Below are positions 1 through 64,000 of a DNA stretch of 64,000 nt, in pieces. The stretch comes from Candidatus Parcubacteria bacterium. Lineage in GTDB: Bacteria; Patescibacteriota; Minisyncoccia; UBA6257; HR35. Location: NCBI GenBank assembly GCA_026004495.1, contig BPJG01000001.1:560527-624526 (forward strand), in the 5' to 3' direction. The notes under the pieces were generated by a model. That model did not search any database, had not been told where the DNA came from, and worked only from the letters and a program-made list of their open reading frames with translations. Numbering within the stretch: position 1 is the first letter of the stretch; every line of letters starts with the position of its first letter. The position numbers and the translations under genes were made by a program.

Positions 1-474
1 TGGTATATTATTTTTATTCTTTTGTTAATTTTTTTAGCATTTTTAACTAAAAGAATTTTATTTTCTGAAAAATATGTTGGAGTTTATTTTTTAAATGGTG
101 AACTTTATATTGGCAAGATATCATACTTACCTAAATTGAAATTAATTGATCCTTATCTTCTTAGATTTGACCAACAAACAAACAATACCATTTTAATACC
201 TCTTGTTCAACTTCCCTGGGGTCCTCAAAATCAACTTTATTTAAATAAATCTCAAATTTTATGGATTGCACCTCTCAATGAAAATAGCCAGATATTTAGT
301 CTATTAAAAGATAGAAACAGAATGAATAATCAACAATCTATTTCTTTTCCCCGAATACAATCTCAACAATTTCAACCATCTCAGAATAAAGTAAAAGATA
401 ACCAGTCACAAAACACAGATAATGAATTTATCCAAGATAATCCACCAGGAATAGAAGAATCAACTAATCAATAA
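1..474 (+). CDS. hypothetical protein, 5'-truncated by the window edge. The frame is open from position 1; the track's TTG start at 22 is probably internal.
   Basis: Continuous open frame from nt 1 in the same frame as the track ORF. Hydrophobic N-terminal segment and a Q/N-rich C-terminus. No recognisable family. Confidence 0.4.
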   Translation, partial: WYIIFILLLIFLAFLTKRILFSEKYVGVYFLNGELYIGKISYLPKLKLIDPYLLRFDQQTNNTILIPLVQLPWGPQNQLYLNKSQILWIAPLNENSQIFSLLKDRNRMNNQQSISFPRIQSQQFQPSQNKVKDNQSQNTDNEFIQDNPPGIEESTNQ

Positions 475-491
475 AATAAATAATTTAAATA

Positions 492-653
492 ATGGCAGTT
501 AAAACAAGAAACCTAATTAGATTAAAATGTTCGGAATGTAATAGGGCGAATTATTACTATTGGAAGAAAAAAGGAAGTGAAAAGAAATTGGAGCTAAAAA
601 AATTCTGTAAATGGTGTCGTAAGCATACTAAACATAAAGAAAGCAGAAAATAA
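492..653 (+). CDS. rpmG: 50S ribosomal protein L33 (zinc-ribbon C+ form)
   Basis: 53-aa ORF MAVKTRNLIRLKCSECNRANYYYWKKKGSEKKLELKKFCKWCRKHTKHKESRK. It has CxxC...CxxC spacing and the length and basic character typical of L33. It is missing from the ORF track because it is under 60 aa. Confidence 0.8.
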   Translation: MAVKTRNLIRLKCSECNRANYYYWKKKGSEKKLELKKFCKWCRKHTKHKESRK

Positions 654-720
654 ACCTAAATAAAATAATTTATATTTGACATATTTTAAATTATTTGTAT
701 TTGATAAAATTTGAATAATA

Positions 721-1812
721 ATGATAATAGAAAGATTTAGACAAGAAAAAGAAAGACAACAAAGAGAAGTATATAAACAAAGTCCCGAAGGAGCTTCACC
801 TACCTTTAAAGAGATTTTAGATCATCCTGTTTATTCTGATATGTTGAATGCCTTATTAGAGAATGATGGCCAAAATTATCTTAGAGAAAAATTAGTAAAA
901 AGAGAAGAACTAACCCAAGATGATTTTGAAAAATTATATCAATATAGAATAAAAATAAAAGAAGCCTTAGATAGGTCTAAAGAAGTTTTAGATATTCTAA
1001 ATAGTCCAGAAAGAATTGAGTTAATGGCATCTTGTTCACCAGAATTTGCAAAAATAGTTGGTGTATTAGGCGCAGAAGAAACCTTAGATTTACTTAAAAG
1101 ATATATGGCTTTAATTTATGTTAAAAATCCAGAAAGCTTTAATGATTTAAGTTCAAAAATTGAAACTATAACCCAGGCAGAGCAACAACTTCAAAGCTTA
1201 GAACAACAAATAAGAGATTTTGCAGAAGCCCATAAGATACCTTCAAATATAATAGAGAGATTTTATCAATTATCTGCTCAAAATAGAACTGTCGCTGAGC
1301 AATCTTTGATAACTGATATAAGAAAAAATCTTTCTTTTATTGGTAAAATAAGAGATTTTATAAATCGAGGAGAATTTTCTTATGAATATTTTAAATCATT
1401 AAATAAGATTGATGAAATAGAAGAACAACTTAATACTATAAATCAAAACTTAGGAGAGATAGGAAATATGATAGCAGAAGCTATTGAATCTAGCGGAACA
1501 GATTTATTATCAAAATATTTATATGGCAGAAGAATAGAAATACCTTCATTTTCATTTAAAAATGCAGGTGAATTAATAGAGATATATGGAAGTGATGAAG
1601 AATTAGAAAGAGAATGGCAGGAATACTTAGAAGACCAAGAAGTAACAGATTGGGAACAAATAGATGATGAGGAGAGAGCTACTATAAAAAATGGATTTAA
1701 AAAACATTTATCTCGAAAAAACCAAGAAAAGTTTGGAAAATTGTTCGATTGGTTTTTCGGAAATAATGGTCCCTTAGGTCGATTTGTGAATAGTTTTTTG
1801 AATAGTAAATAA
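721..1812 (+). CDS. hypothetical acidic coiled-coil protein
   Basis: 363-aa ORF with an ATG start. It is rich in E/K/Q heptad-like stretches, has no TM segment and no recognisable catalytic motifs. Confidence 0.5.
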   Translation: MIIERFRQEKERQQREVYKQSPEGASPTFKEILDHPVYSDMLNALLENDGQNYLREKLVKREELTQDDFEKLYQYRIKIKEALDRSKEVLDILNSPERIELMASCSPEFAKIVGVLGAEETLDLLKRYMALIYVKNPESFNDLSSKIETITQAEQQLQSLEQQIRDFAEAHKIPSNIIERFYQLSAQNRTVAEQSLITDIRKNLSFIGKIRDFINRGEFSYEYFKSLNKIDEIEEQLNTINQNLGEIGNMIAEAIESSGTDLLSKYLYGRRIEIPSFSFKNAGELIEIYGSDEELEREWQEYLEDQEVTDWEQIDDEERATIKNGFKKHLSRKNQEKFGKLFDWFFGNNGPLGRFVNSFLNSK

Positions 1813-1817
1813 TTAAA

Positions 1818-2111
1818 ATGGAACAGGAAATAGTTGAAAATTTAACAAAAGTTTTAAGAGAAGGAACAGAAGAAGAAATAAGAAATTTTTTAGTTGAAAA
1901 TTTTGACAAATTCCCAGAAGATTTAAAAACAATAATAGTAGGTACATTTTTTGAAGAAAGTTTAGAAAGATTAGAAGCATTGTCAAAAGGCACATCAGAG
2001 GCTTTAGAAGTTTTTAAGCTTTATAAAGAGCTAACAGAAATAAAAAATAGGTTAGAAAATAGACTAAAAGAACTAAAATTAAGACAAGAACTTTTAGGAG
2101 AAGAAGAATAA
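1818..2111 (+). CDS. hypothetical small acidic protein
   Basis: 97-aa ORF starting 5 nt after the previous stop. Glu-rich, predicted helical or coiled coil. Confidence 0.45.
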   Translation: MEQEIVENLTKVLREGTEEEIRNFLVENFDKFPEDLKTIIVGTFFEESLERLEALSKGTSEALEVFKLYKELTEIKNRLENRLKELKLRQELLGEEE

Positions 2112-2184
2112 AGCCAGAATAATCAATAGCTACTATTCTAAACTACTTCAAAAAATTTAAATTTTCCTATATTATTTAAACCTA

Positions 2185-2213
2185 TTGACAAATTGTCAAA
2201 TATATATTATAAT
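2185..2213 (+). promoter_or_regulatory. perfect consensus sigma70-type promoter (TTGACA, 17-nt spacer, TATAAT) with an overlapping 15-bp perfect palindrome TTGACAAATTGTCAA
   Basis: TTGACA at 2185-2190 and TATAAT at 2208-2213 with exactly 17 nt between them. The -35 hexamer forms a 6-3-6 inverted repeat with TGTCAA at 2194-2199. It lies 32 nt upstream of the ATG of the 2245 gene, which has an AGGAGG SD at 2231-2236. Confidence 0.55.
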
Positions 2214-2244
2214 TTAATTAGATCTCTATAAGGAGGTGACAGTA

Positions 2245-2853
2245 ATGAGGTGGCTTTTCTTATCTCTCTTTTTGCTGGGCATTCTATTGGTCCATCCCTC
2301 GCCCTCGCAGGAAGCGCAGGAAGTTATTTCATTCCGCGCTATCCTCGAGCGCGGAGGGGGAGATCCTGACTGGGATCAGCTTAAGATTCCAGCGAAGGAT
2401 CTCTCAAAACTTCGGGGACCTGCTGGCCCTCGAGGGCCGCAAGGCCCTCGTGGCCCCCAGGGGCCACCTGGTCGTCCAGCTGGTTCTCCTCAAGCCGTCG
2501 CAACCTCACCCTCGCCGACTGCCGTCAAGGCGGCGGCAGGGAAAGAGGAAAAAAACTCTGAGGAGGTGATCACTCACATGTTATTAGTTCTCACTTTAGT
2601 CTTGGCGCTGTTTGCGTTGTTTTTGGGCTTTGTTTTGGGTAAACACTCCCAACAACGACCCCAACCCCAGCCCCAACCCTACCCTCATCAACCTCAACGC
2701 CACCTTGAAACTTTCAGGGAAGTGGATAGGGATAGACTTCTGAGGATAAAGAGGGGCGAGGGGTGGTTAAGGGTAACGGTGGATGAAGCGAGGGGTGGAT
2801 GGGAGGGGGAAACATACCCGCCCGTTCACCATGACTCGCAACACCAGTCTTAG
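2245..2853 (+). CDS. GC-rich foreign-looking gene: signal/TM N-terminus, a collagen-like G-X-Y run (GPAGPRGPQGPRGPQGPPGRPAG), a central TM helix, and a Pro/Gln-rich (QPQPQPQPYPHQPQ) C-terminal region
   Basis: ATG at 2245 sits 8 nt after a perfect AGGAGG SD. The track's GTG at 2236 lies inside the SD and is less likely. Codon usage (CGC/GCC/CCC/GGG) and GC of about 55-60% contrast sharply with the AT-rich flanks. A GC hairpin terminator follows directly. Confidence 0.6.
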   Translation: MRWLFLSLFLLGILLVHPSPSQEAQEVISFRAILERGGGDPDWDQLKIPAKDLSKLRGPAGPRGPQGPRGPQGPPGRPAGSPQAVATSPSPTAVKAAAGKEEKNSEEVITHMLLVLTLVLALFALFLGFVLGKHSQQRPQPQPQPYPHQPQRHLETFREVDRDRLLRIKRGEGWLRVTVDEARGGWEGETYPPVHHDSQHQS

Positions 2854-2861
2854 GCTTTGCC

Positions 2862-2889
2862 CCGGCCCGCTTTTGGCGGGCCTTTTTTT
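2862..2889 (+). terminator. rho-independent terminator (GGCCCGC-loop-GCGGGCC followed by a T7 run)
   Basis: Perfect 7-bp GC stem at 2864-2870/2876-2882, then TTTTTTT, 9 nt after the stop codon of the GC-rich gene. Confidence 0.7.
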
Positions 2890-3152
2890 AATATTTAAAT
2901 TTTTTTGTTAATTATGATTTAGTTAACTTTTTAAATAAGTTAAAATTTTTTAAAATGAGAAGAATTAAAGGACCAAGAGGGCATCAAACTAATTCAAAAA
3001 AGACCTTAATTATAAAGAGAAATTTAAATATTTTTTAAAAAATTATTAAAAAATAATTAAATATTAAATAAATATTAATTGAACGAATTTGATTTTAGAT
3101 TTAATAAAATTTATAATAATAAATGAGTCGTAAGTAAAAAAAAGCTAAAATT

Positions 3153-4499
3153 ATGGCGAGAGAACCATCTCCAGAACAGCCATTAAGAGGACAAAGAGAG
3201 TCAACGCAAAGAAGACGACGAAGACAACAAAGAGGAGCTTCAGTAGAATCACAAATAGAACAAACACAAGTATCAGAAATAATAGAGAACTTAGAGGATA
3301 GAATATATAAAGAAAAAATAAAAGAAACTTTTGAAAGATATATTCAAAACTACCAAAATTATGTAAATTTATTAAATATTACTAGAGAATTATTTGAAAG
3401 AGAATGGGAAAGTGTGGTAGAAGAGTATTTTATAGAAGCAAAACAAAATGCCTTAGAAAGAGCAAGCGAATTAACAACAGGCGTAACTTCTGAAAGACGA
3501 ACTGCTGTATTTAGAGGAGTTTTGGAGGATGAAATTAGGCTTAAAGAAAAAGAATTAGAAAATGAATTTAGAATGATTTTAGGATTACACCTTCTTACTC
3601 TAAATCCTGGCAATCCAATTGTGATGGAATTTTTAAGAGAGAAATGTTCAATAGAAAATATTTTGAAGTTTATTGAGCCTATAAATCAACCACCTGGAAT
3701 AGGAAGCATATTTTATGCAGGAGAGCGAGAAATAGAATATAAACAGATAACTTTTAAAATTAATCCAGCTTGGGCTTCTTTTCTTGTAAATGTTCTTGTA
3801 GAAAAAAGTAAAACTAGAGAGGATATAGAAAAAATTGCTGAAAGGTTAAGAGAAGTTATTAGAAAGCACTTAGATTTTATCAGAGAAAATATTTCAAGAA
3901 ATGAATCATTCTTATTAGAAAGGATAAAAAGAAGATTAGCAAGAATAGCAGGAGATTTAAATTTAAAAACTCAAGAAGGACTTGAAATGTTATTAAAGAG
4001 AAGAAAAATTGCAAGAAAGATATTAGGATTAAAAGATGATGAATTGTTAACTGAAGAAAGATTGAGAAGGTTAACACAAAACCAATTAGATGAAATATCT
4101 ACAAAGGCTCAAGGTGAACAAATTAATTTTGAAGAAGAAAAGAAAAAAGCATTTGAAGAAGAAGTAAAGATATTAATGAGAGAATTAGAAGAATCCCTTA
4201 ATTTAAAACCAGAAGAATTAATGAAAAAAGACCCAGAAGAGTTAAAGCAGTTATTAGAGCAATTGAATCAAACCGCTCAAGTTTTAGGGGTCCCATTAGA
4301 AGAACTTAGAAAAGCTACCACTGAAGAAGAAAAGAAAAAAGCTAATGAGAAACTTCAAAAAGCTTTAGAAAGTGTAAAAGATATTGCTGGGATTTTAGGA
4401 GGTATGGCATTATCAGGATTTCTTTTGTGGTTTTCTTTAATTGGGTTTTTCTTTCCAGTTTGGGCTATTGAAAAAATGCAAAAAGAAATTAAGATTTAA
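3153..4499 (+). CDS. hypothetical tail-anchored coiled-coil protein (Arg-rich N-terminus, C-terminal TM helix)
   Basis: 448 aa. The N-terminus is RRRRRQQR, there are long E/K/L/R coiled-coil stretches, and the hydrophobic C-terminus is GMALSGFLLWFSLIGFFFPVWAI. No recognised family. Confidence 0.5.
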   Translation: MAREPSPEQPLRGQRESTQRRRRRQQRGASVESQIEQTQVSEIIENLEDRIYKEKIKETFERYIQNYQNYVNLLNITRELFEREWESVVEEYFIEAKQNALERASELTTGVTSERRTAVFRGVLEDEIRLKEKELENEFRMILGLHLLTLNPGNPIVMEFLREKCSIENILKFIEPINQPPGIGSIFYAGEREIEYKQITFKINPAWASFLVNVLVEKSKTREDIEKIAERLREVIRKHLDFIRENISRNESFLLERIKRRLARIAGDLNLKTQEGLEMLLKRRKIARKILGLKDDELLTEERLRRLTQNQLDEISTKAQGEQINFEEEKKKAFEEEVKILMRELEESLNLKPEELMKKDPEELKQLLEQLNQTAQVLGVPLEELRKATTEEEKKKANEKLQKALESVKDIAGILGGMALSGFLLWFSLIGFFFPVWAIEKMQKEIKI

Positions 4500-4512
4500 G
4501 ATCATCGTTATT

Positions 4513-4584
4513 GCCAGCGTAGCTCAGTGGTAGAGCAGGCGCCTTGTAAGCGTCAGGTCGTGGGTTCAAATCCCACCGCTGGCT
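4513..4584 (+). tRNA. tRNA-Thr (anticodon UGU)
   Basis: Cloverleaf with acceptor GCCAGCG/CGCUGGC, D-arm GCUCAGUGGUAGAGC, anticodon loop CUUGUAA and T-arm GUGGGUUCAAAUCCCAC. No encoded CCA. Confidence 0.85.
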
Positions 4585-4617
4585 AAATTATTTAAAAATA
4601 TATTTCTAAATCTATTA

Positions 4618-5679
4618 ATGAAAACTGGTATTGCTACTTTTTCTCTAGATACTGGAAAATGTCCTAAATGGCTATTTGAAAGAATGGAAAAACTTGCTGG
4701 AATTATAAGTGAAATTATTATTGAAGAATTTGGTGAAGAAGAATTTGTGAGAAGATTATCAGATCCTTATTGGTTTCAAGCTTTTGGTTGTGCTTTAGCT
4801 TTTGATTGGAATTCTTCGGGTTTAACTGTTACAACTACTGCAGCGTTAAAATCAGCTTTAAAAGAAAAAAAATTAGGAGTTTATATTTGTGGAGGGAAGG
4901 GAAAAACTTCAAGAAAAACTCCTGAAGAATTAGTCGACTTAGGAGAAAAATTAGGAATAGATCCTATTAAATATTTAAATTATTCTAAGCTTATTGCTAA
5001 AATAGATAATTCTTTAATTCAAGATGGTTTTAATATTTATCATCATATATTTATCTTAACTAAATCAGGAAATTTTGCTGTAATTCAGCAAGGAATGAAT
5101 ACTTGTTATTCATTAGCAAGAAGATATCATTGGTGGAGTGGGGCCATAAAAGAAGATATTACCCTAGAACCTCATACAGGAATTGTATCTCAAAAGATTA
5201 TTAAAAATGTTTTGAATCTTACAGCAAAAGAAAGTTTAGAAAATAAAAAATTAATAATTGATCTTATAAATTCACCCCAAGAATTAATAAAAGATTTGAA
5301 ATATTTAGAAAGACCTCAAAAAAGTTTATTTTTACCTAATATTGAATTTAAATATCACCCTGTTTTAAATGAAAGATTTGATATTAAAAGATTAAAAAAG
5401 ACAATAGAAAAAGCAAGTTTTTTGAAGCCTGAAAAAATAGAAGAGATTTTATTAATTGAAGGAGTTGGTCCGAAAACTATAAGAGCGTTATCGCTCGTTT
5501 CAGAATTAATTTATGGTGCTAAACCTTCTTTTGATGATCCAGCCAGATATAGTTTTGTTAGCGGAGGTAAAGATGGAACACCTTATCCAGTTGATCGCAT
5601 TGAATATAATAGATTAATTGAAATTTTAAATAAAGCAATTAAAATAAGTAAACAACAAAAAATTTTATTTAACAAATGA
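4618..5679 (+). CDS. DUF763-like protein with a C-terminal helix-hairpin-helix motif
   Basis: The N-terminal motif TGIATFSLDTGKCPKWLFERM resembles the conserved start of DUF763-family proteins (recalled from memory). The C-terminal GVGPKTIRALSLVSELIYG is HhH-like. The stop TGA overlaps the next ATG in an ATGA junction. Confidence 0.45.
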   Translation: MKTGIATFSLDTGKCPKWLFERMEKLAGIISEIIIEEFGEEEFVRRLSDPYWFQAFGCALAFDWNSSGLTVTTTAALKSALKEKKLGVYICGGKGKTSRKTPEELVDLGEKLGIDPIKYLNYSKLIAKIDNSLIQDGFNIYHHIFILTKSGNFAVIQQGMNTCYSLARRYHWWSGAIKEDITLEPHTGIVSQKIIKNVLNLTAKESLENKKLIIDLINSPQELIKDLKYLERPQKSLFLPNIEFKYHPVLNERFDIKRLKKTIEKASFLKPEKIEEILLIEGVGPKTIRALSLVSELIYGAKPSFDDPARYSFVSGGKDGTPYPVDRIEYNRLIEILNKAIKISKQQKILFNK

Positions 5680-6530
5680 AAGAAAATTTATTTTTAATAG
5701 TAAAAGATAGCCTTAAGGATTATTACTTTTTCGTTAAAAAAGCTATAATTGGTAATTTTGATAAAATTATTGAAGTTTTTATTTTCTATGTTATTCTTAC
5801 AATTTTATATTTTTTGCTTAAATTTTTAATCTTTAAATTAATAAGACTTTCTTTAATAATTAGGGCTCGTAAAGATGATTTAGATGAAAAAGAAAAAGAA
5901 AGAGTAGATACCTTGACATCTATTTTTAGATCTCTTTTAAAATTAATTTTTGCTTTTATCTTAATTTTATTTATTCTTAAAACATTTAATATCAAAATAA
6001 TTCCGATTATAACCGGGGCTGGTGTTTTAGGGGCAGCAGTTGTCTTTAGTTTTCAAAGCGTTATTCAGGATATATTTAAGGGTTGGTTAATAATATTTGA
6101 AGATCAAGCCAGAAAGGGTGAATGGGTAAATATTAATAATACTTTTATCGGTAAAATTATTGAATTTAATTTAAGATATATAGTTTTATTGGATAGGGAA
6201 AGAAATTATATTTTTTTGCATAATAATCAGATTAATTCGATAGTTAACTTAAGTCGCAGTGATAAAAAATTTTTTGTAGGCCTTAGATTTAATAAAGATA
6301 TTAATTTAGATAATAAAATTGAAGAAATAAATAAATTTATTGAAGATAATAAAAATAAATATAGAAGAATTTATGATTTTAAATTAGAAGAAAAATTTAA
6401 TATCAATTCAGATTATTATGAAATTTTTGTTTCTTTTAAAACTAAATTTTCTTTAGGAGAATATTATTTGGGTAAAATAAAATTTGATTTAATTAATAAA
6501 TTTAAAGACAATCTAAGAGAAGTTGTTTAA
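5676..6530 (+). CDS. mscS: small-conductance mechanosensitive channel (MscS family)
   Basis: N-terminal TM helices followed by a core with the MscS-like pattern: a Gly/Ala-rich pore helix GAGVLGAAVVFSFQSVIQDI and then a beta domain ending ...LRYIVLLDRERNYIFLHNNQI. Confidence 0.6.
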   Translation: MKENLFLIVKDSLKDYYFFVKKAIIGNFDKIIEVFIFYVILTILYFLLKFLIFKLIRLSLIIRARKDDLDEKEKERVDTLTSIFRSLLKLIFAFILILFILKTFNIKIIPIITGAGVLGAAVVFSFQSVIQDIFKGWLIIFEDQARKGEWVNINNTFIGKIIEFNLRYIVLLDRERNYIFLHNNQINSIVNLSRSDKKFFVGLRFNKDINLDNKIEEINKFIEDNKNKYRRIYDFKLEEKFNINSDYYEIFVSFKTKFSLGEYYLGKIKFDLINKFKDNLREVV

Positions 6531-6617
6531 AATATTAACATTCTTAAAGTAAATAAATTAATTATTTTAGATTATCATTATTTTTTATTTATTTTTAATT
6601 TATAATAATATCAACTA

Positions 6618-7217
6618 ATGGAAATTTTAATTTTAATAATTGGACTTTTAATTTCAGTAGTTTTTCATGAATTGGCTCATGGAATAACTGCTGATAAATT
6701 AGGGGATGATACACCTCGTTTAGCAGGTAGATTAACCCTTAATCCAATTAGTCATTTAGATCCAATTGGTTCTATTTTATTACCCTTCCTTTCTTATTCT
6801 TTGGGAGGTTTTATTTTTGGCTGGGCAAAACCTGTTCCAGTTAATCCTTTAAACTTAAAAAATCCTAAAAGAGATATGGCTCTTGTTGCGTTGATGGGAC
6901 CAATAACAAATATTGCCATTGCTTTATTTTTATTATTTTTATTGAAAATATCTTTGCTTATAAATTTTCCCGTTAATGAAATGATAATTTTATCTTTAGT
7001 TAGGTTAAATATTGTTTTAGCTATTTTTAATCTTTTGCCTATTCCTCCTCTTGATGGTTCTCGTTTATTTTTATCTTCATTACCGTTATCGGTTCAATTT
7101 TATTTAGAGCAAATAGGATTTTTTTTGATCATTATATTTATTTTTTTCGGTTTTAGTATTGTTATTAAGGTCGTTAATTATCTAATGAATTTACTTTTGC
7201 TTATTTTTGGAATTTAA
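6618..7217 (+). CDS. site-2 protease family membrane metalloprotease (peptidase M50-like)
   Basis: HELAHG (HExxH) motif in the first TM helix and a multi-TM polytopic protein of about 199 aa, typical of the small M50/SpoIVFB-like family. Confidence 0.6.
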   Translation: MEILILIIGLLISVVFHELAHGITADKLGDDTPRLAGRLTLNPISHLDPIGSILLPFLSYSLGGFIFGWAKPVPVNPLNLKNPKRDMALVALMGPITNIAIALFLLFLLKISLLINFPVNEMIILSLVRLNIVLAIFNLLPIPPLDGSRLFLSSLPLSVQFYLEQIGFFLIIIFIFFGFSIVIKVVNYLMNLLLLIFGI

Positions 7218-7230
7218 AAAATTTTTTAAT

Positions 7231-8568
7231 ATGAAAATTAAATTTTGTGGAGGAACCAATAGAGTAACTGGAGCTAATTATTTAATTGAAACAGATAAAC
7301 ATAAATTTTTAGTTGATTGTGGTTTGATTCAAGGTAAAAATGTTTGTGAATTAGAAAATTTCGAAAGTTTTCCTTATGAAGCGAAAGAGATTCAGTATGT
7401 TTTTATTACCCATTCTCATTTAGATCATATAGGTAGATTACCTAAGTTAATTAAAGAGGGATTTCCTGGCTATATTTATAGCACTCTACCTACTAAAGAT
7501 TTAGCCAAAGAAATTTTATTAGATTCTCAAAAGATTATTGAAGATCATTGCTTATTTTTCCAAAAAGAAAATTTTTATAATAAAGAAAATTTAGATAAAG
7601 TTTTTCAAAGATGGCTGACCCTTAATTATTATGAAAAATTAAATTTTGATGGTTTAGAAGTTATTTTTTTTGATGCGGGACATATTTTAGGTTCAAGTTT
7701 CATTCAATTTAAGTATTTAAATAAAACTATTGTTTTTTCTGGTGATTTAGGTAATATTGATCCACTTTTAAGACAGACTGATGAACTTCCGGAAACAGAT
7801 TATTTAATTTTAGAGTCAACTTATGGGGATCGTCTTCATGAAGATTTAATAAATAGAAAAGATATATTAGAAGATATTATTGAAGAAACAATAAAAAATA
7901 AACGAACACTTATTATTCCAGCCTTCGCTTTAGAAAGAAGCCAAGAAGTTTTATATGATTTAATTTCTTTGATTGAAGATAAAAAGGTGCCAGAAATTAA
8001 AATTTATTTAGATAGTCCTTTAGGTATTAGAATTTTGAGAATTTATGAAAAATATCCTGAGTTTTTAAATGAAACAGCCAAAAAATTTTTTATTACCCGT
8101 GATTATGAAAAATTAAATTATTTCAAAATAATAGAACAGGGAAGTATTAAACAATTGATTGAAGATAAATTACCAAAAATTATTATTTCTAGCTCAGGAA
8201 TGTTAAAAGGAGGAAAAATTATTGATATATTAAAATATTTTATAGATAAACCTGAAACAACTATTCTTTTTGTTGGTTTTCAAGTTGAAGGTTCGTTAGG
8301 GAAAAAAATTTTGGAAGGAGAAAAAGAAATAATTTTAGATGATAAAAAATATCAAATTAGAGCAAAAATCGAAAAAATAATGTCTTACTCAGGCCATAAA
8401 GATCAACAAGGAATTATTAAATGGGTTGAACCACAAAGAAAAAGAATATTGAAAACATTTTTAGTTCAGGGGGAGGAAAAAGCTAAAATTAACTTAAGAA
8501 TAAGATTGGAAGATTATCTAGGAATTAAAACCATTATACCCCAAAATAATGAAGAAATAGAATTATAG
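7231..8568 (+). CDS. MBL-fold beta-CASP ribonuclease (CPSF73/RNase J-like)
   Basis: N-terminal KFCGGTNRVTGANYLIETDKHKFLVDCGLIQG and the HSHLDHIG (HxHxDH) motif, with beta-CASP motifs downstream. ATG at 7231 is preferred over the track's upstream start at 7207, which overlaps the previous gene. Confidence 0.65.
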   Translation: MKIKFCGGTNRVTGANYLIETDKHKFLVDCGLIQGKNVCELENFESFPYEAKEIQYVFITHSHLDHIGRLPKLIKEGFPGYIYSTLPTKDLAKEILLDSQKIIEDHCLFFQKENFYNKENLDKVFQRWLTLNYYEKLNFDGLEVIFFDAGHILGSSFIQFKYLNKTIVFSGDLGNIDPLLRQTDELPETDYLILESTYGDRLHEDLINRKDILEDIIEETIKNKRTLIIPAFALERSQEVLYDLISLIEDKKVPEIKIYLDSPLGIRILRIYEKYPEFLNETAKKFFITRDYEKLNYFKIIEQGSIKQLIEDKLPKIIISSSGMLKGGKIIDILKYFIDKPETTILFVGFQVEGSLGKKILEGEKEIILDDKKYQIRAKIEKIMSYSGHKDQQGIIKWVEPQRKRILKTFLVQGEEKAKINLRIRLEDYLGIKTIIPQNNEEIEL

Positions 8569-8576
8569 ATTTAAAA

Positions 8577-9083
8577 ATGTTTATCAAGCCTAAAGAAATA
8601 ATTGAAATTTTAAAGAAAAACCTTTTTATTAAAAAATCAGATAGGGTTGCTGAATTTGGTTGTGGAGCTGGTTATTTTACTGTTCTCTTAGCCGAAAATG
8701 TAGCTGAAGTTTACGCTATTGATATATTAGAAGATAATTTAAATGAAGCAAAAGAATTGGTTGATATTTATAGTTATAAAAATGTTAATTTTATAAAGGC
8801 TGATGTTAAAAATTTAAATTATGAAGATAATTTTTTTGATGTAGTTTTTATCAGTCAAATTTTATTTCAAAATGAAGGTTATGATAGTATTTTAGATAGC
8901 GCTTTAAGAATTGTTAAAAATGGAGGTTTGATTATTATTTTAGAGCCTAATGAAAAATTATCCTTTATTAGTGGCCAGCCTATTAGTTATGAATTTATTC
9001 AAGTATATTTTAAAATTAAAAATAAGAAAATAATTTTCCAAAAATTTTTTGGTCCATATTATTTAATCGTAGTTGAAAAGTAA
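8577..9083 (+). CDS. class I SAM-dependent methyltransferase
   Basis: Motif I VAEFGCGAGYFT, an acidic residue at the end of strand 2 (AIDILED), and a size of about 168 aa. Confidence 0.6.
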   Translation: MFIKPKEIIEILKKNLFIKKSDRVAEFGCGAGYFTVLLAENVAEVYAIDILEDNLNEAKELVDIYSYKNVNFIKADVKNLNYEDNFFDVVFISQILFQNEGYDSILDSALRIVKNGGLIIILEPNEKLSFISGQPISYEFIQVYFKIKNKKIIFQKFFGPYYLIVVEK

Positions 9084-9089
9084 GAAGTT

Positions 9090-10322
9090 ATGAATAAATT
9101 TTTAACTGAGTTAAGATATAGGTATATTTCAGTAGTGATTTTTGTTTTGATTGTTATTATTATTATTGCTTTTTTGGTAGATAGATTATTTCTTGCCAGC
9201 AAAAGAAAAAAATCACAATTACCTTGTTATAATCAAGAATTAACTATTTGGTCAACCTTTAATTTAAAAGATTTATCAAAACCTATCAAGTCTATTCAAA
9301 AATATTGTTTAAAGATTAATGTTGTTAAAAAAAATTTTGATGATATTAAAAATAATCTTCTTTTAGAAACAGCTGCTGGTCGTGGCCCTGATATTGTTTA
9401 TATTGATAATGATTTTGTTTTAAAAAACTTAAAAATTTTTGAACCCTATAAGGGAAATAAATTAGATATTGATAATTATCCTGATTCAATTATTAAATTT
9501 TTGGACAAGAAGTTAATTCTTTATCCCCTAACATTTGATATTTTAGTTTTATTTGTTAATAAGACATATTTAGCTAATATTGGTTTATATGATTATCCAA
9601 AGACTTTTGAAGAAATTGAAAACATAATTCCTCAACTAAGACAAACCAGTTTTACTTCTTTTCAATTAGCTCCTATTTCTTTAGGTCAAGCTCATAATAT
9701 TGACAATTTTGTTGAAATATTTCTAACAATTAATAAAAATCTTAATCAAGAAAATTATGCCAGCAAATCGGCAGTTGAAAATACCTTAGATTATTTATCT
9801 CAATTCATTGATCTTAATTCTAATCTTTATAGTTGGGACTATAATATGCCTAATAATATTTTGGCTTTTAGTCAAGAAAATTTAGCTCTATTGCCAGCCT
9901 TTTATTCTCAAAAAGAAAAAATTAAAAAAATAAATCCTCGATTAGAATTTGCCATCTCTAGTTTTCCTAAATTCCAAAAATCAATAAAAAAATATAATTA
10001 TTTAAAGGTTTATTATTTTGGAGTAATTAAAAATAAAAAATCAAAATATAGCTGGCTCTTTATTGAAGAATTTGATAAAAGTTATAAAGAATTTATCAAC
10101 AGTAAAGATTTAATTCCTTTAAGAAAAGATACCTTTGAAAATTTAGATAGCGAGAAAAAAACCCTAATTAATGAGCTTTTGGTTGGTGATTACTTTAATG
10201 AAGCGAATTATGAATTTTTAGTTGAAACCCTACCAAAGTATCTTGAGGGTTGGCTAAGCAACAAAGGCAATTTAAAAAATACTCTTGAAAGAGTTGATAT
10301 CTTTAAATTTTTTAAAAAATGA
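9090..10322 (+). CDS. membrane-anchored extracellular solute-binding protein-like (family 1, MalE-like), orphan
   Basis: N-terminal TM anchor. The motif AAGRGPDIVYIDNDFV resembles the SBP family-1 signature (G-x-x-PD-x7-D). No permease or ATPase genes are adjacent. Confidence 0.4.
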   Translation: MNKFLTELRYRYISVVIFVLIVIIIIAFLVDRLFLASKRKKSQLPCYNQELTIWSTFNLKDLSKPIKSIQKYCLKINVVKKNFDDIKNNLLLETAAGRGPDIVYIDNDFVLKNLKIFEPYKGNKLDIDNYPDSIIKFLDKKLILYPLTFDILVLFVNKTYLANIGLYDYPKTFEEIENIIPQLRQTSFTSFQLAPISLGQAHNIDNFVEIFLTINKNLNQENYASKSAVENTLDYLSQFIDLNSNLYSWDYNMPNNILAFSQENLALLPAFYSQKEKIKKINPRLEFAISSFPKFQKSIKKYNYLKVYYFGVIKNKKSKYSWLFIEEFDKSYKEFINSKDLIPLRKDTFENLDSEKKTLINELLVGDYFNEANYEFLVETLPKYLEGWLSNKGNLKNTLERVDIFKFFKK

Positions 10323-10693
10323 AACAAATTGTTTTTTTAGTTATTTTTCTATTGTTAATTATTAATAATTTTTCTTTAGCTCAAATTTCGGATACTGGTT
10401 TGGTTGGTAAAAAATGTGATGCGAATACAGATGAATGCACTTTAGCAGATTTTATTTCAGCCGTTCAAAGATTAATTAGATTTTTATTAATTTTAGGCTA
10501 TTGGATTGCAGCCTTGGTTGCTCTTATTGGTTCTTTTATGATGATGTTAGGGGGTGCCAAACGAGATTATCTTGATAAAGGTAGAACAATGATAATTAAT
10601 TCTCTAACATATTATGTTTTATTACTTTTAGCTGGAATTTTCTTTGATTTAATTTTAGATTTCTTAAAACCAAAAGTATTTACAGGTTATTGA
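10319..10693 (+). CDS. small secreted two-TM protein with a Cys pair (TrbC/VirB2 pilin-like topology), paralog 1
   Basis: Signal peptide, then KKCDANTDEC, then two hydrophobic helices. It shares this architecture with the next gene and with the N-terminus of the 47344 gene. ATGA overlap with the upstream gene. Confidence 0.4.
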   Translation: MKQIVFLVIFLLLIINNFSLAQISDTGLVGKKCDANTDECTLADFISAVQRLIRFLLILGYWIAALVALIGSFMMMLGGAKRDYLDKGRTMIINSLTYYVLLLLAGIFFDLILDFLKPKVFTGY

Positions 10694-10695
10694 AA

Positions 10696-11136
10696 ATGAA
10701 AAAGAATTTATTATTTTTATTAATTATTATATTTATTTTAGAGCTACCTAATTTTTATATTTATTCTCAAACTTCAAGCACTACAACTTCAAGTGCTACA
10801 AGCAATTCATCAACAATTGATGTTTTATCTCAGGATAGTTGGAAATATTTTTATAATGTTTTTAGACCCGCAGCCGATGTCTCTTGTCTTCAGGGTTCAA
10901 GCGTCTTTGAAAAAATTAATAATTGCCTTATTCGAGTTTTGTCAGCACTTCAATATTTAGCAGTTATTTTATTTTTAATTTCCTTAACAGTGATAGCTGG
11001 TTTTTTAGTTTTTTCTCCTGTTAGAAAAGATTATTTAGATATAGCTAAAAAAACTTTTTTTTGGACAATTTTAGGATTTATAATAATTTTTATAGCTCGA
11101 GAAATTCTACAAGCAATTAACCAATTAATAAGATGA
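10696..11136 (+). CDS. small secreted two-TM protein with a Cys pair (TrbC/VirB2 pilin-like topology), paralog 2
   Basis: Signal peptide, a Ser/Thr-rich linker, C...C (DVSCLQG...NNCL), then two TM helices. ATG at 10696; the track's TTG at 10690 is also possible. Confidence 0.4.
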   Translation: MKKNLLFLLIIIFILELPNFYIYSQTSSTTTSSATSNSSTIDVLSQDSWKYFYNVFRPAADVSCLQGSSVFEKINNCLIRVLSALQYLAVILFLISLTVIAGFLVFSPVRKDYLDIAKKTFFWTILGFIIIFIAREILQAINQLIR

Positions 11137-11242
11137 AAAAAATTGTTTTAGTAAGCAATTAATCAAGAAAAAAAAATTTAATATGGATAATAATAGGTTT
11201 TATAATTTTATTCATAGTAGAAAAAATTAGGGAATCAATAAT

Positions 11243-12604
11243 ATGGCTACCAGGAAAATAGGAATTATTATTTTATTTTTAGTACTAATTTTAATAAATA
11301 CTGCATCAGGACAAATAGAGAATATAGAAGAGCATTTTAGTAAAAAATTTAAGCAATTATTATCAAAACGGGGCGATTGTAATGTTGGCCTTGTATTGCT
11401 CGAACCTATTACAAAGTTTTTGGGAATTTATAGGATGGAGGGGTGGATAGAAGTTCTTTATAATAATAGAATAACTAAGGTAATACCACGTGACCCATTT
11501 GATGAGAAGGTTCTTTGTATTAAAACAAACTTTATACAGAATCATCAAAATCTTTTTGTAAGTCAAGCTGCTATCTTAGATAAACTTGTTCTTTATTTCG
11601 AATGGGCTAGAAATATTTTAGAAGGTACTCGATATTCATTTATTGATAGAATTATTACAAAATTTTATGGCGACCCCTATATGTCAGAACCAGCAGAAGC
11701 TCTATTAAAATCAACCCCCCCTTGTATATCAATTTTAAGAAATTTTGTAAATCGACAACCAGTAGATGCTAATTTAGTAGATAATGAAAAGGGGTTATTA
11801 CAAGATTTGTTTGAAAGAGGAATAGCAAGTGGTGCTGTAATCAGGAACGCTACATCTTACTCTTTTCAAGATGCTACTATTTCAAGAATGGTTGGGGGAG
11901 ACGAAAAATTTCAAGCTTTAAAAAGTGATACAAAGAAATTCATAACACAATTTAATAGTTTTAGTACAAGCATAGGGGAGGCATCAAAAACTTTTTTTGA
12001 GGCATATAAACAAATTTCAGCACAAGAGGAGCTAAATAATTTTGCAAAAAGTGTAGATAAATTTGTAAATGAAAATGCAACTACTGCAAGACTTTATTTA
12101 ACCTCTAATCAACAAGAAAGTACTTGCCTTCTTCTTTTAAATGTTATATTAACTGGGAAAACTCCAACAGGAAGAGATGCTTCGAACTTTAGTCAAAATA
12201 TTTTAAAACCCCAAATGGAAATGGTTTCAAGTACTATGAAAGAAATTAATAAAATTATTACTTTTCTTAATATAGCAATTATTAAAGCCGAAAGACAAGA
12301 AATACCCCTTGCTGTTATTCCGCCAATTGTTTTTAGTGATGAACATAGAGGAGCAGAATCTTTTAAACAAATTACGCCGGAAAGAATATTTAATGAGGTT
12401 AGAGATTTTATTTTTAATTTATCACCTATTATTTTTATTTTACTTTTAATTATTGGAGCAATATTTTATATTCTTTCGCCTATTAAAATTGAATATCTTA
12501 AAATAGGTTCAGAATATATTAAATGGGCAGTTATAGGTTATTTTGTTTTATTGGTTATTTCAGCTATTTTTATGGCTCTTAGAATAATTTTCGGCGGACC
12601 ATAA
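11243..12604 (+). CDS. hypothetical secreted protein with two C-terminal TM helices
   Basis: Signal peptide MATRKIGIIILFLVLILINTASG, an extracellular domain of about 380 aa, and two C-terminal TM segments. No recognisable motif. It sits between the pilin-like genes and comEC. Confidence 0.45.
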   Translation: MATRKIGIIILFLVLILINTASGQIENIEEHFSKKFKQLLSKRGDCNVGLVLLEPITKFLGIYRMEGWIEVLYNNRITKVIPRDPFDEKVLCIKTNFIQNHQNLFVSQAAILDKLVLYFEWARNILEGTRYSFIDRIITKFYGDPYMSEPAEALLKSTPPCISILRNFVNRQPVDANLVDNEKGLLQDLFERGIASGAVIRNATSYSFQDATISRMVGGDEKFQALKSDTKKFITQFNSFSTSIGEASKTFFEAYKQISAQEELNNFAKSVDKFVNENATTARLYLTSNQQESTCLLLLNVILTGKTPTGRDASNFSQNILKPQMEMVSSTMKEINKIITFLNIAIIKAERQEIPLAVIPPIVFSDEHRGAESFKQITPERIFNEVRDFIFNLSPIIFILLLIIGAIFYILSPIKIEYLKIGSEYIKWAVIGYFVLLVISAIFMALRIIFGGP

Positions 12605-12609
12605 AATTT

Positions 12610-13905
12610 ATGATTTCTAATATTTTCTTTTTCTTTTCTTTTTTCTTTATTTTAGGTATATTTTCTAAATATTATTTTAGCTTATGGTTTATTTTGGCAC
12701 CCTTGATTTTAATATTATTTTTAAGATACAAATTTTTAGCTATTATTTTTTGTTTAGCTTTTTTATTAGGCGGTGGTTATTTGGTAGTTTATCAAAATTT
12801 TAAGTCTAAATCTTCGGATGATTCTATTGTAATTTCTCGTGAGCTTCCTTCAACTAATTATTTTAAAAAATATTTAGGCGAATTTAAAGGTAAGAATTAT
12901 TTTATTTATTTACCTTATTATTATGATAAATTATATCCTCAAGATAAAATAAATGCTGTCTTTACTATGGTTGAAGATAGAATTTTTATTCAAGATTTAT
13001 TTGGAGTTAAAAAATCAATCTATTATCCAATTTATAAATTTCGTGATTATATCAATAGTTTAATTGATAAAAATTATTCTTTAGCAACAAGTGAAATTAT
13101 TGGTGGAATTTTATACGGTCGAGAAATTAATGATAAAGATATTAGAGAAAATCTAAGAAAATCAGGTTTAAGCCATATTACCGCTATGTCTGGTTATAAT
13201 TTAATTGTTCTCTCTCTATTTATAAATCGATTATTTAAGTTTTTGCCTGTAAGTTTTTTAATTAATAATATATTTACAATTTTAATCATTTTAATTTTTA
13301 TAGTTTTTACTGGTTTTCAATCTTCAGTTATTAGAGCAGGAATAATGATGGTTGTTTTTATTACTTCTAAATTAATTGGTAAACCAAGTCTTCGAAGAAA
13401 TGTTATTATTTTTACTGCTTTATTGATAACCTTTTTTAATCCCTTGGCTTTAATTAATGATTTGGGCTTTCAACTTTCTTTATTGGCAACAATAGGAATT
13501 ATTTATTTCGAAGAATTTTTAAGAAATTTTCTAAAATTTAAATTTTTAAGCGAAACAATTTCAGCTCAAATTTTGGTTTTACCATTAATTTGGTATAAAT
13601 TTAGTGAATTTAATATTTTTTCTTTTTTCAATAATGCTCTTATTATTTCTTTTATCCCCTTTATGATGCTTTTAGGGTTTTTGGCTATATTATTCTATTT
13701 TTTCTATCCAGTTAATCAAATTTTTAATTTACCTTTTTTAATTTTCCTTAAATTAATTGGCTATTTAGCTAATTTTCCTAAAATTTATTTTCCCTTACCT
13801 TTATTAATAATTATTGCGATTTATTTTTTTATTTTTTTATTAATTTTTAAAATTAATCGTAATGAAAATATTGACTTTAATTTTAAGCTTAACAATCATT
13901 ATTAA
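12610..13905 (+). CDS. comEC: ComEC/Rec2 competence channel protein (DUF4131 plus Competence domain)
   Basis: Polytopic membrane protein containing the ComEC-characteristic segment LRKSGLSHITAMSGYNLIVL. Confidence 0.7.
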   Translation: MISNIFFFFSFFFILGIFSKYYFSLWFILAPLILILFLRYKFLAIIFCLAFLLGGGYLVVYQNFKSKSSDDSIVISRELPSTNYFKKYLGEFKGKNYFIYLPYYYDKLYPQDKINAVFTMVEDRIFIQDLFGVKKSIYYPIYKFRDYINSLIDKNYSLATSEIIGGILYGREINDKDIRENLRKSGLSHITAMSGYNLIVLSLFINRLFKFLPVSFLINNIFTILIILIFIVFTGFQSSVIRAGIMMVVFITSKLIGKPSLRRNVIIFTALLITFFNPLALINDLGFQLSLLATIGIIYFEEFLRNFLKFKFLSETISAQILVLPLIWYKFSEFNIFSFFNNALIISFIPFMMLLGFLAILFYFFYPVNQIFNLPFLIFLKLIGYLANFPKIYFPLPLLIIIAIYFFIFLLIFKINRNENIDFNFKLNNHY

Positions 13906-14656
13906 TTTATTTTTATTTTGGTATATCTTTGATAATCTAAAAACAGACAGCTTTGTTGCTTTTTTGGATGTTGGCCAAGGAAGTAGTGTTTTAGTTTTTA
14001 ATTCTAAACTAAAGCTTCTTTATGATGTTGGACCTTATGGCTTAAAGACAATTAATGAATTAAATAAACTAACTAAAATTTATAATAGAACCCTGGATGT
14101 TGTTTTTATTTCCCATCCTGACAGAGATCATTATGGAGGCATTTTTGATATTATTGAAAGATATAAAATAAGATTGATTATAATTAATCCTTATCTATCA
14201 TCAGAATCTGGTTATTTAAAATTTTTAGAATTAATTAAAAATAAAAATATTCCTTTTATTACTCTTAAGGCTGGCGATTATCTTGAATCAAATTTTGAGA
14301 AAATTTTTATTGTTCATCCAGATAAAAGATATAAAAATGATAATCAGAATTCATTAGTTCTTAAAATATTAAAGAATGGAAAAGAATTTTTATTAACCGG
14401 TGATATTGATCAAAAAATTGAAAAACATTTGATTGAAAAATATGGTAAAAATATAAAAGCAGATTATTTACTTATTCCTCATCATGGTTCTAAATATTCT
14501 TCTAATCAATATTTTTTGTCTAATTTTAATTATGCCATTATTCAAGTCGGACAAAATAAATATAACCACCCCCACTTAGAGGTTATTGAAAGATTAAATA
14601 AAATGAATTTACCCTATTGGCGAACTGATTTAAATGGAATATTTATGGTAAAATAG
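13862..14656 (+). CDS. ComEC C-terminal metallo-beta-lactamase domain as a separate overlapping ORF (split comEC)
   Basis: FLDVGQGSSVLV, the HxHxDH-like ISHPDRDHYGG, and LLIPHHGSKYSS match the ComEC lactamase_B domain. It overlaps the comEC ORF by 44 nt in a different frame. Confidence 0.65.
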   Translation: MKILTLILSLTIIINLFLFWYIFDNLKTDSFVAFLDVGQGSSVLVFNSKLKLLYDVGPYGLKTINELNKLTKIYNRTLDVVFISHPDRDHYGGIFDIIERYKIRLIIINPYLSSESGYLKFLELIKNKNIPFITLKAGDYLESNFEKIFIVHPDKRYKNDNQNSLVLKILKNGKEFLLTGDIDQKIEKHLIEKYGKNIKADYLLIPHHGSKYSSNQYFLSNFNYAIIQVGQNKYNHPHLEVIERLNKMNLPYWRTDLNGIFMVK

Positions 14657-14661
14657 AAATT

Positions 14662-16086
14662 ATGAAAGATTTATTTATTAGTGAAACTTTAAACAAAATA
14701 GGTGAAAAGGTACGACTTTTAGGTTGGGTCAATTCAGTTCGTTCTCATGGTAATTTAATTTTTTTTGATTTGCGCGATAGAAGCGATATTATTCAATGCG
14801 TTGTTTTAAAAAATAGTCCTGCCCTTGAAATTGCTAAAGAGATAAAAGAAGAAGATATTATTGAAATAACAGGAGAAGTAAAACAAAGAGAAGAAAAATT
14901 ATTTAATCCTAAAATTTTAACGGGTAAAATTGAATTGTTGGTAGATGAGATAAAAATTTTATCGAAAGCAAAAATATTACCATTTTCTATAGAGGGTGAT
15001 GGTTATGATATTAATGAAGAAATAAGATTAAAATATCGTTATCTTGATTTAAGAAGAAAAAGATTGCAAAAAAATTTGATTAATAGACATCAGGTTATTT
15101 TATTTATTCGTAATTGGCTCAATCAACGAGGATTTATTGAAATTGAAACTCCGATATTAACTAAATCCACTCCAGAAGGTGCTAGAGATTATTTAGTTCC
15201 TTCTCGTTTGCATAAAGGAAAATTTTATGCTCTACCTCAATCACCTCAGCAATATAAACAATTATTAATGATTGCTGGCATAGAAAGATATTTTCAGATT
15301 GCCAGATGTTTTCGCGATGAAGATTCAAGAGGTGATCGACAGCCAGAATTTACTCAACTTGATTTAGAAATGAGCTTTATTCAACGTGATGATATTTTGA
15401 ACTTAATTGAAAATTTATTTATTGATTTAGTTAAAAATTTATATCCACAAAAAAAGATAACCAAAATTCCATTTCCTAGATTAACCTATAATGAAGTTAT
15501 TAAAAAATTTAAGACTGATAAACCTGATTTAAGAGAAGATAAAAATAATCCTAATGAATTAGCTTTTTGTTTTATTATTGATTTTCCAATGTTTGAAGTT
15601 TTAGAAGATGGAAGCTTAAATCCAATGCATCATCCTTTTACTCAGCCTAAATTAAAAGATGAAAAATTTAATAAAGAAAAAATAATAAATAAGTTAAAAC
15701 ATAATCCCTTAGAACTTTTAAGCGAACAATATGATTTCGTTTGTAATGGTTATGAAATTGGTGGAGGCAGTATTAGAACTACAAATAAAGATATTTTAAT
15801 AGAAGTTTTTAAAGTATTAGGTCACCAAGAACAAGATATTTATAATAAATTTGGACATTTAATTAATGCCTTTGATTATGGTGTACCTCCTCATGGAGGT
15901 ATAGCGCCTGGATTGGATAGGATTTTGATGATTTTAGAAAATGAGGCAAATATTCGCGAAGTAATTGCCTTTCCTAAGACAGGTGAAGGTAGAGATTTAA
16001 TGATGAATTCACCTGCTGAAGTTGAAATTAATCAATTAAATGAATTAGGGATAGAAATAAAATTAAACAAAGAAGATAGTGATTAA
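14662..16086 (+). CDS. aspS: aspartyl-tRNA synthetase, short archaeal/non-discriminating type (no GAD insertion)
   Basis: N-terminal OB fold, class II motif 2 FRDEDSRGDRQPEFTQLDLEMSF, motif 3 GGGSIR. At 474 aa it is too short for the bacterial GAD-containing type. Confidence 0.8.
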   Translation: MKDLFISETLNKIGEKVRLLGWVNSVRSHGNLIFFDLRDRSDIIQCVVLKNSPALEIAKEIKEEDIIEITGEVKQREEKLFNPKILTGKIELLVDEIKILSKAKILPFSIEGDGYDINEEIRLKYRYLDLRRKRLQKNLINRHQVILFIRNWLNQRGFIEIETPILTKSTPEGARDYLVPSRLHKGKFYALPQSPQQYKQLLMIAGIERYFQIARCFRDEDSRGDRQPEFTQLDLEMSFIQRDDILNLIENLFIDLVKNLYPQKKITKIPFPRLTYNEVIKKFKTDKPDLREDKNNPNELAFCFIIDFPMFEVLEDGSLNPMHHPFTQPKLKDEKFNKEKIINKLKHNPLELLSEQYDFVCNGYEIGGGSIRTTNKDILIEVFKVLGHQEQDIYNKFGHLINAFDYGVPPHGGIAPGLDRILMILENEANIREVIAFPKTGEGRDLMMNSPAEVEINQLNELGIEIKLNKEDSD

Positions 16087-16113
16087 ATATTTTTATTTTT
16101 TTATATTTTTATA

Positions 16114-16141
16114 TTGAAAAAATTTTTGATTTTGTTATAAT
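16114..16141 (+). promoter_or_regulatory. candidate promoter of the ribosomal protein operon (TTGAAA, 16-nt spacer, extended -10 TGTTATAAT)
   Basis: TTGAAA at 16114-16119 and TATAAT at 16136-16141, preceded by TG, in the 130-nt gap between aspS and rplB. Confidence 0.45.
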
Positions 16142-16217
16142 TTAAAATTAGGATAAATATTTTTATTTAAACTACTAAATTTAAAGGAGTTATTAATTTA
16201 TCAAAAATTTTTTATTT

Positions 16218-17054
16218 ATGGCATTAAAAATAGTAAAATCAAGAGGACCAGGTAAAAGAGTAGCAATATTTGTTGATTATAAGAAAGTTTTGACAGCAAA
16301 GGAACCATATAAACCTTTAGTTGTTGCTTTAAAAAAAAGAACTGCACGAAATAATCAAGGTAGAATAACTACGCGTTTTAGAAAAAATCCTGCTCATCGA
16401 AGATTATATCGTCTTGTTGATTTTTCTCGTTTAGACAGAAAAGATATTTCAGCTAAAGTAGAAACAATTGAATACGATCCCAATCGAACTGCTTTTATAA
16501 TGTTAGTTTGCTATCGTGATGGTGAGAGAAGATATCATTTAGCTCCTGAAGGTATTAATGTTGGTGATGAGATAATTTGTTCTGAATCAGCACCAATAAA
16601 AATAGGTAATCGTTTACCATTAAAAAATATTCCACCCGGTACAGAAATTTATGAAGTTGAATTAGTTCCTCAGGGTAAGGGTAAATTAATTAGATCAGCT
16701 GGTTCAGCTGGTGTGATAATGGGTTGTGACGAAAAACATGCAACTATCAAAATGCCTTCAGGTGAAATTAGAAAGGTCTCTAAAGAATGTTATGCTACTA
16801 TTGGTAGGGTTTCTAATATTGATCATAGAAATATTCGTTTAGGTAAAGCTGGAAGAAAGATTTGGAAAGGTTTTAGGCCAAATGTTAGAGGAAGTGCAAT
16901 GAACCCTCGTGATCATCCTTATGGTGGAGGCGAAGGTAGAGCTCCAAGAGGAACAAGAAAGCCAAAAACTAAATGGGGTAAAATTACTGGAGGTCGTAAA
17001 ACAAGAAGAAAAAGAAATCCTTATTCCAGGTTAATTATTAAAAGAAGAAAATAA
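16218..17054 (+). CDS. rplB: 50S ribosomal protein L2
   Basis: [14 protein letters not shown]... and the conserved C-terminal [10 protein letters not shown] region. It is the first gene of the operon; L3, L4 and L23 are absent upstream. Confidence 0.9.
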
Positions 17055-17055
17055 A

Positions 17056-17361
17056 ATGGGTAGAAGTGTTAAAAAGGGTCCATATGTTGAACCAAAATTA
17101 TTAAAAAAAGTTAAAAAATTATTAAAATTACCACTAGAACAGAGAGATAAGCATACAATTAGAACATGGTCAAGAGATTCGATGATTATACCAGAAATGA
17201 TAGGAATGCTTTTTGAGGTTCATAACGGCAAACAATTTATTGCTGTTAAAATTATTGAGGATATGGTAGGCCATAGATTAGGAGAATTTGCACCAACAAG
17301 AAAATTCATTAAACATGGTGGTAAATTACAAAGAGAGTTAGAAAGAAAAAAATCAACATAG
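17056..17361 (+). CDS. rpsS: 30S ribosomal protein S19
   Basis: [19 protein letters not shown]... and ...[27 protein letters not shown]. Confidence 0.9.
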
Positions 17362-17386
17362 ATTATGTTAAAATATCTTATAATAA

Positions 17387-17725
17387 ATGATTAAAGTGCA
17401 TTTGCGTTATCTTAATATTTCACCAAGAAAGGTAAGAATGGTTGTTAATATGATAAAGGGTATGGATGTTATAATAGCAGAAAAGCAATTATTGTTTTCA
17501 CCTAAAAGATCAGCGAAAAATTTATTAAAATTATTAAAACATGCTATTGATGTAGCAGAGAAACAAAAAAAAATAAAAAAAGAGGATTTATTTATTAAAA
17601 ATATTATAGTTAATGAAGGCCCTAAGCAAAAAAGATTTAGGGCAATGTCTAGAGGCCATGTTGGTCGAATTATTAAAAGAACATCACATATTACGTTAGA
17701 ATTAGATAAAAAAAATGGGTCATAA
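17387..17725 (+). CDS. rplV: 50S ribosomal protein L22
   Basis: Operon position between S19 and S3. Sequence features: ...ISPRKVRMVVNMIKGMDV... and SRGHVGRIIKRTSHITL. Confidence 0.85.
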   Translation: MIKVHLRYLNISPRKVRMVVNMIKGMDVIIAEKQLLFSPKRSAKNLLKLLKHAIDVAEKQKKIKKEDLFIKNIIVNEGPKQKRFRAMSRGHVGRIIKRTSHITLELDKKNGS

Positions 17726-18392
17726 AGTTTCTCCTTATGCCAATAGATTAGGGATAAATGAATACTGGAAATCAAAATGGTTTTTTAAGAAGAACTTTAG
17801 TGTGTTTTTAGAGGCTGATTATATTATCAGAAATTTAATCAATGAAAAATTGGGTAAAAATGCTGGAATTGCTGAAATAATAATCGAAAGAAAGGATCAA
17901 GATCATTGCAAGGTAATAATTAGAACAGCTAAACCTGGCAACGTTATTGGAAGAGATGGAAAAAAACTAAAAAAAATTCAACAAGAAATAAATAAAAAAT
18001 TAGATAGTTTATTTAAAAAACATAAATTAAATCCACCTGCTCTAGAAATTGTAATTGAGGAAGTAAAAAAGCCTTATCTTTATGCTAGTTTTTTATCTCA
18101 ATTAATAGCTTTAGATATTGAAAAGAATAAACCAGTAAGAGGAGTGATAAAAAAGATAATTGAAAAGGCAAAACAATATAAAGAAATAGAGGGGATTAAA
18201 ATTAATGTTTCAGGAAGAATAGGCGGAGCAAGTATTCATAGGACAGAAAAAATTAGTTGGGGAAAATTACCATTATCAACTTTAAAAGCAAAAATTGATT
18301 ATTCTTTATCAGAAGCTTTAACTAAATATGGAATTATTGGAGTAAAAGTTTGGTTATATAAGGGCGAAAGTAATGAACTGAAAGAAGATTAA
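17715..18392 (+). CDS. rpsC: 30S ribosomal protein S3
   Basis: MGHKVSPYANRLGINEYW... with a KH domain and C-terminal domain, in operon position. Confidence 0.9.
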   Translation: MGHKVSPYANRLGINEYWKSKWFFKKNFSVFLEADYIIRNLINEKLGKNAGIAEIIIERKDQDHCKVIIRTAKPGNVIGRDGKKLKKIQQEINKKLDSLFKKHKLNPPALEIVIEEVKKPYLYASFLSQLIALDIEKNKPVRGVIKKIIEKAKQYKEIEGIKINVSGRIGGASIHRTEKISWGKLPLSTLKAKIDYSLSEALTKYGIIGVKVWLYKGESNELKED

Positions 18393-18394
18393 TA

Positions 18395-18814
18395 ATGTTA
18401 CAGCCAGCTAAGCTAAAACATCGTAAATGGATGAAAGGTAAAAGATTAAAAGAAGGAATTGCTACTTCTAATATAGATTTAAATTTCGGCAATTATGGTT
18501 TAAAAAGTTTAGAAAATAAGTATCTTAAAAATATGCAGATAGAAGCTGCCTTAAAAGAAATAAAAAGAATTTTAAGTAAGAAAGGTAGAGTTTGGTTGAA
18601 AATATTTCCTTACTTAAGCAGAACAAAAAAAGCTGAAGGTGTTAGAATGGGAGGTGGTAAAGGTGATATAGATCATTATGCTACTTTAGTAAGACCAGGG
18701 ACTATAATATTTGAAATTGAAACTAATAATAATGATTTAGCGATTAAAGCTTTAAAATCAGCTAGTTGTAAATTACCTATTAAAACGAAAATAATTGTTA
18801 AAGATGAAAGCTAA
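18395..18814 (+). CDS. rplP: 50S ribosomal protein L16
   Basis: MLQPAKLKHRKWMKGK...GVRMGGGKGDIDHYATLVRPGTIIFEI. Confidence 0.9.
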   Translation: MLQPAKLKHRKWMKGKRLKEGIATSNIDLNFGNYGLKSLENKYLKNMQIEAALKEIKRILSKKGRVWLKIFPYLSRTKKAEGVRMGGGKGDIDHYATLVRPGTIIFEIETNNNDLAIKALKSASCKLPIKTKIIVKDES

Positions 18815-18998
18815 AGATTTAAAGTTAAAATCATTATCAGAATTACAAAAATTATTGAACGAAGAAAAGAATAAATTATTTAATTTAAAATTACAAAAAA
18901 AGTTAAATAAATTAAAACAGGTTCATTTAATAAAATTTACAAAAAAAAATATTGCTAGAATTTTAACCATTATTAAGGAAAAAACAAAAAATGGCTAG
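18795..18998 (+). CDS. rpmC: 50S ribosomal protein L29
   Basis: Short helical protein with the start KAKDLKLKSLSELQKLLNEEKNKLFNLKLQ, in operon position. Confidence 0.8.
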   Translation: MLKMKAKDLKLKSLSELQKLLNEEKNKLFNLKLQKKLNKLKQVHLIKFTKKNIARILTIIKEKTKNG

Positions 18999-19254
18999 AA
19001 AAAGAGTTATTGGAAAGGTAATTTCAAATAAAATGCAAAAAACAATCGTTATTGTGAGTGAAATTTTAAAGAAACATAAATTATATGGAAAGTATATTAG
19101 ACATAAAACTAAATATTATGTTCATGATGAAAAGAATATAGCTAAGATAGGAGATAGAGTTTTGATCGAATTTACTAGACCTATATCTAAATTAAAAAAT
19201 TGGAGATTAGTTAAAATTTTAAATAACGATGATTCAAAACAGAACAATTCTTAA
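18991..19254 (+). CDS. rpsQ: 30S ribosomal protein S17
   Basis: [24 protein letters not shown]...[25 protein letters not shown]. Confidence 0.85.
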
Positions 19255-19597
19255 ATTAGCAGATAATTCAGGAGCAGTGAAGCTGATGTGTATTGGTTTT
19301 ATTGGAATTGGTAATAGAAATAGTGCTAAGATTGGAGATATTATTGTTTGTTCAGTAAAGGAAGCAGAGCCTGGAAAACAGGTTAAAAAAGGACAAGTTG
19401 TAAAAGCAGTTGTGGTTAGACAAAAAAAGCCATATCTTAGAAGCAATGGGAGTTGGATTAGATTTGACGAAAATGCTGCTGTTATTATTGATAATAAAAA
19501 TGAACCCCTAGGCAATAGAATATTTGGTCCTATACCTAGAGAAATTAAAGAAAAAGGTTTTAATAAAATAGCTAATTTAGCGCCACAATTAGTTTAA
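19229..19597 (+). CDS. rplN: 50S ribosomal protein L14
   Basis: [23 protein letters not shown]... is highly conserved L14 sequence. Confidence 0.9.
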
Positions 19598-19599
19598 TA

Positions 19600-19908
19600 A
19601 TGAAAATAAAAAAAGGTGATACAGTTTTTATAATAAAAGGTAAAGATAGAGGAAGATCAGGAAAGGTAATTAAAGCTTTGCCTAGAGAGAATAAAGTTAT
19701 TATCGAGGGTTTAAATTTAGTTAAAAAACATTTAAGGCCTAAAAGAAGGGGAGAAAAAGGACAAATTATCAGTATTCCACAACCAATTTATATAAGTAAT
19801 ATTAAATTAATTTGTCCCAGCTGTAAAAAAGCTACGAGAGTTGGTTATGAAATTAAAAATGAAAAAAAATTTAGAAAGTGCAAAAAATGCAACAATATTT
19901 TTGAATAA
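19600..19908 (+). CDS. rplX: 50S ribosomal protein L24 with a Cys4 zinc-ribbon C-terminal region
   Basis: KOW N-terminus MKIKKGDTVFIIKGKDRGRSGKV. The C-terminal segment CPSCKK...CKKC replaces the usual D/T...K/G positions. Confidence 0.85.
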   Translation: MKIKKGDTVFIIKGKDRGRSGKVIKALPRENKVIIEGLNLVKKHLRPKRRGEKGQIISIPQPIYISNIKLICPSCKKATRVGYEIKNEKKFRKCKKCNNIFE

Positions 19909-19910
19909 AA

Positions 19911-20459
19911 ATGCTTATCGAGGATTTTAATAATAAAATTAAATTTGAATTAAAAGAAGAGTTGAATTTAAAGAATATTTTAGCTATTCCTTCACCTAAA
20001 GTAGGTTTTGTTAATATTGGGATTGGTAAATTAATCACTTCTAGTCCTGACAATAAAGAAAAAATTATTAATGATGTTAGTAGTTTATTGGCTAAAATTA
20101 CGGGTCAAAAACCTAAAGTAGTTTTGGCAAGAAAATCTGTTTCTGGTTTCAAATTACGAAAAGGTATGCCGGTGGCTTTATTAGTTACCTTAAGAAAAAA
20201 AAGATTGTTTGATTTTATTGAAAGGCTAACTACTTATGTTTTACCTCGATATAGAGATTTCAAGGGAGTTCAAAAAAATAATTTAGATAATAGAGGTTAT
20301 TTAAATTTAGGCTTTAAAGATATTTCTATATTTCCTGAAGCAATTTATGATAGATCAAAATATAATTTAGGTTTACAAGTAACAATTATTACTAATTCCA
20401 AAAATAAAGCTCATAATATTAATCTCTGGAAAAAATTAGGTTTTCCAATTAAAATTTAA
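19911..20459 (+). CDS. rplE: 50S ribosomal protein L5
   Basis: Operon position and L5-like sequence (...NIGIGKLI...GMPVALLVTLRKKRLFDFIERL...). Confidence 0.9.
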   Translation: MLIEDFNNKIKFELKEELNLKNILAIPSPKVGFVNIGIGKLITSSPDNKEKIINDVSSLLAKITGQKPKVVLARKSVSGFKLRKGMPVALLVTLRKKRLFDFIERLTTYVLPRYRDFKGVQKNNLDNRGYLNLGFKDISIFPEAIYDRSKYNLGLQVTIITNSKNKAHNINLWKKLGFPIKI

Positions 20460-20473
20460 ATTAAAATTTAAAA

Positions 20474-20659
20474 ATGCCGAAAAAATCACAAATAGCAAGG
20501 TGGAAAAGACCAGCAAAATTTAAAACCAGACAAGTTAATTGTTGTTTTCGTTGTGGCAGGGCTAAAGGTTATTTAAGGGATTTTAATTTATGTCGAATTT
20601 GTTTTAGAGAATTAATTCATAAAGGAGAAATTCCGGGAATTAAAAAATCTTCTTGGTAA
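20474..20659 (+). CDS. rpsN: 30S ribosomal protein S14, type Z (zinc-binding, 61 aa)
   Basis: MPKKSQIARWKRPAKFKTRQVNCCFRCGRAKGYLRDFNLCRICFRE contains the CxxC...CxxC signature of the short S14-Z form. Confidence 0.85.
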   Translation: MPKKSQIARWKRPAKFKTRQVNCCFRCGRAKGYLRDFNLCRICFRELIHKGEIPGIKKSSW

Positions 20660-20662
20660 AAT

Positions 20663-21055
20663 ATGACAACAGATCCAATAGCTGATTTATTAACTCAAAT
20701 TAGAAATGCTTGGAAAGTAAAAAAAGAAAAGATTGTAGTTCCGTATTCTAATGTTAAGATAGGTATATTAAAAATTTTTAAGCATAAAAATATTATTAAA
20801 GGAATAAAATTGAAAGAAGAAAATAAAAAAAGATTTTTAGTTATTTATCTTAATTATAATAATAATCAACCACCTTATGAAAATTTAAGGAGAATTTCTA
20901 AACCGGGAAGGAGAGTTTATGTTGGTTATCAAGAATTAAAACCAACAAGAAGTGGTTTTGGTTTTAAAATAATTTCAACTTCCAGAGGTATAATGGTTGA
21001 TTCTGAAGCTAAGAAAAGAAAATTGGGCGGTGAAGTGTTATGTGAAATTTATTAA
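20663..21055 (+). CDS. rpsH: 30S ribosomal protein S8
   Basis: MTTDPIADLLTQIRNA... start and operon position. Confidence 0.9.
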   Translation: MTTDPIADLLTQIRNAWKVKKEKIVVPYSNVKIGILKIFKHKNIIKGIKLKEENKKRFLVIYLNYNNNQPPYENLRRISKPGRRVYVGYQELKPTRSGFGFKIISTSRGIMVDSEAKKRKLGGEVLCEIY

Positions 21056-21079
21056 ATTAAAAAAATAATTTATATAAAA

Positions 21080-21634
21080 ATGTCAAAATTAGGGAAAAAG
21101 CCAATTAAATTACCAGAAAAAGTAGAATTAAAAATAGAAAATGAAAATATTATAATTAAAGGCCCTCTTGGTGAATTATTATTTAAATTAGATAAAGATT
21201 TCGACCTTATTAAAGAAGATAATTGTTTGTTTATTAAACCAAAAGTATATAATAAAAGAACTAAAGTAATGTGGGGAACCCTATGGTCATTATTAAATAA
21301 TAAAATCAATGATGTAATTAATGGATTTAGTAAGGTTTTAATTTTAGAGGGATTGGGTTATACAGTTGAAAAAATTTCTGAAAACGAGCTTTTATTTAAA
21401 TTAGGTTTATCACACCCAATCAAAATTAAAATACCAGATGGTATTAATGTAGATATTAAACAATTAAAAGGTCAATTTGAAATAACAATTAGCGGAATTA
21501 ATAGAGAAAAGATTGGACTTTTTACTTCACAAATAAGAAAAATAAAACCAAGAGATATTTATAAACTAAAAGGTTTTAGATATATAAATGAATTAGTAAA
21601 AACTAAACCAGTTAAAAAAACAATTGGTAAATAA
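21080..21634 (+). CDS. rplF: 50S ribosomal protein L6
   Basis: MSKLGKKPIKLPEKVELKIENENIIIKGPLGEL... and the two-domain length. Confidence 0.9.
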   Translation: MSKLGKKPIKLPEKVELKIENENIIIKGPLGELLFKLDKDFDLIKEDNCLFIKPKVYNKRTKVMWGTLWSLLNNKINDVINGFSKVLILEGLGYTVEKISENELLFKLGLSHPIKIKIPDGINVDIKQLKGQFEITISGINREKIGLFTSQIRKIKPRDIYKLKGFRYINELVKTKPVKKTIGK

Positions 21635-21637
21635 AAA

Positions 21638-22009
21638 ATGAAATTACTTTTTAAGAAAAAAAAATTAGATAAAAAAGATAGACGGCTAATTAGACATAAA
21701 AGAATAAGAGTTAAAATAAAAGGTACAGAAAATAGACCCCGAATATCAATCTTTAGATCTAATAGAAATATTTATCTTCAGTTAATTGATGATGACAAAA
21801 AACAAACAATAACATCAGCTTCAACTTTAGAATTTAGAAAAGAAAAATTATCTGGAAAAGAAAAAGCTAAAAAGGTTGCTGAAATATTTGCTGAAAGATT
21901 AAAAAACAATGGTATTGAAAAAGTAGTTTTTGATCGAGGAGGTTATACATATTATGGTCGAGTTAAAATTATCGCTGATAAATTAAGAGAAAAAGGTATT
22001 ATTTTTTAA
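21638..22009 (+). CDS. rplR: 50S ribosomal protein L18
   Basis: Operon position. Sequence features: ...RPRISIFRSNRNIYLQLIDD... and ...VVFDRGGYTYYGRVKIIAD. Confidence 0.85.
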   Translation: MKLLFKKKKLDKKDRRLIRHKRIRVKIKGTENRPRISIFRSNRNIYLQLIDDDKKQTITSASTLEFRKEKLSGKEKAKKVAEIFAERLKNNGIEKVVFDRGGYTYYGRVKIIADKLREKGIIF

Positions 22010-22014
22010 TATAA

Positions 22015-22479
22015 ATGATTGATAAGAAAAATAATTGGGAATACAGAGTACTTGAAATTAAAAGAGTAGCTAAAGTAACTAAAGGGGGTAAAACATTTAA
22101 AATTAGAGCCGTTGTAATTGCTGGAGATAAAAATGGAAAGGTAGGTGTAGGAATTGAAAAAGGGGATGACGTTTCTCAGGCTGTAAATAAGGCTTTAAAT
22201 TTAGCTATAAAAAATCATATAAGTGTTCCAATTTTAAATAATACTATTCCTTACGAAGTTGAAGGAAAAGTTAGTGCCGCTAAGGTTTTAATAAAACCAG
22301 CTAAAGAGGGTAGGGGAATTATTGCTGGTGGTTCGGTAAAAATAATTTTAGAATTAGCTGGAATTAAAGATGCCATTGCTAAAATTATTGGCGTTACCAA
22401 AAATCCTCTAACCAATTCAATGGCAACATTGAAAGCATTAGAAAAATTAAATAAATATAATATCAAAAATGCTAATTAA
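22015..22479 (+). CDS. rpsE: 30S ribosomal protein S5
   Basis: ...RVAKVTKGGKTFKIRAVVIAGDKNGKVGVGIEKG... dsRBD plus S5 C-terminal domain. Confidence 0.9.
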   Translation: MIDKKNNWEYRVLEIKRVAKVTKGGKTFKIRAVVIAGDKNGKVGVGIEKGDDVSQAVNKALNLAIKNHISVPILNNTIPYEVEGKVSAAKVLIKPAKEGRGIIAGGSVKIILELAGIKDAIAKIIGVTKNPLTNSMATLKALEKLNKYNIKNAN

Positions 22480-22906
22480 TCAAATTAATTTTCGATTAAA
22501 AAAGAAAAAAAGAATAGGTAGAGGAGGCAAAAAAGGTAATTATTCTGGTAGAGGAATGAAAGGTCAAAGGTCAAGAGCGGGTCGTAGGATTAGGCCAGCA
22601 GAGAGGGATATTATTTTAAAATTACCCAAATTAAAAGGATTTAAATTTAAATCCTTTAAAGATAAAAATTATGTTGTCAATTTGGCTACTATTGACAAAA
22701 AATTTAAAGATGGGGAAATGGTTAATGCCAATTCTTTAATTGAAAAAAAAATTATTAAACAACCTAAAAGTAAAAAAGATTTAATAATTAAAATTTTATC
22801 AACTGGACAATTAACTAAAAGTTTACTATTTTCTAATAAATTGCTTTTTAGTAAATCAGCTTTAAATAAAATTAGAAATAGTAATTCGCAAATTGTAAAT
22901 GATTAA
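22469..22906 (+). CDS. rplO: 50S ribosomal protein L15. It directly follows S5, with no L30 gene between them.
   Basis: ...RIGRGGKKGNYSGRGMKGQRSRAGRR... It overlaps the rpsE stop by 11 nt, so an rpmD is excluded. Confidence 0.85.
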   Translation: MLINQINFRLKKKKRIGRGGKKGNYSGRGMKGQRSRAGRRIRPAERDIILKLPKLKGFKFKSFKDKNYVVNLATIDKKFKDGEMVNANSLIEKKIIKQPKSKKDLIIKILSTGQLTKSLLFSNKLLFSKSALNKIRNSNSQIVND

Positions 22907-24179
22907 AATAAATTTATTTAAAAATTTAATTAATTTATTTAAATTGAAAGATTTAAGAAGAAGGATTTTACTTATAATTTTATATTTGTTTATATTTAGA
23001 ATAGTTTCTAATGTTCCTTTACCAGGAGTAGATTTAGAAAGAATAAAAAATTTAATCCAGGCTAATCAATTTTTAGGACTATTCAATATCTTTATTGGTA
23101 ATACCCTAGAAAGATTTTCTATTGCTTTATTAGGTTTAGGTCCTTATATTACCGCTGTTATTATTATGCAACTTTTAACTTTGGTTTATCCTAAGTTAAA
23201 AGAAATGTATTATGAAGAAGGAGAAGTTGGGAGAGCAAAATTTAATCAATATGCAAGAATTTTAACTGTACCATTAACTATGATTCAATCTTTTGGTTTT
23301 TTAAAATTTTTAGAATCTCAAAATTTAATTACTTTTTTAAGTTCTTTTGATTTAATTAGAGATATTATTATAATAACAGCAGGAACAATATTTTTAATGT
23401 GGTTAGGTGAATTAATTACTGAACAAAAATTAACTAATGGAATATCTTTTTTGATTTTTTCTGGTATTGTTGCTGGTACCCCAGGTTTTATTCAACAAGC
23501 AATAGTCAATTTCAGTATTAGTGAAATTAATAAATATATAATTTTAATTTTATTATCAATTTTTATAGTTTCTGCTATTGTTTATGTTAATGAAGCAGAA
23601 AGAAGAATTCCTCTTAATTTTTCAAAACGAGTAAGAGGAACAAAGTTATATGGTGGTGTTTTAACTTATTTGCCATTAAAAATTAATCAGGCTGGAGTAA
23701 TACCAATAATTTTTGCTATTTCTGTTTTATTATTTCCTCAGACCCTATTTCAAATCTTATCAGCCACGGGTATAAATTTTTTTGGTAATTTATTTCAAAG
23801 CTTGAATAGTTTTTTACAAAATCAATTTATCTTTAGTTTACTATATTTCATTTTAGTCTTTGGTTTTACTTATTTTTATACTTCAATTACTTTTGAGCCT
23901 AGTGAATTAGCTTTAAATTTTCAAAGATCGGGAGCCTTTGTTCCTGGTGTTAGGCCTGGGAAGGAAACCGCAGAATATTTTAAGAATATAGTTAATAAAA
24001 TAAATCTTAGTGGTGGTATTTTTTTAGGAATAATAGCAATTCTTCCTTATATTACTCAATCTTTAACAGGTTTATCTTTTGTAGGAATTGGAGGAACTTC
24101 GGTTTTGATTTTAGTTTCCGTTGCTATCGAAACAATAAAGAAGATAGAAGCAGAATTAGGCAGTAGAGAATATACTTAA
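22899..24179 (+). CDS. secY: preprotein translocase subunit SecY
   Basis: 426 aa with 10 TM segments and the conserved region ...LLGLGPYITAVIIMQLLT... It is in the usual position after L15. Confidence 0.9.
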   Translation: MIKINLFKNLINLFKLKDLRRRILLIILYLFIFRIVSNVPLPGVDLERIKNLIQANQFLGLFNIFIGNTLERFSIALLGLGPYITAVIIMQLLTLVYPKLKEMYYEEGEVGRAKFNQYARILTVPLTMIQSFGFLKFLESQNLITFLSSFDLIRDIIIITAGTIFLMWLGELITEQKLTNGISFLIFSGIVAGTPGFIQQAIVNFSISEINKYIILILLSIFIVSAIVYVNEAERRIPLNFSKRVRGTKLYGGVLTYLPLKINQAGVIPIIFAISVLLFPQTLFQILSATGINFFGNLFQSLNSFLQNQFIFSLLYFILVFGFTYFYTSITFEPSELALNFQRSGAFVPGVRPGKETAEYFKNIVNKINLSGGIFLGIIAILPYITQSLTGLSFVGIGGTSVLILVSVAIETIKKIEAELGSREYT

Positions 24180-24201
24180 AAATATTTTTATATAAAATTT
24201 T

Positions 24202-24272
24202 GCCCGCGTAGCTTAATGGAAAAGCATCTCCGTCCTAAGGAGAGGATAGGGGTTCGATTCCCTTCGCGGGTA
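24202..24272 (+). tRNA. tRNA-Arg (anticodon CCU)
   Basis: Cloverleaf with acceptor GCCCGCG/CGCGGGU (a G1-U72 wobble), anticodon stem UCUCC/GGAGA with loop GUCCUAA, and T-arm AGGGGUUCGAUUCCCUU. Confidence 0.8.
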
Positions 24273-25569
24273 TATTAATTAATATCTTAATAAATATTCT
24301 TAAAAAAATCAAAATATATTTTTATCTTAGTTAAATTTATTTTTTTTAATTATTTTCAAAATTATTTGACCTAATTTTTAAATATAGCATAATTTAATTC
24401 TCTTGTCAATTAATTATTTTAATAATTAAAATAATATTCAAAAGGTAAATTAAATATTTATGTTTTTTTATTTATTTTATTATTTTTATAATAAAAAATT
24501 CAAATATCTTTTACTTAAAATAAAATATTTTTAATTGATTTGGGGAAGATATTAATTTCTGAAAAATTAACCGCAATAGATATTAAATTTATTCAAGAAA
24601 TTTTTAAAGAAGAAGTAAATAAAAATTTATTTTTGACCGATAAATTAGATAATTAACAATTTCAGTTTTAAAAGAATTTCAAAAAAATATAATATAAATC
24701 AATTAGGCAAAATTGATCTCGATATAATTAAGCTTATTTTAAGTATTAGTGGCTTAAATGGTATAAATTTATCTCATAATAAATTATTCTTTACTTCAAA
24801 ACAAGATAATTTATTATCAATTAAAAAATAATCAAATAAGAAAAGGATAATTAATAATAAATTGGAAAATCTACTCCATCTTACCATTATTATTCTTTCT
24901 GATAAAGTTACACGACATTAAATTTTAAATTAATAATTATGGAGCAAAGAGTAAAAATCATTTGAATTAAGGTTTTAAGAGATTAAAAATTTAATGGAAT
25001 ACAAGTATATCCAATTTTCTTATCTTTGTCTTACAACCTATATATATTTTGATATACTAATGAGATTCAAGTACTTCAAAATAAATTTTAATTTTAAATT
25101 AGCTTCTTTGCCTAAGGTAGGTAATTTAACCCTTGATTTAGATAGATTAAACATTAATAAAGATTATCAATTGGATTTAGGATGCATCATTTTTTAAGTT
25201 ATCTTAAAGATATTTCTAATGAAAAATGGTAATAAGTTTGTATTAAGCTTAATAAACGGTAATAATAATATTGATGATCAAGATAATTTAAATATTTTTT
25301 TTATTTAATTATATTGCTAATATTTAGTAAGGGTAATATTAACTATGATTTAAATTTTAATTCACTAATTAATGATAAAGATTTAAATATAATTCTTAAA
25401 AATTTTGACACAAAGAGATACTTAAAAGTAATAATATATACAATAAAATAACTTAAAAGTATAAAATTTTTTATTTTGAAAATAACTCTTTATTATTTTA
25501 TCCACTGTTTATCCTCAACTTTAAGATATTTGACAAAAATTTTTTTTGGAGTAAAAATATTTGATTAAG

Positions 25570-26931
25570 ATGCCTGAGGAGATTTTTAAACCTTTACCAA
25601 ATAATCAAGAAGCAGAAATCGCTATTTTAGGTGCTTTGCTTATTGATCCAGAAGCAATTTATAAGATTGTTGATATTTTAAAAGCAGATGATTTTTACAA
25701 ACCTGCCCATCAAATAATATATTCAACTATTTTATATCTTTTTGAAAAAAGAGAATCAATTGATGTTATTACATTGACAAATCGTTTAAGAGAAATAGGT
25801 GAATTAGAAAATATTGGTGGTAGCGGATATATATTTGAACTTATTAGCAAAACACCTACTATTTCTAATATAATTAACTATGCTAAAATAATTCGCGATA
25901 AAAAAGCAAGAAGGGATTTAATTCAAACATCTTATGAAATCCAAAGTATTGCCCATGAAGAAGAAAAAAGCTCAGAGGAATTAATAGATGAAATTGAGGC
26001 TAAAATTTTTAAAGTTGCAGATAGAGTATATCCAAGAGAATTTTTACATATTTCAGAATTTTTAGAATCTGCTTATCAAAGAATAGAAGAACTTCATACT
26101 CATCAAAAAAAATTAAGAGGAGTGTCGACTGGCTTTAATTTATTAGATGAATATTTAGGTGGGTTTCAAAAGTCAGATTTAATTATTTTAGCTTCAAGAC
26201 CTTCATTGGGTAAAACATCATTAGCCTTAACTTTTGCTCGTAATATTGCATTAATTGAAAATAAACCGGTAGCTATTTTTAGTTTAGAAATGTCGAAAGA
26301 TCAAATTATTGATAGATTATTGGCTAGTGAAGCGGGTGTTAGTTTGTGGAGACTAAGAACTGGTAAATTATTTTATGAAGGAGAAATAAACGAATTAGCT
26401 CTTATTTCTGAAGCTTTAGATAAGTTTAATCAAGCTCCTATTTATATAGACGATACTCCAAATTTAAATACTCTTCAAATAAGGACAATGTCTAGAAAAT
26501 TAAAACATCAAGTTGGCGATATTGGCCTTATTATTATTGATTATCTTCAATTATTAAAGACAAATAGATATTTTGAAAGTAGAGTTCAAGAAATAACTGA
26601 AATTTCGAGAAGTTTAAAAGAGCTAGCTAGAGAATTAAATGTACCTATTTTAGCTTTATCTCAGCTTTCAAGAGCACCAGAACAAAGAATTTCTCAAGTT
26701 CCTAAATTATCAGATTTAAGAGATTCGGGTTCAATCGAACAAGATGCCGATATAGTAATGTTTATTCATAGGCCTAAAGAATTAGGTCACGTTGTTCCTT
26801 CTAATCAGGCAGAAATTATAATTGCTAAACAGAGAAATGGTCCCTTAGGTGTTATAACCTTATATTTTGACCCTGAAACTACTTCATTCTATACTACTGA
26901 ACAAACAATTGAAGAAATTGAGCTACATTAA
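25570..26931 (+). CDS. dnaB: replicative DNA helicase DnaB
   Basis: N-terminal ...NQEAEIAILGALLIDPEAIYKI..., Walker A SRPSLGKTSLAL, and RecA-like motifs. ATG at 25570 is preferred over the upstream TTG. Confidence 0.85.
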   Translation: MPEEIFKPLPNNQEAEIAILGALLIDPEAIYKIVDILKADDFYKPAHQIIYSTILYLFEKRESIDVITLTNRLREIGELENIGGSGYIFELISKTPTISNIINYAKIIRDKKARRDLIQTSYEIQSIAHEEEKSSEELIDEIEAKIFKVADRVYPREFLHISEFLESAYQRIEELHTHQKKLRGVSTGFNLLDEYLGGFQKSDLIILASRPSLGKTSLALTFARNIALIENKPVAIFSLEMSKDQIIDRLLASEAGVSLWRLRTGKLFYEGEINELALISEALDKFNQAPIYIDDTPNLNTLQIRTMSRKLKHQVGDIGLIIIDYLQLLKTNRYFESRVQEITEISRSLKELARELNVPILALSQLSRAPEQRISQVPKLSDLRDSGSIEQDADIVMFIHRPKELGHVVPSNQAEIIIAKQRNGPLGVITLYFDPETTSFYTTEQTIEEIELH

Positions 26932-26969
26932 GTCTATTAGTTTTTAATATGTTATAATTTTCTTTAAAA

Positions 26970-29462
26970 ATGTTAAATTCTATTTTAAATTTGTTTAAAA
27001 AAGATTATTTAAGGAAATGGCAGGTTATTGTTAGTGAAATTAATTCATTAGAAGAAAAATTTGAATCTTTAGAAACAGAAAAGTTAAAAGATAAAACTCA
27101 AGAATTTAAAGAAAGATTAAGTAAGGGAGAAACTTTAGATGATTTATTGCCAGAAGCTTTTGCTTTAGTTAGAGAAGCTGCCAAAAGGACATTGAATCAG
27201 AGACATTATGATGTTCAACTTTTAGGAGGTATTTGTTTGCATAAAGGAATGGTGGTTGAGATGATGACTGGTGAAGGTAAAACATTAACTGCTACTCTAG
27301 CTGCTTATTTAAATTCTTTAACAGGTGATGGAGTTCATATTTGCACTGTTAATGATTATTTAGCTAAAAGAGATACAGCTTGGATGGGTCAAATTTATAA
27401 TCTTTTAGGAATTAGTGTTTCTTGTATTGTTCATGAACAAAGTTTTATTTATGATCCTTATTTTGTAAGAGAAGAAAAAGATAAATTTAGAGATACTCAG
27501 GGTAATTTTATGGTTTTTTATGATTATTTGAAGCCAATTGATAGAAAAACTGCCTATCAAGCAGATATTATTTACGGCACTAATCATGAATTTGGCTTTG
27601 ATTATTTAAAAGACAATTTATCCATAGATAAATTTGAGGTAGTTCAAAGAGGCTTTAATTATGCTATTGTTGATGAAGTTGATAGTATTTTAATTGATGA
27701 GTCACGAACTCCCCTTATTATTTCTGGATTTCAAAGTGAAGCTAATGAGATATATTACCTTTTTGATAAAATAGCCAAAACTTTAAAATCAGGAATAGAT
27801 TTTAATATTGATAAAAAAAGAAAAGTTATTTATTTAACTGAAGAGGGTCAAGATAAAGTTGCAAAAATTTTAGGTTATGATCCTTATAAAATAGAAAATT
27901 TACATGCCATTCATCATTTAGAACAAGCCTTAAAAGCGAATTATATATTTTTTAGGGATAAAGATTATATTGTTAAAGATAATCAAATAATAATAGTTGA
28001 TGAATTTACTGGTAGGTTAATGTGGGGAAGACGTTGGTCAGGTGGCTTACATCAAGCAATTGAAGCAAAAGAAGGAGTTTCTATTCAACCTGAATCGAAA
28101 ACAATTGCTCAAATTACTATTCAAAACTTTTTTAGAAAATATAAAAAATTATCAGGTATGACAGGAACAGCAATTACTTCAGCTGAAGAATTTTATAAAG
28201 TTTATGGATTAGAAACTATATTTATTCCTCCCAATAAGAAATGTATTAGAATCGATCATCCTGATAAAATTTTTATCAATCAAAAAGCTAAATGGGATGC
28301 TATTGTAAATAAAATTGAGGAACTTCATAAAGTAGGAAGACCTGTCTTAGTCGGTACAACATCTATTGAAAAAAATGAATTTTTATCTAAAAAATTAAGA
28401 GAGAAAAATATTCCTCATCAAATTTTGAATGCTAAAAATCATGAAGAGGAAGGTAAAATAATTGCTCAGGCTGGAAAATTGGGGATGGTAACTGTAGCTA
28501 CCAATATGGCAGGAAGAGGTGTAGATATAATTTTAGGAGGAAATCCTTCAGATTACGACGAAACTCAAAAGATAAAAGAATTAGGAGGTTTATTTGTAAT
28601 TGGTACTGAAAGACACGAAGCAAGACGAATTGATAATCAATTAAGAGGAAGAGCAGGAAGACAAGGAGATCCAGGAGAGACTCAATTTTTTGTATCCCTA
28701 GAAGATGATTTGATAAAAATTTTTGGTGGTGAAAAAATTAAAAGTATTTTAATTAGACTTAATATTAAAGAGGAGGTAATTATAGAACATCCATTAATTT
28801 CTAAAGCTATTGAAGAAGCTCAAAATAAAATTGAAGGTTTTAATTTTGATTTAAGAAAACATCTTTTAGAATACGATGATGTTATTAATTCTCAAAGAGA
28901 TAAAATTTATAGTGATAGAAGGAAAATTTTATTCGATGAAATTAATTCTTTAGAATTTCTTAGTAACTCTTTTGAGGAATTTTTAAAAGAAGATGAAGAG
29001 ATAATTAAATTTCATTTAAAAATTAGAGAAAATATTCTTTCTAAAGATGAATTAATTAAAGAAGCTAGAGATATATTTTTTAAAAAATATTCTATATTAA
29101 GTAAATTAGAAAATTTTAGAGAATTAATTAAAATAATAATTTTAAAAACCTTTGATTATCTATGGACCGAACACCTGAGCTATTTAGAGGAACTTAAAGA
29201 AACTGTTAGTTGGCGTGGTTATGCTCAAAAAGATCCGCTCGTTGAATATAAAAGAGAAGCCTTAAATAGCTTTAACAACTTTTATCGTTTAGTTAATATT
29301 AATTTAATTAGTAATTTCATGAATTTAGAAATAAGATATGAAGAACCTAAAATTGACAGAAATACTCCCTGTCCCTGTGGTAGTGGTAAAAAATGGAAAA
29401 AATGTGGTTTATTGAATACCGAAGAACATCAACAAAGGATGAAAATGATAAAAAACTTTTAA
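26970..29462 (+). CDS. secA: preprotein translocase ATPase SecA
   Basis: DEAD-like motor MMTGEGKTLTATL, and the C-terminal zinc-binding CPCGSGKKWKKC motif. Confidence 0.9.
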   Translation: MLNSILNLFKKDYLRKWQVIVSEINSLEEKFESLETEKLKDKTQEFKERLSKGETLDDLLPEAFALVREAAKRTLNQRHYDVQLLGGICLHKGMVVEMMTGEGKTLTATLAAYLNSLTGDGVHICTVNDYLAKRDTAWMGQIYNLLGISVSCIVHEQSFIYDPYFVREEKDKFRDTQGNFMVFYDYLKPIDRKTAYQADIIYGTNHEFGFDYLKDNLSIDKFEVVQRGFNYAIVDEVDSILIDESRTPLIISGFQSEANEIYYLFDKIAKTLKSGIDFNIDKKRKVIYLTEEGQDKVAKILGYDPYKIENLHAIHHLEQALKANYIFFRDKDYIVKDNQIIIVDEFTGRLMWGRRWSGGLHQAIEAKEGVSIQPESKTIAQITIQNFFRKYKKLSGMTGTAITSAEEFYKVYGLETIFIPPNKKCIRIDHPDKIFINQKAKWDAIVNKIEELHKVGRPVLVGTTSIEKNEFLSKKLREKNIPHQILNAKNHEEEGKIIAQAGKLGMVTVATNMAGRGVDIILGGNPSDYDETQKIKELGGLFVIGTERHEARRIDNQLRGRAGRQGDPGETQFFVSLEDDLIKIFGGEKIKSILIRLNIKEEVIIEHPLISKAIEEAQNKIEGFNFDLRKHLLEYDDVINSQRDKIYSDRRKILFDEINSLEFLSNSFEEFLKEDEEIIKFHLKIRENILSKDELIKEARDIFFKKYSILSKLENFRELIKIIILKTFDYLWTEHLSYLEELKETVSWRGYAQKDPLVEYKREALNSFNNFYRLVNINLISNFMNLEIRYEEPKIDRNTPCPCGSGKKWKKCGLLNTEEHQQRMKMIKNF

Positions 29463-31168
29463 TTTGTTATTAATAAAAACTTTAATTAATGATAAATTTT
29501 TGATAATAATATTAATTTTTAATATGAAAAATCTTAATATATTCAAAAGCCTATGTTAAGACTAAACTTTTATATTTAGTTATTTCCTGCCTAATAAGTT
29601 TATTTATTATTAAAATTATTTTTGCCAGCAAATTTTAAATGATTATTATTTTATGTTGATGAATATATAAACTTAATTTAATTGGTAGATAATAACAAAT
29701 GATCTTTTTATTTAATTTCCTTTTCTAATAATAATAAAATTCATATTACTAATTCTTATCTCAATAACACTCGCAAGGAGGGTGATAATCCTATTTTTAT
29801 TCAATCAACTAGTTAAGCACGAACCAATTTTAATATTTCTCTTAGAAATCATAGATCAGCAACGGAAATTTATAAATTTATTACTTCCTATGAGTATGAT
29901 AATCCATCATCATCATTAGTTTTTTAAAGTCTAAAGATGATATTAGATTAATAATTAAAAGAATTATAAGTAATTCTGCTTTAACTTCTAAAATACTTAA
30001 ATTTAATGAAAGATCTAATTATATTTATATTTCTCCTAATCAAATTTTAACTCGAGTTTATAGATGTGATCAAGGGATTCGCTTAATTTTAAAAAAAATT
30101 AATAACCCACCAAATATTAATTAAGTCAATTTTGAATATGATATTCCTAATAGGAAATTTTATTATTAATATTTAGGAACTATTAAGCCTTCTTTATTTT
30201 AAAATAATTAGTTAAAGAAAGCAGACAAACAATATTTGAATTTTTAACTATGACAAATAGAGTTGATGATTCATTTATCATTCCTGTAGGTTTAAATCTT
30301 ATCCCTCTTCAATAAAGATATAATTTAGAATTATTAGTTAAAAATTTAGATAACACTCAGAAATCAAAAATAATTGGCCTTACAAACCGAAATTACATTT
30401 TTAATAATCTTCAATTAAAAATATTTTTAGTCAAAAATATTTCTTCTTAAATCGCAGAAATATGGGTTTTAACAAGTAGAATTTCTGATTTATTAAGTGA
30501 GATTAATAATAGATTTATTATTAATTATGGCACTGAAACCAATCCCATTTATGGGAATAAATTTTTAGTTAATAAATGATGTAGATTTGAAAATATTATC
30601 TATTACTGTGCCAACATCGTTTGATGAATTTACCTCCGGTCATTAAATATAATTTTTATGTTACCCTAATTAATGATGCTAATTTAATTACGACTTCAAC
30701 TATTTATAATTTTACTACCTTAGGTTCAACAACGCCTATAGTTAATAATCTTCAAGTAAACTATAATTCACCTCGAGACAATATTTATGCTTAATAATTA
30801 AAGGAAGGGTAATAGATAAAAATACCCTCTGAGATTTGAAGCTCGATTAAATAAGCAGGAAATTCCAATAAGATTTTTTAATAATCTATTTGAATTCAAT
30901 CTAAACAATATCTAAGTTACAACGACTTCTGAATTAGGGATTATAATTCGAAATAATTTAAACCCTGAAAGAGTTCTTAATTTTTTTTTACCTAATTTAT
31001 CTCGATAGAAATTTAATTTCTAAAATTATATTTTTTATATTTTTATTAAAATTTAAATAAAATTTATAAAAATTTCTATTTTATTTTTTAAAATTACTAA
31101 AATATTTTACATAAATATATATATAAATAAATTTTTAAAAAATATTTATTCTTATTTAATTTATTATT

Positions 31169-32317
31169 TTATTCAATTTCTTCTATTACTATTTCATCTC
31201 CTAAAATATAGGCAATTATAGCTTTATTGTCTTTGGTAAAAGTAAAATCAACCTTATCATAAGGACCATATATTTTATCATTTATTTGAACATAGTATTT
31301 ATTATTTTCTCTATAAGACCATCCATATTTTGAACTATCAGGAGAGAATAATTTTGAACTATCAGGAGAGAATATTACGCCATAAATATTATCATAAGGC
31401 CCATAAATTTTATCATTTAGTTGAATATAGTATTTATTATCTTTTATATATTTCCATCCATATTTTGAACCATCAGGTGAGAATGTTATGTCATAAAAAT
31501 AATCATAAGGACCATAATCATAAGGCCCATATATTTTATCATTTAGTTGAATATAGTATTTATTATCTTTTATATAATACCATCCATATTTTGAACCATC
31601 AGGTGAGAATATTACGCCATAAACATAATCATCATAAGGCCCATAGATTTTATCATTTACTTGAACATACCATTTATCATCTTTTTTATATCTCCATCCA
31701 TATTTTGAACTATCAATAGAGAATGTTATAAAATCAAAATAATCATAAGGCCCATATATTTTATCATTTAGTTGAACATAGTATTGATTATCTTTTTTAT
31801 AAGTTAAGTATACATACTTACCTCTTGTTTCTTCTAATCTTACTCCTGTAATAGACTCTCTATCTAACAATAATTTATATTTTCTTACTCTTCCTTCTTC
31901 TTTCTTAGTTTCTTCTTTCTTAGTTTCCAATTTTATATCTTTACCTTTTATAGGAAATACTTTATTATCTTTTTTCCTTTTAAATGTTAATAATCTAAGT
32001 GTATCCTTATTTATTAATCTTCCTCTAAATTCTCCTGTATTATTATTATTTTCATCATATTCTTTAAGGATAACAGTTTTAGTCTTAAGATTAATCTCTC
32101 CTTCTAATTTTAACCATTTTCCTACTTTATCATATTTATATCTTCATTCTATTTTATTACTATTATCTTTTTGAGATAATTCAAGAGTAATAGGATAATT
32201 AGATATTTTTAGATTATAAGTATTAGTAATTTTATTAGTAGTTATTGTTTGAGCATTAGAAAATAAGGGAGAAAGAATAAGAGAGATAAGGATTAAAGAG
32301 ATTATTAGTTTTTTCAT
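31169..32317 (-). pseudogene. secreted Tyr/Gly-rich tandem-repeat protein whose frame passes through a single in-frame TGA at 32144-32146 (pseudogene, sequencing error or recoding site)
   Basis: ATG at 32317 encodes a 57-aa signal peptide and N-terminus (MKKLIISLILISLILSPLFSNAQ...). An in-frame TGA follows, and the frame then stays open into the track ORF 31169-31930 (TTG start). That ORF encodes about 38-aa repeats: KYGW-YIKDNKYYIQLNDKIYGPYD...FSPDGS. Confidence 0.5.
31250..31800 (-). repeat. intragenic tandem DNA repeats (about 110-120 nt units) encoding the YG beta-repeat modules
   Basis: Recurring near-identical blocks, for example ccataaattttatcatttagttgaa(t/c)atagtatttattatcttt...tccatccatattttgaac. 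Confidence 0.6.
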
Positions 32318-32672
32318 TATTATTTATTGTTTTTTTAAGTTTTTGACTATTTATATTATATAATTATATTATTTAAAATAAATTAATAAACATTATTTTA
32401 ATTATAATATACTTGAATTTTTTTATTCAATATTATATAATTACAATATTATAATTTAAAATATTGTTAATATAATATATAAATTTTATATTTTATAATA
32501 GAAAAATTTTTTCTAAATTAATAAATTTTTAAAATAATTTTTATAGGTAATTTCAAAATTATTAACAATTTTTAAGCTATATTAATAATTAAAAAATTGA
32601 GATAATTTAAATAGTTTTAGATAATTTTTTGAAAAAGTTTATAAATTTAATATTTTAATTATTAAAATTATA

Positions 32673-32709
32673 TATAATTAATAGGAAATTGACGAATTGT
32701 TCAATTTCC
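32673..32709 (+). promoter_or_regulatory. putative groES promoter -10 (TATAAT) followed by a 9-8-9 inverted repeat GGAAATTGA-N8-TCAATTTCC (operator-like, non-CIRCE)
   Basis: TATAAT at 32673-32678, and a perfect 9-bp inverted repeat at 32684-32692/32701-32709, ending 15 nt before the groES ATG. Confidence 0.4.
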
Positions 32710-32723
32710 TATGAGTAAAATTT

Positions 32724-34711
<1,988 letters not shown>

Positions 34712-34761
34712 ATAATTTGATAATTCCAATTGGTAAATAAAATTATTGGCTAAATTAAAAT

Positions 34762-35643
34762 TTGATGCTAGATTTTAAAAAAAAGTTATTTTTTGTATTG
34801 TTGGTGTTATCTATTTTCTTATTTTTTTTAAGTTTTATAAATTTTCAATCAATTAAAAAAAATAAATTAAATATTGTTGTTACTAATGGAGCAGTTTATG
34901 ATTTTGTTAGAAATATAGCAAATGATAAAGTTAACATAATAAGATTAGATTATTATAATGATTTATCTAAAAATAAAAAAATATCGCTATCACTTAATGA
35001 TCTTGAGAAATTAAACTCAGCTAACTTAATATTAAAAATTGGATTTGATTTTGATAATTGGTTAGATGATAATTTCAAGGGTAGATATTATTATCTTTAT
35101 AATAAAGTATTTCTGATTAAAGATGAAGACGAAGCTAATCCTTATTATTGGCTATCAATTAAAAACGCTCAAATTATTATTAGAGATATTAATCAAATTT
35201 TAAAAAGTTACGATCCTAATAATTCTTTTTATTATGATAAAAAAACTTATGATTATTTACTAAAGTTAAAAGAATTAGAAGAGTATGCTAATAATAATTT
35301 AAATAATTTAAAGAATAAAAAATTGGTAATAATTACTCATCCATCGTTAAAGTATTTATTAAAAGACTATGAGATAAAAACTATTGAAATTGATAAACTA
35401 AATGAAATTAAAGCTTCTGAGGTTTTAAAATTGGTTAAATTAATTAAGGATAATCAAATTAAAGTAATTTTTAGCGAAAAGAATTTAATTTTTAATGATT
35501 TCTTGGTGCAAATTATCAATCTTTATGATTTGAAGTTGTATTTTTTGGATAGTATTATATCTATTGATCCAGAAACAAGTTATTATAATTTAATGAAAGA
35601 AAACTTTGATAAAATTAAAGAAGCTTTAAGTGAGAATAATTAA
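34762..35643 (+). CDS. membrane-anchored TroA/ZnuA-like (cluster 9) solute-binding protein, divergent
   Basis: N-terminal TM segment, then KLNIVVTNGAVYDFVRNIANDKVNII, which resembles the start of ZnuA/TroA. ...ITHPSLKYLLKDYEIK aligns with the SHDAFGYF region. Some of the metal-ligand His residues are missing. Confidence 0.4.
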   Translation: MMLDFKKKLFFVLLVLSIFLFFLSFINFQSIKKNKLNIVVTNGAVYDFVRNIANDKVNIIRLDYYNDLSKNKKISLSLNDLEKLNSANLILKIGFDFDNWLDDNFKGRYYYLYNKVFLIKDEDEANPYYWLSIKNAQIIIRDINQILKSYDPNNSFYYDKKTYDYLLKLKELEEYANNNLNNLKNKKLVIITHPSLKYLLKDYEIKTIEIDKLNEIKASEVLKLVKLIKDNQIKVIFSEKNLIFNDFLVQIINLYDLKLYFLDSIISIDPETSYYNLMKENFDKIKEALSENN

Positions 35644-35727
35644 TTATAAAAATATTTAAAGAGATAAAGTTTAATATAATAGTATATTAGATAATAAAAT
35701 TTTTTAATTTATTTAAAATTTAGACAT

Positions 35728-36678
35728 ATGAAGATTAAAAATTTAAGTCAATTAGCTAAATTTTTAGATAGTAAAATAAAAGAATCTAAAAATATTTTAA
35801 TAGTTTCTCATACTAATCCTGATCCTGATTGTCTTTTTTCTCAATTAAGCTTATATTATATATTAAAATATAGATATCCTAATAAAAATTTTATTTTATT
35901 TAACAAAGATTATAATTATCAAAAAGATAATCTTAAAATTATTAACAATGATTTAAGATTAATTGTAAATAGTTTGAGCTGTAGAAAAGATGATATTGAT
36001 TTGATAATAGGTATTGAAATTACTAACGAAGAAAGATTTGGCTTAATAAAAGATTTAATCGATTACAATAAAATTATTATAATTGACCATCATAACTCTT
36101 TTTCGTTAAAATCTTGTTATTATTATTTAGAGGCCAATAGTGAGAGTTGTTCGATTATTATTTTTAAATTAGCTAATTATTTTAATTTTAAAAAAGATTT
36201 GAAATTTAAAATAAATATTTTATCAGGTATAATAGGTGATACAGTGGGTTTTAGATATATTATTAACAGAAAAACTTTTTTAATTTTATCTCAAATATTT
36301 GATGAAAAAATTAAAGTTTTTTTTCTTATAAAACAAATATTTGGATTTAATTTTTTTGAACTAAAAAAAATAACTAAATTAATTGATCAAATTAAAATTT
36401 ATAAAAAGAAGAAATTATTGGTAATTTTTTTAAGTAAAAATAATAAATTTAAAAAAATTAATTCTTTTTTAGAATATTTAAGATTAATTAAAGAAATTGA
36501 AGTAATTGTTCTATTAAAAGAAAAAAGAGGTAAAATTTATGGTAGTTTAAGATCAGAAAGGGTAGATGTTAGTCAAATAGCTCAAAAATTTAATGGTGGA
36601 GGTCATAAAAATTCAGCTGGTTTTGTGAGTAATTTACCAGTAAAAAAAATTATTAATTTTATCCTAAAGGAAATTTAA
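35728..36678 (+). CDS. nrnA: DHH/DHHA1 phosphoesterase, NrnA-like (oligoribonuclease/pAp phosphatase)
   Basis: DHH motifs VSHTNPDPDCLFS and IIIDHHNSF, plus the DHHA1 GGGH motif (FNGGGHKNSAGF). Confidence 0.7.
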   Translation: MKIKNLSQLAKFLDSKIKESKNILIVSHTNPDPDCLFSQLSLYYILKYRYPNKNFILFNKDYNYQKDNLKIINNDLRLIVNSLSCRKDDIDLIIGIEITNEERFGLIKDLIDYNKIIIIDHHNSFSLKSCYYYLEANSESCSIIIFKLANYFNFKKDLKFKINILSGIIGDTVGFRYIINRKTFLILSQIFDEKIKVFFLIKQIFGFNFFELKKITKLIDQIKIYKKKKLLVIFLSKNNKFKKINSFLEYLRLIKEIEVIVLLKEKRGKIYGSLRSERVDVSQIAQKFNGGGHKNSAGFVSNLPVKKIINFILKEI

Positions 36679-36685
36679 AAATTTA

Positions 36686-37597
36686 ATGGACGGCATTGTT
36701 TTATTTTATAAACCAGAAAATTTTTATTCTACTGATGTAGTTAATTATTTTAAAAAATTTACTGATAAAAAAGTAGGCCATGGTGGAACTTTAGATAAAT
36801 TAGCTCAAGGATTATTGATAATTGGAATTGGAAATGGAACTAAATATTTAAAATACTTTTTAAATAAGAGTAAAAAAAATTATTTAGCAGAAATAAAATT
36901 TGGTTATATTTCAGAAACCTATGATAGAGAAGGGAAGTTAAAATTCATTAATAATTGCTATTTTGATATAGAAGAAATTAAAAAGGTTATAGAAAAATTT
37001 AGAGGCAAAATTAAGCAACAACCACCTCCATTTTCAGCTATTAAGATAAAAGGAAAAAGAGCTTATAAACTTGCTAGACAAAATAAAGAATTTGAAATTA
37101 ACTCAAAGGAAGTATATTTGTATGATTATAGAATTATTAATTACGATCCACAAAAGAATATTTTAAAAATAATGCTAAAAGTTAGCTCAGGTTTTTATGT
37201 TAGAAGTTTTGCTAATGATTTAGGCATTAAACTAAAGTGTGGTGCAATTTTATGGAAATTAGTTAGAGAAAAAATAAATTCTTTTAGTATTAATAAAGCG
37301 TTAACTTTTAAAGATTTAGAAAATAATTTTTTAGAGTTTAAAGCTTTTATTAAGGGGAAGGTTCAGGGAGTAGGTTTTCGTTATTATTGTTTAAGTGAAG
37401 CTATAAGATTAAAAATAAATGGTTATGTTAAAAATTTAGATAATGGTCAAGTTAAAGTAGTAGCTCAGGGAAATTTTAATTCTTTGATAAATTTATATGA
37501 AAAATTAAAAATAGGTTCTAAATTATCAAGGGTTGATGAAATTATTGCTATTTGGCAAAAACCTGTATTTATTTATAATAATTTTGAAATTTTTTAA
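36686..37597 (+). CDS. truB: tRNA pseudouridine(55) synthase TruB fused to a C-terminal acylphosphatase-like domain
   Basis: The TruB N-terminus has the catalytic-Asp region GHGGTLDKLAQGLLIIGIG. The last 90 aa carry the acylphosphatase signatures KGKVQGVGFRYY and GYVKNLDNGQVKVVAQG. Confidence 0.75.
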   Translation: MDGIVLFYKPENFYSTDVVNYFKKFTDKKVGHGGTLDKLAQGLLIIGIGNGTKYLKYFLNKSKKNYLAEIKFGYISETYDREGKLKFINNCYFDIEEIKKVIEKFRGKIKQQPPPFSAIKIKGKRAYKLARQNKEFEINSKEVYLYDYRIINYDPQKNILKIMLKVSSGFYVRSFANDLGIKLKCGAILWKLVREKINSFSINKALTFKDLENNFLEFKAFIKGKVQGVGFRYYCLSEAIRLKINGYVKNLDNGQVKVVAQGNFNSLINLYEKLKIGSKLSRVDEIIAIWQKPVFIYNNFEIF

Positions 37598-37598
37598 A

Positions 37599-38849
37599 AT
37601 GGAAATTTTATTTGAAAATGTAAATTTTAAACAAACAGTTTTAAAAAATACTTTCTGGTTATATTTAGGTAATTTTATTTCAAAAGTAATTAAATTTTTA
37701 ATAATAATTTTATCAGCTAGATATCTAGGCCCTGAAAATTATGGTAATTTTTCTTATATTTTAGCAATTATAGGAATATTTTTTAGTTTTGTAGATTGGG
37801 GCAGCGGATCTCTAACTATTAGAGATTACCAATTAGTTAGCGATAAAAGAAAATTATTTAACAGTTTTATAAGTTTTAGATTGATATTACTTCTGATATC
37901 TTTATTTTTTATTTTTTCTATTTTTTTATTATTTAAAGATTTTCATTCCCGCTTAATTGCTTTAATTATTTTTATTTTTACTTTTATTTCTCATTTAAAG
38001 TATATAATTACTAATATTTTTCAAGCTTTAAAAAAAATGGAATATGATGGGCTTTCATTTATAATAGAAAATTTTTCTATTTTTATTTTTGTGGTCTTTT
38101 TGGTTAGGAATTTCCCTGATTCATTTTATCTATCATTATCTTATCTAATAGGTATAGTAATTTCACTTATTTATTGTCTTTTTATTTTTTCAAAATTTTT
38201 TAGGTTAAAAGATTTGCATTTTGTATCTGATTATTTTAAGTATTTTTTAATAAATGGAACACCTTTATTATTTTTTGGAATATTAGGATTTATTTTTTTT
38301 TCAACAGATCAAATAGTTTTAGGCTATTTAAGGGGTAGTGAGGAAGTAGGTTATTATAGTTTAGCTTCAAAAATAATAATAAATCTAAATTTAATTATTT
38401 CCTTATTTTTAGCATCTTTTTTGCCTAATTTTAGCGAAATTAGAGATAATAAGCAAAGAGTTTTGGGAATTTTAAATAAAGTTCTTATTTATAATTTTCT
38501 AATTTATTTTATACTAATAACTATTTTAATTTTAATTCCTAAAAACTTATTAATTTTTATATTAGGAGATAATTACGCATTTACAATTGATTTACTTAAA
38601 TTTTTAGCCCCCTTTATTTTATTACTTTCAAATATCACTATTTTAGATAATATTCTTTTTGTTTATAATCAGCAATGGAATAATTTTTTTATTACTTCTA
38701 TTTGTGCCTTATTAAATTTAATTTTAAATTTAATATTGATTCCTAATTATGGAGGTTATGGAGCTGGTTTAGCTACTTATATAAGTCAATTACTTAACTT
38801 AATTTTATCTTTTTATTTAATTAGAAAAATTATTTTTAATAGAATATAA
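37599..38849 (+). CDS. MOP-superfamily flippase (Wzx/MurJ-like polysaccharide or lipid-II flippase)
   Basis: About 417 aa with roughly 12-14 TM helices and the typical size and topology. ATG at 37599 follows the truB stop; the track's upstream start overlaps truB. Confidence 0.55.
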   Translation: MEILFENVNFKQTVLKNTFWLYLGNFISKVIKFLIIILSARYLGPENYGNFSYILAIIGIFFSFVDWGSGSLTIRDYQLVSDKRKLFNSFISFRLILLLISLFFIFSIFLLFKDFHSRLIALIIFIFTFISHLKYIITNIFQALKKMEYDGLSFIIENFSIFIFVVFLVRNFPDSFYLSLSYLIGIVISLIYCLFIFSKFFRLKDLHFVSDYFKYFLINGTPLLFFGILGFIFFSTDQIVLGYLRGSEEVGYYSLASKIIINLNLIISLFLASFLPNFSEIRDNKQRVLGILNKVLIYNFLIYFILITILILIPKNLLIFILGDNYAFTIDLLKFLAPFILLLSNITILDNILFVYNQQWNNFFITSICALLNLILNLILIPNYGGYGAGLATYISQLLNLILSFYLIRKIIFNRI

Positions 38850-38995
38850 TCAAATAACCAATAAATTAAAGCAAATATTGAGGTAAAAATAATTATATTT
38901 ATGGTTAAACTTATCGTTTCGTTTAAGCTTAACCAATTAACTTTTTTTAATTCATTTATAGATTCCCTAAAATAATTTAAAATAAATTTAATCAT
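38813..38995 (-). CDS. secE: preprotein translocase subunit SecE
   Basis: The 60-aa sequence MIKFILNYFRESINELKKVNWLSLNETISLTINIIIFTSIFALIYWLFDYIL matches the conserved SecE pattern (FxxEv..ElkKV.WPsrkEl... followed by a TM helix). It lies 3 nt downstream of clpB. Confidence 0.75.
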   Translation of the reverse strand: MIKFILNYFRESINELKKVNWLSLNETISLTINIIIFTSIFALIYWLFDYILLKIIFLIK

Positions 38996-38998
38996 TTT

Positions 38999-41611
38999 TT
39001 ATTTTAGATAACTGATTTCTAATTCTTTATTAGATTTTAATTTAAGTAAAATTTTTTGACCTTCTTTAATTTTATTCATTATAATTTTTTCAGCTAATGG
39101 ATTAAGGATAATTTTTTGAATCATTCTTTGTAATGGTCTGGCTCCATATTCAGGATCGAATCCTTTTTCAATAAGATAATTTTTAATTTCTTCACTAAAT
39201 TCAATTTTCATACCTTTCTTTATCAAGTTATTTGCTACTTTATTTAATTGAATATCAACTATCTTTCTTAGGCTTTCTTTAGTTAATGGTTTAAAGATTA
39301 TAATTTCATCTATTCTATTAATAAATTCTGGTTTAAAAAAATCCTTTAAAGATTTCAAAACTTTATCTTGCTGATTTTCTATTTCATTGGTTTCGTTTTT
39401 CTCAAATCCAAGAGAACCTATCTTTCTAAAATAATAACTACCAATATTTGAAGTCATAATTATTATTGTATTTCTAAAATTAACAGTAAAACCCTTACTA
39501 TCGGTTAATCTTCCTTCATCTAAAATTTGAAGAAGTATATTAAATACTTCAGGATGAGCCTTTTCAATTTCATCAAATAATATTAAGCTATAAGGTCGTC
39601 TTTTAACCATTTCTGTTAATTGACCACCTTCTTCATAACCAACATAACCTGGGGGAGAACCTATTAATTTGGCTACTGAATGAGGTTCCATATATTCTGA
39701 CATATCAAATCTTATTATCGCTTTTTCATCATTGAACATAAATTCTGATAAAGCTCGAGCGGTTTCAGTTTTTCCTACACCGGTTGGACCTAAGAATATA
39801 AATGAAGCTATTGGTTTTTTTTCATCAGATAAACCAGCCCTAGCTCTTCTTAAAGCATTAGCTACAGCACTGATTGCTTCATCTTGTCCTATTACTCTTT
39901 GTTTAAGTATTTCTTCTGCTTTTAATAATTTTTTAGCTTCATCTTCTAAAATTTTATGAACAGGAATGCCGGTCCAGCGAGATACTATTTGAGCTATTGT
40001 TTCTTCTGTTACTTCTTCTCTTATAAACTTAAGTTTATTTTTTTTAATATTTTCTTCAATTTCGTTTATTTCTTTATTAATTAGAGGAATTTCTCCATAG
40101 ATTATTTCTGCAACACGAGAAAGATTTCCTTTATTTTCTTGTTCTTCAATTTCTCTTTGAAGATCTTCTATCTTCTTTTTTAATGAATTATATCTTTCTT
40201 TAATTGATTTTTCCTTATTCCATTCATTTTCTAATTTTTCCTCAATTTTTTTTAATTTTTTTAATTTGGCATCAATTAATTTCAATTTATTTTTATAATT
40301 TTCATTTTCCTTCATTAAGGCTTCTCTTTCAATTTCTAATTTTCTAATTTCTTTTTTGATATTTTCTAATTCTTGAGGCATACTTTCAGCTTCTAATCTT
40401 AAACTTGCCGAGGCTTCATCAATTAAATCAATTGCCTTGTCAGGCAGAAATCTGTCTGTTATATATCTTATTGATAAATCTACAGCCGCAATTATTGCAC
40501 TATCAGTAATTCTAATTCCATGATGAATTTCATATTTTTCTTTTAAGCCTCTTAAAATAGCGATAGTATCATCTCTTTTAGGTTCTTCAATCAAAACTGG
40601 TTGAAATCTTCTCATTAAAGCAGGGTCTTTTTCAAAGTATAACTTATAATCTCGAATAGTTGTAGCTCCAATTATTTGAATTTCTCCTTTAGCTAATGGT
40701 GGTTTTAAAAGATTAGAAGCGTCAACTGCACCTTCAGCGGCGCCTGCTCCTACTAAAGTATGAGCTTCGTCGATAAAAATAATAAATTTACCGGGATTAT
40801 GTTTTATTTCTCTTAAAATTGATTTTAATCTGTCTTCAAATTCACCTCTATATTTTGCTCCAGCTATTAAAGCTCCTAAGTCTAGAGAAATTATTTCTTT
40901 ATTGATTAGAGAATAAGGAACTTCGTTATTTACAATTTTTTGAGCTAATCCTTCGATAATAGCAGTTTTACCTACTCCTGGTTCTCCTAGTAAAATAGGA
41001 TTATTTTTTGTTCTTCTTGATAAAATTTCTATTATTCTTTTAATTTCATTTTCTCTTCCTATTATAGGATCCAATTTTTTTTGTTTAGCTAATTCTGTCA
41101 AGTTAATACTATATTTTTCTAAGGCCCTATACTTAGTTTCTGGAGTTTCATCAATAATTTTTTGACCTCGACGTAAATTTAAAAGAATTTTTGATATCCT
41201 TTCATTCGTTAAACCAAATCTTTCTAAAATATATTTAGCTACTGATTTTATTTCGGTTAAAGCTAAAAATATATGTTCTACAGAAATAAATTCATCATTT
41301 AATTTTCTGGCTATCAATGAAGCTTGATCTAAAATTTGAAATGTTTCTTGAGCTAAGTATAGTTGTCCAATATTAGTTACCGAAAAAATTTTTGGTATTC
41401 GATTTAATTCCTCTTCAATTATTTTTAGAAGATAATTTTTATCTAATTTTACCTCTTGAAAAATATCATTAATTATAGTATCTTCTTGAGAAATAAGAGC
41501 ATAAAGTAAATGTATTCCTTTTATTTCAGAATGGTGATATTTTAAAGTAAAATCTTGAGCTTTCTGAAGAGCTTCTTGAGCCTTTATGGTAAATTTATTA
41601 AATGAAAACAT
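38999..41611 (-). CDS. clpB: ATP-dependent chaperone ClpB
   Basis: 870 aa with a Clp N-domain, two AAA+ modules (GEPGVGKT and GPTGVGKT), and the long coiled-coil M-domain diagnostic of ClpB. Confidence 0.9.
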   Translation of the reverse strand: MFSFNKFTIKAQEALQKAQDFTLKYHHSEIKGIHLLYALISQEDTIINDIFQEVKLDKNYLLKIIEEELNRIPKIFSVTNIGQLYLAQETFQILDQASLIARKLNDEFISVEHIFLALTEIKSVAKYILERFGLTNERISKILLNLRRGQKIIDETPETKYRALEKYSINLTELAKQKKLDPIIGRENEIKRIIEILSRRTKNNPILLGEPGVGKTAIIEGLAQKIVNNEVPYSLINKEIISLDLGALIAGAKYRGEFEDRLKSILREIKHNPGKFIIFIDEAHTLVGAGAAEGAVDASNLLKPPLAKGEIQIIGATTIRDYKLYFEKDPALMRRFQPVLIEEPKRDDTIAILRGLKEKYEIHHGIRITDSAIIAAVDLSIRYITDRFLPDKAIDLIDEASASLRLEAESMPQELENIKKEIRKLEIEREALMKENENYKNKLKLIDAKLKKLKKIEEKLENEWNKEKSIKERYNSLKKKIEDLQREIEEQENKGNLSRVAEIIYGEIPLINKEINEIEENIKKNKLKFIREEVTEETIAQIVSRWTGIPVHKILEDEAKKLLKAEEILKQRVIGQDEAISAVANALRRARAGLSDEKKPIASFIFLGPTGVGKTETARALSEFMFNDEKAIIRFDMSEYMEPHSVAKLIGSPPGYVGYEEGGQLTEMVKRRPYSLILFDEIEKAHPEVFNILLQILDEGRLTDSKGFTVNFRNTIIIMTSNIGSYYFRKIGSLGFEKNETNEIENQQDKVLKSLKDFFKPEFINRIDEIIIFKPLTKESLRKIVDIQLNKVANNLIKKGMKIEFSEEIKNYLIEKGFDPEYGARPLQRMIQKIILNPLAEKIIMNKIKEGQKILLKLKSNKELEISYLK

Positions 41612-41738
41612 AGTAATTTAAGTCTAAAATTAATTACTTTAATTATTTATTATATTATAACATAATTTTAAAGTTAATAAAATTAGTAATTAGTTTAGAG
41701 ACTATATTTATTTATAGAAATAAATTTTTAATTATCTA

Positions 41739-42221
41739 TTATATTTTTTGTTCTTTAACTATTGTTTTTAGATTAGCGTATAAACCATAACCTATATTAA
41801 TTGGAATTGTAAAATTACCAACCTCTCTTATTGGTTTTTCTAATTCTATTTGATATTTTTTAATATCAATATTGTTATTAATTAAAAAAGATTTAATATC
41901 ATTTTTAGTTATTGAATTATATACTTCTTTATTTTCTCCTATTTTAATATATGCTTCAAAGATTAAATTTTCTATTTTTTGTTTAATTTCTTCTATCTTT
42001 TTGATATTTTCTTGTCTATTTTTTTCAGCAATTAATTTCATATTTTCTAATTTATCAAAATTATTTTTATTAATAACCACTACCTTTCTATTCCTTAAAA
42101 GAAAAATAGCAAATCCTCGTTTAATTTTTTTTATTTCTCCTAAATTACCAATACCTTTAATATCTTCTAATAGAACTACTGGTAAATTTTTGTCTTTTTT
42201 ATATTTTTTCTTTCTGGGCAT
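41739..42221 (-). CDS. rplI: 50S ribosomal protein L9 (with a short basic N-terminal extension)
   Basis: ...VVLLEDIKGIGNLGEIKKIKRGFAIFL... matches the L9 N-domain, followed by a long helix and a C-domain. Confidence 0.75.
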   Translation of the reverse strand: MPRKKKYKKDKNLPVVLLEDIKGIGNLGEIKKIKRGFAIFLLRNRKVVVINKNNFDKLENMKLIAEKNRQENIKKIEEIKQKIENLIFEAYIKIGENKEVYNSITKNDIKSFLINNNIDIKKYQIELEKPIREVGNFTIPINIGYGLYANLKTIVKEQKI

Positions 42222-42240
42222 TATTAAAGTATAATTATTT

Positions 42241-43425
42241 TTAATATTGACTTATAATTTCTTTGGCTTTTTCTAAAATTAAGTCTAAATCTCCTTCTTT
42301 TTTATCTTCAACTTTAATGTCTGGATTCAATCCATTATTTTCTAATTTAACACCTGAAGGAGTTAGCCAATAAGCTATAGTTAATTTCAATTTATAACCT
42401 TCGCTTAAGTCAAAGATTTGCTGTACACTTCCTTTGCCAAAAGTTTTTTCACCCACTAATTTAACTCCCAAATTATCTCTTAATGCTGCAGCAAAAATTT
42501 CAGATGCAGAAGCGCTTCCTTTATTAACTAAAATAATTATCTTTTCATTTGATAAATTTCCTGGTCCTCTTGAAAATTCTAATTTTTCTTTCTTTTCTTT
42601 ACCCCATAATTCTTTTAAAATAATCTTATCTTTTGGTATAAATAATTCTGATATCTCTATAGCAGTTTGCAGAAGACCTCCAGGATTATTTCTTAAGTCT
42701 ATAATAAATTTATTTGCTCCTTTAAGTTTTAAATTATCCCAATTATATAAAAATTCATTTTTTGTTTCTTGATTAAAATTATTAATTTTTATATAGCCAA
42801 TATTTGATCCTAAAATTTTACTCTCAACAGCAGCTATTTTTATTTCTTCTCTTATTATTTCAATATCTTTCTCTTTTGTCCATGATTCTCTAAATATAGT
42901 TAAAATAACTTTTTCTTTGCATTTTCCTCTTATTTTTAACACTGCTTCTTCTATGCTCATATAAGTAGTATCTTCATTATTTATCTTTAAAATAAAATCT
43001 CCTGCCCTTAAACCATTTCTTTCTGCTGGACTATTTGACAATGGAGATATGATTGTTATGATGTTATTTCTAATTCCAATTTCTGCGCCAATACCACAAA
43101 ATTTTCCCTCTAATGTTTCTTCAAAAATTTTTGCCTGTGATGGAGTATAAATTTCAGAATAAGGATCTTTTATTGATTTAACTATTCCTCTAATTGCTTC
43201 AAATGCAGCTTCATCTGTATTAATCTTGTTTTGTTCAATATAATTTTTATTAATAGTTTGCCATACTTCTATTAGTAAGTTGTTATATTTTTTTTCAAAT
43301 TTAGGCAAACTAAAGAAGCTAGAACTATAATTTTTTTTTGAATTATTTATATTAAAAGCTAAGGCGATATTTAATGTTAAAATAAATAGAAAGAGATAAA
43401 TTTTATATTTTTTTAATTTATTCAT
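42241..43425 (-). CDS. S41-family C-terminal processing peptidase (Ctp/Prc) with a PDZ domain
   Basis: Signal peptide, a PDZ domain (GLRAGDFILKINNEDT), a catalytic Ser in GSASASEIFA, and a Lys in KTFGKGSVQ. Confidence 0.8.
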   Translation of the reverse strand: MNKLKKYKIYLFLFILTLNIALAFNINNSKKNYSSSFFSLPKFEKKYNNLLIEVWQTINKNYIEQNKINTDEAAFEAIRGIVKSIKDPYSEIYTPSQAKIFEETLEGKFCGIGAEIGIRNNIITIISPLSNSPAERNGLRAGDFILKINNEDTTYMSIEEAVLKIRGKCKEKVILTIFRESWTKEKDIEIIREEIKIAAVESKILGSNIGYIKINNFNQETKNEFLYNWDNLKLKGANKFIIDLRNNPGGLLQTAIEISELFIPKDKIILKELWGKEKKEKLEFSRGPGNLSNEKIIILVNKGSASASEIFAAALRDNLGVKLVGEKTFGKGSVQQIFDLSEGYKLKLTIAYWLTPSGVKLENNGLNPDIKVEDKKEGDLDLILEKAKEIISQY

Positions 43426-43436
43426 TTTCTGTAGGT

Positions 43437-44102
43437 ATGATTAATTTTAAAATTAATGGTCTAATTCTTAATAAAAAAAATATAAAAGAAAAATCGGCAA
43501 TTATCTCTATTTTAACACAAGAATTGGGTATAATCAAGATAAAAATTGATGGTATTAATAGGCCTGAAAGTAAATTATTATCTGTTATTCAACCTGGTTC
43601 ATTTGGCAGATTTTTTATATCTTCAGATTTAAATTCTTTTAAAATTTTATCATTTTTACCACTGAGAATTCCTTATAAAATTTTTAAAAAATTTCCTTAT
43701 ATGTACTTATTCGCCTTAAGATTTTTATCATTTTTTAATATTTACTATACTTCAGCTGATTTTTTTAAAAATATAATTAGAATAGATATTTATCTTTTAA
43801 AATATAAAAAAGTATTTTTAATTTGGTATTTAAATCTAATTTTCAAAGAATTAGGAGTTATTCCTAATTTAACTAACTGTTATAAATGTAATATATTATT
43901 AGATAAATTAATCTATATAAAAGGATCTAAGCTTTATTGCTATAGATGTAAAAAAATAAGTTATGATAAGATTGATTACCAAATTTACAAAAAAGCTCTA
44001 TTTTATTTAAATAATAATTTGATTTTTAAAATAAATGACGATAAAGTAGTTAAATTTATTAAAAAAATTTTTTTAAATCATTTAAAAGAAATTAGTTTAT
44101 AA
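43437..44102 (+). CDS. recO: DNA repair protein RecO-like (OB fold plus C-terminal Cys4 zinc motif)
   Basis: 221 aa. The N-terminal segment GLILNKKNIKEKSAIISILTQELGIIKIKIDG is OB-like. C-terminal CYKCN...CYRCKK. It pairs with recR elsewhere in the window. Confidence 0.45.
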   Translation: MINFKINGLILNKKNIKEKSAIISILTQELGIIKIKIDGINRPESKLLSVIQPGSFGRFFISSDLNSFKILSFLPLRIPYKIFKKFPYMYLFALRFLSFFNIYYTSADFFKNIIRIDIYLLKYKKVFLIWYLNLIFKELGVIPNLTNCYKCNILLDKLIYIKGSKLYCYRCKKISYDKIDYQIYKKALFYLNNNLIFKINDDKVVKFIKKIFLNHLKEISL

Positions 44103-44122
44103 ATTGGTTTATAATTTTAATA

Positions 44123-45985
44123 ATGAGTGAAGATAAATTTGATCAGGGGGAATCTTTTGAAGAAAGATTGGAAAAAGAATTATATGGTCAAATAAAATCA
44201 GAAAGGTTGGGGAAGGTAAAAAAAATTTGGGGTAAAAAAATTAAAGAATCTAAATCAACAGAGGATTGGCAAGATTATTTAGACAATTCTAATGTATTTG
44301 GTTTTTTTAATTTTAATTTAAAAAAAATTTTCATAATATCATTCTTATTATTTATAATTAGCTTGGGAATATTTTCAATTATTTTTTATTATCGAACTAT
44401 TAATCTAAAAGGTATAGATATTAATGTTATTGGTCCAGAAGATGTTAATAGTTTCCAGGTTTATGAATATACGATAAATGTTTCTAATAATAGTAAATTA
44501 GATATAGAAAATGTGCGTTTATCAATTAATTTAAGTGAAGGAATTTATTTTTATGATGATTTAGATCAAAATAGCTTAACCTATAATCTTGATAAAATTT
44601 CATCTAAGAGTAGTGAGGAACTAAAAATTAAACTATTTTTTTTAGGTAATATAGGTAAGGGTTTAAATTTCAATGTTAATATTTATTATAAGCCGAGCGG
44701 TAAAAATCAAGAATTTAACATTTCTAAAAATTTTTTAACTACAGTTAAGAAAGAAGCATTTTCATTGCAAATTTTTTCTCCTAATAAAATTTTTTTAAAT
44801 GAACCATTTGTAATATCTCTAAAATTTACAAATTCATCTGATATTACTTATAATTTAAATTTATTTTTAGAAAATAATCCTGACTTAGAAATATTATCAA
44901 TAAATCCAGCGCCCGAAGTAGGTCTTACTACCTGGAATTTTAATGAATTAAAACCTAATGATTCAGGAGAAATTAATATTACAGCTAAATTTACAAACTT
45001 AGTTGAAAAACCAGTTATTTCCTTTCAGCCTAAAATAATTTATAAAAATAAGGTTTTTTTCATAAAAAATTATAATTTAACTCTTAATATCTTAGAAACA
45101 CCAATAAGATTAGAAATAGTTTCTGATCCTTCAGATTATATTGTTAATTTAAATAAATTTATTACTTATGAGATTAAATGGGAAAATAAAAGTAAGGTAT
45201 CTTTACAAAATATTAAAGTTAAAGTATATTTAACTGGTGCTTTTGATTTTGAATCTATAGATACTGATGGTTATTATTCTCCTATCGAAAAATCAATTAT
45301 ATGGAATAGCGTAAATAAACCTCAATTAGCTTCGATTAATCCAGGCAATAAGGATTCAATTAAATTCTCGATAAAAACGATTGATAAATATCCACCAGGA
45401 AGCAAAGATTTAAATTTGAGAGTTGAAGCAATCTTAGAAACAGAAACAATACCTCCGGAGATTCAAATTTTAACTAAAAAATTATCAATTGAAACACAGG
45501 AATCAAAAGTTATTGCTGGTAATTTTAAATTTAATGTCAAAGTTTTATATGATAATCAATTTAATAATAGTGGTTCATTTCCTTTAGTAAATGGAAAAAA
45601 AACAACCCTATCTACTTATTTTGAAATTTGTACTTATGGAGAAGATTTTCAGAATTTTATTATTACAGGCAAAATTCCTCTTGGCATAAGCCTTACGGGT
45701 AATTTTGATTTTAATTTTGATGTTAATAAATTACAATTCAATTCTGAAACAGGAGATTTTTATTATAAAATAGATGAATTGTCAGCTGGTTATTGTGATA
45801 TTTATCCAGATTATAAATTAGCATTCCAAATTGAAGTTTTGCCTCCTTTATATGGTAATATTAATGATTTTATTATTATTCCTCCCTTAAAAATAAATGC
45901 TCAAGGGAAATTTTCTCAAAAGGTATTTGAATTAACAACTCAACCAATTAACGGTTATAAAATTAATTACCAAAATTTTAGATAA
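44123..45985 (+). CDS. type II membrane-anchored surface protein with about 4-5 Ig-like DUF11/CARDB-type repeats
   Basis: Cytoplasmic N-terminus of about 65 aa, one TM helix, then repeated beta-rich modules with recurring patterns (V..Y.Y.I.V.N.S......V.L). Asn/Ser-rich. Confidence 0.5.
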   Translation: MSEDKFDQGESFEERLEKELYGQIKSERLGKVKKIWGKKIKESKSTEDWQDYLDNSNVFGFFNFNLKKIFIISFLLFIISLGIFSIIFYYRTINLKGIDINVIGPEDVNSFQVYEYTINVSNNSKLDIENVRLSINLSEGIYFYDDLDQNSLTYNLDKISSKSSEELKIKLFFLGNIGKGLNFNVNIYYKPSGKNQEFNISKNFLTTVKKEAFSLQIFSPNKIFLNEPFVISLKFTNSSDITYNLNLFLENNPDLEILSINPAPEVGLTTWNFNELKPNDSGEINITAKFTNLVEKPVISFQPKIIYKNKVFFIKNYNLTLNILETPIRLEIVSDPSDYIVNLNKFITYEIKWENKSKVSLQNIKVKVYLTGAFDFESIDTDGYYSPIEKSIIWNSVNKPQLASINPGNKDSIKFSIKTIDKYPPGSKDLNLRVEAILETETIPPEIQILTKKLSIETQESKVIAGNFKFNVKVLYDNQFNNSGSFPLVNGKKTTLSTYFEICTYGEDFQNFIITGKIPLGISLTGNFDFNFDVNKLQFNSETGDFYYKIDELSAGYCDIYPDYKLAFQIEVLPPLYGNINDFIIIPPLKINAQGKFSQKVFELTTQPINGYKINYQNFR

Positions 45986-45989
45986 AAAA

Positions 45990-47330
45990 ATGAAAAAAAT
46001 TGAGGATATTATCAATTTAATGATAAGAAGAGGTTTTGTTTTTCAATCTTATGAAATATATAGTGGCCTAAAAGGATTTTATGATTTTGGCCACTTGGGA
46101 GTATTATTAAAAAATAATATTAAAAATTTGTGGCTAAAATTTATCTTAAAAGAAGATAATATTTTTTTATTAGAAACTCCTATTATTACTAAAAGTGAAG
46201 TTTTTAAAGCTTCTGGTCATTTAGAAAATTTTTATGATTTATTAGTTGAATGTAAATCTTGCCATAATCGTTTTCGCTATGATGTTTATTTAAAGGGTGA
46301 TTATGGAAAGGTGAAAAAGAATAATGAAAAATTTTTTTGCCCTTTATGTAATGGAGAATTAACAGAACCTAAAAAATTTAATTTAATGTTTAAAACCTAT
46401 GTAGGTCCTACGGAGGAATCAAGCACTCAAGCATTTTTAAGACCTGAAACAGCTCAAGGTATTTTTGTAAATTTTGATAATTATACAAAGATTTACCGAA
46501 CTAAATTACCATTTGGAATTGCTCAAATTGGTAAAGCTTTTCGTAATGAAATTACTCCCAAAAATTTTATATTTAGAATTAAAGAATTTGAACAAATGGA
46601 ATTAGAATATTTTATTGATCCTAATGATAAAATTGATTGGCTTTCATATTGGTTAGATAAAAGTATGAATTGGTATATAAATATTTTAGGTTTTAAAAAA
46701 GATAATTTAATAATTTATGAACAACCACAAAAAGAATTAGCTCATTATTCAAAAAAAACTTTAGATGTTTATTATAAATTTCCATTTGGAGAAGATGAAA
46801 TTCAAGGTATTGCTAATAGAGGTGATTATGATTTGAACTCTCATCTAAAATTTTCTGGAAAAGATTTACGTTATTTTAATGACAAAACTAAACAGAAAGT
46901 TATTCCTTATGTTATTGAACCCTCTTGGGGAGTTGAAAGAATATTATTAGCTTTAATTTGCGATGCCTATGATGAAGATGAAATAAATAATGAAAAAAGA
47001 ATTGTTTTAAGGTTATCACCTAATGTTGCTCCAATTAAAATTGCTGTCTTTCCTTTGCTTTCTAACAAAGAGGGATTAATTAATAAAGCTAAAGAGGTAT
47101 TCGATCATTTAAAAGAATATTATCTAGAAATAATTTATGATGAAAATGGTTCTATTGGCAAAAGATATCGTCGCCAGGATGAGATTGGAACTCCCTTTTG
47201 TCTTACTATTGATTTCCAATCGTTAGAAGATAATACTTTTACCATTCGCAATAGAGATACTCTTCAACAAGAAAGAGTTCATTTCAATGAGTTATTAAAT
47301 TATTTTAAAGAAAAAATTAAAAAATTTTAA
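45990..47330 (+). CDS. glyQS: glycyl-tRNA synthetase, dimeric class II (glyQS type)
   Basis: ...GLKGFYDFGHLGVLLKNNIKNLW..., FRNEITP, GIANRGDYDL. 446 aa. Confidence 0.85.
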   Translation: MKKIEDIINLMIRRGFVFQSYEIYSGLKGFYDFGHLGVLLKNNIKNLWLKFILKEDNIFLLETPIITKSEVFKASGHLENFYDLLVECKSCHNRFRYDVYLKGDYGKVKKNNEKFFCPLCNGELTEPKKFNLMFKTYVGPTEESSTQAFLRPETAQGIFVNFDNYTKIYRTKLPFGIAQIGKAFRNEITPKNFIFRIKEFEQMELEYFIDPNDKIDWLSYWLDKSMNWYINILGFKKDNLIIYEQPQKELAHYSKKTLDVYYKFPFGEDEIQGIANRGDYDLNSHLKFSGKDLRYFNDKTKQKVIPYVIEPSWGVERILLALICDAYDEDEINNEKRIVLRLSPNVAPIKIAVFPLLSNKEGLINKAKEVFDHLKEYYLEIIYDENGSIGKRYRRQDEIGTPFCLTIDFQSLEDNTFTIRNRDTLQQERVHFNELLNYFKEKIKKF

Positions 47331-47343
47331 ATTATTTAAAATA

Positions 47344-48204
47344 ATGAAACTTAAAATTTTATTAATTTTATTATTATTTCCTTTTATATCACTTGCTCAA
47401 AACCCTCTTGATTTTGTAAGTACTTATTGTGATATTAATGATCCTGAGCTTGCTATAAGTTACTGTCTTCAGGGCTTATATAATTTAGGTGTTGCTTTAG
47501 CTGTAATGTTGGCTTTTTTTATGTTTCTTTTTGGTGCTTTTAAAAATTTATTAAGTGTTGTGCCTGATGTTAAGATGGAGGGTAAAAGTATGATGCGAAA
47601 CTCTATTATTGGTTTAGTTGTTATTTTTGTTTCAGGATCTATTCTTTATTGGATTAATCCTTTTATTTTTGATCCTCGAATTGTTGTTTATAGAATAACT
47701 ACTGATATTGATCATCAAGAAAAATGGACTGATAATGATGTTGCTAATATTGGTTATAATTCTTCTAATTATCAAGCCCCTGGTAAAACTGGTAAAATAG
47801 TTAAAATTAAACCATATTCAAATATTAGATTATCGAATAATGATGAATATCAAGGACAAACGGGTGAATTTGCTAACGAATGCGTTCTTCCTTTTTTAGA
47901 AAAATTAAATGAAAATTTAAAAAAATATGATGTTAAAGTAACATTAACAGATGGATTTTCTGTTGGCGATCATGAAAGTGAAGCACATATAAAATATGGA
48001 ACAGCAGTAGATATTGTTCCTTTATTTAATAGAAAAGAATATTGGGAAAAAGTATGCAAGGCTGCTATTGAAACAGGAATGGTAAAAAAAATTTTTTATG
48101 AAGCAGGTAGCTGGGAAAATTTAAATTGTGGTAATGTAATTCTTCAGAGATATTATTTTAATAAAACAACCGGCGGTCATTTTCATATTGAAACATGTAA
48201 ATAA
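47344..48204 (+). CDS. pilin-like (signal peptide, Cys pair, two TM helices) N-terminal module fused to a putative peptidase-M15/VanY-like zinc D,D-peptidase domain
   Basis: The N-terminus MKLKILLILLLFPFISLAQNPLDFVSTYCDINDPELAISYCL plus 2 TM helices parallels the 10319 and 10696 genes. The C-terminus carries HESEAHIKYGTAVDI (H...D) and GGHFHIE (HxH), which resemble M15 zinc ligands. Confidence 0.4.
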   Translation: MKLKILLILLLFPFISLAQNPLDFVSTYCDINDPELAISYCLQGLYNLGVALAVMLAFFMFLFGAFKNLLSVVPDVKMEGKSMMRNSIIGLVVIFVSGSILYWINPFIFDPRIVVYRITTDIDHQEKWTDNDVANIGYNSSNYQAPGKTGKIVKIKPYSNIRLSNNDEYQGQTGEFANECVLPFLEKLNENLKKYDVKVTLTDGFSVGDHESEAHIKYGTAVDIVPLFNRKEYWEKVCKAAIETGMVKKIFYEAGSWENLNCGNVILQRYYFNKTTGGHFHIETCK

Positions 48205-48205
48205 A

Positions 48206-48349
48206 TTATCTACTTATCATTGCTATTATTAAAAAGGCAAAGCCGGCAATTATAAAAATAATTGCCCAATGAGTGTTACCTTCTTTTTGTTCTTGCCACG
48301 CCAAATAAAGAAAAAATAAAAATATTGATATTAAGAGTAAAAATCCCAT
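48206..48349 (-). CDS. possible 47-aa two-TM small membrane protein
   Basis: The ATG-to-TAA ORF encodes MGFLLLISIFLFFLYLAWQEQKEGNTHWAIIFIIAGFAFLIIAMISR. It is not in the track because it is under 60 aa, and it could be a chance ORF. Confidence 0.25.
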   Translation of the reverse strand: MGFLLLISIFLFFLYLAWQEQKEGNTHWAIIFIIAGFAFLIIAMISR

Positions 48350-48373
48350 TTTATAATAATTATAATCTAAATA

Positions 48374-48802
48374 ATGAAAATTTTAATTCAAAAAGTTAAA
48401 TTTGCTAAATGTTTTATTAATAAACAATTGATTGGAGAAATAAATAATGGTTATTTGATTTATATAGGCATTGAAGAAAAAGATGAAAGTAGAGAAGAAG
48501 AGATTATTGAGCAACTATTAAAAATTAAATTTATTGATGAGGAAAATAAATTTAAAAAATCTTTATTAGAAATAAAACCAGAAATAATGTTAATCCCTAA
48601 TATTACTTTAGTTAGCAATATTGAAACAAATAAGCCAGAATTTAAAAATAGTCCTTCTAGAAAAATGGCAGAGAGAATTTATTATAGGGTTTTAAAAATA
48701 TTACAAAATAAAAATTTTTTTATTAAAAATGGTATTTTTGGAGAAAATATGATAATCGAATCTCAAAATATTGGACCCATTAATTTTATTTTAGATATTT
48801 AA
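48374..48802 (+). CDS. dtd: D-aminoacyl-tRNA deacylase
   Basis: MKILIQKVKFAKCFINKQLIGEINNGYLIYIGIEEKDE... aligns with the DTD start MRAVIQRV....GEIG.GLLVLLGV. NKPEFKNSPSRKMAERIY aligns with GNRPSFSKAA...A..LY. Confidence 0.6.
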   Translation: MKILIQKVKFAKCFINKQLIGEINNGYLIYIGIEEKDESREEEIIEQLLKIKFIDEENKFKKSLLEIKPEIMLIPNITLVSNIETNKPEFKNSPSRKMAERIYYRVLKILQNKNFFIKNGIFGENMIIESQNIGPINFILDI

Positions 48803-49189
48803 ATTTTTAAATAAAAAATTTTAGTCATTTTTAAAATTTATAAAATTTTATATTTTAATCTTTTAAATAAATTTTTAGAGAAAAGCAAGCTAAAGGTGTA
48901 TTAAACAAAAAATAAATAATTTCTTATTTTTAAAATATATTATTATTAAAGTAATGTTACTTAACAAGCGATTTTAATTTTTTAATAATTTTATAAAGCT
49001 TGGATTATTTTTTTATATTGATTAATCTTTGAATTTAAATAACAGCAAGACTTATATTAATATATTTGTTTTATCTATTATTATTTTATTTAAATTAAAT
49101 TATATTTATTTAAATTATATTTATTTAAACCTAAATAGTTAATTATAAAAATAATATTTTAATTAATATAATTTAATATATTTATATAT

Positions 49190-49272
49190 CGGAGAGGGTG
49201 GGACTCGAACCCACAAGCCCTTGCGGGCACCGGTTTTCAAGACCGGCGCATTAGCCATTCTGCCACCTCTCC
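49190..49272 (-). tRNA. tRNA-Ser (anticodon UGA), long variable arm
   Basis: The reverse complement reads GGAGAGGUGGCAGAAUGGCUAAUGCGCCGGUCUUGAAAACCGGU...GGGUUCGAGUCCCACCCUCUCCG, with anticodon loop CUUGAAA. Confidence 0.85.
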
Positions 49273-49293
49273 TAACATTTAATTTATTTATTG

Positions 49294-49381
49294 CGGAGAG
49301 GGTGGGACTCGAACCCACAAGTCCGCTTTTAGGCGGACAGGTCTTAGCAGGACCTTGCCTTAACCATTCGGCCACCTCTCC
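49294..49381 (-). tRNA. tRNA-Ser (anticodon GCU), long variable arm
   Basis: The reverse complement reads GGAGAGGUGGCCGAAUGGUUAAGGCAAGGUCCUGCUAAGACCU...GGGUUCGAGUCCCACCCUCUCCG, with anticodon loop CUGCUAA. Confidence 0.85.
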
Positions 49382-49423
49382 CTATATTTAATTTTATATT
49401 TTAATTAATTTATTAATTTTTAT

Positions 49424-49496
49424 AGCCAGGGACGGGATTTGAACCCGCGACCTCCGCATTACCAGAGCGGTGCTCTAACCACTGAGCTACCCTGGC
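49424..49496 (-). tRNA. tRNA-Thr (anticodon GGU)
   Basis: The reverse complement reads GCCAGGGUAGCUCAGUGGUUAGAGCACCGCUCUGGUAAUGCGGAGGUCGCGGGUUCAAAUCCCGUCCCUGGCU, with anticodon loop CUGGUAA. Confidence 0.85.
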
Positions 49497-49520
49497 AATA
49501 TTTTATTAATTTATTTTAAT

Positions 49521-49604
49521 TCCAGGGGGCAGGATTCGAACCTGCGCAGCCACAAGGGCGCCTGGTTTACAGCCAGGTGCAATTGACCACTCTGCCACCC
49601 CTGG
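49521..49604 (-). tRNA. tRNA-Tyr (anticodon GUA), bacterial long-variable-arm type
   Basis: The reverse complement has acceptor CCAGGGG/CCCCUGG, anticodon stem CCUGG/CCAGG with loop CUGUAAA, and T-arm GCAGGUUCGAAUCCUGC. Confidence 0.8.
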
Positions 49605-49629
49605 TTTTAAATAAATATTAATATCTATT

Positions 49630-49715
49630 TGCCCGGGGTGGGAGTCGAACCCACACGGCCTATAAAGGCCATTGGGTTTTAAGCCCAACGCGTCTGCCAA
49701 TTCCGCCACCCGGGC
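49630..49715 (-). tRNA. tRNA-Leu (anticodon UAA)
   Basis: The reverse complement reads GCCCGGGUGGCGGAAUUGGCAGACGCGUUGGGCUUAAAACCCAAUGGCCUUUAUAGGCCGUGUGGGUUCGACUCCCACCCCGGGCA. Confidence 0.85.
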
Positions 49716-49747
49716 TTTTTATGATAATTTTATTTTAAAATAATTAT

Positions 49748-50107
49748 ATGAAAAATAAAAACATTTTTCAAAGTTTTAAATGTGCATTTGAAGGATTAAT
49801 ATACGTTTTTAATAATCATAAACATTTTAAAATAGAACTATCAATAGGAATTTTAGTTATAATTTTCTTTCTTTATAATTCAATTTCTTTGATTGAATGG
49901 TTATTTATTATTTTAAGTATTTTTTTAGTTATTTTCAGTGAAATATTAAACACATCAATTGAAGAAACTTCTAATATTATTAAACAAGAATTTGATCTTA
50001 AAATTAAAATAGTAAAAGATTTGAGTGGTGCTTTAGTTTTAATTTCAATTATATTTAGCCTAATTGTATTTATTTTAATTTTTATTAAAAAATTTATTTT
50101 TATTTAA
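49748..50107 (+). CDS. dgkA: diacylglycerol/undecaprenol kinase DgkA
   Basis: 119 aa with 3 TM segments. FKCAFEGLIYVFNNHKHFKIE matches the DgkA N-terminal amphipathic region, EILNTSIEET matches the EILNSAIE motif, and DLSGALVLISII matches the DMGSAAVLIAII motif. Confidence 0.65.
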   Translation: MKNKNIFQSFKCAFEGLIYVFNNHKHFKIELSIGILVIIFFLYNSISLIEWLFIILSIFLVIFSEILNTSIEETSNIIKQEFDLKIKIVKDLSGALVLISIIFSLIVFILIFIKKFIFI

Positions 50108-50117
50108 AAATATTTTA

Positions 50118-50705
50118 ATGATAAACCCTTTATTCAAAAAAATTGTAGAAATTTTTGATAGCTTTCCGGATATTGGACCTCGTCAATCGTGGAGATTGTT
50201 ATTTTGGTTTGTTAAACAAGAGGTTAAATTTAAAAATAAATTTTTAAGCTATTTTCAGTTATTAATAGAAAAGTTAAATTTTTGCCAAAAATGCTTTATG
50301 CCTACAATTGAAGAAAATATTTGCTCTATTTGTTCTGATCCTGATAGAAATAAATCTAAATTATGTATAGTGGCAAGAGAAACAGATTTAATTACTATTG
50401 AAAATTTAAAAAAATATCGAGGTTTATATTTTGTTTTGGGTGGTTTAATTTTACCATTTGAAAATAAAAATATTATTAAAGAAAGGATGAAAATATTAGA
50501 AGATAGATTAATTAATGATAGGCAGATTAAAGAAATAATATTAGCCTTGCCTTTTACTAAAGAAGCTGAACCAACAAAAAAAGACTTAATAAAATTGATA
50601 TCTAAATTTAATTTAAAATTTAAAATTCCTCGAAGAGGTATTCCAACTGGTGGAGAAATAGAATTTATTGATCCCGAAACACTAAAAGAAGCTCTCGAAT
50701 TATAG
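50118..50705 (+). CDS. recR: recombination protein RecR
   Basis: N-terminal HhH (FPDIGPRQSWRLLFWFV), a C4 zinc finger (CQKC...CSIC), and a Toprim domain (LCIVARETDLITIE...GLYFVLGG). Confidence 0.75.
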   Translation: MINPLFKKIVEIFDSFPDIGPRQSWRLLFWFVKQEVKFKNKFLSYFQLLIEKLNFCQKCFMPTIEENICSICSDPDRNKSKLCIVARETDLITIENLKKYRGLYFVLGGLILPFENKNIIKERMKILEDRLINDRQIKEIILALPFTKEAEPTKKDLIKLISKFNLKFKIPRRGIPTGGEIEFIDPETLKEALEL

Positions 50706-50798
50706 AATAAAAATTTAAAATAACTTATTTTATAATAGAATTTTTATTTATATTTTTATGATATATAATATTTTTTATTTTATTAATCTTTAAACCAA

Positions 50799-51803
50799 AT
50801 GAAAGAACAATTAGATAATATTTTAAAAGAAGCTCAAGATTCATATTATCATATAAAAAATTTAAAAGATTTAGAAAATTTTAGAATAAAGTTTTTAGGT
50901 AGGAATGGTTTATTGGCTTCATTATCATCTAAATTTAAAGATTTTCCCTTAGAAGTTAGAAAAGAGATTGGTCAATATTTTAATTTTGTTAAAGAAGAAA
51001 TTAATAATTTATATTTATCTAAAAAAGAATTTTTAATTACTCAGAAAAAAATATTTTTCGATTTATCTCATCCAGGTGAAAAAATAGAAAAAGGTAGAAT
51101 TCATTTAATCAGTAAAGAAATTTTAAAGATAAAAAAAATATTTTCTAATTTAGGTTTTAATATCGAGGAGGGCAGAGAATTAGTGAGCGAAAAAGAAAAC
51201 TTTGATTTATTAAATATTCCCCCTAATCATCCTTCAAGAGATTTATGGGATACTTTTTGGATAAATAAAAAGGAATATTTATTAAGAACACACACATCTG
51301 CCCATCAAGTAGAATATTTATTAAAATATAAACCACCAGTAAAATTTATAGTTATAGGTAAGGTTTATCGCCATGAAGCAACAGATCAAAGACATGAGAT
51401 GCAATTTCATCAAATTGAGGGAGTTTCAGTAGGATTGCAGAGTAATCTTTCTGAATTAAAATCAGTTTTTCAGATATTTTTTGAAAATTATTTTAATAAA
51501 AAAATCGAAATAGTTTTTAGAAATTCGTATTTTCCTTTTACTGAACCTAGTTTAGAAGTTGATATCTCTTGTGTAATTTGTAAAGGAAAGGGATGTTCTC
51601 TATGCAAAAAATCTGGCTATTTAGAAATTGCTGGTGCTGGAATGATACATCCTTATGTTTTACAACAAGCAAAAATAAATATTAATAAATATTACGGTTA
51701 TGCTTTCGGTATAGGTTTAGAGAGAATTATAATGTTAAAATTTAACATCCCCGATGTTCGATTATTCCACTCTATGGATTTAAGATTCATTAACCAATTT
51801 TAA
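50799..51803 (+). CDS. pheS: phenylalanyl-tRNA synthetase alpha subunit
   Basis: Class II core with FHQIEGV and ...GAGMIHP..., C-terminal ...GIGLERI..., and pheT downstream. Confidence 0.85.
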   Translation: MKEQLDNILKEAQDSYYHIKNLKDLENFRIKFLGRNGLLASLSSKFKDFPLEVRKEIGQYFNFVKEEINNLYLSKKEFLITQKKIFFDLSHPGEKIEKGRIHLISKEILKIKKIFSNLGFNIEEGRELVSEKENFDLLNIPPNHPSRDLWDTFWINKKEYLLRTHTSAHQVEYLLKYKPPVKFIVIGKVYRHEATDQRHEMQFHQIEGVSVGLQSNLSELKSVFQIFFENYFNKKIEIVFRNSYFPFTEPSLEVDISCVICKGKGCSLCKKSGYLEIAGAGMIHPYVLQQAKININKYYGYAFGIGLERIIMLKFNIPDVRLFHSMDLRFINQF

Positions 51804-51813
51804 AAATTAAATA

Positions 51814-53823
51814 ATGAGATTTAGAATTAAAGACTTAAAAGAGTTTTTAGATTCTTCTAAAATTAACTGGCTAAAAATTGTTGAGACTTTAAATAAAAAA
51901 TCTTTTGAAAGTTATTTAAAAAAGGAATATTTAGAAGTAGAAATTTTGCCCAATAGATTTTCAGATAGTGGTAATATTAGAGGATTGGCTAAAGAAATTA
52001 GTTTGGTAAGTGATATTAGATTTAAAGATTTAAAATTTAAACTTCATAAGGTTAAAAATCAATCTAAAGAAAAATTAAAGTTAGAAATTAAAACAAAAGA
52101 ATTAGAATATTATTCTGGAAGATTAATTTTAGATATTGAAAATAAGCCATCTCCAAAATGGCTTAAAGATTTTCTTAATTTTTATAAAATTAACTCCATT
52201 AATTTTTTAGTTGATCTAAGCAATTATGTAATGATTAAAATTGGAGCACCTCTTCATATTTTTGATTTTGATAAAATTAATGATAAAAAAATAATAGTAC
52301 GTGATGCTAAGGAGGGGGAATCTTTTGTATCTTTAAAAAATAATAAATTTGTTCTTAGTCAAGACGATATAGTTATTAGTGATAATCAAAGAATTTTAGC
52401 ATTAGCAGGAATTCAAGGAGGTAAATATGCTGAAGTAGATTTAAAAACTAAAAATATATTCGTTGAATCAGCTGTTTTTAATAATTTTAATATTTATAGA
52501 ACTTCAAGGAAATTAAATTTAATAACTGATTCAAGCTATCGTTTTGAAAGAAGAGTAAGCATTAAAAATTCTCAATTAGCTTTAGATTATTTTTGTTATT
52601 TAGTTGAAAAAGAATTAAAAGGAAAAGTAATATTTGATGAATATATTTACCAACAAGAAAAAAAGAAGCCTGAATTTATTAATTTAAGATTAAATAATTT
52701 ATTTAATTATACTTCCTTAAATGTAAATCATAAAGATGTTTTGAGTATTTTAAAAAAATTAAATTGTAGAATTATCAAAGATAATAAAACAAGCCTAGTT
52801 ATTCAACCTCCTAATGATAGATTAGATTTAGCTTTAGAAGTAGATTTAATTGAAGAAATAATAAGACTTATTGGCTATGATTCAATAAATCCAACTTACC
52901 CACTTCAATTTAATTATCCTAAAGAAGATTTTTATTTGCTTTTCTATGATTATTTAAGAAATCTTTTGGCTCAACTTAATTTTACTGAAATTTTATCTTA
53001 TAGTTTTATAGATGATAATGATATAGTCAATTTTAAAAATTTATTTAAATTTAAACCAATAGAAATTGTTAATCCCAATAGTAATATTTATAAATTTTAT
53101 CGACCATTTATTTTTATTAATTTACTTAAAGGGGTGGCAAAAAATTTATCTTTTTATAACTGGTTAGAAAATAAAGAATTTAAATTTTTTGAGATAGGTA
53201 AAATTGCTTTTTATGAAAAAAATGAAATAAATGAACTTTCTAGTTTAGCTTTGGTTATTAGTTTAGATAATATAGAAAAAAATTATTTAAAAATTAAAGG
53301 ATTATTAAAGACACTTTTTGAAGATTTAGGAATAGAAAATTATCAATTTAATGTTTTAGAGCATAAAAATTATGAATTTGAATTTATTAGTGAAATTTTA
53401 ATAGATAACAAAAAGACTGGATACCTTTTAATGCCTACATATAATTTATTAAAAAAATATAATATAGAGCAGAGTGTAGTTATAGCTGAACTTAATCTTA
53501 ATTTTTTAATCAATAATTTCTTTAAAGAAAAAAGATTTAAGACTATATTTCAATTTCCAGCTATTTTTAGAGATGTTTCTTTAGTAGTACCCATATATTT
53601 TCGAACTAATGAATTAGAAAAAGAAATTCGTAATATATGTAGAGATATTTTAGAGAGATTAGAAATTATAGACATTTATTATATTAATGATCAGGAAAAA
53701 AGTATTACTTTTCATCTAGTTTTTAGAAATAAAAAGAAAACTTTAAGAGATGAAGAAATTAATGAATTAATGGATAATTTGATTAAATTTTTTAAAGATA
53801 AATTTAATATTAAATTAAGATAA
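51814..53823 (+). CDS. pheT: phenylalanyl-tRNA synthetase beta subunit (compact form, 669 aa)
   Basis: It immediately follows pheS, and has B3/B4 and B5 domains plus a class II-like C-terminal domain. It is shorter than the typical bacterial PheT of about 800 aa. Confidence 0.8.
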   Translation: MRFRIKDLKEFLDSSKINWLKIVETLNKKSFESYLKKEYLEVEILPNRFSDSGNIRGLAKEISLVSDIRFKDLKFKLHKVKNQSKEKLKLEIKTKELEYYSGRLILDIENKPSPKWLKDFLNFYKINSINFLVDLSNYVMIKIGAPLHIFDFDKINDKKIIVRDAKEGESFVSLKNNKFVLSQDDIVISDNQRILALAGIQGGKYAEVDLKTKNIFVESAVFNNFNIYRTSRKLNLITDSSYRFERRVSIKNSQLALDYFCYLVEKELKGKVIFDEYIYQQEKKKPEFINLRLNNLFNYTSLNVNHKDVLSILKKLNCRIIKDNKTSLVIQPPNDRLDLALEVDLIEEIIRLIGYDSINPTYPLQFNYPKEDFYLLFYDYLRNLLAQLNFTEILSYSFIDDNDIVNFKNLFKFKPIEIVNPNSNIYKFYRPFIFINLLKGVAKNLSFYNWLENKEFKFFEIGKIAFYEKNEINELSSLALVISLDNIEKNYLKIKGLLKTLFEDLGIENYQFNVLEHKNYEFEFISEILIDNKKTGYLLMPTYNLLKKYNIEQSVVIAELNLNFLINNFFKEKRFKTIFQFPAIFRDVSLVVPIYFRTNELEKEIRNICRDILERLEIIDIYYINDQEKSITFHLVFRNKKKTLRDEEINELMDNLIKFFKDKFNIKLR

Positions 53824-53901
53824 TAAAGTATTGAAATTAATTGATATTAATTTATAATATTAAAAAATACAACAATTAATATTTAAAAATTTTTTTTAAA
53901 A

Positions 53902-54096
53902 ATGACCTGTTATTTTTGTTCCCAAAATGCTAAAGAAATAAACTATCGAGATGTTGATATTCTAAAAAAATTTTTGAGTGCAGGAATGAAAATTAAACCC
54001 AGAAAAAAAACTGGAGTTTGTTCGAAACATCAAAGAAAATTAGCTAAAGCTATAAAGAGAGCAAGGCAAATGGCCCTTCTACCTTATCTTCCTTGA
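53902..54096 (+). CDS. rpsR: 30S ribosomal protein S18
   Basis: ...INYRDVDILKKFLSAGMKIKPRKKTGVCSKHQRKLAKAIKRARQMALLPY matches the S18 core. Confidence 0.8.
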   Translation: MTCYFCSQNAKEINYRDVDILKKFLSAGMKIKPRKKTGVCSKHQRKLAKAIKRARQMALLPYLP

Positions 54097-54114
54097 AGTA
54101 TATAATATCTTGAA

Positions 54115-55608
54115 ATGTTCAAATTAAATGATTTTTATAAAAACAAAATCGAATTTAATTTAAAACCTATTAGTAAAGTAAATAAAAACAACAATTGTAT
54201 TTTAATAATTCATGATAAAGATATATTTAAAACTGATGCTTATAATTTTTTGAATAATGAAACCAAAGATTTAATAAAAAAAACTTATAAATTTTTTAGC
54301 AATATTGATTTTTATTACGGTATCTATCCTAAACAAAATATTTGTTCAATTAAAGCTCAATTTAATGAATTTAAAAATATAAAAGAGATTGCCATTTTCG
54401 TTAGAAAAATTTTTAAATTTTTAAAAGAAAATAAAATTAATAATATTTCGATTTATTTAACTGATATTCCTAATTTTAAGAATTATTTTGAAATAATTAT
54501 TATTAATATTATTTTAAGTAACTTTGATTTTTCTTTATTTTACAAATCCAAGAAAAATAATTTTTTAAATTTTCAAATAGATTTTTTTGCTCCTCAAAAA
54601 GATTTAAATGATTTAAAAAAAATATTAAAAAATTCAATAATAATTGCTGAAGAAATAAATCGAGCAAGATTTTTATCCAATTTATCAGGTGGAGATTTAA
54701 CTCCATCAATAATTATTGATATTATTAAAGAGATTAATAAAGAACTTAATCTTAAATTAAAAATTTTAGGCGAAAGAGAATTAAAAAAAATAGGAGCTGG
54801 AGGAATTTTAGGTGTTTCTCGTGGCTCTAATGAAAAACCTTATTTAGTTATTTTAGAAAATTTTAATAAGGGAAAGGAAATTCATTTTATAGGTAAGGGA
54901 ATAACTTTTGATACTGGTGGGCTTCATATTAAGCCAGCTGAAGCTATGAATGAAATGCATTTAGATATGTCGGGAGCAGCATCTGTTTTATCTGCTACAT
55001 CTATAATTAGTAAATTGAATATAAAAATAAATTTAAAAACTTTAATTCCTTTAGCTGAAAATATGATTTCTGGATCTAGTTATAGACCTGGTGATATTTT
55101 AAAAACTATATCTGGCAAAACAATTGAAATTGGTTCGCCCGATGCCGAAGGTAGAATAATCTTAGCTGATGCCATAGATTATGGTAAAAAATTTTATAAA
55201 CCAAATTTAATAATCACCTTAGCTACCTTAACAGGAGCTTCGATGGTTGCTTTAGGTAATAAAGCAGCGGCATTATTCTCTAATAACGAAAAATTACAAA
55301 ATTTATTTATGGATTTAAATAAAAAAACTTGGGATACATTATGGCCATTACCATTATGGGAAGAATATTTAAAAGATATCGAAGCACCATTTGCTGATAT
55401 TTGGAACATAGGAAAATCTAAATGGGGTGGAGCAATACACGGAGCAATATTTTTATGGGAATTTGCTAAGCCCATTGATCTAGTTCATATTGATATGGCA
55501 CCTCGAATTACTGCCAATGAAAGTGATTATCTATCTAAGGGTTCATTAGGCTTTGGAGTTCATTTGCTAAAAGAATTTGCTCAATTTTTAGAAATCAATA
55601 AAATTTAA
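54115..55608 (+). CDS. pepA: leucyl aminopeptidase (peptidase M17)
   Basis: M17 signature NTDAEGRL appears as GSPDAEGRIILADA. Metal-binding K/D/E residues are in the context ...GKGITFDTGG... and ...HLDMSGAA... Confidence 0.75.
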   Translation: MFKLNDFYKNKIEFNLKPISKVNKNNNCILIIHDKDIFKTDAYNFLNNETKDLIKKTYKFFSNIDFYYGIYPKQNICSIKAQFNEFKNIKEIAIFVRKIFKFLKENKINNISIYLTDIPNFKNYFEIIIINIILSNFDFSLFYKSKKNNFLNFQIDFFAPQKDLNDLKKILKNSIIIAEEINRARFLSNLSGGDLTPSIIIDIIKEINKELNLKLKILGERELKKIGAGGILGVSRGSNEKPYLVILENFNKGKEIHFIGKGITFDTGGLHIKPAEAMNEMHLDMSGAASVLSATSIISKLNIKINLKTLIPLAENMISGSSYRPGDILKTISGKTIEIGSPDAEGRIILADAIDYGKKFYKPNLIITLATLTGASMVALGNKAAALFSNNEKLQNLFMDLNKKTWDTLWPLPLWEEYLKDIEAPFADIWNIGKSKWGGAIHGAIFLWEFAKPIDLVHIDMAPRITANESDYLSKGSLGFGVHLLKEFAQFLEINKI

Positions 55609-56537
55609 TGTTAATTTTAGAAAGGGTATCTCTTAAAAAATTTACTACATTCAAAATTGGTGGAGAAGCTAAATTTTTTACAATCGTTAATAATTTAAAA
55701 GAATTAGAACAAATAATAAATTTCTTAGAGAATAATAAAATTAAATTTTTTATTTTAGGTGGAGGAAGTAATATATTATTTAGCGATAAAGGATTTGATG
55801 GTTTGATTATAAAACCTAAATTTGAAACATTTAATTTTTTAGAAAATGGTGAAGTAATTATCGGTTCAAGTAGATTAATGCCTGAAATTGTTTATGAAGC
55901 TTGTCGCTTAGGTTATCAAGGGTTAGAATGGGCAGGAGGATTACCTGGTGAATTAGGTGGGGCAATAAGAGGAAATGCTGGTTGTTTTGGTTCCGAAATT
56001 AAGGATATAATTAAAGAAGTATTATCGGTTAATTTATTGAATAAAGAAATAAGAATATTTAAAAAAGAAGAGTGTCAATTTTCTTATCGCTCTTCTTTTT
56101 TTAAATTTAACAAAGAATGGTTAATCATTGAAGCTAAAATAAATCTAAAAACTAATAATGAATCAAATATTTTATTAAAAATTATGAATGAAAAAATAGA
56201 ATATAGGAAAAATAGACATCCAGTTGAATTTCCTAATGCAGGAAGTATTTTTAAAAATATTCCAATTGATTCAGCATCTCCTGATTTAATAGAAATTGCA
56301 AAGAAGAAAAATGTTATTAAAGGAGATAAAATACCTACTGCCTTTATAATAGAATATTTGGGATTAAAAGGAAAAGAAATTGGTGGAGCAAAAATCTCTG
56401 AAAAGCATGCAAACTATATTATTAATTTTAACAATGCATCATCACAAGATGTTTTAGATTTAATTGATTTAGTAAAAGATGAAGTTCAAAAAAAATTTAA
56501 TCTAAAATTAATCGAAGAAATTGAAATTGTAAATTAA
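55608..56537 (+). CDS. murB: UDP-N-acetylenolpyruvoylglucosamine reductase MurB
   Basis: FAD-binding N-terminus ...FTTFKIGGEAKFF...ILGGGSNILF... and ...GLEWAGGLPG... Confidence 0.8.
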   Translation: MLILERVSLKKFTTFKIGGEAKFFTIVNNLKELEQIINFLENNKIKFFILGGGSNILFSDKGFDGLIIKPKFETFNFLENGEVIIGSSRLMPEIVYEACRLGYQGLEWAGGLPGELGGAIRGNAGCFGSEIKDIIKEVLSVNLLNKEIRIFKKEECQFSYRSSFFKFNKEWLIIEAKINLKTNNESNILLKIMNEKIEYRKNRHPVEFPNAGSIFKNIPIDSASPDLIEIAKKKNVIKGDKIPTAFIIEYLGLKGKEIGGAKISEKHANYIINFNNASSQDVLDLIDLVKDEVQKKFNLKLIEEIEIVN

Positions 56538-56699
56538 TTATCCACATTTTTTACTTAATATAAAAAAAATTTTATATAATAATTTTTATATAATTTAAAA
56601 TGAAAAATAAAAAATATTAAAAAAATTTTTTGAATAATAAATCGGATTGGTCGGTCCGATTTAAAAAATTAATGGCTAGAAAAAAACGGATTTAAATAA

Positions 56700-56768
56700 A
56701 TGGCTACAAAGAAATCATCTAAATCATCTAAGTCAGCTAAACCAGCTAAATCAAAGAAAAAAAGATAA
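56700..56768 (+). CDS. possible 22-aa Lys/Ser-rich micro-ORF (MATKKSSKSSKSAKPAKSKKKR)
   Basis: ATG-to-TAA ORF followed 32 nt later by a strong terminator. There is no SD and it may be non-coding. Confidence 0.2.
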   Translation: MATKKSSKSSKSAKPAKSKKKR

Positions 56769-56800
56769 AATAGTTTTAGTTATATAAAGATAAAAAATTA

Positions 56801-56841
56801 AACAAACTCCTAGGTTTAATCCTAGGAGTTTGTTTTTTTTA
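56801..56841 (+). terminator. rho-independent terminator (14-bp perfect stem AACAAACTCCTAGG/CCTAGGAGTTTGTT, then a T8 run)
   Basis: Perfect inverted repeat with a 6-nt loop followed by TTTTTTTT. Confidence 0.65.
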
Positions 56842-57000
56842 TTTGTTTTTAATTTTAATATAACCTTAAATTTTTTTATATTTTAAAAAAATTATTTATC
56901 ATAAAAATTTGTTAATAATTAGTGGATAAATATCTAAAAATATATTATTTAACTATATTTTTTGATATTAGTTTTTATTTTTAATTTTTGTTTTTAATTT

Positions 57001-57070
57001 TAGTGGTATAAAATGGTAAATAATTAATATTAAGTGGTAAATTGTGGATAATTATGTGGAAAAAGTGGAT
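57001..57070 (+). promoter_or_regulatory. array of 10-11-bp-phased direct GTGG(A/T)(A/T)AA repeats immediately upstream of mraZ (MraZ-operator-like), which also match the DnaA box TGTGGATAA
   Basis: GTGG or ATGG at 57003, 57013, 57034, 57044, 57056 and 57065. TGTGGATAA at 57043-57051 is the reverse complement of a perfect TTATCCACA. Confidence 0.5.
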
Positions 57071-57072
57071 AA

Positions 57073-57504
57073 ATGTTATTAGGTGAATTTAAACACAATT
57101 TAGATAATAAAGGCAGAATATCAATTCCAGCTAAATTTAGGAATAAATTTTCGGAAGGAATAGTAATAACTAGAGGAATTGATAATTGTTTATTTGGTTT
57201 CACTAAAGAAGAGTGGGATAAAGTGGCAAATAAATTAATAAATCTTCCTATAAGTCAATCAACTGCAAGAGCTTTTTCAAGACTTATTCTTTCTGGAGCA
57301 TTTGAAACCGAAATAGATTCTCAAGGAAGAATATTAATTCCAGAAACCTTAAGAAAATATGCCAATTTGGTTAAAAAAGTAGTAATCGTAGGTATTTATT
57401 CAAGAATTGAATTTTGGAATGAAAGTAATTGGGAAAATTATAAAAAACAATCAGAAGAAAATTCCCAAGAAATTGCCGAAAGATTATCAGATTTAGGAAT
57501 ATGA
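57073..57504 (+). CDS. mraZ: division/cell-wall cluster transcriptional regulator MraZ
   Basis: MLLGEFKHNLDNKGRISIPAKFR..., with two SpoVT/AbrB-like repeats. Confidence 0.9.
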   Translation: MLLGEFKHNLDNKGRISIPAKFRNKFSEGIVITRGIDNCLFGFTKEEWDKVANKLINLPISQSTARAFSRLILSGAFETEIDSQGRILIPETLRKYANLVKKVVIVGIYSRIEFWNESNWENYKKQSEENSQEIAERLSDLGI

Positions 57505-58379
57505 TTCATAAGCCAGTTCTCTTAAAAGAAGTTATTTATTATCTTAAACCATTAAAAAACGAAAATTTTATTGATGCCACTTTTGGTTTCGGCGGACATT
57601 CATTTGAACTAATAAAATATATAAAACCAAAAGGAAAAATTTTAGCTTTAGAATGGGATCCCTACTTGGTCGAAATTATTAAATCTAAAATTATGAAAGA
57701 GAAAAATATTACTCTTAAAAATAAAAACTTTAAATATATAAAAAAAGTCGTTAAAGAAGAAAAAATTACAAATATTAAAGGCGTTATTTTTGATTTAGGA
57801 ATTTCAAATTGGCACTATAAAAATTCTAGTCGTGGTTTTTCCTTTGAAGACAATAATAGTTTAGATATGAGAATTAATCCTTATGAAATAAAATTAACGG
57901 CCTTTGAAGTAATTAATTATTTTTCTCAAAATAAATTGGTTGAAATTTTTTCAAAATATGGAGAAGAAAAAAGAGCAAATATTATAGCCGAGGAAATTGT
58001 TAAAAAAAGAAAAGAGAAAAAAATAAAATCAGCTTACGAATTATCTAAAATTATTTCTAATTTAAGAATTAAGAAAAGGTCAAAACTCAATCCAGCTACT
58101 AAAATTTTTATGTCTCTAAGAATGTTTATCAATCAGGAATTAGAGAATTTAGAAATAGGATTAAATGAAGCATATGAAGTGATTGTAAAAGGAGGAAGAA
58201 TTGCTATTATTACTTTTAATGGCTTGGAAGATAGGGTAGTTAAAAAAGTTTTTAAAAGTTTAAAAACAAAAGGAGCAATTATGATTACTAAAAATGTTGT
58301 TAAACCAAAATTTAAGGAAATAAAAGAAAATTCCTCTGCTCGTTCGGCGAAATTAAGAGTAATTGAAAAAAATGAATAA
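57501..58379 (+). CDS. rsmH: 16S rRNA (cytosine1402-N4)-methyltransferase RsmH (MraW)
   Basis: HKPVLLKEVIYYL...DATFGFGGHS... Confidence 0.9.
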   Translation: MIHKPVLLKEVIYYLKPLKNENFIDATFGFGGHSFELIKYIKPKGKILALEWDPYLVEIIKSKIMKEKNITLKNKNFKYIKKVVKEEKITNIKGVIFDLGISNWHYKNSSRGFSFEDNNSLDMRINPYEIKLTAFEVINYFSQNKLVEIFSKYGEEKRANIIAEEIVKKRKEKKIKSAYELSKIISNLRIKKRSKLNPATKIFMSLRMFINQELENLEIGLNEAYEVIVKGGRIAIITFNGLEDRVVKKVFKSLKTKGAIMITKNVVKPKFKEIKENSSARSAKLRVIEKNE

Positions 58380-58710
58380 AAGAAAAATTAAAGATATTAA
58401 ATTCAAAAAATATAAAAAAAGAAATCCGTTTTTTCACTGGCCATTAATTTTATTACTGTTTGTTGTTATAGAAGTTATGTTGCTTATTCAAGAAAGAGCC
58501 TGGTCTCAAAATTATGTTGAAATTATAGATAATTTACGAGACCAGGCTGAAATTCTTTCTTTAGAAAATCAAAAAATGTTCAATAATTTGTTCAATTTTT
58601 ATAATCTGGTATTATCTATGGATAATAATGAAAGTTATCCATATTTAGTTAAAGCCAAAAGAGAATTTTTTAATGCATTTAATAAATTTTCTTTTATAAA
58701 AAATCATTAG
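58372..58710 (+). CDS. ftsL: FtsL/DivIC-like septal membrane protein
   Basis: Basic N-terminus, a single TM helix, and an extracytoplasmic coiled coil. It sits between rsmH and ftsI. ATG at 58372 is preferred; the track's TTG is at 58363. Confidence 0.5.
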   Translation: MNKRKIKDIKFKKYKKRNPFFHWPLILLLFVVIEVMLLIQERAWSQNYVEIIDNLRDQAEILSLENQKMFNNLFNFYNLVLSMDNNESYPYLVKAKREFFNAFNKFSFIKNH

Positions 58711-58711
58711 C

Positions 58712-60382
58712 TTGATAATGAAAGGCAATAAAAATATTGGCTTTACTATTTTAGTTTACTTCAATTTATTTATCTGGTTAATACCAATTTATTATCTAGT
58801 AAAATTACAATTAGTTAAAGCTGAAGATTACAAAAATAAAATTTCTAGTTTTGAAAAAAATAAAATTATAGTTGCACCTCGAGGTAAAATTTATGTTAAA
58901 GATAAAAATAATAATCTATATTTAATTGCTGATAATAAAAAATTGTATGACATTTATTTTAATCCTAAATTAAGTAAAAACATAGAAAAAGAACTTACTA
59001 TTATATCTAATATAATAGGAGAAGATATAAATAAACAAGAAATCAAAGGTAATTCATCTTTTATTATTGTGAAAAATACTGAAAAAAATATCTTAGATAA
59101 AATTTTAGCCTTAAGATTAGATTCAGTTTTTTATGAAGAAAAATATATTAGATTCTATCCTGAAAATGATTTTTTGAGCACTATATTAGGTTTTGCTAAA
59201 TTAAATGAAGATAATTTTCTAGTTGGAGAATATGGTTTGGAAAAATATTATAATGATATTTTGAAGGGAGAAAATGGTATATATTATGGAATAAAAAAAA
59301 TTCAACCCGAAATACCGGGCAATGATTTAATTTTAAATATCGATTATTTTATACAAAAATACAGCGAGAAGATTTTAGCAGAAGGAATAAAAAAATATAA
59401 AGCTGAAGGAGGGCTTATTATTGTTACTACTAATGATGGTAAAATTATAGCCTTAGCTGAAGAACCAAGATATGATTTAAATAATTTTAACAAAGTTGAT
59501 GATATAAAAATTTTTTTAAGTAAAGCTGGGCAAAATTACGAACCTGGTTCAGTAATGAAAACTTTCACTTATTTTATTGGCTTAGATAAAAAAGTATTTA
59601 CTCCTAAAGATGAATATAATGATTTAGGTTATTTAAATGCTAATAATTGGACGATTTATAATTTTGATAAGAAAGGAAGAGGAAAAGTTAGTTTTGAATA
59701 TGCCTTTGAAAAATCTTTGAATACTGGTTCTGCTCATATTCAAAGATTAATAGGTAATTATAATTTTTTATCTTATCTTAAAAGATTTAAATTTGATAAA
59801 AAACCATTCGTCGATTTTCCCCATATTTATGAAGGCAATATTAAAAATTTAGAAAAATCATCTAAAGATTTAAGAGATATTAATTTTTTAACAGCAAGCT
59901 ATGGTCATGGTATAAGTTTATCTCCCTTTCATTTAATTCAAGCTTTTTCATTGATTGTTAATGATGGTAAAATGTATAATCTAAGATTTTTAGATAAAAT
60001 TAATTATTTTGGTATTAAAGAAAAAATTATCAAAGCAAAAATTTTAGATAATTTTGGAGATTCAAATTCCTTTAAAAATATTAAAGATTTACTTGAAAAG
60101 GTAACCCTAAATGGAAGTGGCAAATATGCCTTAACAGAAGGTTATAGAGTCGGAGGTAAAACGGGTTCTGCTTTTATCCCTAAAATTAATGAACCAGGTT
60201 ATAGTGATGATATAATTAATACTTATTTAGCCACATTTCCTTTATCTAATCCTCAATTTATAATTTTAGTAAGAATAGATAAACCTTATCAAGGCTTAGC
60301 AATGGTTACAACTGTTCCTTTAGCTAAAAAAATTATCGATTATTTAATTGATTATTATCAAATTCAACCTGATAATTTATAA
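58712..60382 (+). CDS. ftsI: penicillin-binding protein 2/FtsI-type transpeptidase
   Basis: N-terminal TM anchor, a dimerisation domain, and transpeptidase motifs SVMK (SxxK), SLN (SxN) and KTGS (KTG). Confidence 0.8.
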   Translation: MIMKGNKNIGFTILVYFNLFIWLIPIYYLVKLQLVKAEDYKNKISSFEKNKIIVAPRGKIYVKDKNNNLYLIADNKKLYDIYFNPKLSKNIEKELTIISNIIGEDINKQEIKGNSSFIIVKNTEKNILDKILALRLDSVFYEEKYIRFYPENDFLSTILGFAKLNEDNFLVGEYGLEKYYNDILKGENGIYYGIKKIQPEIPGNDLILNIDYFIQKYSEKILAEGIKKYKAEGGLIIVTTNDGKIIALAEEPRYDLNNFNKVDDIKIFLSKAGQNYEPGSVMKTFTYFIGLDKKVFTPKDEYNDLGYLNANNWTIYNFDKKGRGKVSFEYAFEKSLNTGSAHIQRLIGNYNFLSYLKRFKFDKKPFVDFPHIYEGNIKNLEKSSKDLRDINFLTASYGHGISLSPFHLIQAFSLIVNDGKMYNLRFLDKINYFGIKEKIIKAKILDNFGDSNSFKNIKDLLEKVTLNGSGKYALTEGYRVGGKTGSAFIPKINEPGYSDDIINTYLATFPLSNPQFIILVRIDKPYQGLAMVTTVPLAKKIIDYLIDYYQIQPDNL

Positions 60383-60389
60383 TAATTTT

Positions 60390-60608
60390 ATGTTATCGAA
60401 AATTAAAATTATTTATGAAAAATTAGCTGAATGGGGAGTAATTATATTTGTTGGCTTGATATTTATAGCTATTTTATTATATTTTCTAAATTATTTTAAT
60501 AACTTACAGCTTTTATGGATAGTAATATTTGTAGTTCTTGGGTGGTTGATATATATTTATCGCTATCTTGAAGAAGAACATTTTAATAAAAAAGAAAATA
60601 ATAATTGA
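60390..60608 (+). CDS. hypothetical small two-TM membrane protein
   Basis: ATG at 60390, 8 nt after the ftsI stop, encoding MLSKIKIIYEKLAEWGVIIFVGLIFIAILLYFLNYFNNLQLLWIVIFVVLGWLIYIYRY... Confidence 0.3.
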   Translation: MLSKIKIIYEKLAEWGVIIFVGLIFIAILLYFLNYFNNLQLLWIVIFVVLGWLIYIYRYLEEEHFNKKENNN

Positions 60609-60650
60609 CTAGATTATATTTTATTTAGATAGTTAACTTTATTTTATTTA

Positions 60651-61970
60651 TTAATACCATTTATTAATAATAAGATTTTTAAATTTTTTAAAATTATTTT
60701 CTTTTATAGATTTTCTTATCTGCTTAAATAAGTTTAAAATCCAAAAAACATTATGTTCAGTTAAAAGCATAATTCCATAAATTTCTTTTTCACGCAGTAA
60801 GTGGCAAATATAAGATCGGGGATATTTTTGACAAATTTGACATTGGCATTTTAAATCAATTGGTTTTCTATCTGTTAAATATTTACTTGATTTTAAATTT
60901 ATTCTACCCTGAAAACTAAATCCAGTTCCATGCCTTGCCCATCTTGTTGGAATAACGCAGTCAAATAAATCAATTCCTTGTTCAATGGCATTAAAAATAT
61001 CATCAATTTCACCGATACCTAATAGATGCCTTGGTTTGTTTTCATAAAGATAAGGTAATGTCCAATTTAAAACTTTAATAATATCTTTTTTACTTTTGCC
61101 TAAACTGCCACCAATGCCAAAACCAAAGAAGGGAAGTGAATTAACAAATTTAGCTGATTCTTTTCTTAAATCTTCATATTCTCCTCCTTGAACAATTCCA
61201 AATAAAACTTGTTTTTTAGTTGTACTGAATTCATCTAAACATTTTATTGCCCATTGGTGGGTACGTTTTAATGCTTTTTTAGTATATTCATAGGTTGAAA
61301 GTGGAGAAGTGCATTCATCAAAAGCAAAAATAATATCAGCGCCTAAAATTTTTTGAACCTTAATTGAAATTTCAGGAGATAAAAATAATTTTTGGCCATT
61401 ATAGGGATCAATAAACTCAACTCCATCATCATAAACTTTGACTAAATTCTTATTATTCACGGATTTTTTCGGACTTAACATGGACTGTTCGGACTTATTG
61501 CCTTTTCTGTTCTGTCCGTTCTTAGTCTGCGTATAGCTCCTAACCAGAACAAAGTTCGGTTTGGGGTCGGACAGCGTGCTTTGTTCTACTGCCCGATCTG
61601 CGTTAATCTGCTTTTCTTCAGGAAATATATCTGCAACCTTTCCAACTTTATGTTCCATTCCAAATCCTAAGCTAAAAATCTGAAAACCACCACTGTCAGT
61701 CATCAATGGATAATTAATATTTAAAAATTTATGCAACCCACCAAATTTTTGAACAATTTTATATCTCTCCTGACGAAAAAAATGAAAAGTATTAACCATA
61801 AAAATTTCAGCACCAAATTTTCTGGCTTGTTCAAAACTTAAGCCTCTAATACTTCCCTTAGTAGCAACAATGGCTAAATTAGGGGTATGAATGATTCCGT
61901 GAGGAGTTTTTAGAATCCCTAATCTTGCTTTACTTCTTTTATCTTTTGTTAGTATCTTAAATCTAAACAT
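60651..61970 (-). CDS. tgt: queuine tRNA-ribosyltransferase Tgt carrying an in-frame insertion of about 65 aa
   Basis: N-terminus ...LTDSGGFQIFSLG..., and C-terminal zinc site CxCxxC...H (CQCQICQKY...H). The insertion MEHKVGKV...SVNNKNL lies between FSLG and VYDDGVEF, which are adjacent in canonical Tgt. Confidence 0.85.
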   Translation of the reverse strand: MFRFKILTKDKRSKARLGILKTPHGIIHTPNLAIVATKGSIRGLSFEQARKFGAEIFMVNTFHFFRQERYKIVQKFGGLHKFLNINYPLMTDSGGFQIFSLGFGMEHKVGKVADIFPEEKQINADRAVEQSTLSDPKPNFVLVRSYTQTKNGQNRKGNKSEQSMLSPKKSVNNKNLVKVYDDGVEFIDPYNGQKLFLSPEISIKVQKILGADIIFAFDECTSPLSTYEYTKKALKRTHQWAIKCLDEFSTTKKQVLFGIVQGGEYEDLRKESAKFVNSLPFFGFGIGGSLGKSKKDIIKVLNWTLPYLYENKPRHLLGIGEIDDIFNAIEQGIDLFDCVIPTRWARHGTGFSFQGRINLKSSKYLTDRKPIDLKCQCQICQKYPRSYICHLLREKEIYGIMLLTEHNVFWILNLFKQIRKSIKENNFKKFKNLIINKWY

Positions 61971-62013
61971 CTAATTTTTTATAAAAATATTTATATTATT
62001 TTATAATTATACT

Positions 62014-64000
62014 ATGGACGGTAATTTTAACCTCGAAAAGTTACATGAAGAAGCATTAATAGTAAATGAAGAGGTTAATAAAAGAGCTTGGAAAGGACCG
62101 CAAGATTCTCTTTCAAAAATTGCTGAAGAAATAATAAAGAATTTGGAAAATCTGGAAAAAGAAAAATCTCAAGATCAAATATCACTATTAAAAGTAAAAC
62201 CTATTTTTGGATTACCAACTGAAATAAAAGAAGATTTTTATAAATTTTATGAAGCAGTTGATAACTTAGATAATAATAAAATAAAATATTATGAAGAAAT
62301 AAAAGAAAATTTTTTTAATAAACTTATTAAATTAGATGAAATTATTAAAAAAGGAAATGGGGAATTGATAAAAAAGAAAAAACAAATAGAAATATTACAA
62401 GAAAGTCTTTTTAAATTCGATCCATTTAGCTTTATCTTTAAACATCATAAATATTTTGATTTTGATAAGGAATTCTCTGTTTTAAAAAATTTTTCAAGTT
62501 TAACCAGCCATAAATTTAAATTTATTTTTTTAAAAAATTATAGAAATCAAATTAATCAAGAGATAGAGAAAAAAATTGAGGAATATCGAAAGCAAGAAAT
62601 AGAAATTAAAAAAAATTTAGTTGAAGAGTTTAATAAAACTAAACAAGATATTTTAGAATTTATTCAAAATATTCAAAAAAATTTAAATAATTTAAGTATA
62701 TTTTTAAGCAATCCTGAAAAAGAAATTATATCTTTTTTAACCGCTACCCTACCAATAGCTTTGGCAATTAAGGAATTTGGACTTAAAAATTATTCTCAAC
62801 TTGTAGAAGTTTTTAATAGTTTAAAAGATAATTATGAAATACTTAAGGATAATCATAAGTTAATAATAGATTCCTTAGATGAACTTAATTGTCGAATTAC
62901 AAGTATATTTGAAGATGGAAGTAGAGTTATAAATTCTTTTTTGAAAGATTGCTTAGAACATGACATAGGATTATCTGTAATATTTAATATGTTAACCACT
63001 TATAGAAAAGGATTTAATATACCAATGGTGTATGGCGAGACAGAACTTAAACAAAGTAATCTTTCAAATTTATCTTCTGAAGAAATAAATAAAATTTTTG
63101 GATTTCCTTTATCTCTTGGTCGAATATATGAAATTATGGGATACCCTACAGAAGAAGAATTAAATGATTTTGAAATAAAGATAAAAGAAATTAGAAATAA
63201 ATTTAGTAAAATATTAGATTTGCCAGAAGAATCTTTATTAAAAAATTTATTAAGTAAAATTAATAAAATTAGAAAAAAATTAGAAATCTTTAGAGATTTT
63301 GAAACCAATCTTAGACAATCACTCTTAACTCATGCTACATTTTGGCAAGGTTTTTTAAAAATTTTAGAAGAACGAAAATTAGCATCACAAACTTCTCAGC
63401 AAGAAACAGGTAAGGAACCTACTAAGGGGCCTACTATTTTAGTTAGGGGTGGTGCTATAAATACAGGAGTTGAACAATATAAGCCTGGTTTATGGTTTGG
63501 TATAAATGGAGTTGAACCTTATGGTGCCTTTGTATTTATTTTTCCCACTGCTTTTGTTATAAGAGGCAAAAAATTTGTTATTCTTCCTAGTACAAAAGCA
63601 GACAGAGAAGGTAGATTTCTTGAAATGGGAGTTTACAGCGAAGGATATAGCCTCGAAAGTCCTAAGGGTATTGAAATTAGTATTAATGATTCCCTTATAT
63701 TATGCCCTCAATTATTAGAAACAGAAGTTAGAGATGAATTAAAAAAAATAGGCTATAATGATGAATGGATAAGTGAGCATATAGTTTTTTATGAGATTTC
63801 AGAATATTATATAGATAAAATTTGGAGTTGTATTCCAATTCCAATAGAAGATTTATCTCATAAAAAATATACCGACGAAGAAAAAATAGAAAAAATTAAA
63901 CAAGTACTTATGTGTTCGGACCAAAAAGAATATATAGAAATGGGAGGTAATAAAATTAATGGTATTTTAGCTGAAATAGCTTCTGGAGTCTTAAAAACTT
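62014..64000 (+). CDS. large hypothetical protein, 3'-truncated by the window edge (at least 662 aa)
   Basis: Uninterrupted reading frame from ATG 62014 to the window end (MDGNFNLEKLHEEALIVNEEVNKRAWKGP...). It is absent from the ORF track, presumably because there is no stop inside the window. Lys/Glu/Asn-rich with no recognised motifs. Confidence 0.5.
   Translation, partial: MDGNFNLEKLHEEALIVNEEVNKRAWKGPQDSLSKIAEEIIKNLENLEKEKSQDQISLLKVKPIFGLPTEIKEDFYKFYEAVDNLDNNKIKYYEEIKENFFNKLIKLDEIIKKGNGELIKKKKQIEILQESLFKFDPFSFIFKHHKYFDFDKEFSVLKNFSSLTSHKFKFIFLKNYRNQINQEIEKKIEEYRKQEIEIKKNLVEEFNKTKQDILEFIQNIQKNLNNLSIFLSNPEKEIISFLTATLPIALAIKEFGLKNYSQLVEVFNSLKDNYEILKDNHKLIIDSLDELNCRITSIFEDGSRVINSFLKDCLEHDIGLSVIFNMLTTYRKGFNIPMVYGETELKQSNLSNLSSEEINKIFGFPLSLGRIYEIMGYPTEEELNDFEIKIKEIRNKFSKILDLPEESLLKNLLSKINKIRKKLEIFRDFETNLRQSLLTHATFWQGFLKILEERKLASQTSQQETGKEPTKGPTILVRGGAINTGVEQYKPGLWFGINGVEPYGAFVFIFPTAFVIRGKKFVILPSTKADREGRFLEMGVYSEGYSLESPKGIEISINDSLILCPQLLETEVRDELKKIGYNDEWISEHIVFYEISEYYIDKIWSCIPIPIEDLSHKKYTDEEKIEKIKQVLMCSDQKEYIEMGGNKINGILAEIASGVLKT

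Follow-up and report, generated by a model that had tools for sequence, protein, structure and literature searches.

Tandem genes for VirB2-like pilins are a known feature of Patescibacteria: 441 arrays of 2 to 11 genes, with a mean identity of 25%, have been recorded in 383 assemblies (PMC12102498), further cases are described in PMC10633639, and the subject has been reviewed (PMC12857230). Such genes lie near virB4 in 1,135 of 1,948 assemblies (PMC12102498), and in S. epibionticum the pilin cluster is essential and sits inside the T4SS cluster (PMC10633639). No experimental demonstration of pilus formation by any protein of the Pfam family PF18895 (T4SS_pilin) is reported in the cited literature. 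For the neighboring competence gene considered here, the absence of ComEC-MBL (metallo-beta-lactamase) fusions in CPR genomes has already been noted (PMC6744442).

We analyzed a 64-kb stretch of DNA (the window) from a Candidatus Parcubacteria bacterium MAG (KatS3mg094), with proteins named KatS3mg094_556-559. An initial annotation had proposed that it encodes a lineage-specific surface-filament and DNA-uptake apparatus, not described at the family level; all six open reading frames of that proposal were confirmed. Our reading, to which we assign a probability of about 0.7, is that positions 9090 to 12604 hold a four-gene surface cassette of the VirB2-like pilin-array type, next to a ComEC of ordinary two-subunit form. 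By sequence, the cassette appears to be another example of the tandem arrays known across Patescibacteria and not a new DNA-uptake machine. Novelty at the family level had to be given up, since PF18895 exists and tandem VirB2-like arrays in Patescibacteria were published in 2023-2025.

Two small proteins related to VirB2/TrbC pilins

The first small protein, pilA (10319 to 10693, plus strand, 124 aa), begins with a signal peptide, predicted to be cut between SLA and Q, and has a C33-C40 pair that is invariant across 9 orthologues and hydrophobic helices at residues 51-81 and 90-118, joined into a hairpin by a basic loop. Its AlphaFold model (pLDDT 77) places helices at residues 2-23, 42-77, and 82-116. 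The paralogue pilB (10696 to 11136, plus strand, 146 aa) has the same architecture, with a Ser/Thr-rich N-terminal ecto-segment between the signal-like helix and the cysteine pair (C64/C77). The signal peptides, cysteine pairs, and two-transmembrane hairpins described earlier for both proteins are therefore present; the cysteine pairs are invariant inside each orthologue group, and the Gln at the predicted +1 position after the signal peptide is nearly invariant. Identities among pilB orthologues are 46 to 70%, and pilA and pilB together span 44 to 71%.

The suggested TrbC/VirB2-type topology is upheld by this architecture and by homology to the superfamily: 19 of 26 close homologues match PF04956 (TrbC) and 13 of 26 match PF18895 (E <= 0.01). 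The score of pilA itself is weak (TrbC, 13.6 bits), with orthologues and paralogues that match both families. Full-length pilB reaches 23.2 bits for PF04956 and 19.0 bits for PF18895, both under the cut-offs, and its module taken alone reaches 24.8 and 21.3 bits, respectively; a precomputed PF04956 assignment is carried by two pilB orthologues. These features also bear on whether the small proteins could be type IV or Flp/Tad pilins, whose partner would be a PilB-type ATPase in canonical DNA uptake by a competence pilus. Type IV pili and ComEC do cooperate in Saccharibacteria transformation (PMC10633639), and type IV pilus components are widespread in CPR (PMC6744442). However, the N termini are ordinary signal peptides of the Sec type, with A/S/G as the last residue and Gln after it, and show neither a class III motif (G before the cut, then F/M-xxx-E) nor the Flp G-xxxx-EY motif; the mature proteins consist of two hydrophobic helices instead of one N-terminal helix and a globular head; and TrbC and T4SS_pilin are the only Pfam pilin families matched. 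We reject this identity on signal type, helix number, and Pfam assignment, and consider it to have practically no chance of being correct.

ATGA overlaps had been reported among the first genes. The stop codon of the SBP-like gene does overlap the pilA start in this way, but the pilA/pilB junction is TGAAAATG, with a 2-nt spacer, and becomes a TTGA overlap if a TTG start at 10690 is taken for pilB. Short overlaps are common between unrelated neighbors in the window (4 nt for DUF763/MscS, 11 nt for M50/RNase J, and several ribosomal-protein genes) and are therefore weak evidence for a functional unit.

One module in four proteins

The same module occurs in four window proteins: pilA, pilB, the C terminus of the 453-aa protein, and the N terminus of a protein encoded at 47344. 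The paralogy noted originally is real (pairwise BLASTP of the modules gives E-values down to 1.7e-9), but the count rises from three copies to four because the C-terminal transmembrane helices of the 453-aa protein are a further pilin module. A loop motif, (K/R)xDYL(D/K), is common to the window modules. The four proteins score 13.6 to 25.2 bits, each below the gathering thresholds (26.6 and 27.9), whereas searching with a profile built from the four modules gave 1,826 representative clusters at E <= 1e-3, and 50 of 51 diverse members retrieved match PF18895 (best, 2.8e-18), with 25 of 51 matching PF04956. Judged by these profiles, all four copies are divergent members of PF18895, which is related to TrbC/VirB2.

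The 453-aa protein (11243 to 12604, plus strand) had been described as secreted with two C-terminal transmembrane helices, which is correct; a signal-like helix is also present. It comprises a signal peptide, an ectodomain (approximately residues 25 to 348), and a C-terminal pilin module (residues 373 to 453; PF18895, 25.2 bits at residues 379 to 443), the last two connected by a conserved VIPPxVxSDEHxG linker. A search of 5.8 billion sequences yielded only 6 homologues. Its AlphaFold model is of low confidence (pLDDT 55) and mostly helical. Between relatives, the mostly helical ectodomain is hypervariable, with 8 to 28% identity, as opposed to 59 to 77% for the C-terminal 105 aa and 44 to 82% for housekeeping proteins. 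Ectodomain type does not track phylogeny: L002 and L099, though distant, are matched by the window sequence at approximately E = 1e-45, but its closest relative, L004, at only 1e-10. This pattern supports a putative role in surface interaction.

The fourth copy, pil3 (47344 to 48204, plus strand, 286 aa), carries a signal peptide, C29/C41, a pilin module at residues 42 to 104 (PF18895, 23.9 bits), and a C-terminal LAS/Hedgehog-type zinc hydrolase domain, in agreement with the fusion initially proposed. When a profile of 4 pil3 orthologues was compared with the PDB, it matched the N-domain of Sonic hedgehog over the zinc motif (E = 0.0015). H210, H215, D223, H279, and H281 are invariant; the match to Peptidase_M15_4 has an E-value of 0.076. 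The domain probably acts on peptidoglycan.

Fusions on either side of the module, to the ectodomain of the 453-aa protein and to the unrelated pil3 hydrolase, raise the alternative that the two-helix module is a membrane anchor or oligomerizing hairpin for surface display of ectodomains and small Cys-bonded peptides, with no filament and no T4SS; the name T4SS_pilin would then reflect homology only. In F-pilus structures the two ends of VirB2-type pilins point outward, so such fusions are also compatible with incorporation into a filament. The wider family is similarly varied: the best 150 representative matches to the module profile include 28 with a large N-terminal extension, 18 with a C-terminal extension, and 76 single polypeptides with 2 to 8 tandem modules. 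A plain hairpin fold would likewise suit an anchor; Foldseek, the structural comparison suggested for the pilin fold, gave no significant match of the pilA model to the PDB (best E = 0.57), and no solved structure matching the pilin-family profile was found. The recommended search for VirB4- or PilB-type ATPases was also negative over the range covered: no VirB4, VirB6, or VirD4 gene was found in the window or within ~10 kb of the cassette in the gene tables of relatives, and no PilB-type ATPase was found in the window. Nevertheless, the profile homology to TrbC/VirB2 is consistent, pilA and pilB are conserved although they are nearly devoid of an ectodomain, which fits a structural role for the hairpin, and the published proximity to virB4 and essentiality within the S. 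epibionticum T4SS cluster (PMC12102498, PMC10633639) argue against a mere anchor. We regard the anchor as unlikely, though deserving of some weight, and prefer the pilin-array reading.

Upstream of pilA lies the gene for a 410-aa membrane-anchored homologue of MalE-like solute-binding proteins (SBP; 9090 to 10322, plus strand), with one N-terminal transmembrane helix and a match to PF13416 (SBP_bac_8) at 32.8 bits against a cut-off of 27. Among solved structures, MalE1 and MalE2, the maltose-binding proteins of Thermotoga, are closest (E = 5e-5). No ABC partner was found nearby, and orthologues (38 to 67% identity) occur only in the close clade, always immediately 5' of pilA.

ComEC in two subunits

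Beyond the cassette, ComEC is encoded by two open reading frames that share 44 nt and are read in different frames. The first (12610 to 13905, plus strand, 431 aa) has N-terminal transmembrane helices, a short ecto-region, and a Competence domain (PF03772, 128.7 bits; TIGR00361 positions 137 to 371) and lacks an MBL domain. The second (13862 to 14656, plus strand, 264 aa) has its own N-terminal transmembrane helix followed by an MBL domain (PF00753, 41.4 bits; TIGR00361 positions 414 to 663, 113 bits). An overlap of this kind is expected of a frameshift in one gene, whether a sequencing error, a pseudogene, or a programmed event. However, every close relative has the two-frame arrangement in independent assemblies, the MBL motifs (DVGQG, HPDRDH, VHP, TGD, and PHHG) are intact, and among the matches listed, none of the 120 channel homologues (247 to 531 aa) contains an MBL domain. 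No fused gene occurs at any of 78 distant Patescibacteria ComEC loci; at 52 of them an MBL frame of its own follows downstream on the same strand, and 46 of these 52 frames start with a hydrophobic helix. The spacing ranges from -379 to +5,662 nt, at times wide enough for other genes. A frameshift origin is effectively ruled out by the relatives, the separate MBL genes, and the intact motifs, and we hold it to be very improbable. The split observed initially is thus real but not peculiar to this locus: it is the phylum norm, a channel subunit with a separately anchored extracellular MBL nuclease.

Linkage of the cassette to comEC

The gene for the 453-aa protein ends 5 nt before comEC, all genes are on the same strand, and no terminator-like site was found between cassette and comEC. 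In the clade, whose gene order is RNase J-MTase-SBP-pilA-pilB-big-ComEC-MBL (big being the 453-aa gene), no more than a few bases ever separate the cassette from comEC. Wherever an orthologue of pilA or pilB could be detected, at identities as low as 46%, the order from SBP to MBL is kept, and in L099-L103 the linkage persists though the downstream AspRS/ribosomal block is not adjacent. Given this intimacy, the absence of a terminator, and the linkage in L099-L103, cotranscription and some functional link are possible.

The initial annotation went further, to one apparatus. In such a system, extracellular or host DNA would be captured for ComEC either by a filament of VirB2-like type or by the SBP and the ectodomain protein, much as the Helicobacter pylori ComB T4SS works with ComEC, or as in the archaeal Ced system. 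The T4SS-ComEC partnership of H. pylori is a precedent (PMC12857230), DNA import by Patescibacteria T4SSs has been hypothesized (PMC12102498), and ComEA was detected in only 31% of CPR genomes (PMC6744442), leaving scope for a different DNA receptor. On the other hand, RNase J and the methyltransferase gene, with no obvious link to it, are equally tightly tied to the cassette, so the linkage mainly reflects local synteny in a gene-dense, codirectional genome. One locus, L092, keeps ComEC-MBL-AspRS without the cassette, in place of which RNase H and HhH-GPD genes lie upstream. It groups with cassette-bearing genomes in a neighbor-joining tree, where a group of cassette bearers alone is recovered in only 44 of 200 bootstraps, and it probably nests among them. 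At the 78 distant loci, a broad HMM found no pilin module near ComEC, and a topology screen that recovered 10 of 10 positive controls found no pilin-like small reading frame there. The hypervariable ectodomain, with pI values between 5.5 and 8.5, does not resemble a conserved DNA receptor. S. epibionticum can do without comEC but not without the T4SS and its pilins (PMC10633639, PMC12857230), so the essential role there is not exerted through ComEC.

Comparison of gene order in relatives, proposed at the outset, hence found the order kept in a narrow clade, with L092 as a break and the distant loci devoid of pilins. The adjacency on which the joint apparatus was based is the gene order of that one syntenic clade and not demonstrated functional coupling. 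Coupling of the cassette to DNA uptake is possible but unsupported, and we consider a single apparatus decidedly unlikely.

A proposed model for the cassette

According to the pilin-array reading, each protein would be exported by Sec, and signal peptidase would probably leave a mature N-terminal Gln. From sequence and topology, the module is predicted to form a helical hairpin in the membrane, its basic loop facing the cytoplasm and its two termini the exterior, so that the variable ectodomain, the hydrolase, and the N-terminal segments with their disulfide bonds would be displayed at the cell surface. By homology, a VirB4/VirB6-type machine encoded at another place in the genome may then draw the hairpins from the membrane to build a short pilus or stalk. 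The structural subunits would be pilA and pilB, with the 453-aa protein as a variable adhesin in a VirB5-like or Trw-like role and the SBP homologue as a ligand-binding accessory. Within a family already described, what is comparatively new is the hypervariable ectodomain of the 453-aa protein, which varies independently of phylogeny, together with the fusion of a pilin module to a LAS-type zinc hydrolase and the coupling of an SBP-like gene to a pilin cassette.

Gene content of the locus

The window is dense in genes, with a G+C content of ~25%, and its housekeeping complement includes a ribosomal-protein operon and the genes for SecY, DnaB, SecA, GroEL, ClpB, PheST, MurB, PBP, and TGT. The locus encodes proteins identical to KatS3mg094_556 to _559, from a 634-kb contig of a Candidatus Parcubacteria metagenome-assembled genome; the window is part of a chromosome from the Patescibacteria (CPR). 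Each of the six ORFs listed in the initial annotation was found at its coordinates. The first (9090-10322) encodes an SBP-like protein with one N-terminal transmembrane (TM) helix and a 32.8-bit match to PF13416, whose nearest solved relatives are Thermotoga maltose-binding proteins. It is followed by two small genes, pilA (10319-10693) and pilB (10696-11136), whose products each have a signal-like N-terminal helix, a Cys pair, and two more hydrophobic helices, and by the gene for a 453-aa protein (11243-12604) with two C-terminal helices in addition to a signal-like one. The last two ORFs encode ComEC: the first (12610-13905) carries the Competence domain, and the second (13862-14656), which overlaps the first by 44 nt, carries a metallo-beta-lactamase (MBL) domain.

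ATGA overlaps had been described between the first genes; the overlap is present at the SBP/pilA junction, but at no other. Short overlaps of this kind also connect unrelated housekeeping genes across the window, so that they tell little about function. A scan for promoters and terminators returned 78 promoter-like sites, against 78.6 expected in the AT-rich sequence of the window.

The small proteins are related by sequence to VirB2-type pilins

The window contains four copies of the two-helix hairpin module: PilA and PilB have one each, the 453-aa protein has one at its C terminus, and Pil3, a 286-aa protein encoded at 47344-48204 on the forward strand, has one at its N terminus. The last of these had been noted as a third paralog fused to a hydrolase; the fusion is confirmed, but the copy is the fourth, since the 453-aa protein also ends in the module. 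All four copies align through a common loop motif, (K/R)xDYL(D/K)xx(K/R), with pairwise E values down to 1.7e-9, and hydrophobicity profiles place a short, positively charged loop between two helical segments in each. A heuristic reading of the N termini, based on hydrophobicity and the residues at -3/-1, predicts signal peptides made of a hydrophobic helix of ~20 to 25 residues with small residues at -3/-1, followed by Gln (SLA↓Q, IYS↓Q, ASG↓Q, and SLA↓Q in the four modules). The Gln after the predicted signal-peptidase site is almost invariant, and the Cys pairs are invariant inside each orthologue group. In the AlphaFold model of PilA (mean pLDDT, 77), the signal helix is followed by a helix-loop-helix hairpin with helices at residues 42-77 and 82-116 (pLDDT, 76 to 91).

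None of the four copies reaches the Pfam gathering cut-offs of 27.9 and 26.6 bits (PF04956, TrbC/VirB2, and PF18895, T4SS_pilin, in that order), which are operational values rather than a biological feature. PilA scores 13.6 bits against TrbC, PilB scores 23.2 against TrbC and 19.0 against PF18895, and the 453-aa protein and Pil3 score 25.2 and 23.9 against PF18895. Among the 26 close homologues, 19 match PF04956 and 13 match PF18895. Searched against 1.84 billion proteins, a profile built from the four window copies retrieved 1,826 representative clusters at an E value of ≤1e-3; when 51 diverse members of this set were compared with Pfam, 50 matched PF18895 (best, 2.8e-18) and 25 matched PF04956. 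At the sequence level, homology of the window modules to the TrbC/VirB2 and T4SS_pilin families is clear through these intermediate sequences and profiles, despite the subthreshold scores. Together with the signal peptide and hairpin architecture, this bears out the earlier assignment of the small proteins to the VirB2 type.

Type IV and Flp pilins were considered as alternatives and are ruled out: the N termini are of the Sec type, with neither the class III G↓F/M-xxx-E motif nor the Flp G-xxxx-EY motif, and each mature protein contains a pair of hydrophobic helices instead of a single N-terminal one. A Foldseek search of the PDB with the PilA model (pLDDT, 77) gave no significant match, the fold being a plain hairpin, and profile searches of PDB sequences with alignments of the close and the broad family returned only spurious membrane or designed proteins. 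The lack of a specific match in the PDB is expected for a bare hairpin from a family with no solved member.

Comparison with described pilin systems

The initial annotation regarded the system as not described at the family level, a view that does not hold: PF18895 exists in Pfam, and arrays of such genes in Patescibacteria have been published (PMC10633639, PMC12102498, PMC12857230). Wang et al. (2023) described a series of essential predicted pilins within the T4SS cluster of Southlakia epibionticum (SEML1_0006-0019; PMC10633639). Using PF04956 and PF18895 on 3,035 Patescibacteria genomes, Quinonero-Coronel et al. (2025) reported VirB2-like pilins in 1,948 assemblies, of which 1,135 have them near virB4, as well as 441 arrays with a mean identity of 25%, an array being 2 to 11 pilin genes of low identity in tandem or with one nonpilin gene between them (PMC12102498). 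A 2025 review treats VirB2-like pilins as something particular to the T4SSs of Patescibacteria (PMC12857230). With three consecutive module-bearing genes, and with copies 15 to 31% identical to PilA, the window array fits the published description (PMC12102498); a search for its assembly in the supplements of that study gave no match.

The array shares with the published ones the phylum, the Sec signal peptide and hairpin, and the low-identity tandem paralogues. It differs in that its copies are divergent and fall just under the Pfam thresholds, that an SBP-like gene with a translational overlap precedes it, that its last module bears a hypervariable ectodomain of ~325 aa, and that comEC lies directly downstream. 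There is no virB4 beside it within 64 kb, as in ~40% of the published cases (PMC12102498). Indeed, genes for VirB4/VirB6-type assembly proteins and for a PilB-type ATPase were absent from the 64-kb window, in which every ORF of at least 500 aa encodes SecA, GroEL, ClpB, PheT, PBP, or a DUF11 protein. Nor did the gene tables examined for relatives contain any VirB4/VirB6-type Pfam family within ~10 kb.

Like Agrobacterium VirB2, RP4 TrbC, and F TraA, the window pilins combine a long signal peptide with a hydrophobic hairpin and a short basic loop. The processed N terminus of VirB2 is Gln, and in their predicted mature N terminus the window pilins resemble it. They differ from the TrbC/VirB2 pilins in that the host is monoderm; that the VirB5, VirB7, VirB9, and VirB10 context is absent; that they have a Cys pair in the N-terminal ecto-segment; that they show no sign of cyclization or of a pilus; and that modules of the family are often fused to ectodomains or joined into tandem multimodule polypeptides. 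In many relatives of the module outside the window, these "polypilins" have two to eight hairpin modules after one signal peptide: P0153 (583 aa) contains seven modules of ~75 to 85 aa, P0154 (820 aa) also contains seven, and P0163 is another example. They make up 76 of the best 150 representative matches, a ranking in which summed scores push such proteins upward. The passages on these pilins that we draw on in the literature cited here make no mention of them.

A fast-evolving ectodomain on a conserved module

Identity between relatives is 44 to 71% for PilA and PilB, similar to that of ComEC, and 38 to 67% for the SBP-like protein. For the 453-aa protein, it is 8 to 28% in the ectodomain (window positions 11315-12286) and 59 to 77% in the last 105 residues. 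At least two unrelated types of the ectodomain exist, and they are distributed in a way that departs from the phylogeny of housekeeping genes: the window shares its type with the distant relatives L002 and L099 (~E = 1e-45), and its closest relative, L004, has a different one. This distribution suggests recombination or long-maintained alleles. On the sequence evidence, the pattern is typical of surface adhesins or host interaction proteins under diversifying selection or recombination. A role of the ectodomain as a DNA receptor was considered and rejected, since its hypervariability and its varying pI (5.5 to 8.5) argue against a conserved receptor of this kind.

The AlphaFold model of the 453-aa protein is of low confidence (pLDDT, 55), and all Foldseek matches to it had E values of ≥0.17. 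Chains of the R388 VirB5/VirB6 stalk stood at ranks 4 to 6, 43, and 50 (E values, 0.17 to 0.8; rmsd, 14.7 to 23.5 Å). With such E values, an rmsd above 14 Å, and a model of this quality, likeness of the ectodomain to VirB5 is not counted as evidence.

Divergent tandem pilin paralogues accompanied by a highly variable surface component are also found in the Trw T4SS of Bartonella. There, variants of the pilin TrwL and of the VirB5-like TrwJ are tandemly amplified, which has been read as an adaptation to different host surfaces (PMC12857230, PMC12102498). In the window, unlike in Trw, a pilin module and the variable component are parts of one polypeptide.

In the closest relative, L004 (KatS3mg095), the SBP-like gene is broken into two overlapping ORFs of 255 and 171 aa (7976-9209), the cause being a frameshift or pseudogene, or else an error in the assembly. 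If the break is real, the SBP-like protein would be dispensable for the cassette, by which we mean the SBP, pilA, pilB, and 453-aa genes.

Linkage of the cassette to comEC is confined to one clade

Only six homologues of the 453-aa protein were detectable, and 26 of PilA and PilB. A metagenome scan with PilA orthologues yielded eight more loci, in which identity to PilA falls as low as 46%. In all these loci, the gene order is RNase J, methyltransferase, SBP, pilA, pilB, large protein, ComEC, and MBL, usually with DUF763-MscS-M50 upstream and with AspRS and the ribosomal operon downstream. The linkage of the cassette to comEC is therefore constant within the clade; unrelated housekeeping genes are linked equally tightly, so it reflects general local synteny. 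In locus L092, whose ComEC is 50% identical to that of the window, the ComEC-MBL-AspRS order and the ribosomal operon are kept, the cassette is missing, and genes for RNase H, HhH-GPD, and PolA lie upstream of ComEC. A neighbor-joining tree of ComEC and MBL groups L092 with cassette-bearing genomes, and an exclusive group of cassette bearers appeared in only 44 of 200 bootstraps.

Further afield, we compared 78 distant ComEC loci of Patescibacteria, each from a different species-representative genome. A broad hidden Markov model, trained on 333 copies of the module from the family at large, found no pilin module near comEC in any of them, in flanks of up to 10 kb on each side, the scan giving a single marginal match (E = 0.008). 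A topology screen of the same loci, which recovered 10 of 10 positive controls, likewise detected no pilin module, and homologues of the SBP-like protein and of the ectodomain were also absent. A model made from close orthologues only found nothing outside the clade, being too narrow. Beyond one family-level lineage, then, co-conservation of the cassette with comEC is largely lacking, as the 78 loci and L092 show.

These comparisons bear on the reading that the cassette is cotranscribed with the two-subunit ComEC and that together they form a device for DNA capture and import, comprising an SBP receptor, two pilins, and a pilin-anchored variable ectodomain. Were it true, it would be a monoderm counterpart of the ComB-ComEC pairing of Helicobacter pylori or of the archaeal Ced system and would offer the first indication from genomes that Patescibacteria use their relaxase-less T4SS-type pilins to acquire nucleic acids from hosts. 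T4SS-mediated DNA import into Patescibacteria is a published hypothesis (PMC12102498, PMC12857230). As in H. pylori, a single organism has both ComEC and a VirB2-family protein, and in the window their genes even lie side by side. However, ComB is a diderm system made of homologues of VirB2-4 and VirB6-10, whereas homologues of VirB3, VirB4, and VirB6-10 of the ComB type are absent from the 64-kb window, and the pilin-comEC adjacency is kept in one clade only. With this restricted adjacency and no VirB4 or PilB ATPase in the window, the combined filament and DNA-uptake apparatus of the initial annotation is unsupported, and we consider the joint device unlikely, with a probability of roughly one in ten. 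A functional adjacency to comEC, for which the evidence here gives no support, would bear on what the Patescibacteria T4SS transports.

ComEC is usually encoded by two genes across the phylum

The first ComEC ORF matches PF03772 at 128.7 bits (cut-off, 23). The second matches PF00753 at 41.4 bits and positions 414-663 of TIGR00361 at 113 bits, and the MBL metal-binding motifs HPDRDH, VHP, TGD, and PHHG are intact in its translation. Like canonical ComEC/Rec2 (Bacillus subtilis, TIGR00361), the window pair has Competence and MBL domains, which jointly cover positions 137-663. It differs in being encoded by two genes, split just ahead of the TM helix that precedes the MBL domain. Separately, the two ORFs score 48 and 113 bits against the TIGR00361 equivalog cut-off of 190, and the product is thus not a single three-domain polypeptide. 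The OB-fold domain DUF4131 (PF13567) had no match at an E value of ≤0.1 in the window ComEC, in which a shortened ecto-region (residues 64-170) is left; it is also absent from the precomputed domains of the close homologues P0007-P0032 and is present in most of the more distant Patescibacteria ComEC homologues. The ComEC_N of the window's clade is ~70 aa shorter than that of other Patescibacteria ComEC proteins.

The overlapping ORF pair is the same in every close relative, and among the matches listed, all 120 homologues of the first ORF (247 to 531 aa) are without an MBL domain. In none of the 78 distant loci is ComEC fused to an MBL domain, and in 52 a separate MBL ORF lies downstream on the same strand; of these ORFs, 22 overlap ComEC, 9 start within 100 nt, 16 lie within 1.5 kb, and 5 are further away. 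An N-terminal hydrophobic helix of its own is present in 46 of the 52. In 19 of the 78 loci, no MBL gene was found in the downstream flank. A frameshift, pseudogene, or sequencing error could also divide one gene into two, an explanation we reject because the split is conserved phylum-wide. Judged from these sequences, the gene for the "MBL-less" ComEC of Patescibacteria seems to have been split at the level of the phylum rather than to have lost a domain; what is new beyond Meheust et al. is that the MBL part usually persists as a separately anchored neighbor. By analogy with canonical ComEC (PMC8579336), the first subunit would form the channel, and the second, tethered by a TM helix of its own, would degrade the nonimported strand as an extracellular nuclease.

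Pil3 and other features of the window

The C-terminal domain of Pil3 is a LAS/Hedgehog-type zinc hydrolase. A profile of four orthologues matched the N domain of Sonic hedgehog (E = 0.0015) across the metal motif; the His and Asp residues are invariant, within the invariant motif GDHxSxxHxxxGTAxD...HFH. By its predicted topology, the hydrolase domain could lie outside the membrane and act on peptidoglycan, and Pil3 could be a peptidoglycan hydrolase anchored at the cell surface. VirB1 is reportedly missing from most Patescibacteria that have VirB2 homologues (PMC12102498). One gene upstream of pil3, with a class II aminoacyl-tRNA synthetase (45990-47330) between them, is the gene for a 620-aa protein (44123-45985) with DUF11 and related Ig-like repeats, probably at the cell surface.

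Several other regions stand out. Two stretches, 24274-25560 and 29463-31168, are unusually long for a gene-dense genome to be without ORFs of at least 70 aa; an Rfam scan gave no match in either, and the second, with its many stops, reads like a degraded coding region. Next to it, on the reverse strand (31169-31930), a 253-aa ORF with no Pfam family contains ~4.5 copies of a 114- to 126-nt tandem repeat (31250-31802), and its product is probably a repeat-containing surface protein. Three consecutive ORFs at 721-4499 (363, 205, and 448 aa) also have no Pfam family; G+C content is 35.5% at 2001-4000, against ~25% elsewhere, and relatives carry nonhomologous unknown ORFs at the same place, upstream of DUF763. 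Finally, the gap before an ORF at 57073, which precedes rsmH/mraW, contains a 21-nt direct repeat and a cluster of TTATCCAC-like motifs (56538-57072), two of them perfect and the other three with a single mismatch. Upstream of mraZ, AAGTGG-type repeats serve as operator sites for MraZ; alternatively, the sites could be DnaA boxes. The DnaA-box search and the Rfam scan of the window yielded nothing relevant to the cassette or ComEC.

Implications

The original observation is confirmed, and the locus is a divergent example of a described kind. As predicted from sequence, the module proteins of the cassette and Pil3 would be exported by Sec, and the hairpin would be inserted so that both ends face outward and the basic loop faces the cytoplasm. 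By homology, the hairpins may then assemble into a VirB2-type filament through a T4SS encoded elsewhere, or they may simply anchor surface functions. The new points are modest: the coupling to an SBP-like gene, a pilin-anchored variable ectodomain, a pilin-hydrolase fusion, and the record, across the phylum, of the separate MBL gene.

Patescibacteria, which live in dependence on host cells, account for a large share of uncultured bacterial diversity, and in the single species where this has been tested, their T4SS-type pilins proved essential. To this the locus adds incrementally, as an example of how divergent family members slip under Pfam thresholds. It also presents the pilin hairpin as a carrier, both for a fast-evolving ectodomain that departs from the phylogeny and for a putative cell wall hydrolase. 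Lastly, the record of 78 loci indicates that in Patescibacteria an "MBL-less" ComEC usually comes with an MBL gene whose product is anchored separately, and that such a ComEC would be the outcome of a split and not of a loss.

Follow-up and report, generated by a model that had tools for sequence, protein, structure and literature searches.

The locus described here raises the question of whether a single in-frame TGA in the gene of a secreted Tyr/Gly-rich repeat protein ends translation, leaving a pseudogene, or is read through to give the full-length product. It lies in the window, the stretch of 64,000 nucleotides that was analysed as a whole, which belongs to a 634,165-bp contig of the MAG Candidatus Parcubacteria bacterium KatS3mg094 (mg094, Patescibacteria). 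Exact protein look-ups in the window returned GroEL (GIW66068), GroES (GIW66067) and SecA (GIW66063) of this genome. The mg094 genome comes from hot-spring sediment at 52 degrees C, was assembled with metaFlye from PacBio Sequel II HiFi reads (>Q20) and was annotated with DFAST/Prodigal (Kato et al. 2022, PMC9671151).

The locus is probably a young pseudogene, which arose by a recent nonsense mutation in the secreted repeat-protein gene and whose lesion is carried in three paralogs. Several observations count against this reading, and they are given below together with the alternatives that they favor.

Organization of the disrupted gene

The gene is encoded on the minus strand and contains the following features:

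31169..32317, minus strand: whole disrupted gene, 382 codon positions and the terminal TAA
32249..32317, minus strand: Sec-type signal peptide MKKLIISLILISLILSPLFSNAQ, codons 1-23, read from the sequence, with probable cleavage after SNA
32144..32317, minus strand: 57-aa ORF annotated as GIW66066.1, "hypothetical protein" (exact look-up), the N-terminus cut short by the TGA
32144..32146, minus strand: in-frame TGA, codon 58, in place of an invariant Gly GGA (15 homologous N-modules compared)
31928..32218, minus strand: N-terminal module of ~97 aa, split by the TGA (alignments A2 and A4; all-beta with 8 strands in the model of homolog P0128)
31895..31927, minus strand: Lys/Glu linker with a perfect 15-nt in-frame tandem duplication, ETKKE ETKKE (TRF 2.2 copies, 100% match)
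31250..31802, minus strand: tandem array of ~4.5 repeats (TRF periods of 114 and 126 nt, 38-42 aa)
31499..31531, minus strand: 15-nt in-frame tandem duplication YGPYD YGPYD in repeat 3 (TRF 2.2 copies, 94% match)
31327..31374, minus strand: perfect 24-nt in-frame tandem duplication FSPDSSKL FSPDSSKY in repeat 4 (TRF 2.0 copies, 100% match)
31172..31249, minus strand: conserved C-terminal cap DKVDFTFTKDNKAIIAYILGDEIVIEEIE, followed by TAA 31169-31171 (alignment A1)

From the N- to the C-terminus the product would thus consist of the signal peptide, an N-terminal beta domain, the Lys/Glu linker, about five Tyr/Gly/Trp repeats of 38–42 aa and a C-terminal cap strand, and the whole gene aligns end to end with the homologs P0001-P0005. 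The signal peptide that the first-pass annotation had placed at ATG 32317 of the minus strand is confirmed by the sequence. The ATG at 32317-32315 opens MKKLIISLILISLILSPLFSNA, with Q following the cleavage site, and this leader shows the n-, h- and c-regions of a Sec signal peptide and an A-x-A-like SNA site, without a lipobox Cys. Equivalent hydrophobic leaders are present in the homologs.

The TGA at 32144-32146 follows after 57 codons, as had been noted from the first inspection. Past it, the same frame remains open for 324 sense codons up to the TAA at 31171-31169; the open frame described earlier therefore stands, while its given length of 325 codons includes the stop. The first possible restart past the TGA is TTG 31930, at codon 130, and no ATG or GTG restart was found in frame past the TGA. 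The Tyr/Gly tandem repeats of about 38 aa, likewise described before, are recovered by TRF in ~4.5 copies, with the array consensus FSPDGSKYGWxYxKDNKYYIQLNDKIYGPYD. In the C-terminal cap (F358...E382) the columns invariant in alignment A1 are F-T-F-T, N, I, Y, E, V-I-E and the last E; K362 and D363 are not invariant.

The 382 codons of the window copy contain no second stop and no frameshift, which counts against a pseudogene. Random frames in the window DNA close after roughly 11 codons, and an open frame of 324 codons in DNA of 22–25% GC is far beyond chance, which indicates that the downstream part is, or very recently was, coding. If the gene is a pseudogene, the lack of further lesions points to its youth rather than to function. 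Each of the three recent tandem duplications inside the gene has a length divisible by three (15, 15 and 24 nt). This would be expected by chance in about 1 case in 27 if there were no selection on the frame, and it counts against a pseudogene.

Conservation of the codon at the TGA site

The homologs of the read-through protein are 535–627 aa long, cover 88–94% of it and come from JGI and ENA hot-spring metagenomes. Those that are continuous through the TGA site include P0001-P0005, P0017, P0020 and P0030, and for 13 homologs tblastn gives a single HSP that crosses the TGA without leaving the frame. The N-module was compared with 15 related modules, namely the two copies in L001 and those of L002 to L014. 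Gly occupies the TGA position in all 15, the codon is GGA in each of the 14 for which DNA was read, and no stop codon was found at this site in any of the related modules (0/15 TGA). In alignment A4, Gly is likewise present in all homologs covering the site (12 of the 14 rows), and exactly one column separates the two pieces of the window protein, where the window has ...NKIE, the stop and RYKYDKVGKWLKLEG... and the homologs have ...DKIKGRYMYDKVGKWLKLEG...

The closest relative, P0030/L014 (GCA_023255765.1), has an N-domain that is 63% identical, carries GGA at the site and reads AAAATAGAAGGAAAATAT where the window reads AAAATAGAATGAAGATAT. The distant homolog P0130 also keeps the Gly. Since GGA is found in 14 related modules, including that of the closest relative, the ancestral codon is GGA and the event is a single G-to-T transversion. 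The presence of continuous homologs with a sense codon, Gly GGA, at this position supports the option of a fresh nonsense mutation or pseudogene, one of several that had been put forward for this locus.

There are 250 one-step routes to a stop codon in the gene, so a nonsense hit as such is unremarkable. The route from GGA to TGA makes up about 5% of the one-step nonsense routes (12/251, with the mutated codon counted), and its occurrence counts against a pseudogene.

Predicted structure of the two parts

The Pfam search of the window protein gave no family at threshold, and the N-module was without a match. The PD40 family (PF07676) reached E = 0.35 and 11.3 bits against a cut-off of 20.9, and WD40 reached E = 0.078 and 14 bits against a cut-off of 27. 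Remote sequence homologs carry PF07676 PD40, PF26549 and PF26550. The AF2 model of the 324 aa that follow the TGA has a pLDDT of 86 and is all-beta. Foldseek relates this model to the propellers of TolB, S9-peptidases and WD40 proteins with a probability of 1.0, and the matches are weak in superposition, with a TM-score of ~0.3 (TMq 0.23–0.39 among the matches listed) and an rmsd >9 A. The confidence of the model is low at the duplication in repeat 3, where a block of 10 residues has a mean pLDDT of 69, and in the duplication of repeat 4, with values under 50 at model residues 257-260. The repeats may thus resemble blades of the beta-propeller type; the beta-propeller initially proposed for this protein gains weak support from the all-beta model and the Foldseek matches, against which stand the low TM-scores.

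In a profile search, 3,770 representative clusters scored E <= 0.001. Among the best 150 of the 3,770, almost every match falls on the repeats of the profile and a handful fall on the N-domain. The NCBIfam family TmcD_fam was considered and rejected, since its score of 68.8 bits lies far below the cut-off of 440 and reflects similarity of the repeats only.

For the N-module, the AF2 model of homolog P0128 (pLDDT 84.6) shows an N-terminal signal helix followed by an 8-stranded beta domain, and a Foldseek search of this domain against the PDB revealed no significant relative (best E = 0.34). The invariant Gly corresponds in the model to G55 of P0128, which is placed inside the third strand (E52-59). 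With this Gly in the middle of a strand of a compact eight-stranded domain, the 57-aa product, made of the signal peptide and 34 residues, would not be a foldable unit and most likely cannot fold as a domain.

The position of the TGA bears directly on the possibility that the locus comprises two genuine genes, one for a small secreted peptide of 57 aa and the other for a cytoplasmic repeat protein started at TTG 31930. The 57-aa ORF is annotated as a CDS and a TTG start is available at codon 130. Moreover, SD motifs are nearly absent from the window (2 of 59 genes), so that the missing SD motif is no argument against a start at TTG 31930. Such an arrangement is nevertheless highly improbable, because the TGA cuts one conserved domain in the middle of a strand and the 72 codons from the TGA to the TTG are conserved with the homologs, yet would be untranslated. 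The alignments of the 13 homologs pass through the split without a change of frame, and a separate repeat protein would be left without a signal peptide. None of these homologs starts at the TTG position, a case which had been raised in the first-pass annotation as one that would speak against a disrupted gene; a few of the N-module homologs are themselves fragments or pseudogenes. In addition, the ORF after the TGA, with either TTG start, is absent from the deposited proteins, as established by exact look-up.

TGA as a stop codon in the window

The use of stop codons and the occurrence of internal TGA were counted in the 59 other window ORFs of at least 90 aa that were taken as genes, with the target gene excluded. 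These end with TAA in 48 cases, with TAG in 6 and with TGA in 5. The genes ended by TGA encode a DUF763 protein, a solute-binding protein, an ORF without a Pfam match, a TrbC-like pilin (below the Pfam cut-off) and MraZ. Three of the five (DUF763, MraZ and the TrbC-like pilin) reach the last position of their Pfam profile and stop soon after it, and the solute-binding protein has a partial profile match only. At four of the five terminal TGAs the stop overlaps the next start as ATGA. TGA is thus an ordinary stop in this genome, in agreement with the earlier remark on the ATGA junctions, and translation of the target should stop after 57 residues.

None of the 59 other genes contains an internal TGA. 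When only TAA and TAG are taken as stops, the target is the sole real gene that TGA splits into two substantial parts (59 + 324 codons), which bears out the earlier description of a single event in the window. The long ORFs of the window contain 901 Gly codons among ~17,000 codons, and all of these are GGN. With genetic code 11, the ORFs of at least 90 aa, the target being counted whole, cover 84% of the window. The median distance to a back-up stop is 5 codons after genes terminated by TGA and 6 after those terminated by TAA, which gives no signal of a leaky TGA. A scan for promoters and terminators of the window found 25 promoter-like sites, where 21.4 were expected, and no terminators.

No tRNA with a UCA anticodon is present among the 7 tRNAs that ARAGORN finds in the window. 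The Rfam matches at gathering score are the same 7 tRNAs, and nothing resembling a SECIS element was among them. The release-factor motif GGQ[HNS][VI]N was not found in the six-frame translation of the window. Downstream of secA lies a stretch of 1.7 kb without ORFs, in which neither a decayed prfB nor another gene was detected by Pfam in six frames, by Rfam or by tblastn with the family. Folding of 101 nt at the UGA gave an MFE of -11.8 kcal/mol with z = -1.2, and the only stem starts ~20 nt past the UGA.

These results have to be set against the view that the UGA is tolerated or decoded, either through misreading by a near-cognate tRNA or with Gly supplied by a suppressor tRNA(UCA), the situation of genetic code 25. 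Some full-length secreted protein would in that case still come from the three paralogs that carry the lesion, and the codon would perhaps keep its expression low. The site has the context UGA-A, and stronger terminator contexts than this exist in E. coli. The TGA falls exactly on the invariant GGA Gly, the 324 codons downstream are intact, and the three recent duplications are in frame. Furthermore, the organism is a member of the Patescibacteria, the phylum in which UGA-to-Gly recoding arose (PMC13293708), and as this recoding evolved once there, the finding of the TGA on an invariant Gly counts against a pseudogene.

Decoding or tolerance of the UGA is, however, unlikely. Five of the 59 other genes are truly terminated by TGA, which does not occur a second time in frame in the window codons counted above, back-up stops are no closer after TGA, and the window contains no tRNA(UCA) and no stable structure downstream of the TGA. 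In addition, the reported UGA-to-Gly recoding is restricted to Gracilibacteria/JAEDAM01 (PMC13293708). Of the site-specific read-through or recoding suggested at first, what stands is the position of the TGA on an invariant Gly and its presence in three copies, while the lack of any relative with a stop at the site speaks against it. The stronger version of this proposal, in which the UGA at codon 58 is decoded by efficient read-through or as Gly by a dedicated or suppressor tRNA and the three paralogs are functional, has a slim chance of being correct.

Insertion of selenocysteine, another of the options first considered, could explain why a UGA stands in frame in an ORF that is intact apart from it, and is effectively refuted. 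The homologs have Gly at the site and never Cys or Sec, and there is neither a SECIS-like hairpin of significance past the UGA nor a tRNA(UCA) in the window. The position, which in the homolog model lies in a beta strand of a secreted non-enzymatic domain, is a structural one, and this too speaks against selenocysteine.

Three copies of the truncated reading frame

Three annotated ORFs of the same contig, GIW65636.1, GIW65934.1 and GIW66066.1, have this identical truncated sequence of 57 aa (exact look-up). GIW65636 is locus _155 and GIW66066, the window copy, is locus _585, while the spacing of the accessions would put GIW65934 near locus _453, and the three loci are dispersed in the genome. 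GIW66066.1 and its two identical siblings are best regarded as the truncated N-termini of a disrupted gene and hence as gene-calling artefacts, not real 57-aa proteins. That each of the three annotated N-termini stops at the same TGA counts against a pseudogene, because the loss of every copy would be odd for a gene family that is retained in relatives; the sharing of the TGA by dispersed copies is correspondingly in favor of UGA decoding.

An intact N-module from the KatS3mg094 genome was not found in the protein searches. These searches are imperfect: the single-sequence N-domain query matched nothing, which looks like a word-index limitation, and the profile search found only 7 proteins. 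Among the NCBI matches in the repeat-protein family none comes from the KatS3mg094 contig.

The three copies are also relevant to the question of whether the stop is present in the DNA. An artefact of sequencing, consensus or strain mixture would mean that the codon of the dominant population is GGA and that the gene is intact. The TGA is one base away from the ancestral codon in a gene that is otherwise perfect, and the polishing of a metagenome consensus can go wrong where modules are repeated. In PacBio HiFi data, substitution errors are rare and homopolymer indels dominate, and the TGA site lies outside any homopolymer. The assembly was made by metaFlye from HiFi CCS reads above Q20, and the identical 57-aa ORF, and hence the same stop, is found at three separate loci. 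The TGA is therefore most likely real DNA and an artefact is quite improbable; the base-call error considered in the first-pass annotation is accordingly weakened.

The N-module in relatives and the origin of the shared lesion

Across the relatives the N-module is fused to unrelated C-termini, which include Tyr/Gly repeats, another all-beta domain (L007), a Cys-rich domain (P0030) and a 1002-aa protein (L001). The family homogenizes its N-module between paralogs and often decays to pseudogenes. Two paralogs in L001, which lie 7 kb from each other, have a 225-nt tract in common at 100% identity. The tract spans the mature N-domain, and the signal peptides and the downstream parts on either side of it are diverged. 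This provides a direct precedent for one lesion common to paralogs.

Decay is seen in several relatives. Compared with L007, L004 has a frameshift through the change of an A6 run to A5, and the frames beyond it are scrambled. L012 (an NCBI MAG) and L013 (a Logan contig) contain two in-frame TAA codons and a frameshift relative to P0017, and these same lesions are preceded by two distinct signal peptides; P0133 is a version with less decay. Shared lesions and frequent pseudogenization are thus normal for this family. The existence of unambiguous pseudogenes with lesions common to copies in relatives also argues against decoding of the UGA in mg094.

The formation of a young pseudogene may then be envisaged as follows. 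A single G-to-T change in the part that encodes strand 3 of the N-domain would have converted the invariant GGA to TGA, so that translation would end after 57 residues with the signal peptide and a 34-residue fragment, and the 324 downstream codons would be left untranslated. This one lesion may have spread to three loci by duplication of the N-module or by gene conversion between paralogs, and the three copies would share it for that reason. Full-length protein would presumably not be made.

Comparison with known systems

The locus resembles nonsense pseudogenes in the surface-protein families of reduced genomes, in which a one-base stop falls in a codon conserved among orthologs and the rest of the gene is intact. 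It also shares with nonsense pseudogenes of surface-protein families the multiple paralogs, the recombining 5' module and the decayed copies in relatives. It differs from ordinary nonsense pseudogenes in that all three known copies of the N-module carry the same stop, with none seen intact, and in that the window copy is free of further lesions.

Genetic code 25 of the Gracilibacteria / Absconditabacteria (SR1) / JAEDAM01 has in common with the present case the Patescibacteria, the low GC content and UGA at a conserved Gly. However, here a single site is affected rather than many per gene, UGA still terminates 5 of 59 genes, and no tRNA-Gly(UCA) is found in the window. Leaky UGA read-through in bacteria is similar in the UGA followed by A and in the intact downstream frame that would restore the full length. 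In contrast to that system, here no stop is conserved in relatives and there is no stimulatory structure.

The repeat part is comparable to the PD40/TolB-like (WD40-like) propeller proteins, with which it shares repeats of 38–42 aa, their 'FSPDGS' start and, apparently, four beta strands per unit. Unlike those proteins, the window protein remains below the Pfam threshold, superposes with a TM-score of ~0.3 and has the distinctive signature KYGWxYxKDNKYYIQxNDKxYGPYD.

As the evidence stands, the locus is mainly a point of annotation. If the UGA were read, it would be an ambiguous codon, with the two meanings Gly and stop, in an organism related to the lineages that use genetic code 25. This would amount to a site-restricted or incipient UGA-to-Gly assignment outside Gracilibacteria/JAEDAM01 and to a living, testable intermediate of stop-codon capture and reassignment.

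The comparison also outlines an uncharacterized family in hot-spring Patescibacteria, with a signal peptide, a homogenized 8-strand N-module, interchangeable C-terminal domains and frequent decay, a pattern which fits rapidly turning-over cell-surface or host-interaction proteins of episymbionts. The label of a phase-variable factor, which had been attached to this protein, does not suit the lesion itself, as it is a substitution and not a slippage tract. The relatives nonetheless show a fast-decaying, recombining family.

Probable sequence exchange, and decay, within the repeat-protein family

Two paralogs of the family are found on L001, a related hot-spring contig:
L001 2969-5977, first member of the paralog pair
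L001 10001-11704, second member of the paralog pair

The two genes have in common a 225-nt tract, 100% identical and coding for the mature N-domain (the all-beta module after the signal peptide); on either side of it, the signal peptides have diverged and the C-termini are unrelated. This pattern is suggestive of gene conversion or of a recombination cassette. The 45 nt around the Gly codon, which occupies the site of the in-frame TGA of the target gene, are identical or nearly so across ten N-modules from several metagenomes, and the same is true of the ~300 nt of DNA compared between the loci L004 and L007.

Three relatives are clear pseudogenes:
L004 4971-5700, poly-A frameshift
L012 (NCBI MAG) 409-1050, two in-frame TAA codons and a frameshift
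L013 (Logan contig) 672-1228, two in-frame TAA codons and a frameshift

In L012 and L013, two different signal peptides precede identical lesions, and the homolog P0133 represents a less decayed allele.

The target gene itself contains three tandem duplications, all perfect or near-perfect and all preserving the reading frame:
31895-31927, 15 nt
31499-31531, 15 nt, in the repeat array
31327-31374, 24 nt, in the repeat array

The two duplications in the repeat array map to low-confidence loops of the AF2 model of the region after the TGA.

Source and neighbors of the relatives

The proteins P0017 and P0133 carry bacterial-type signal peptides, and the NCBI MAGs they come from are labelled Aenigmatarchaeota and Nitrososphaerota. 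Their contigs are probably mis-binned, with the same low-GC hot-spring Patescibacteria as the true source.

On two related, low-GC contigs, a ParB-like gene and genes of the family adjoin a reverse-gyrase-like ORF of ~1170 amino acids, comprising DEAD/ResIII helicase, Toprim and Topoisom_bac domains:
L001 11929-15444
L014 2349-5858

As a thermophily marker, reverse gyrase is notable in putative Patescibacteria.

Genomic setting of the target gene

Translation initiation in the window seems to be largely independent of Shine-Dalgarno sequences, a motif of this kind being present within 20 nt upstream of the start in only 2 of all 59 genes.

An ORF-poor stretch separates secA from the target gene:
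29463-31168, 1.7 kb

Its longest ORF does not exceed 57 amino acids, while the rest of the genome is 84% coding. A six-frame search returned no Pfam match, and neither an Rfam family nor a remnant of the repeat-protein family was found in it. The stretch may represent a gene that has decayed completely, or non-coding DNA of an unusual kind. Two more gaps of over 1 kb lacking an ORF of at least 90 amino acids occur in the window (24180-25560 and 61971-62999), the former with a tRNA gene at its start:
24201-24273, tRNA-Arg(CCT)
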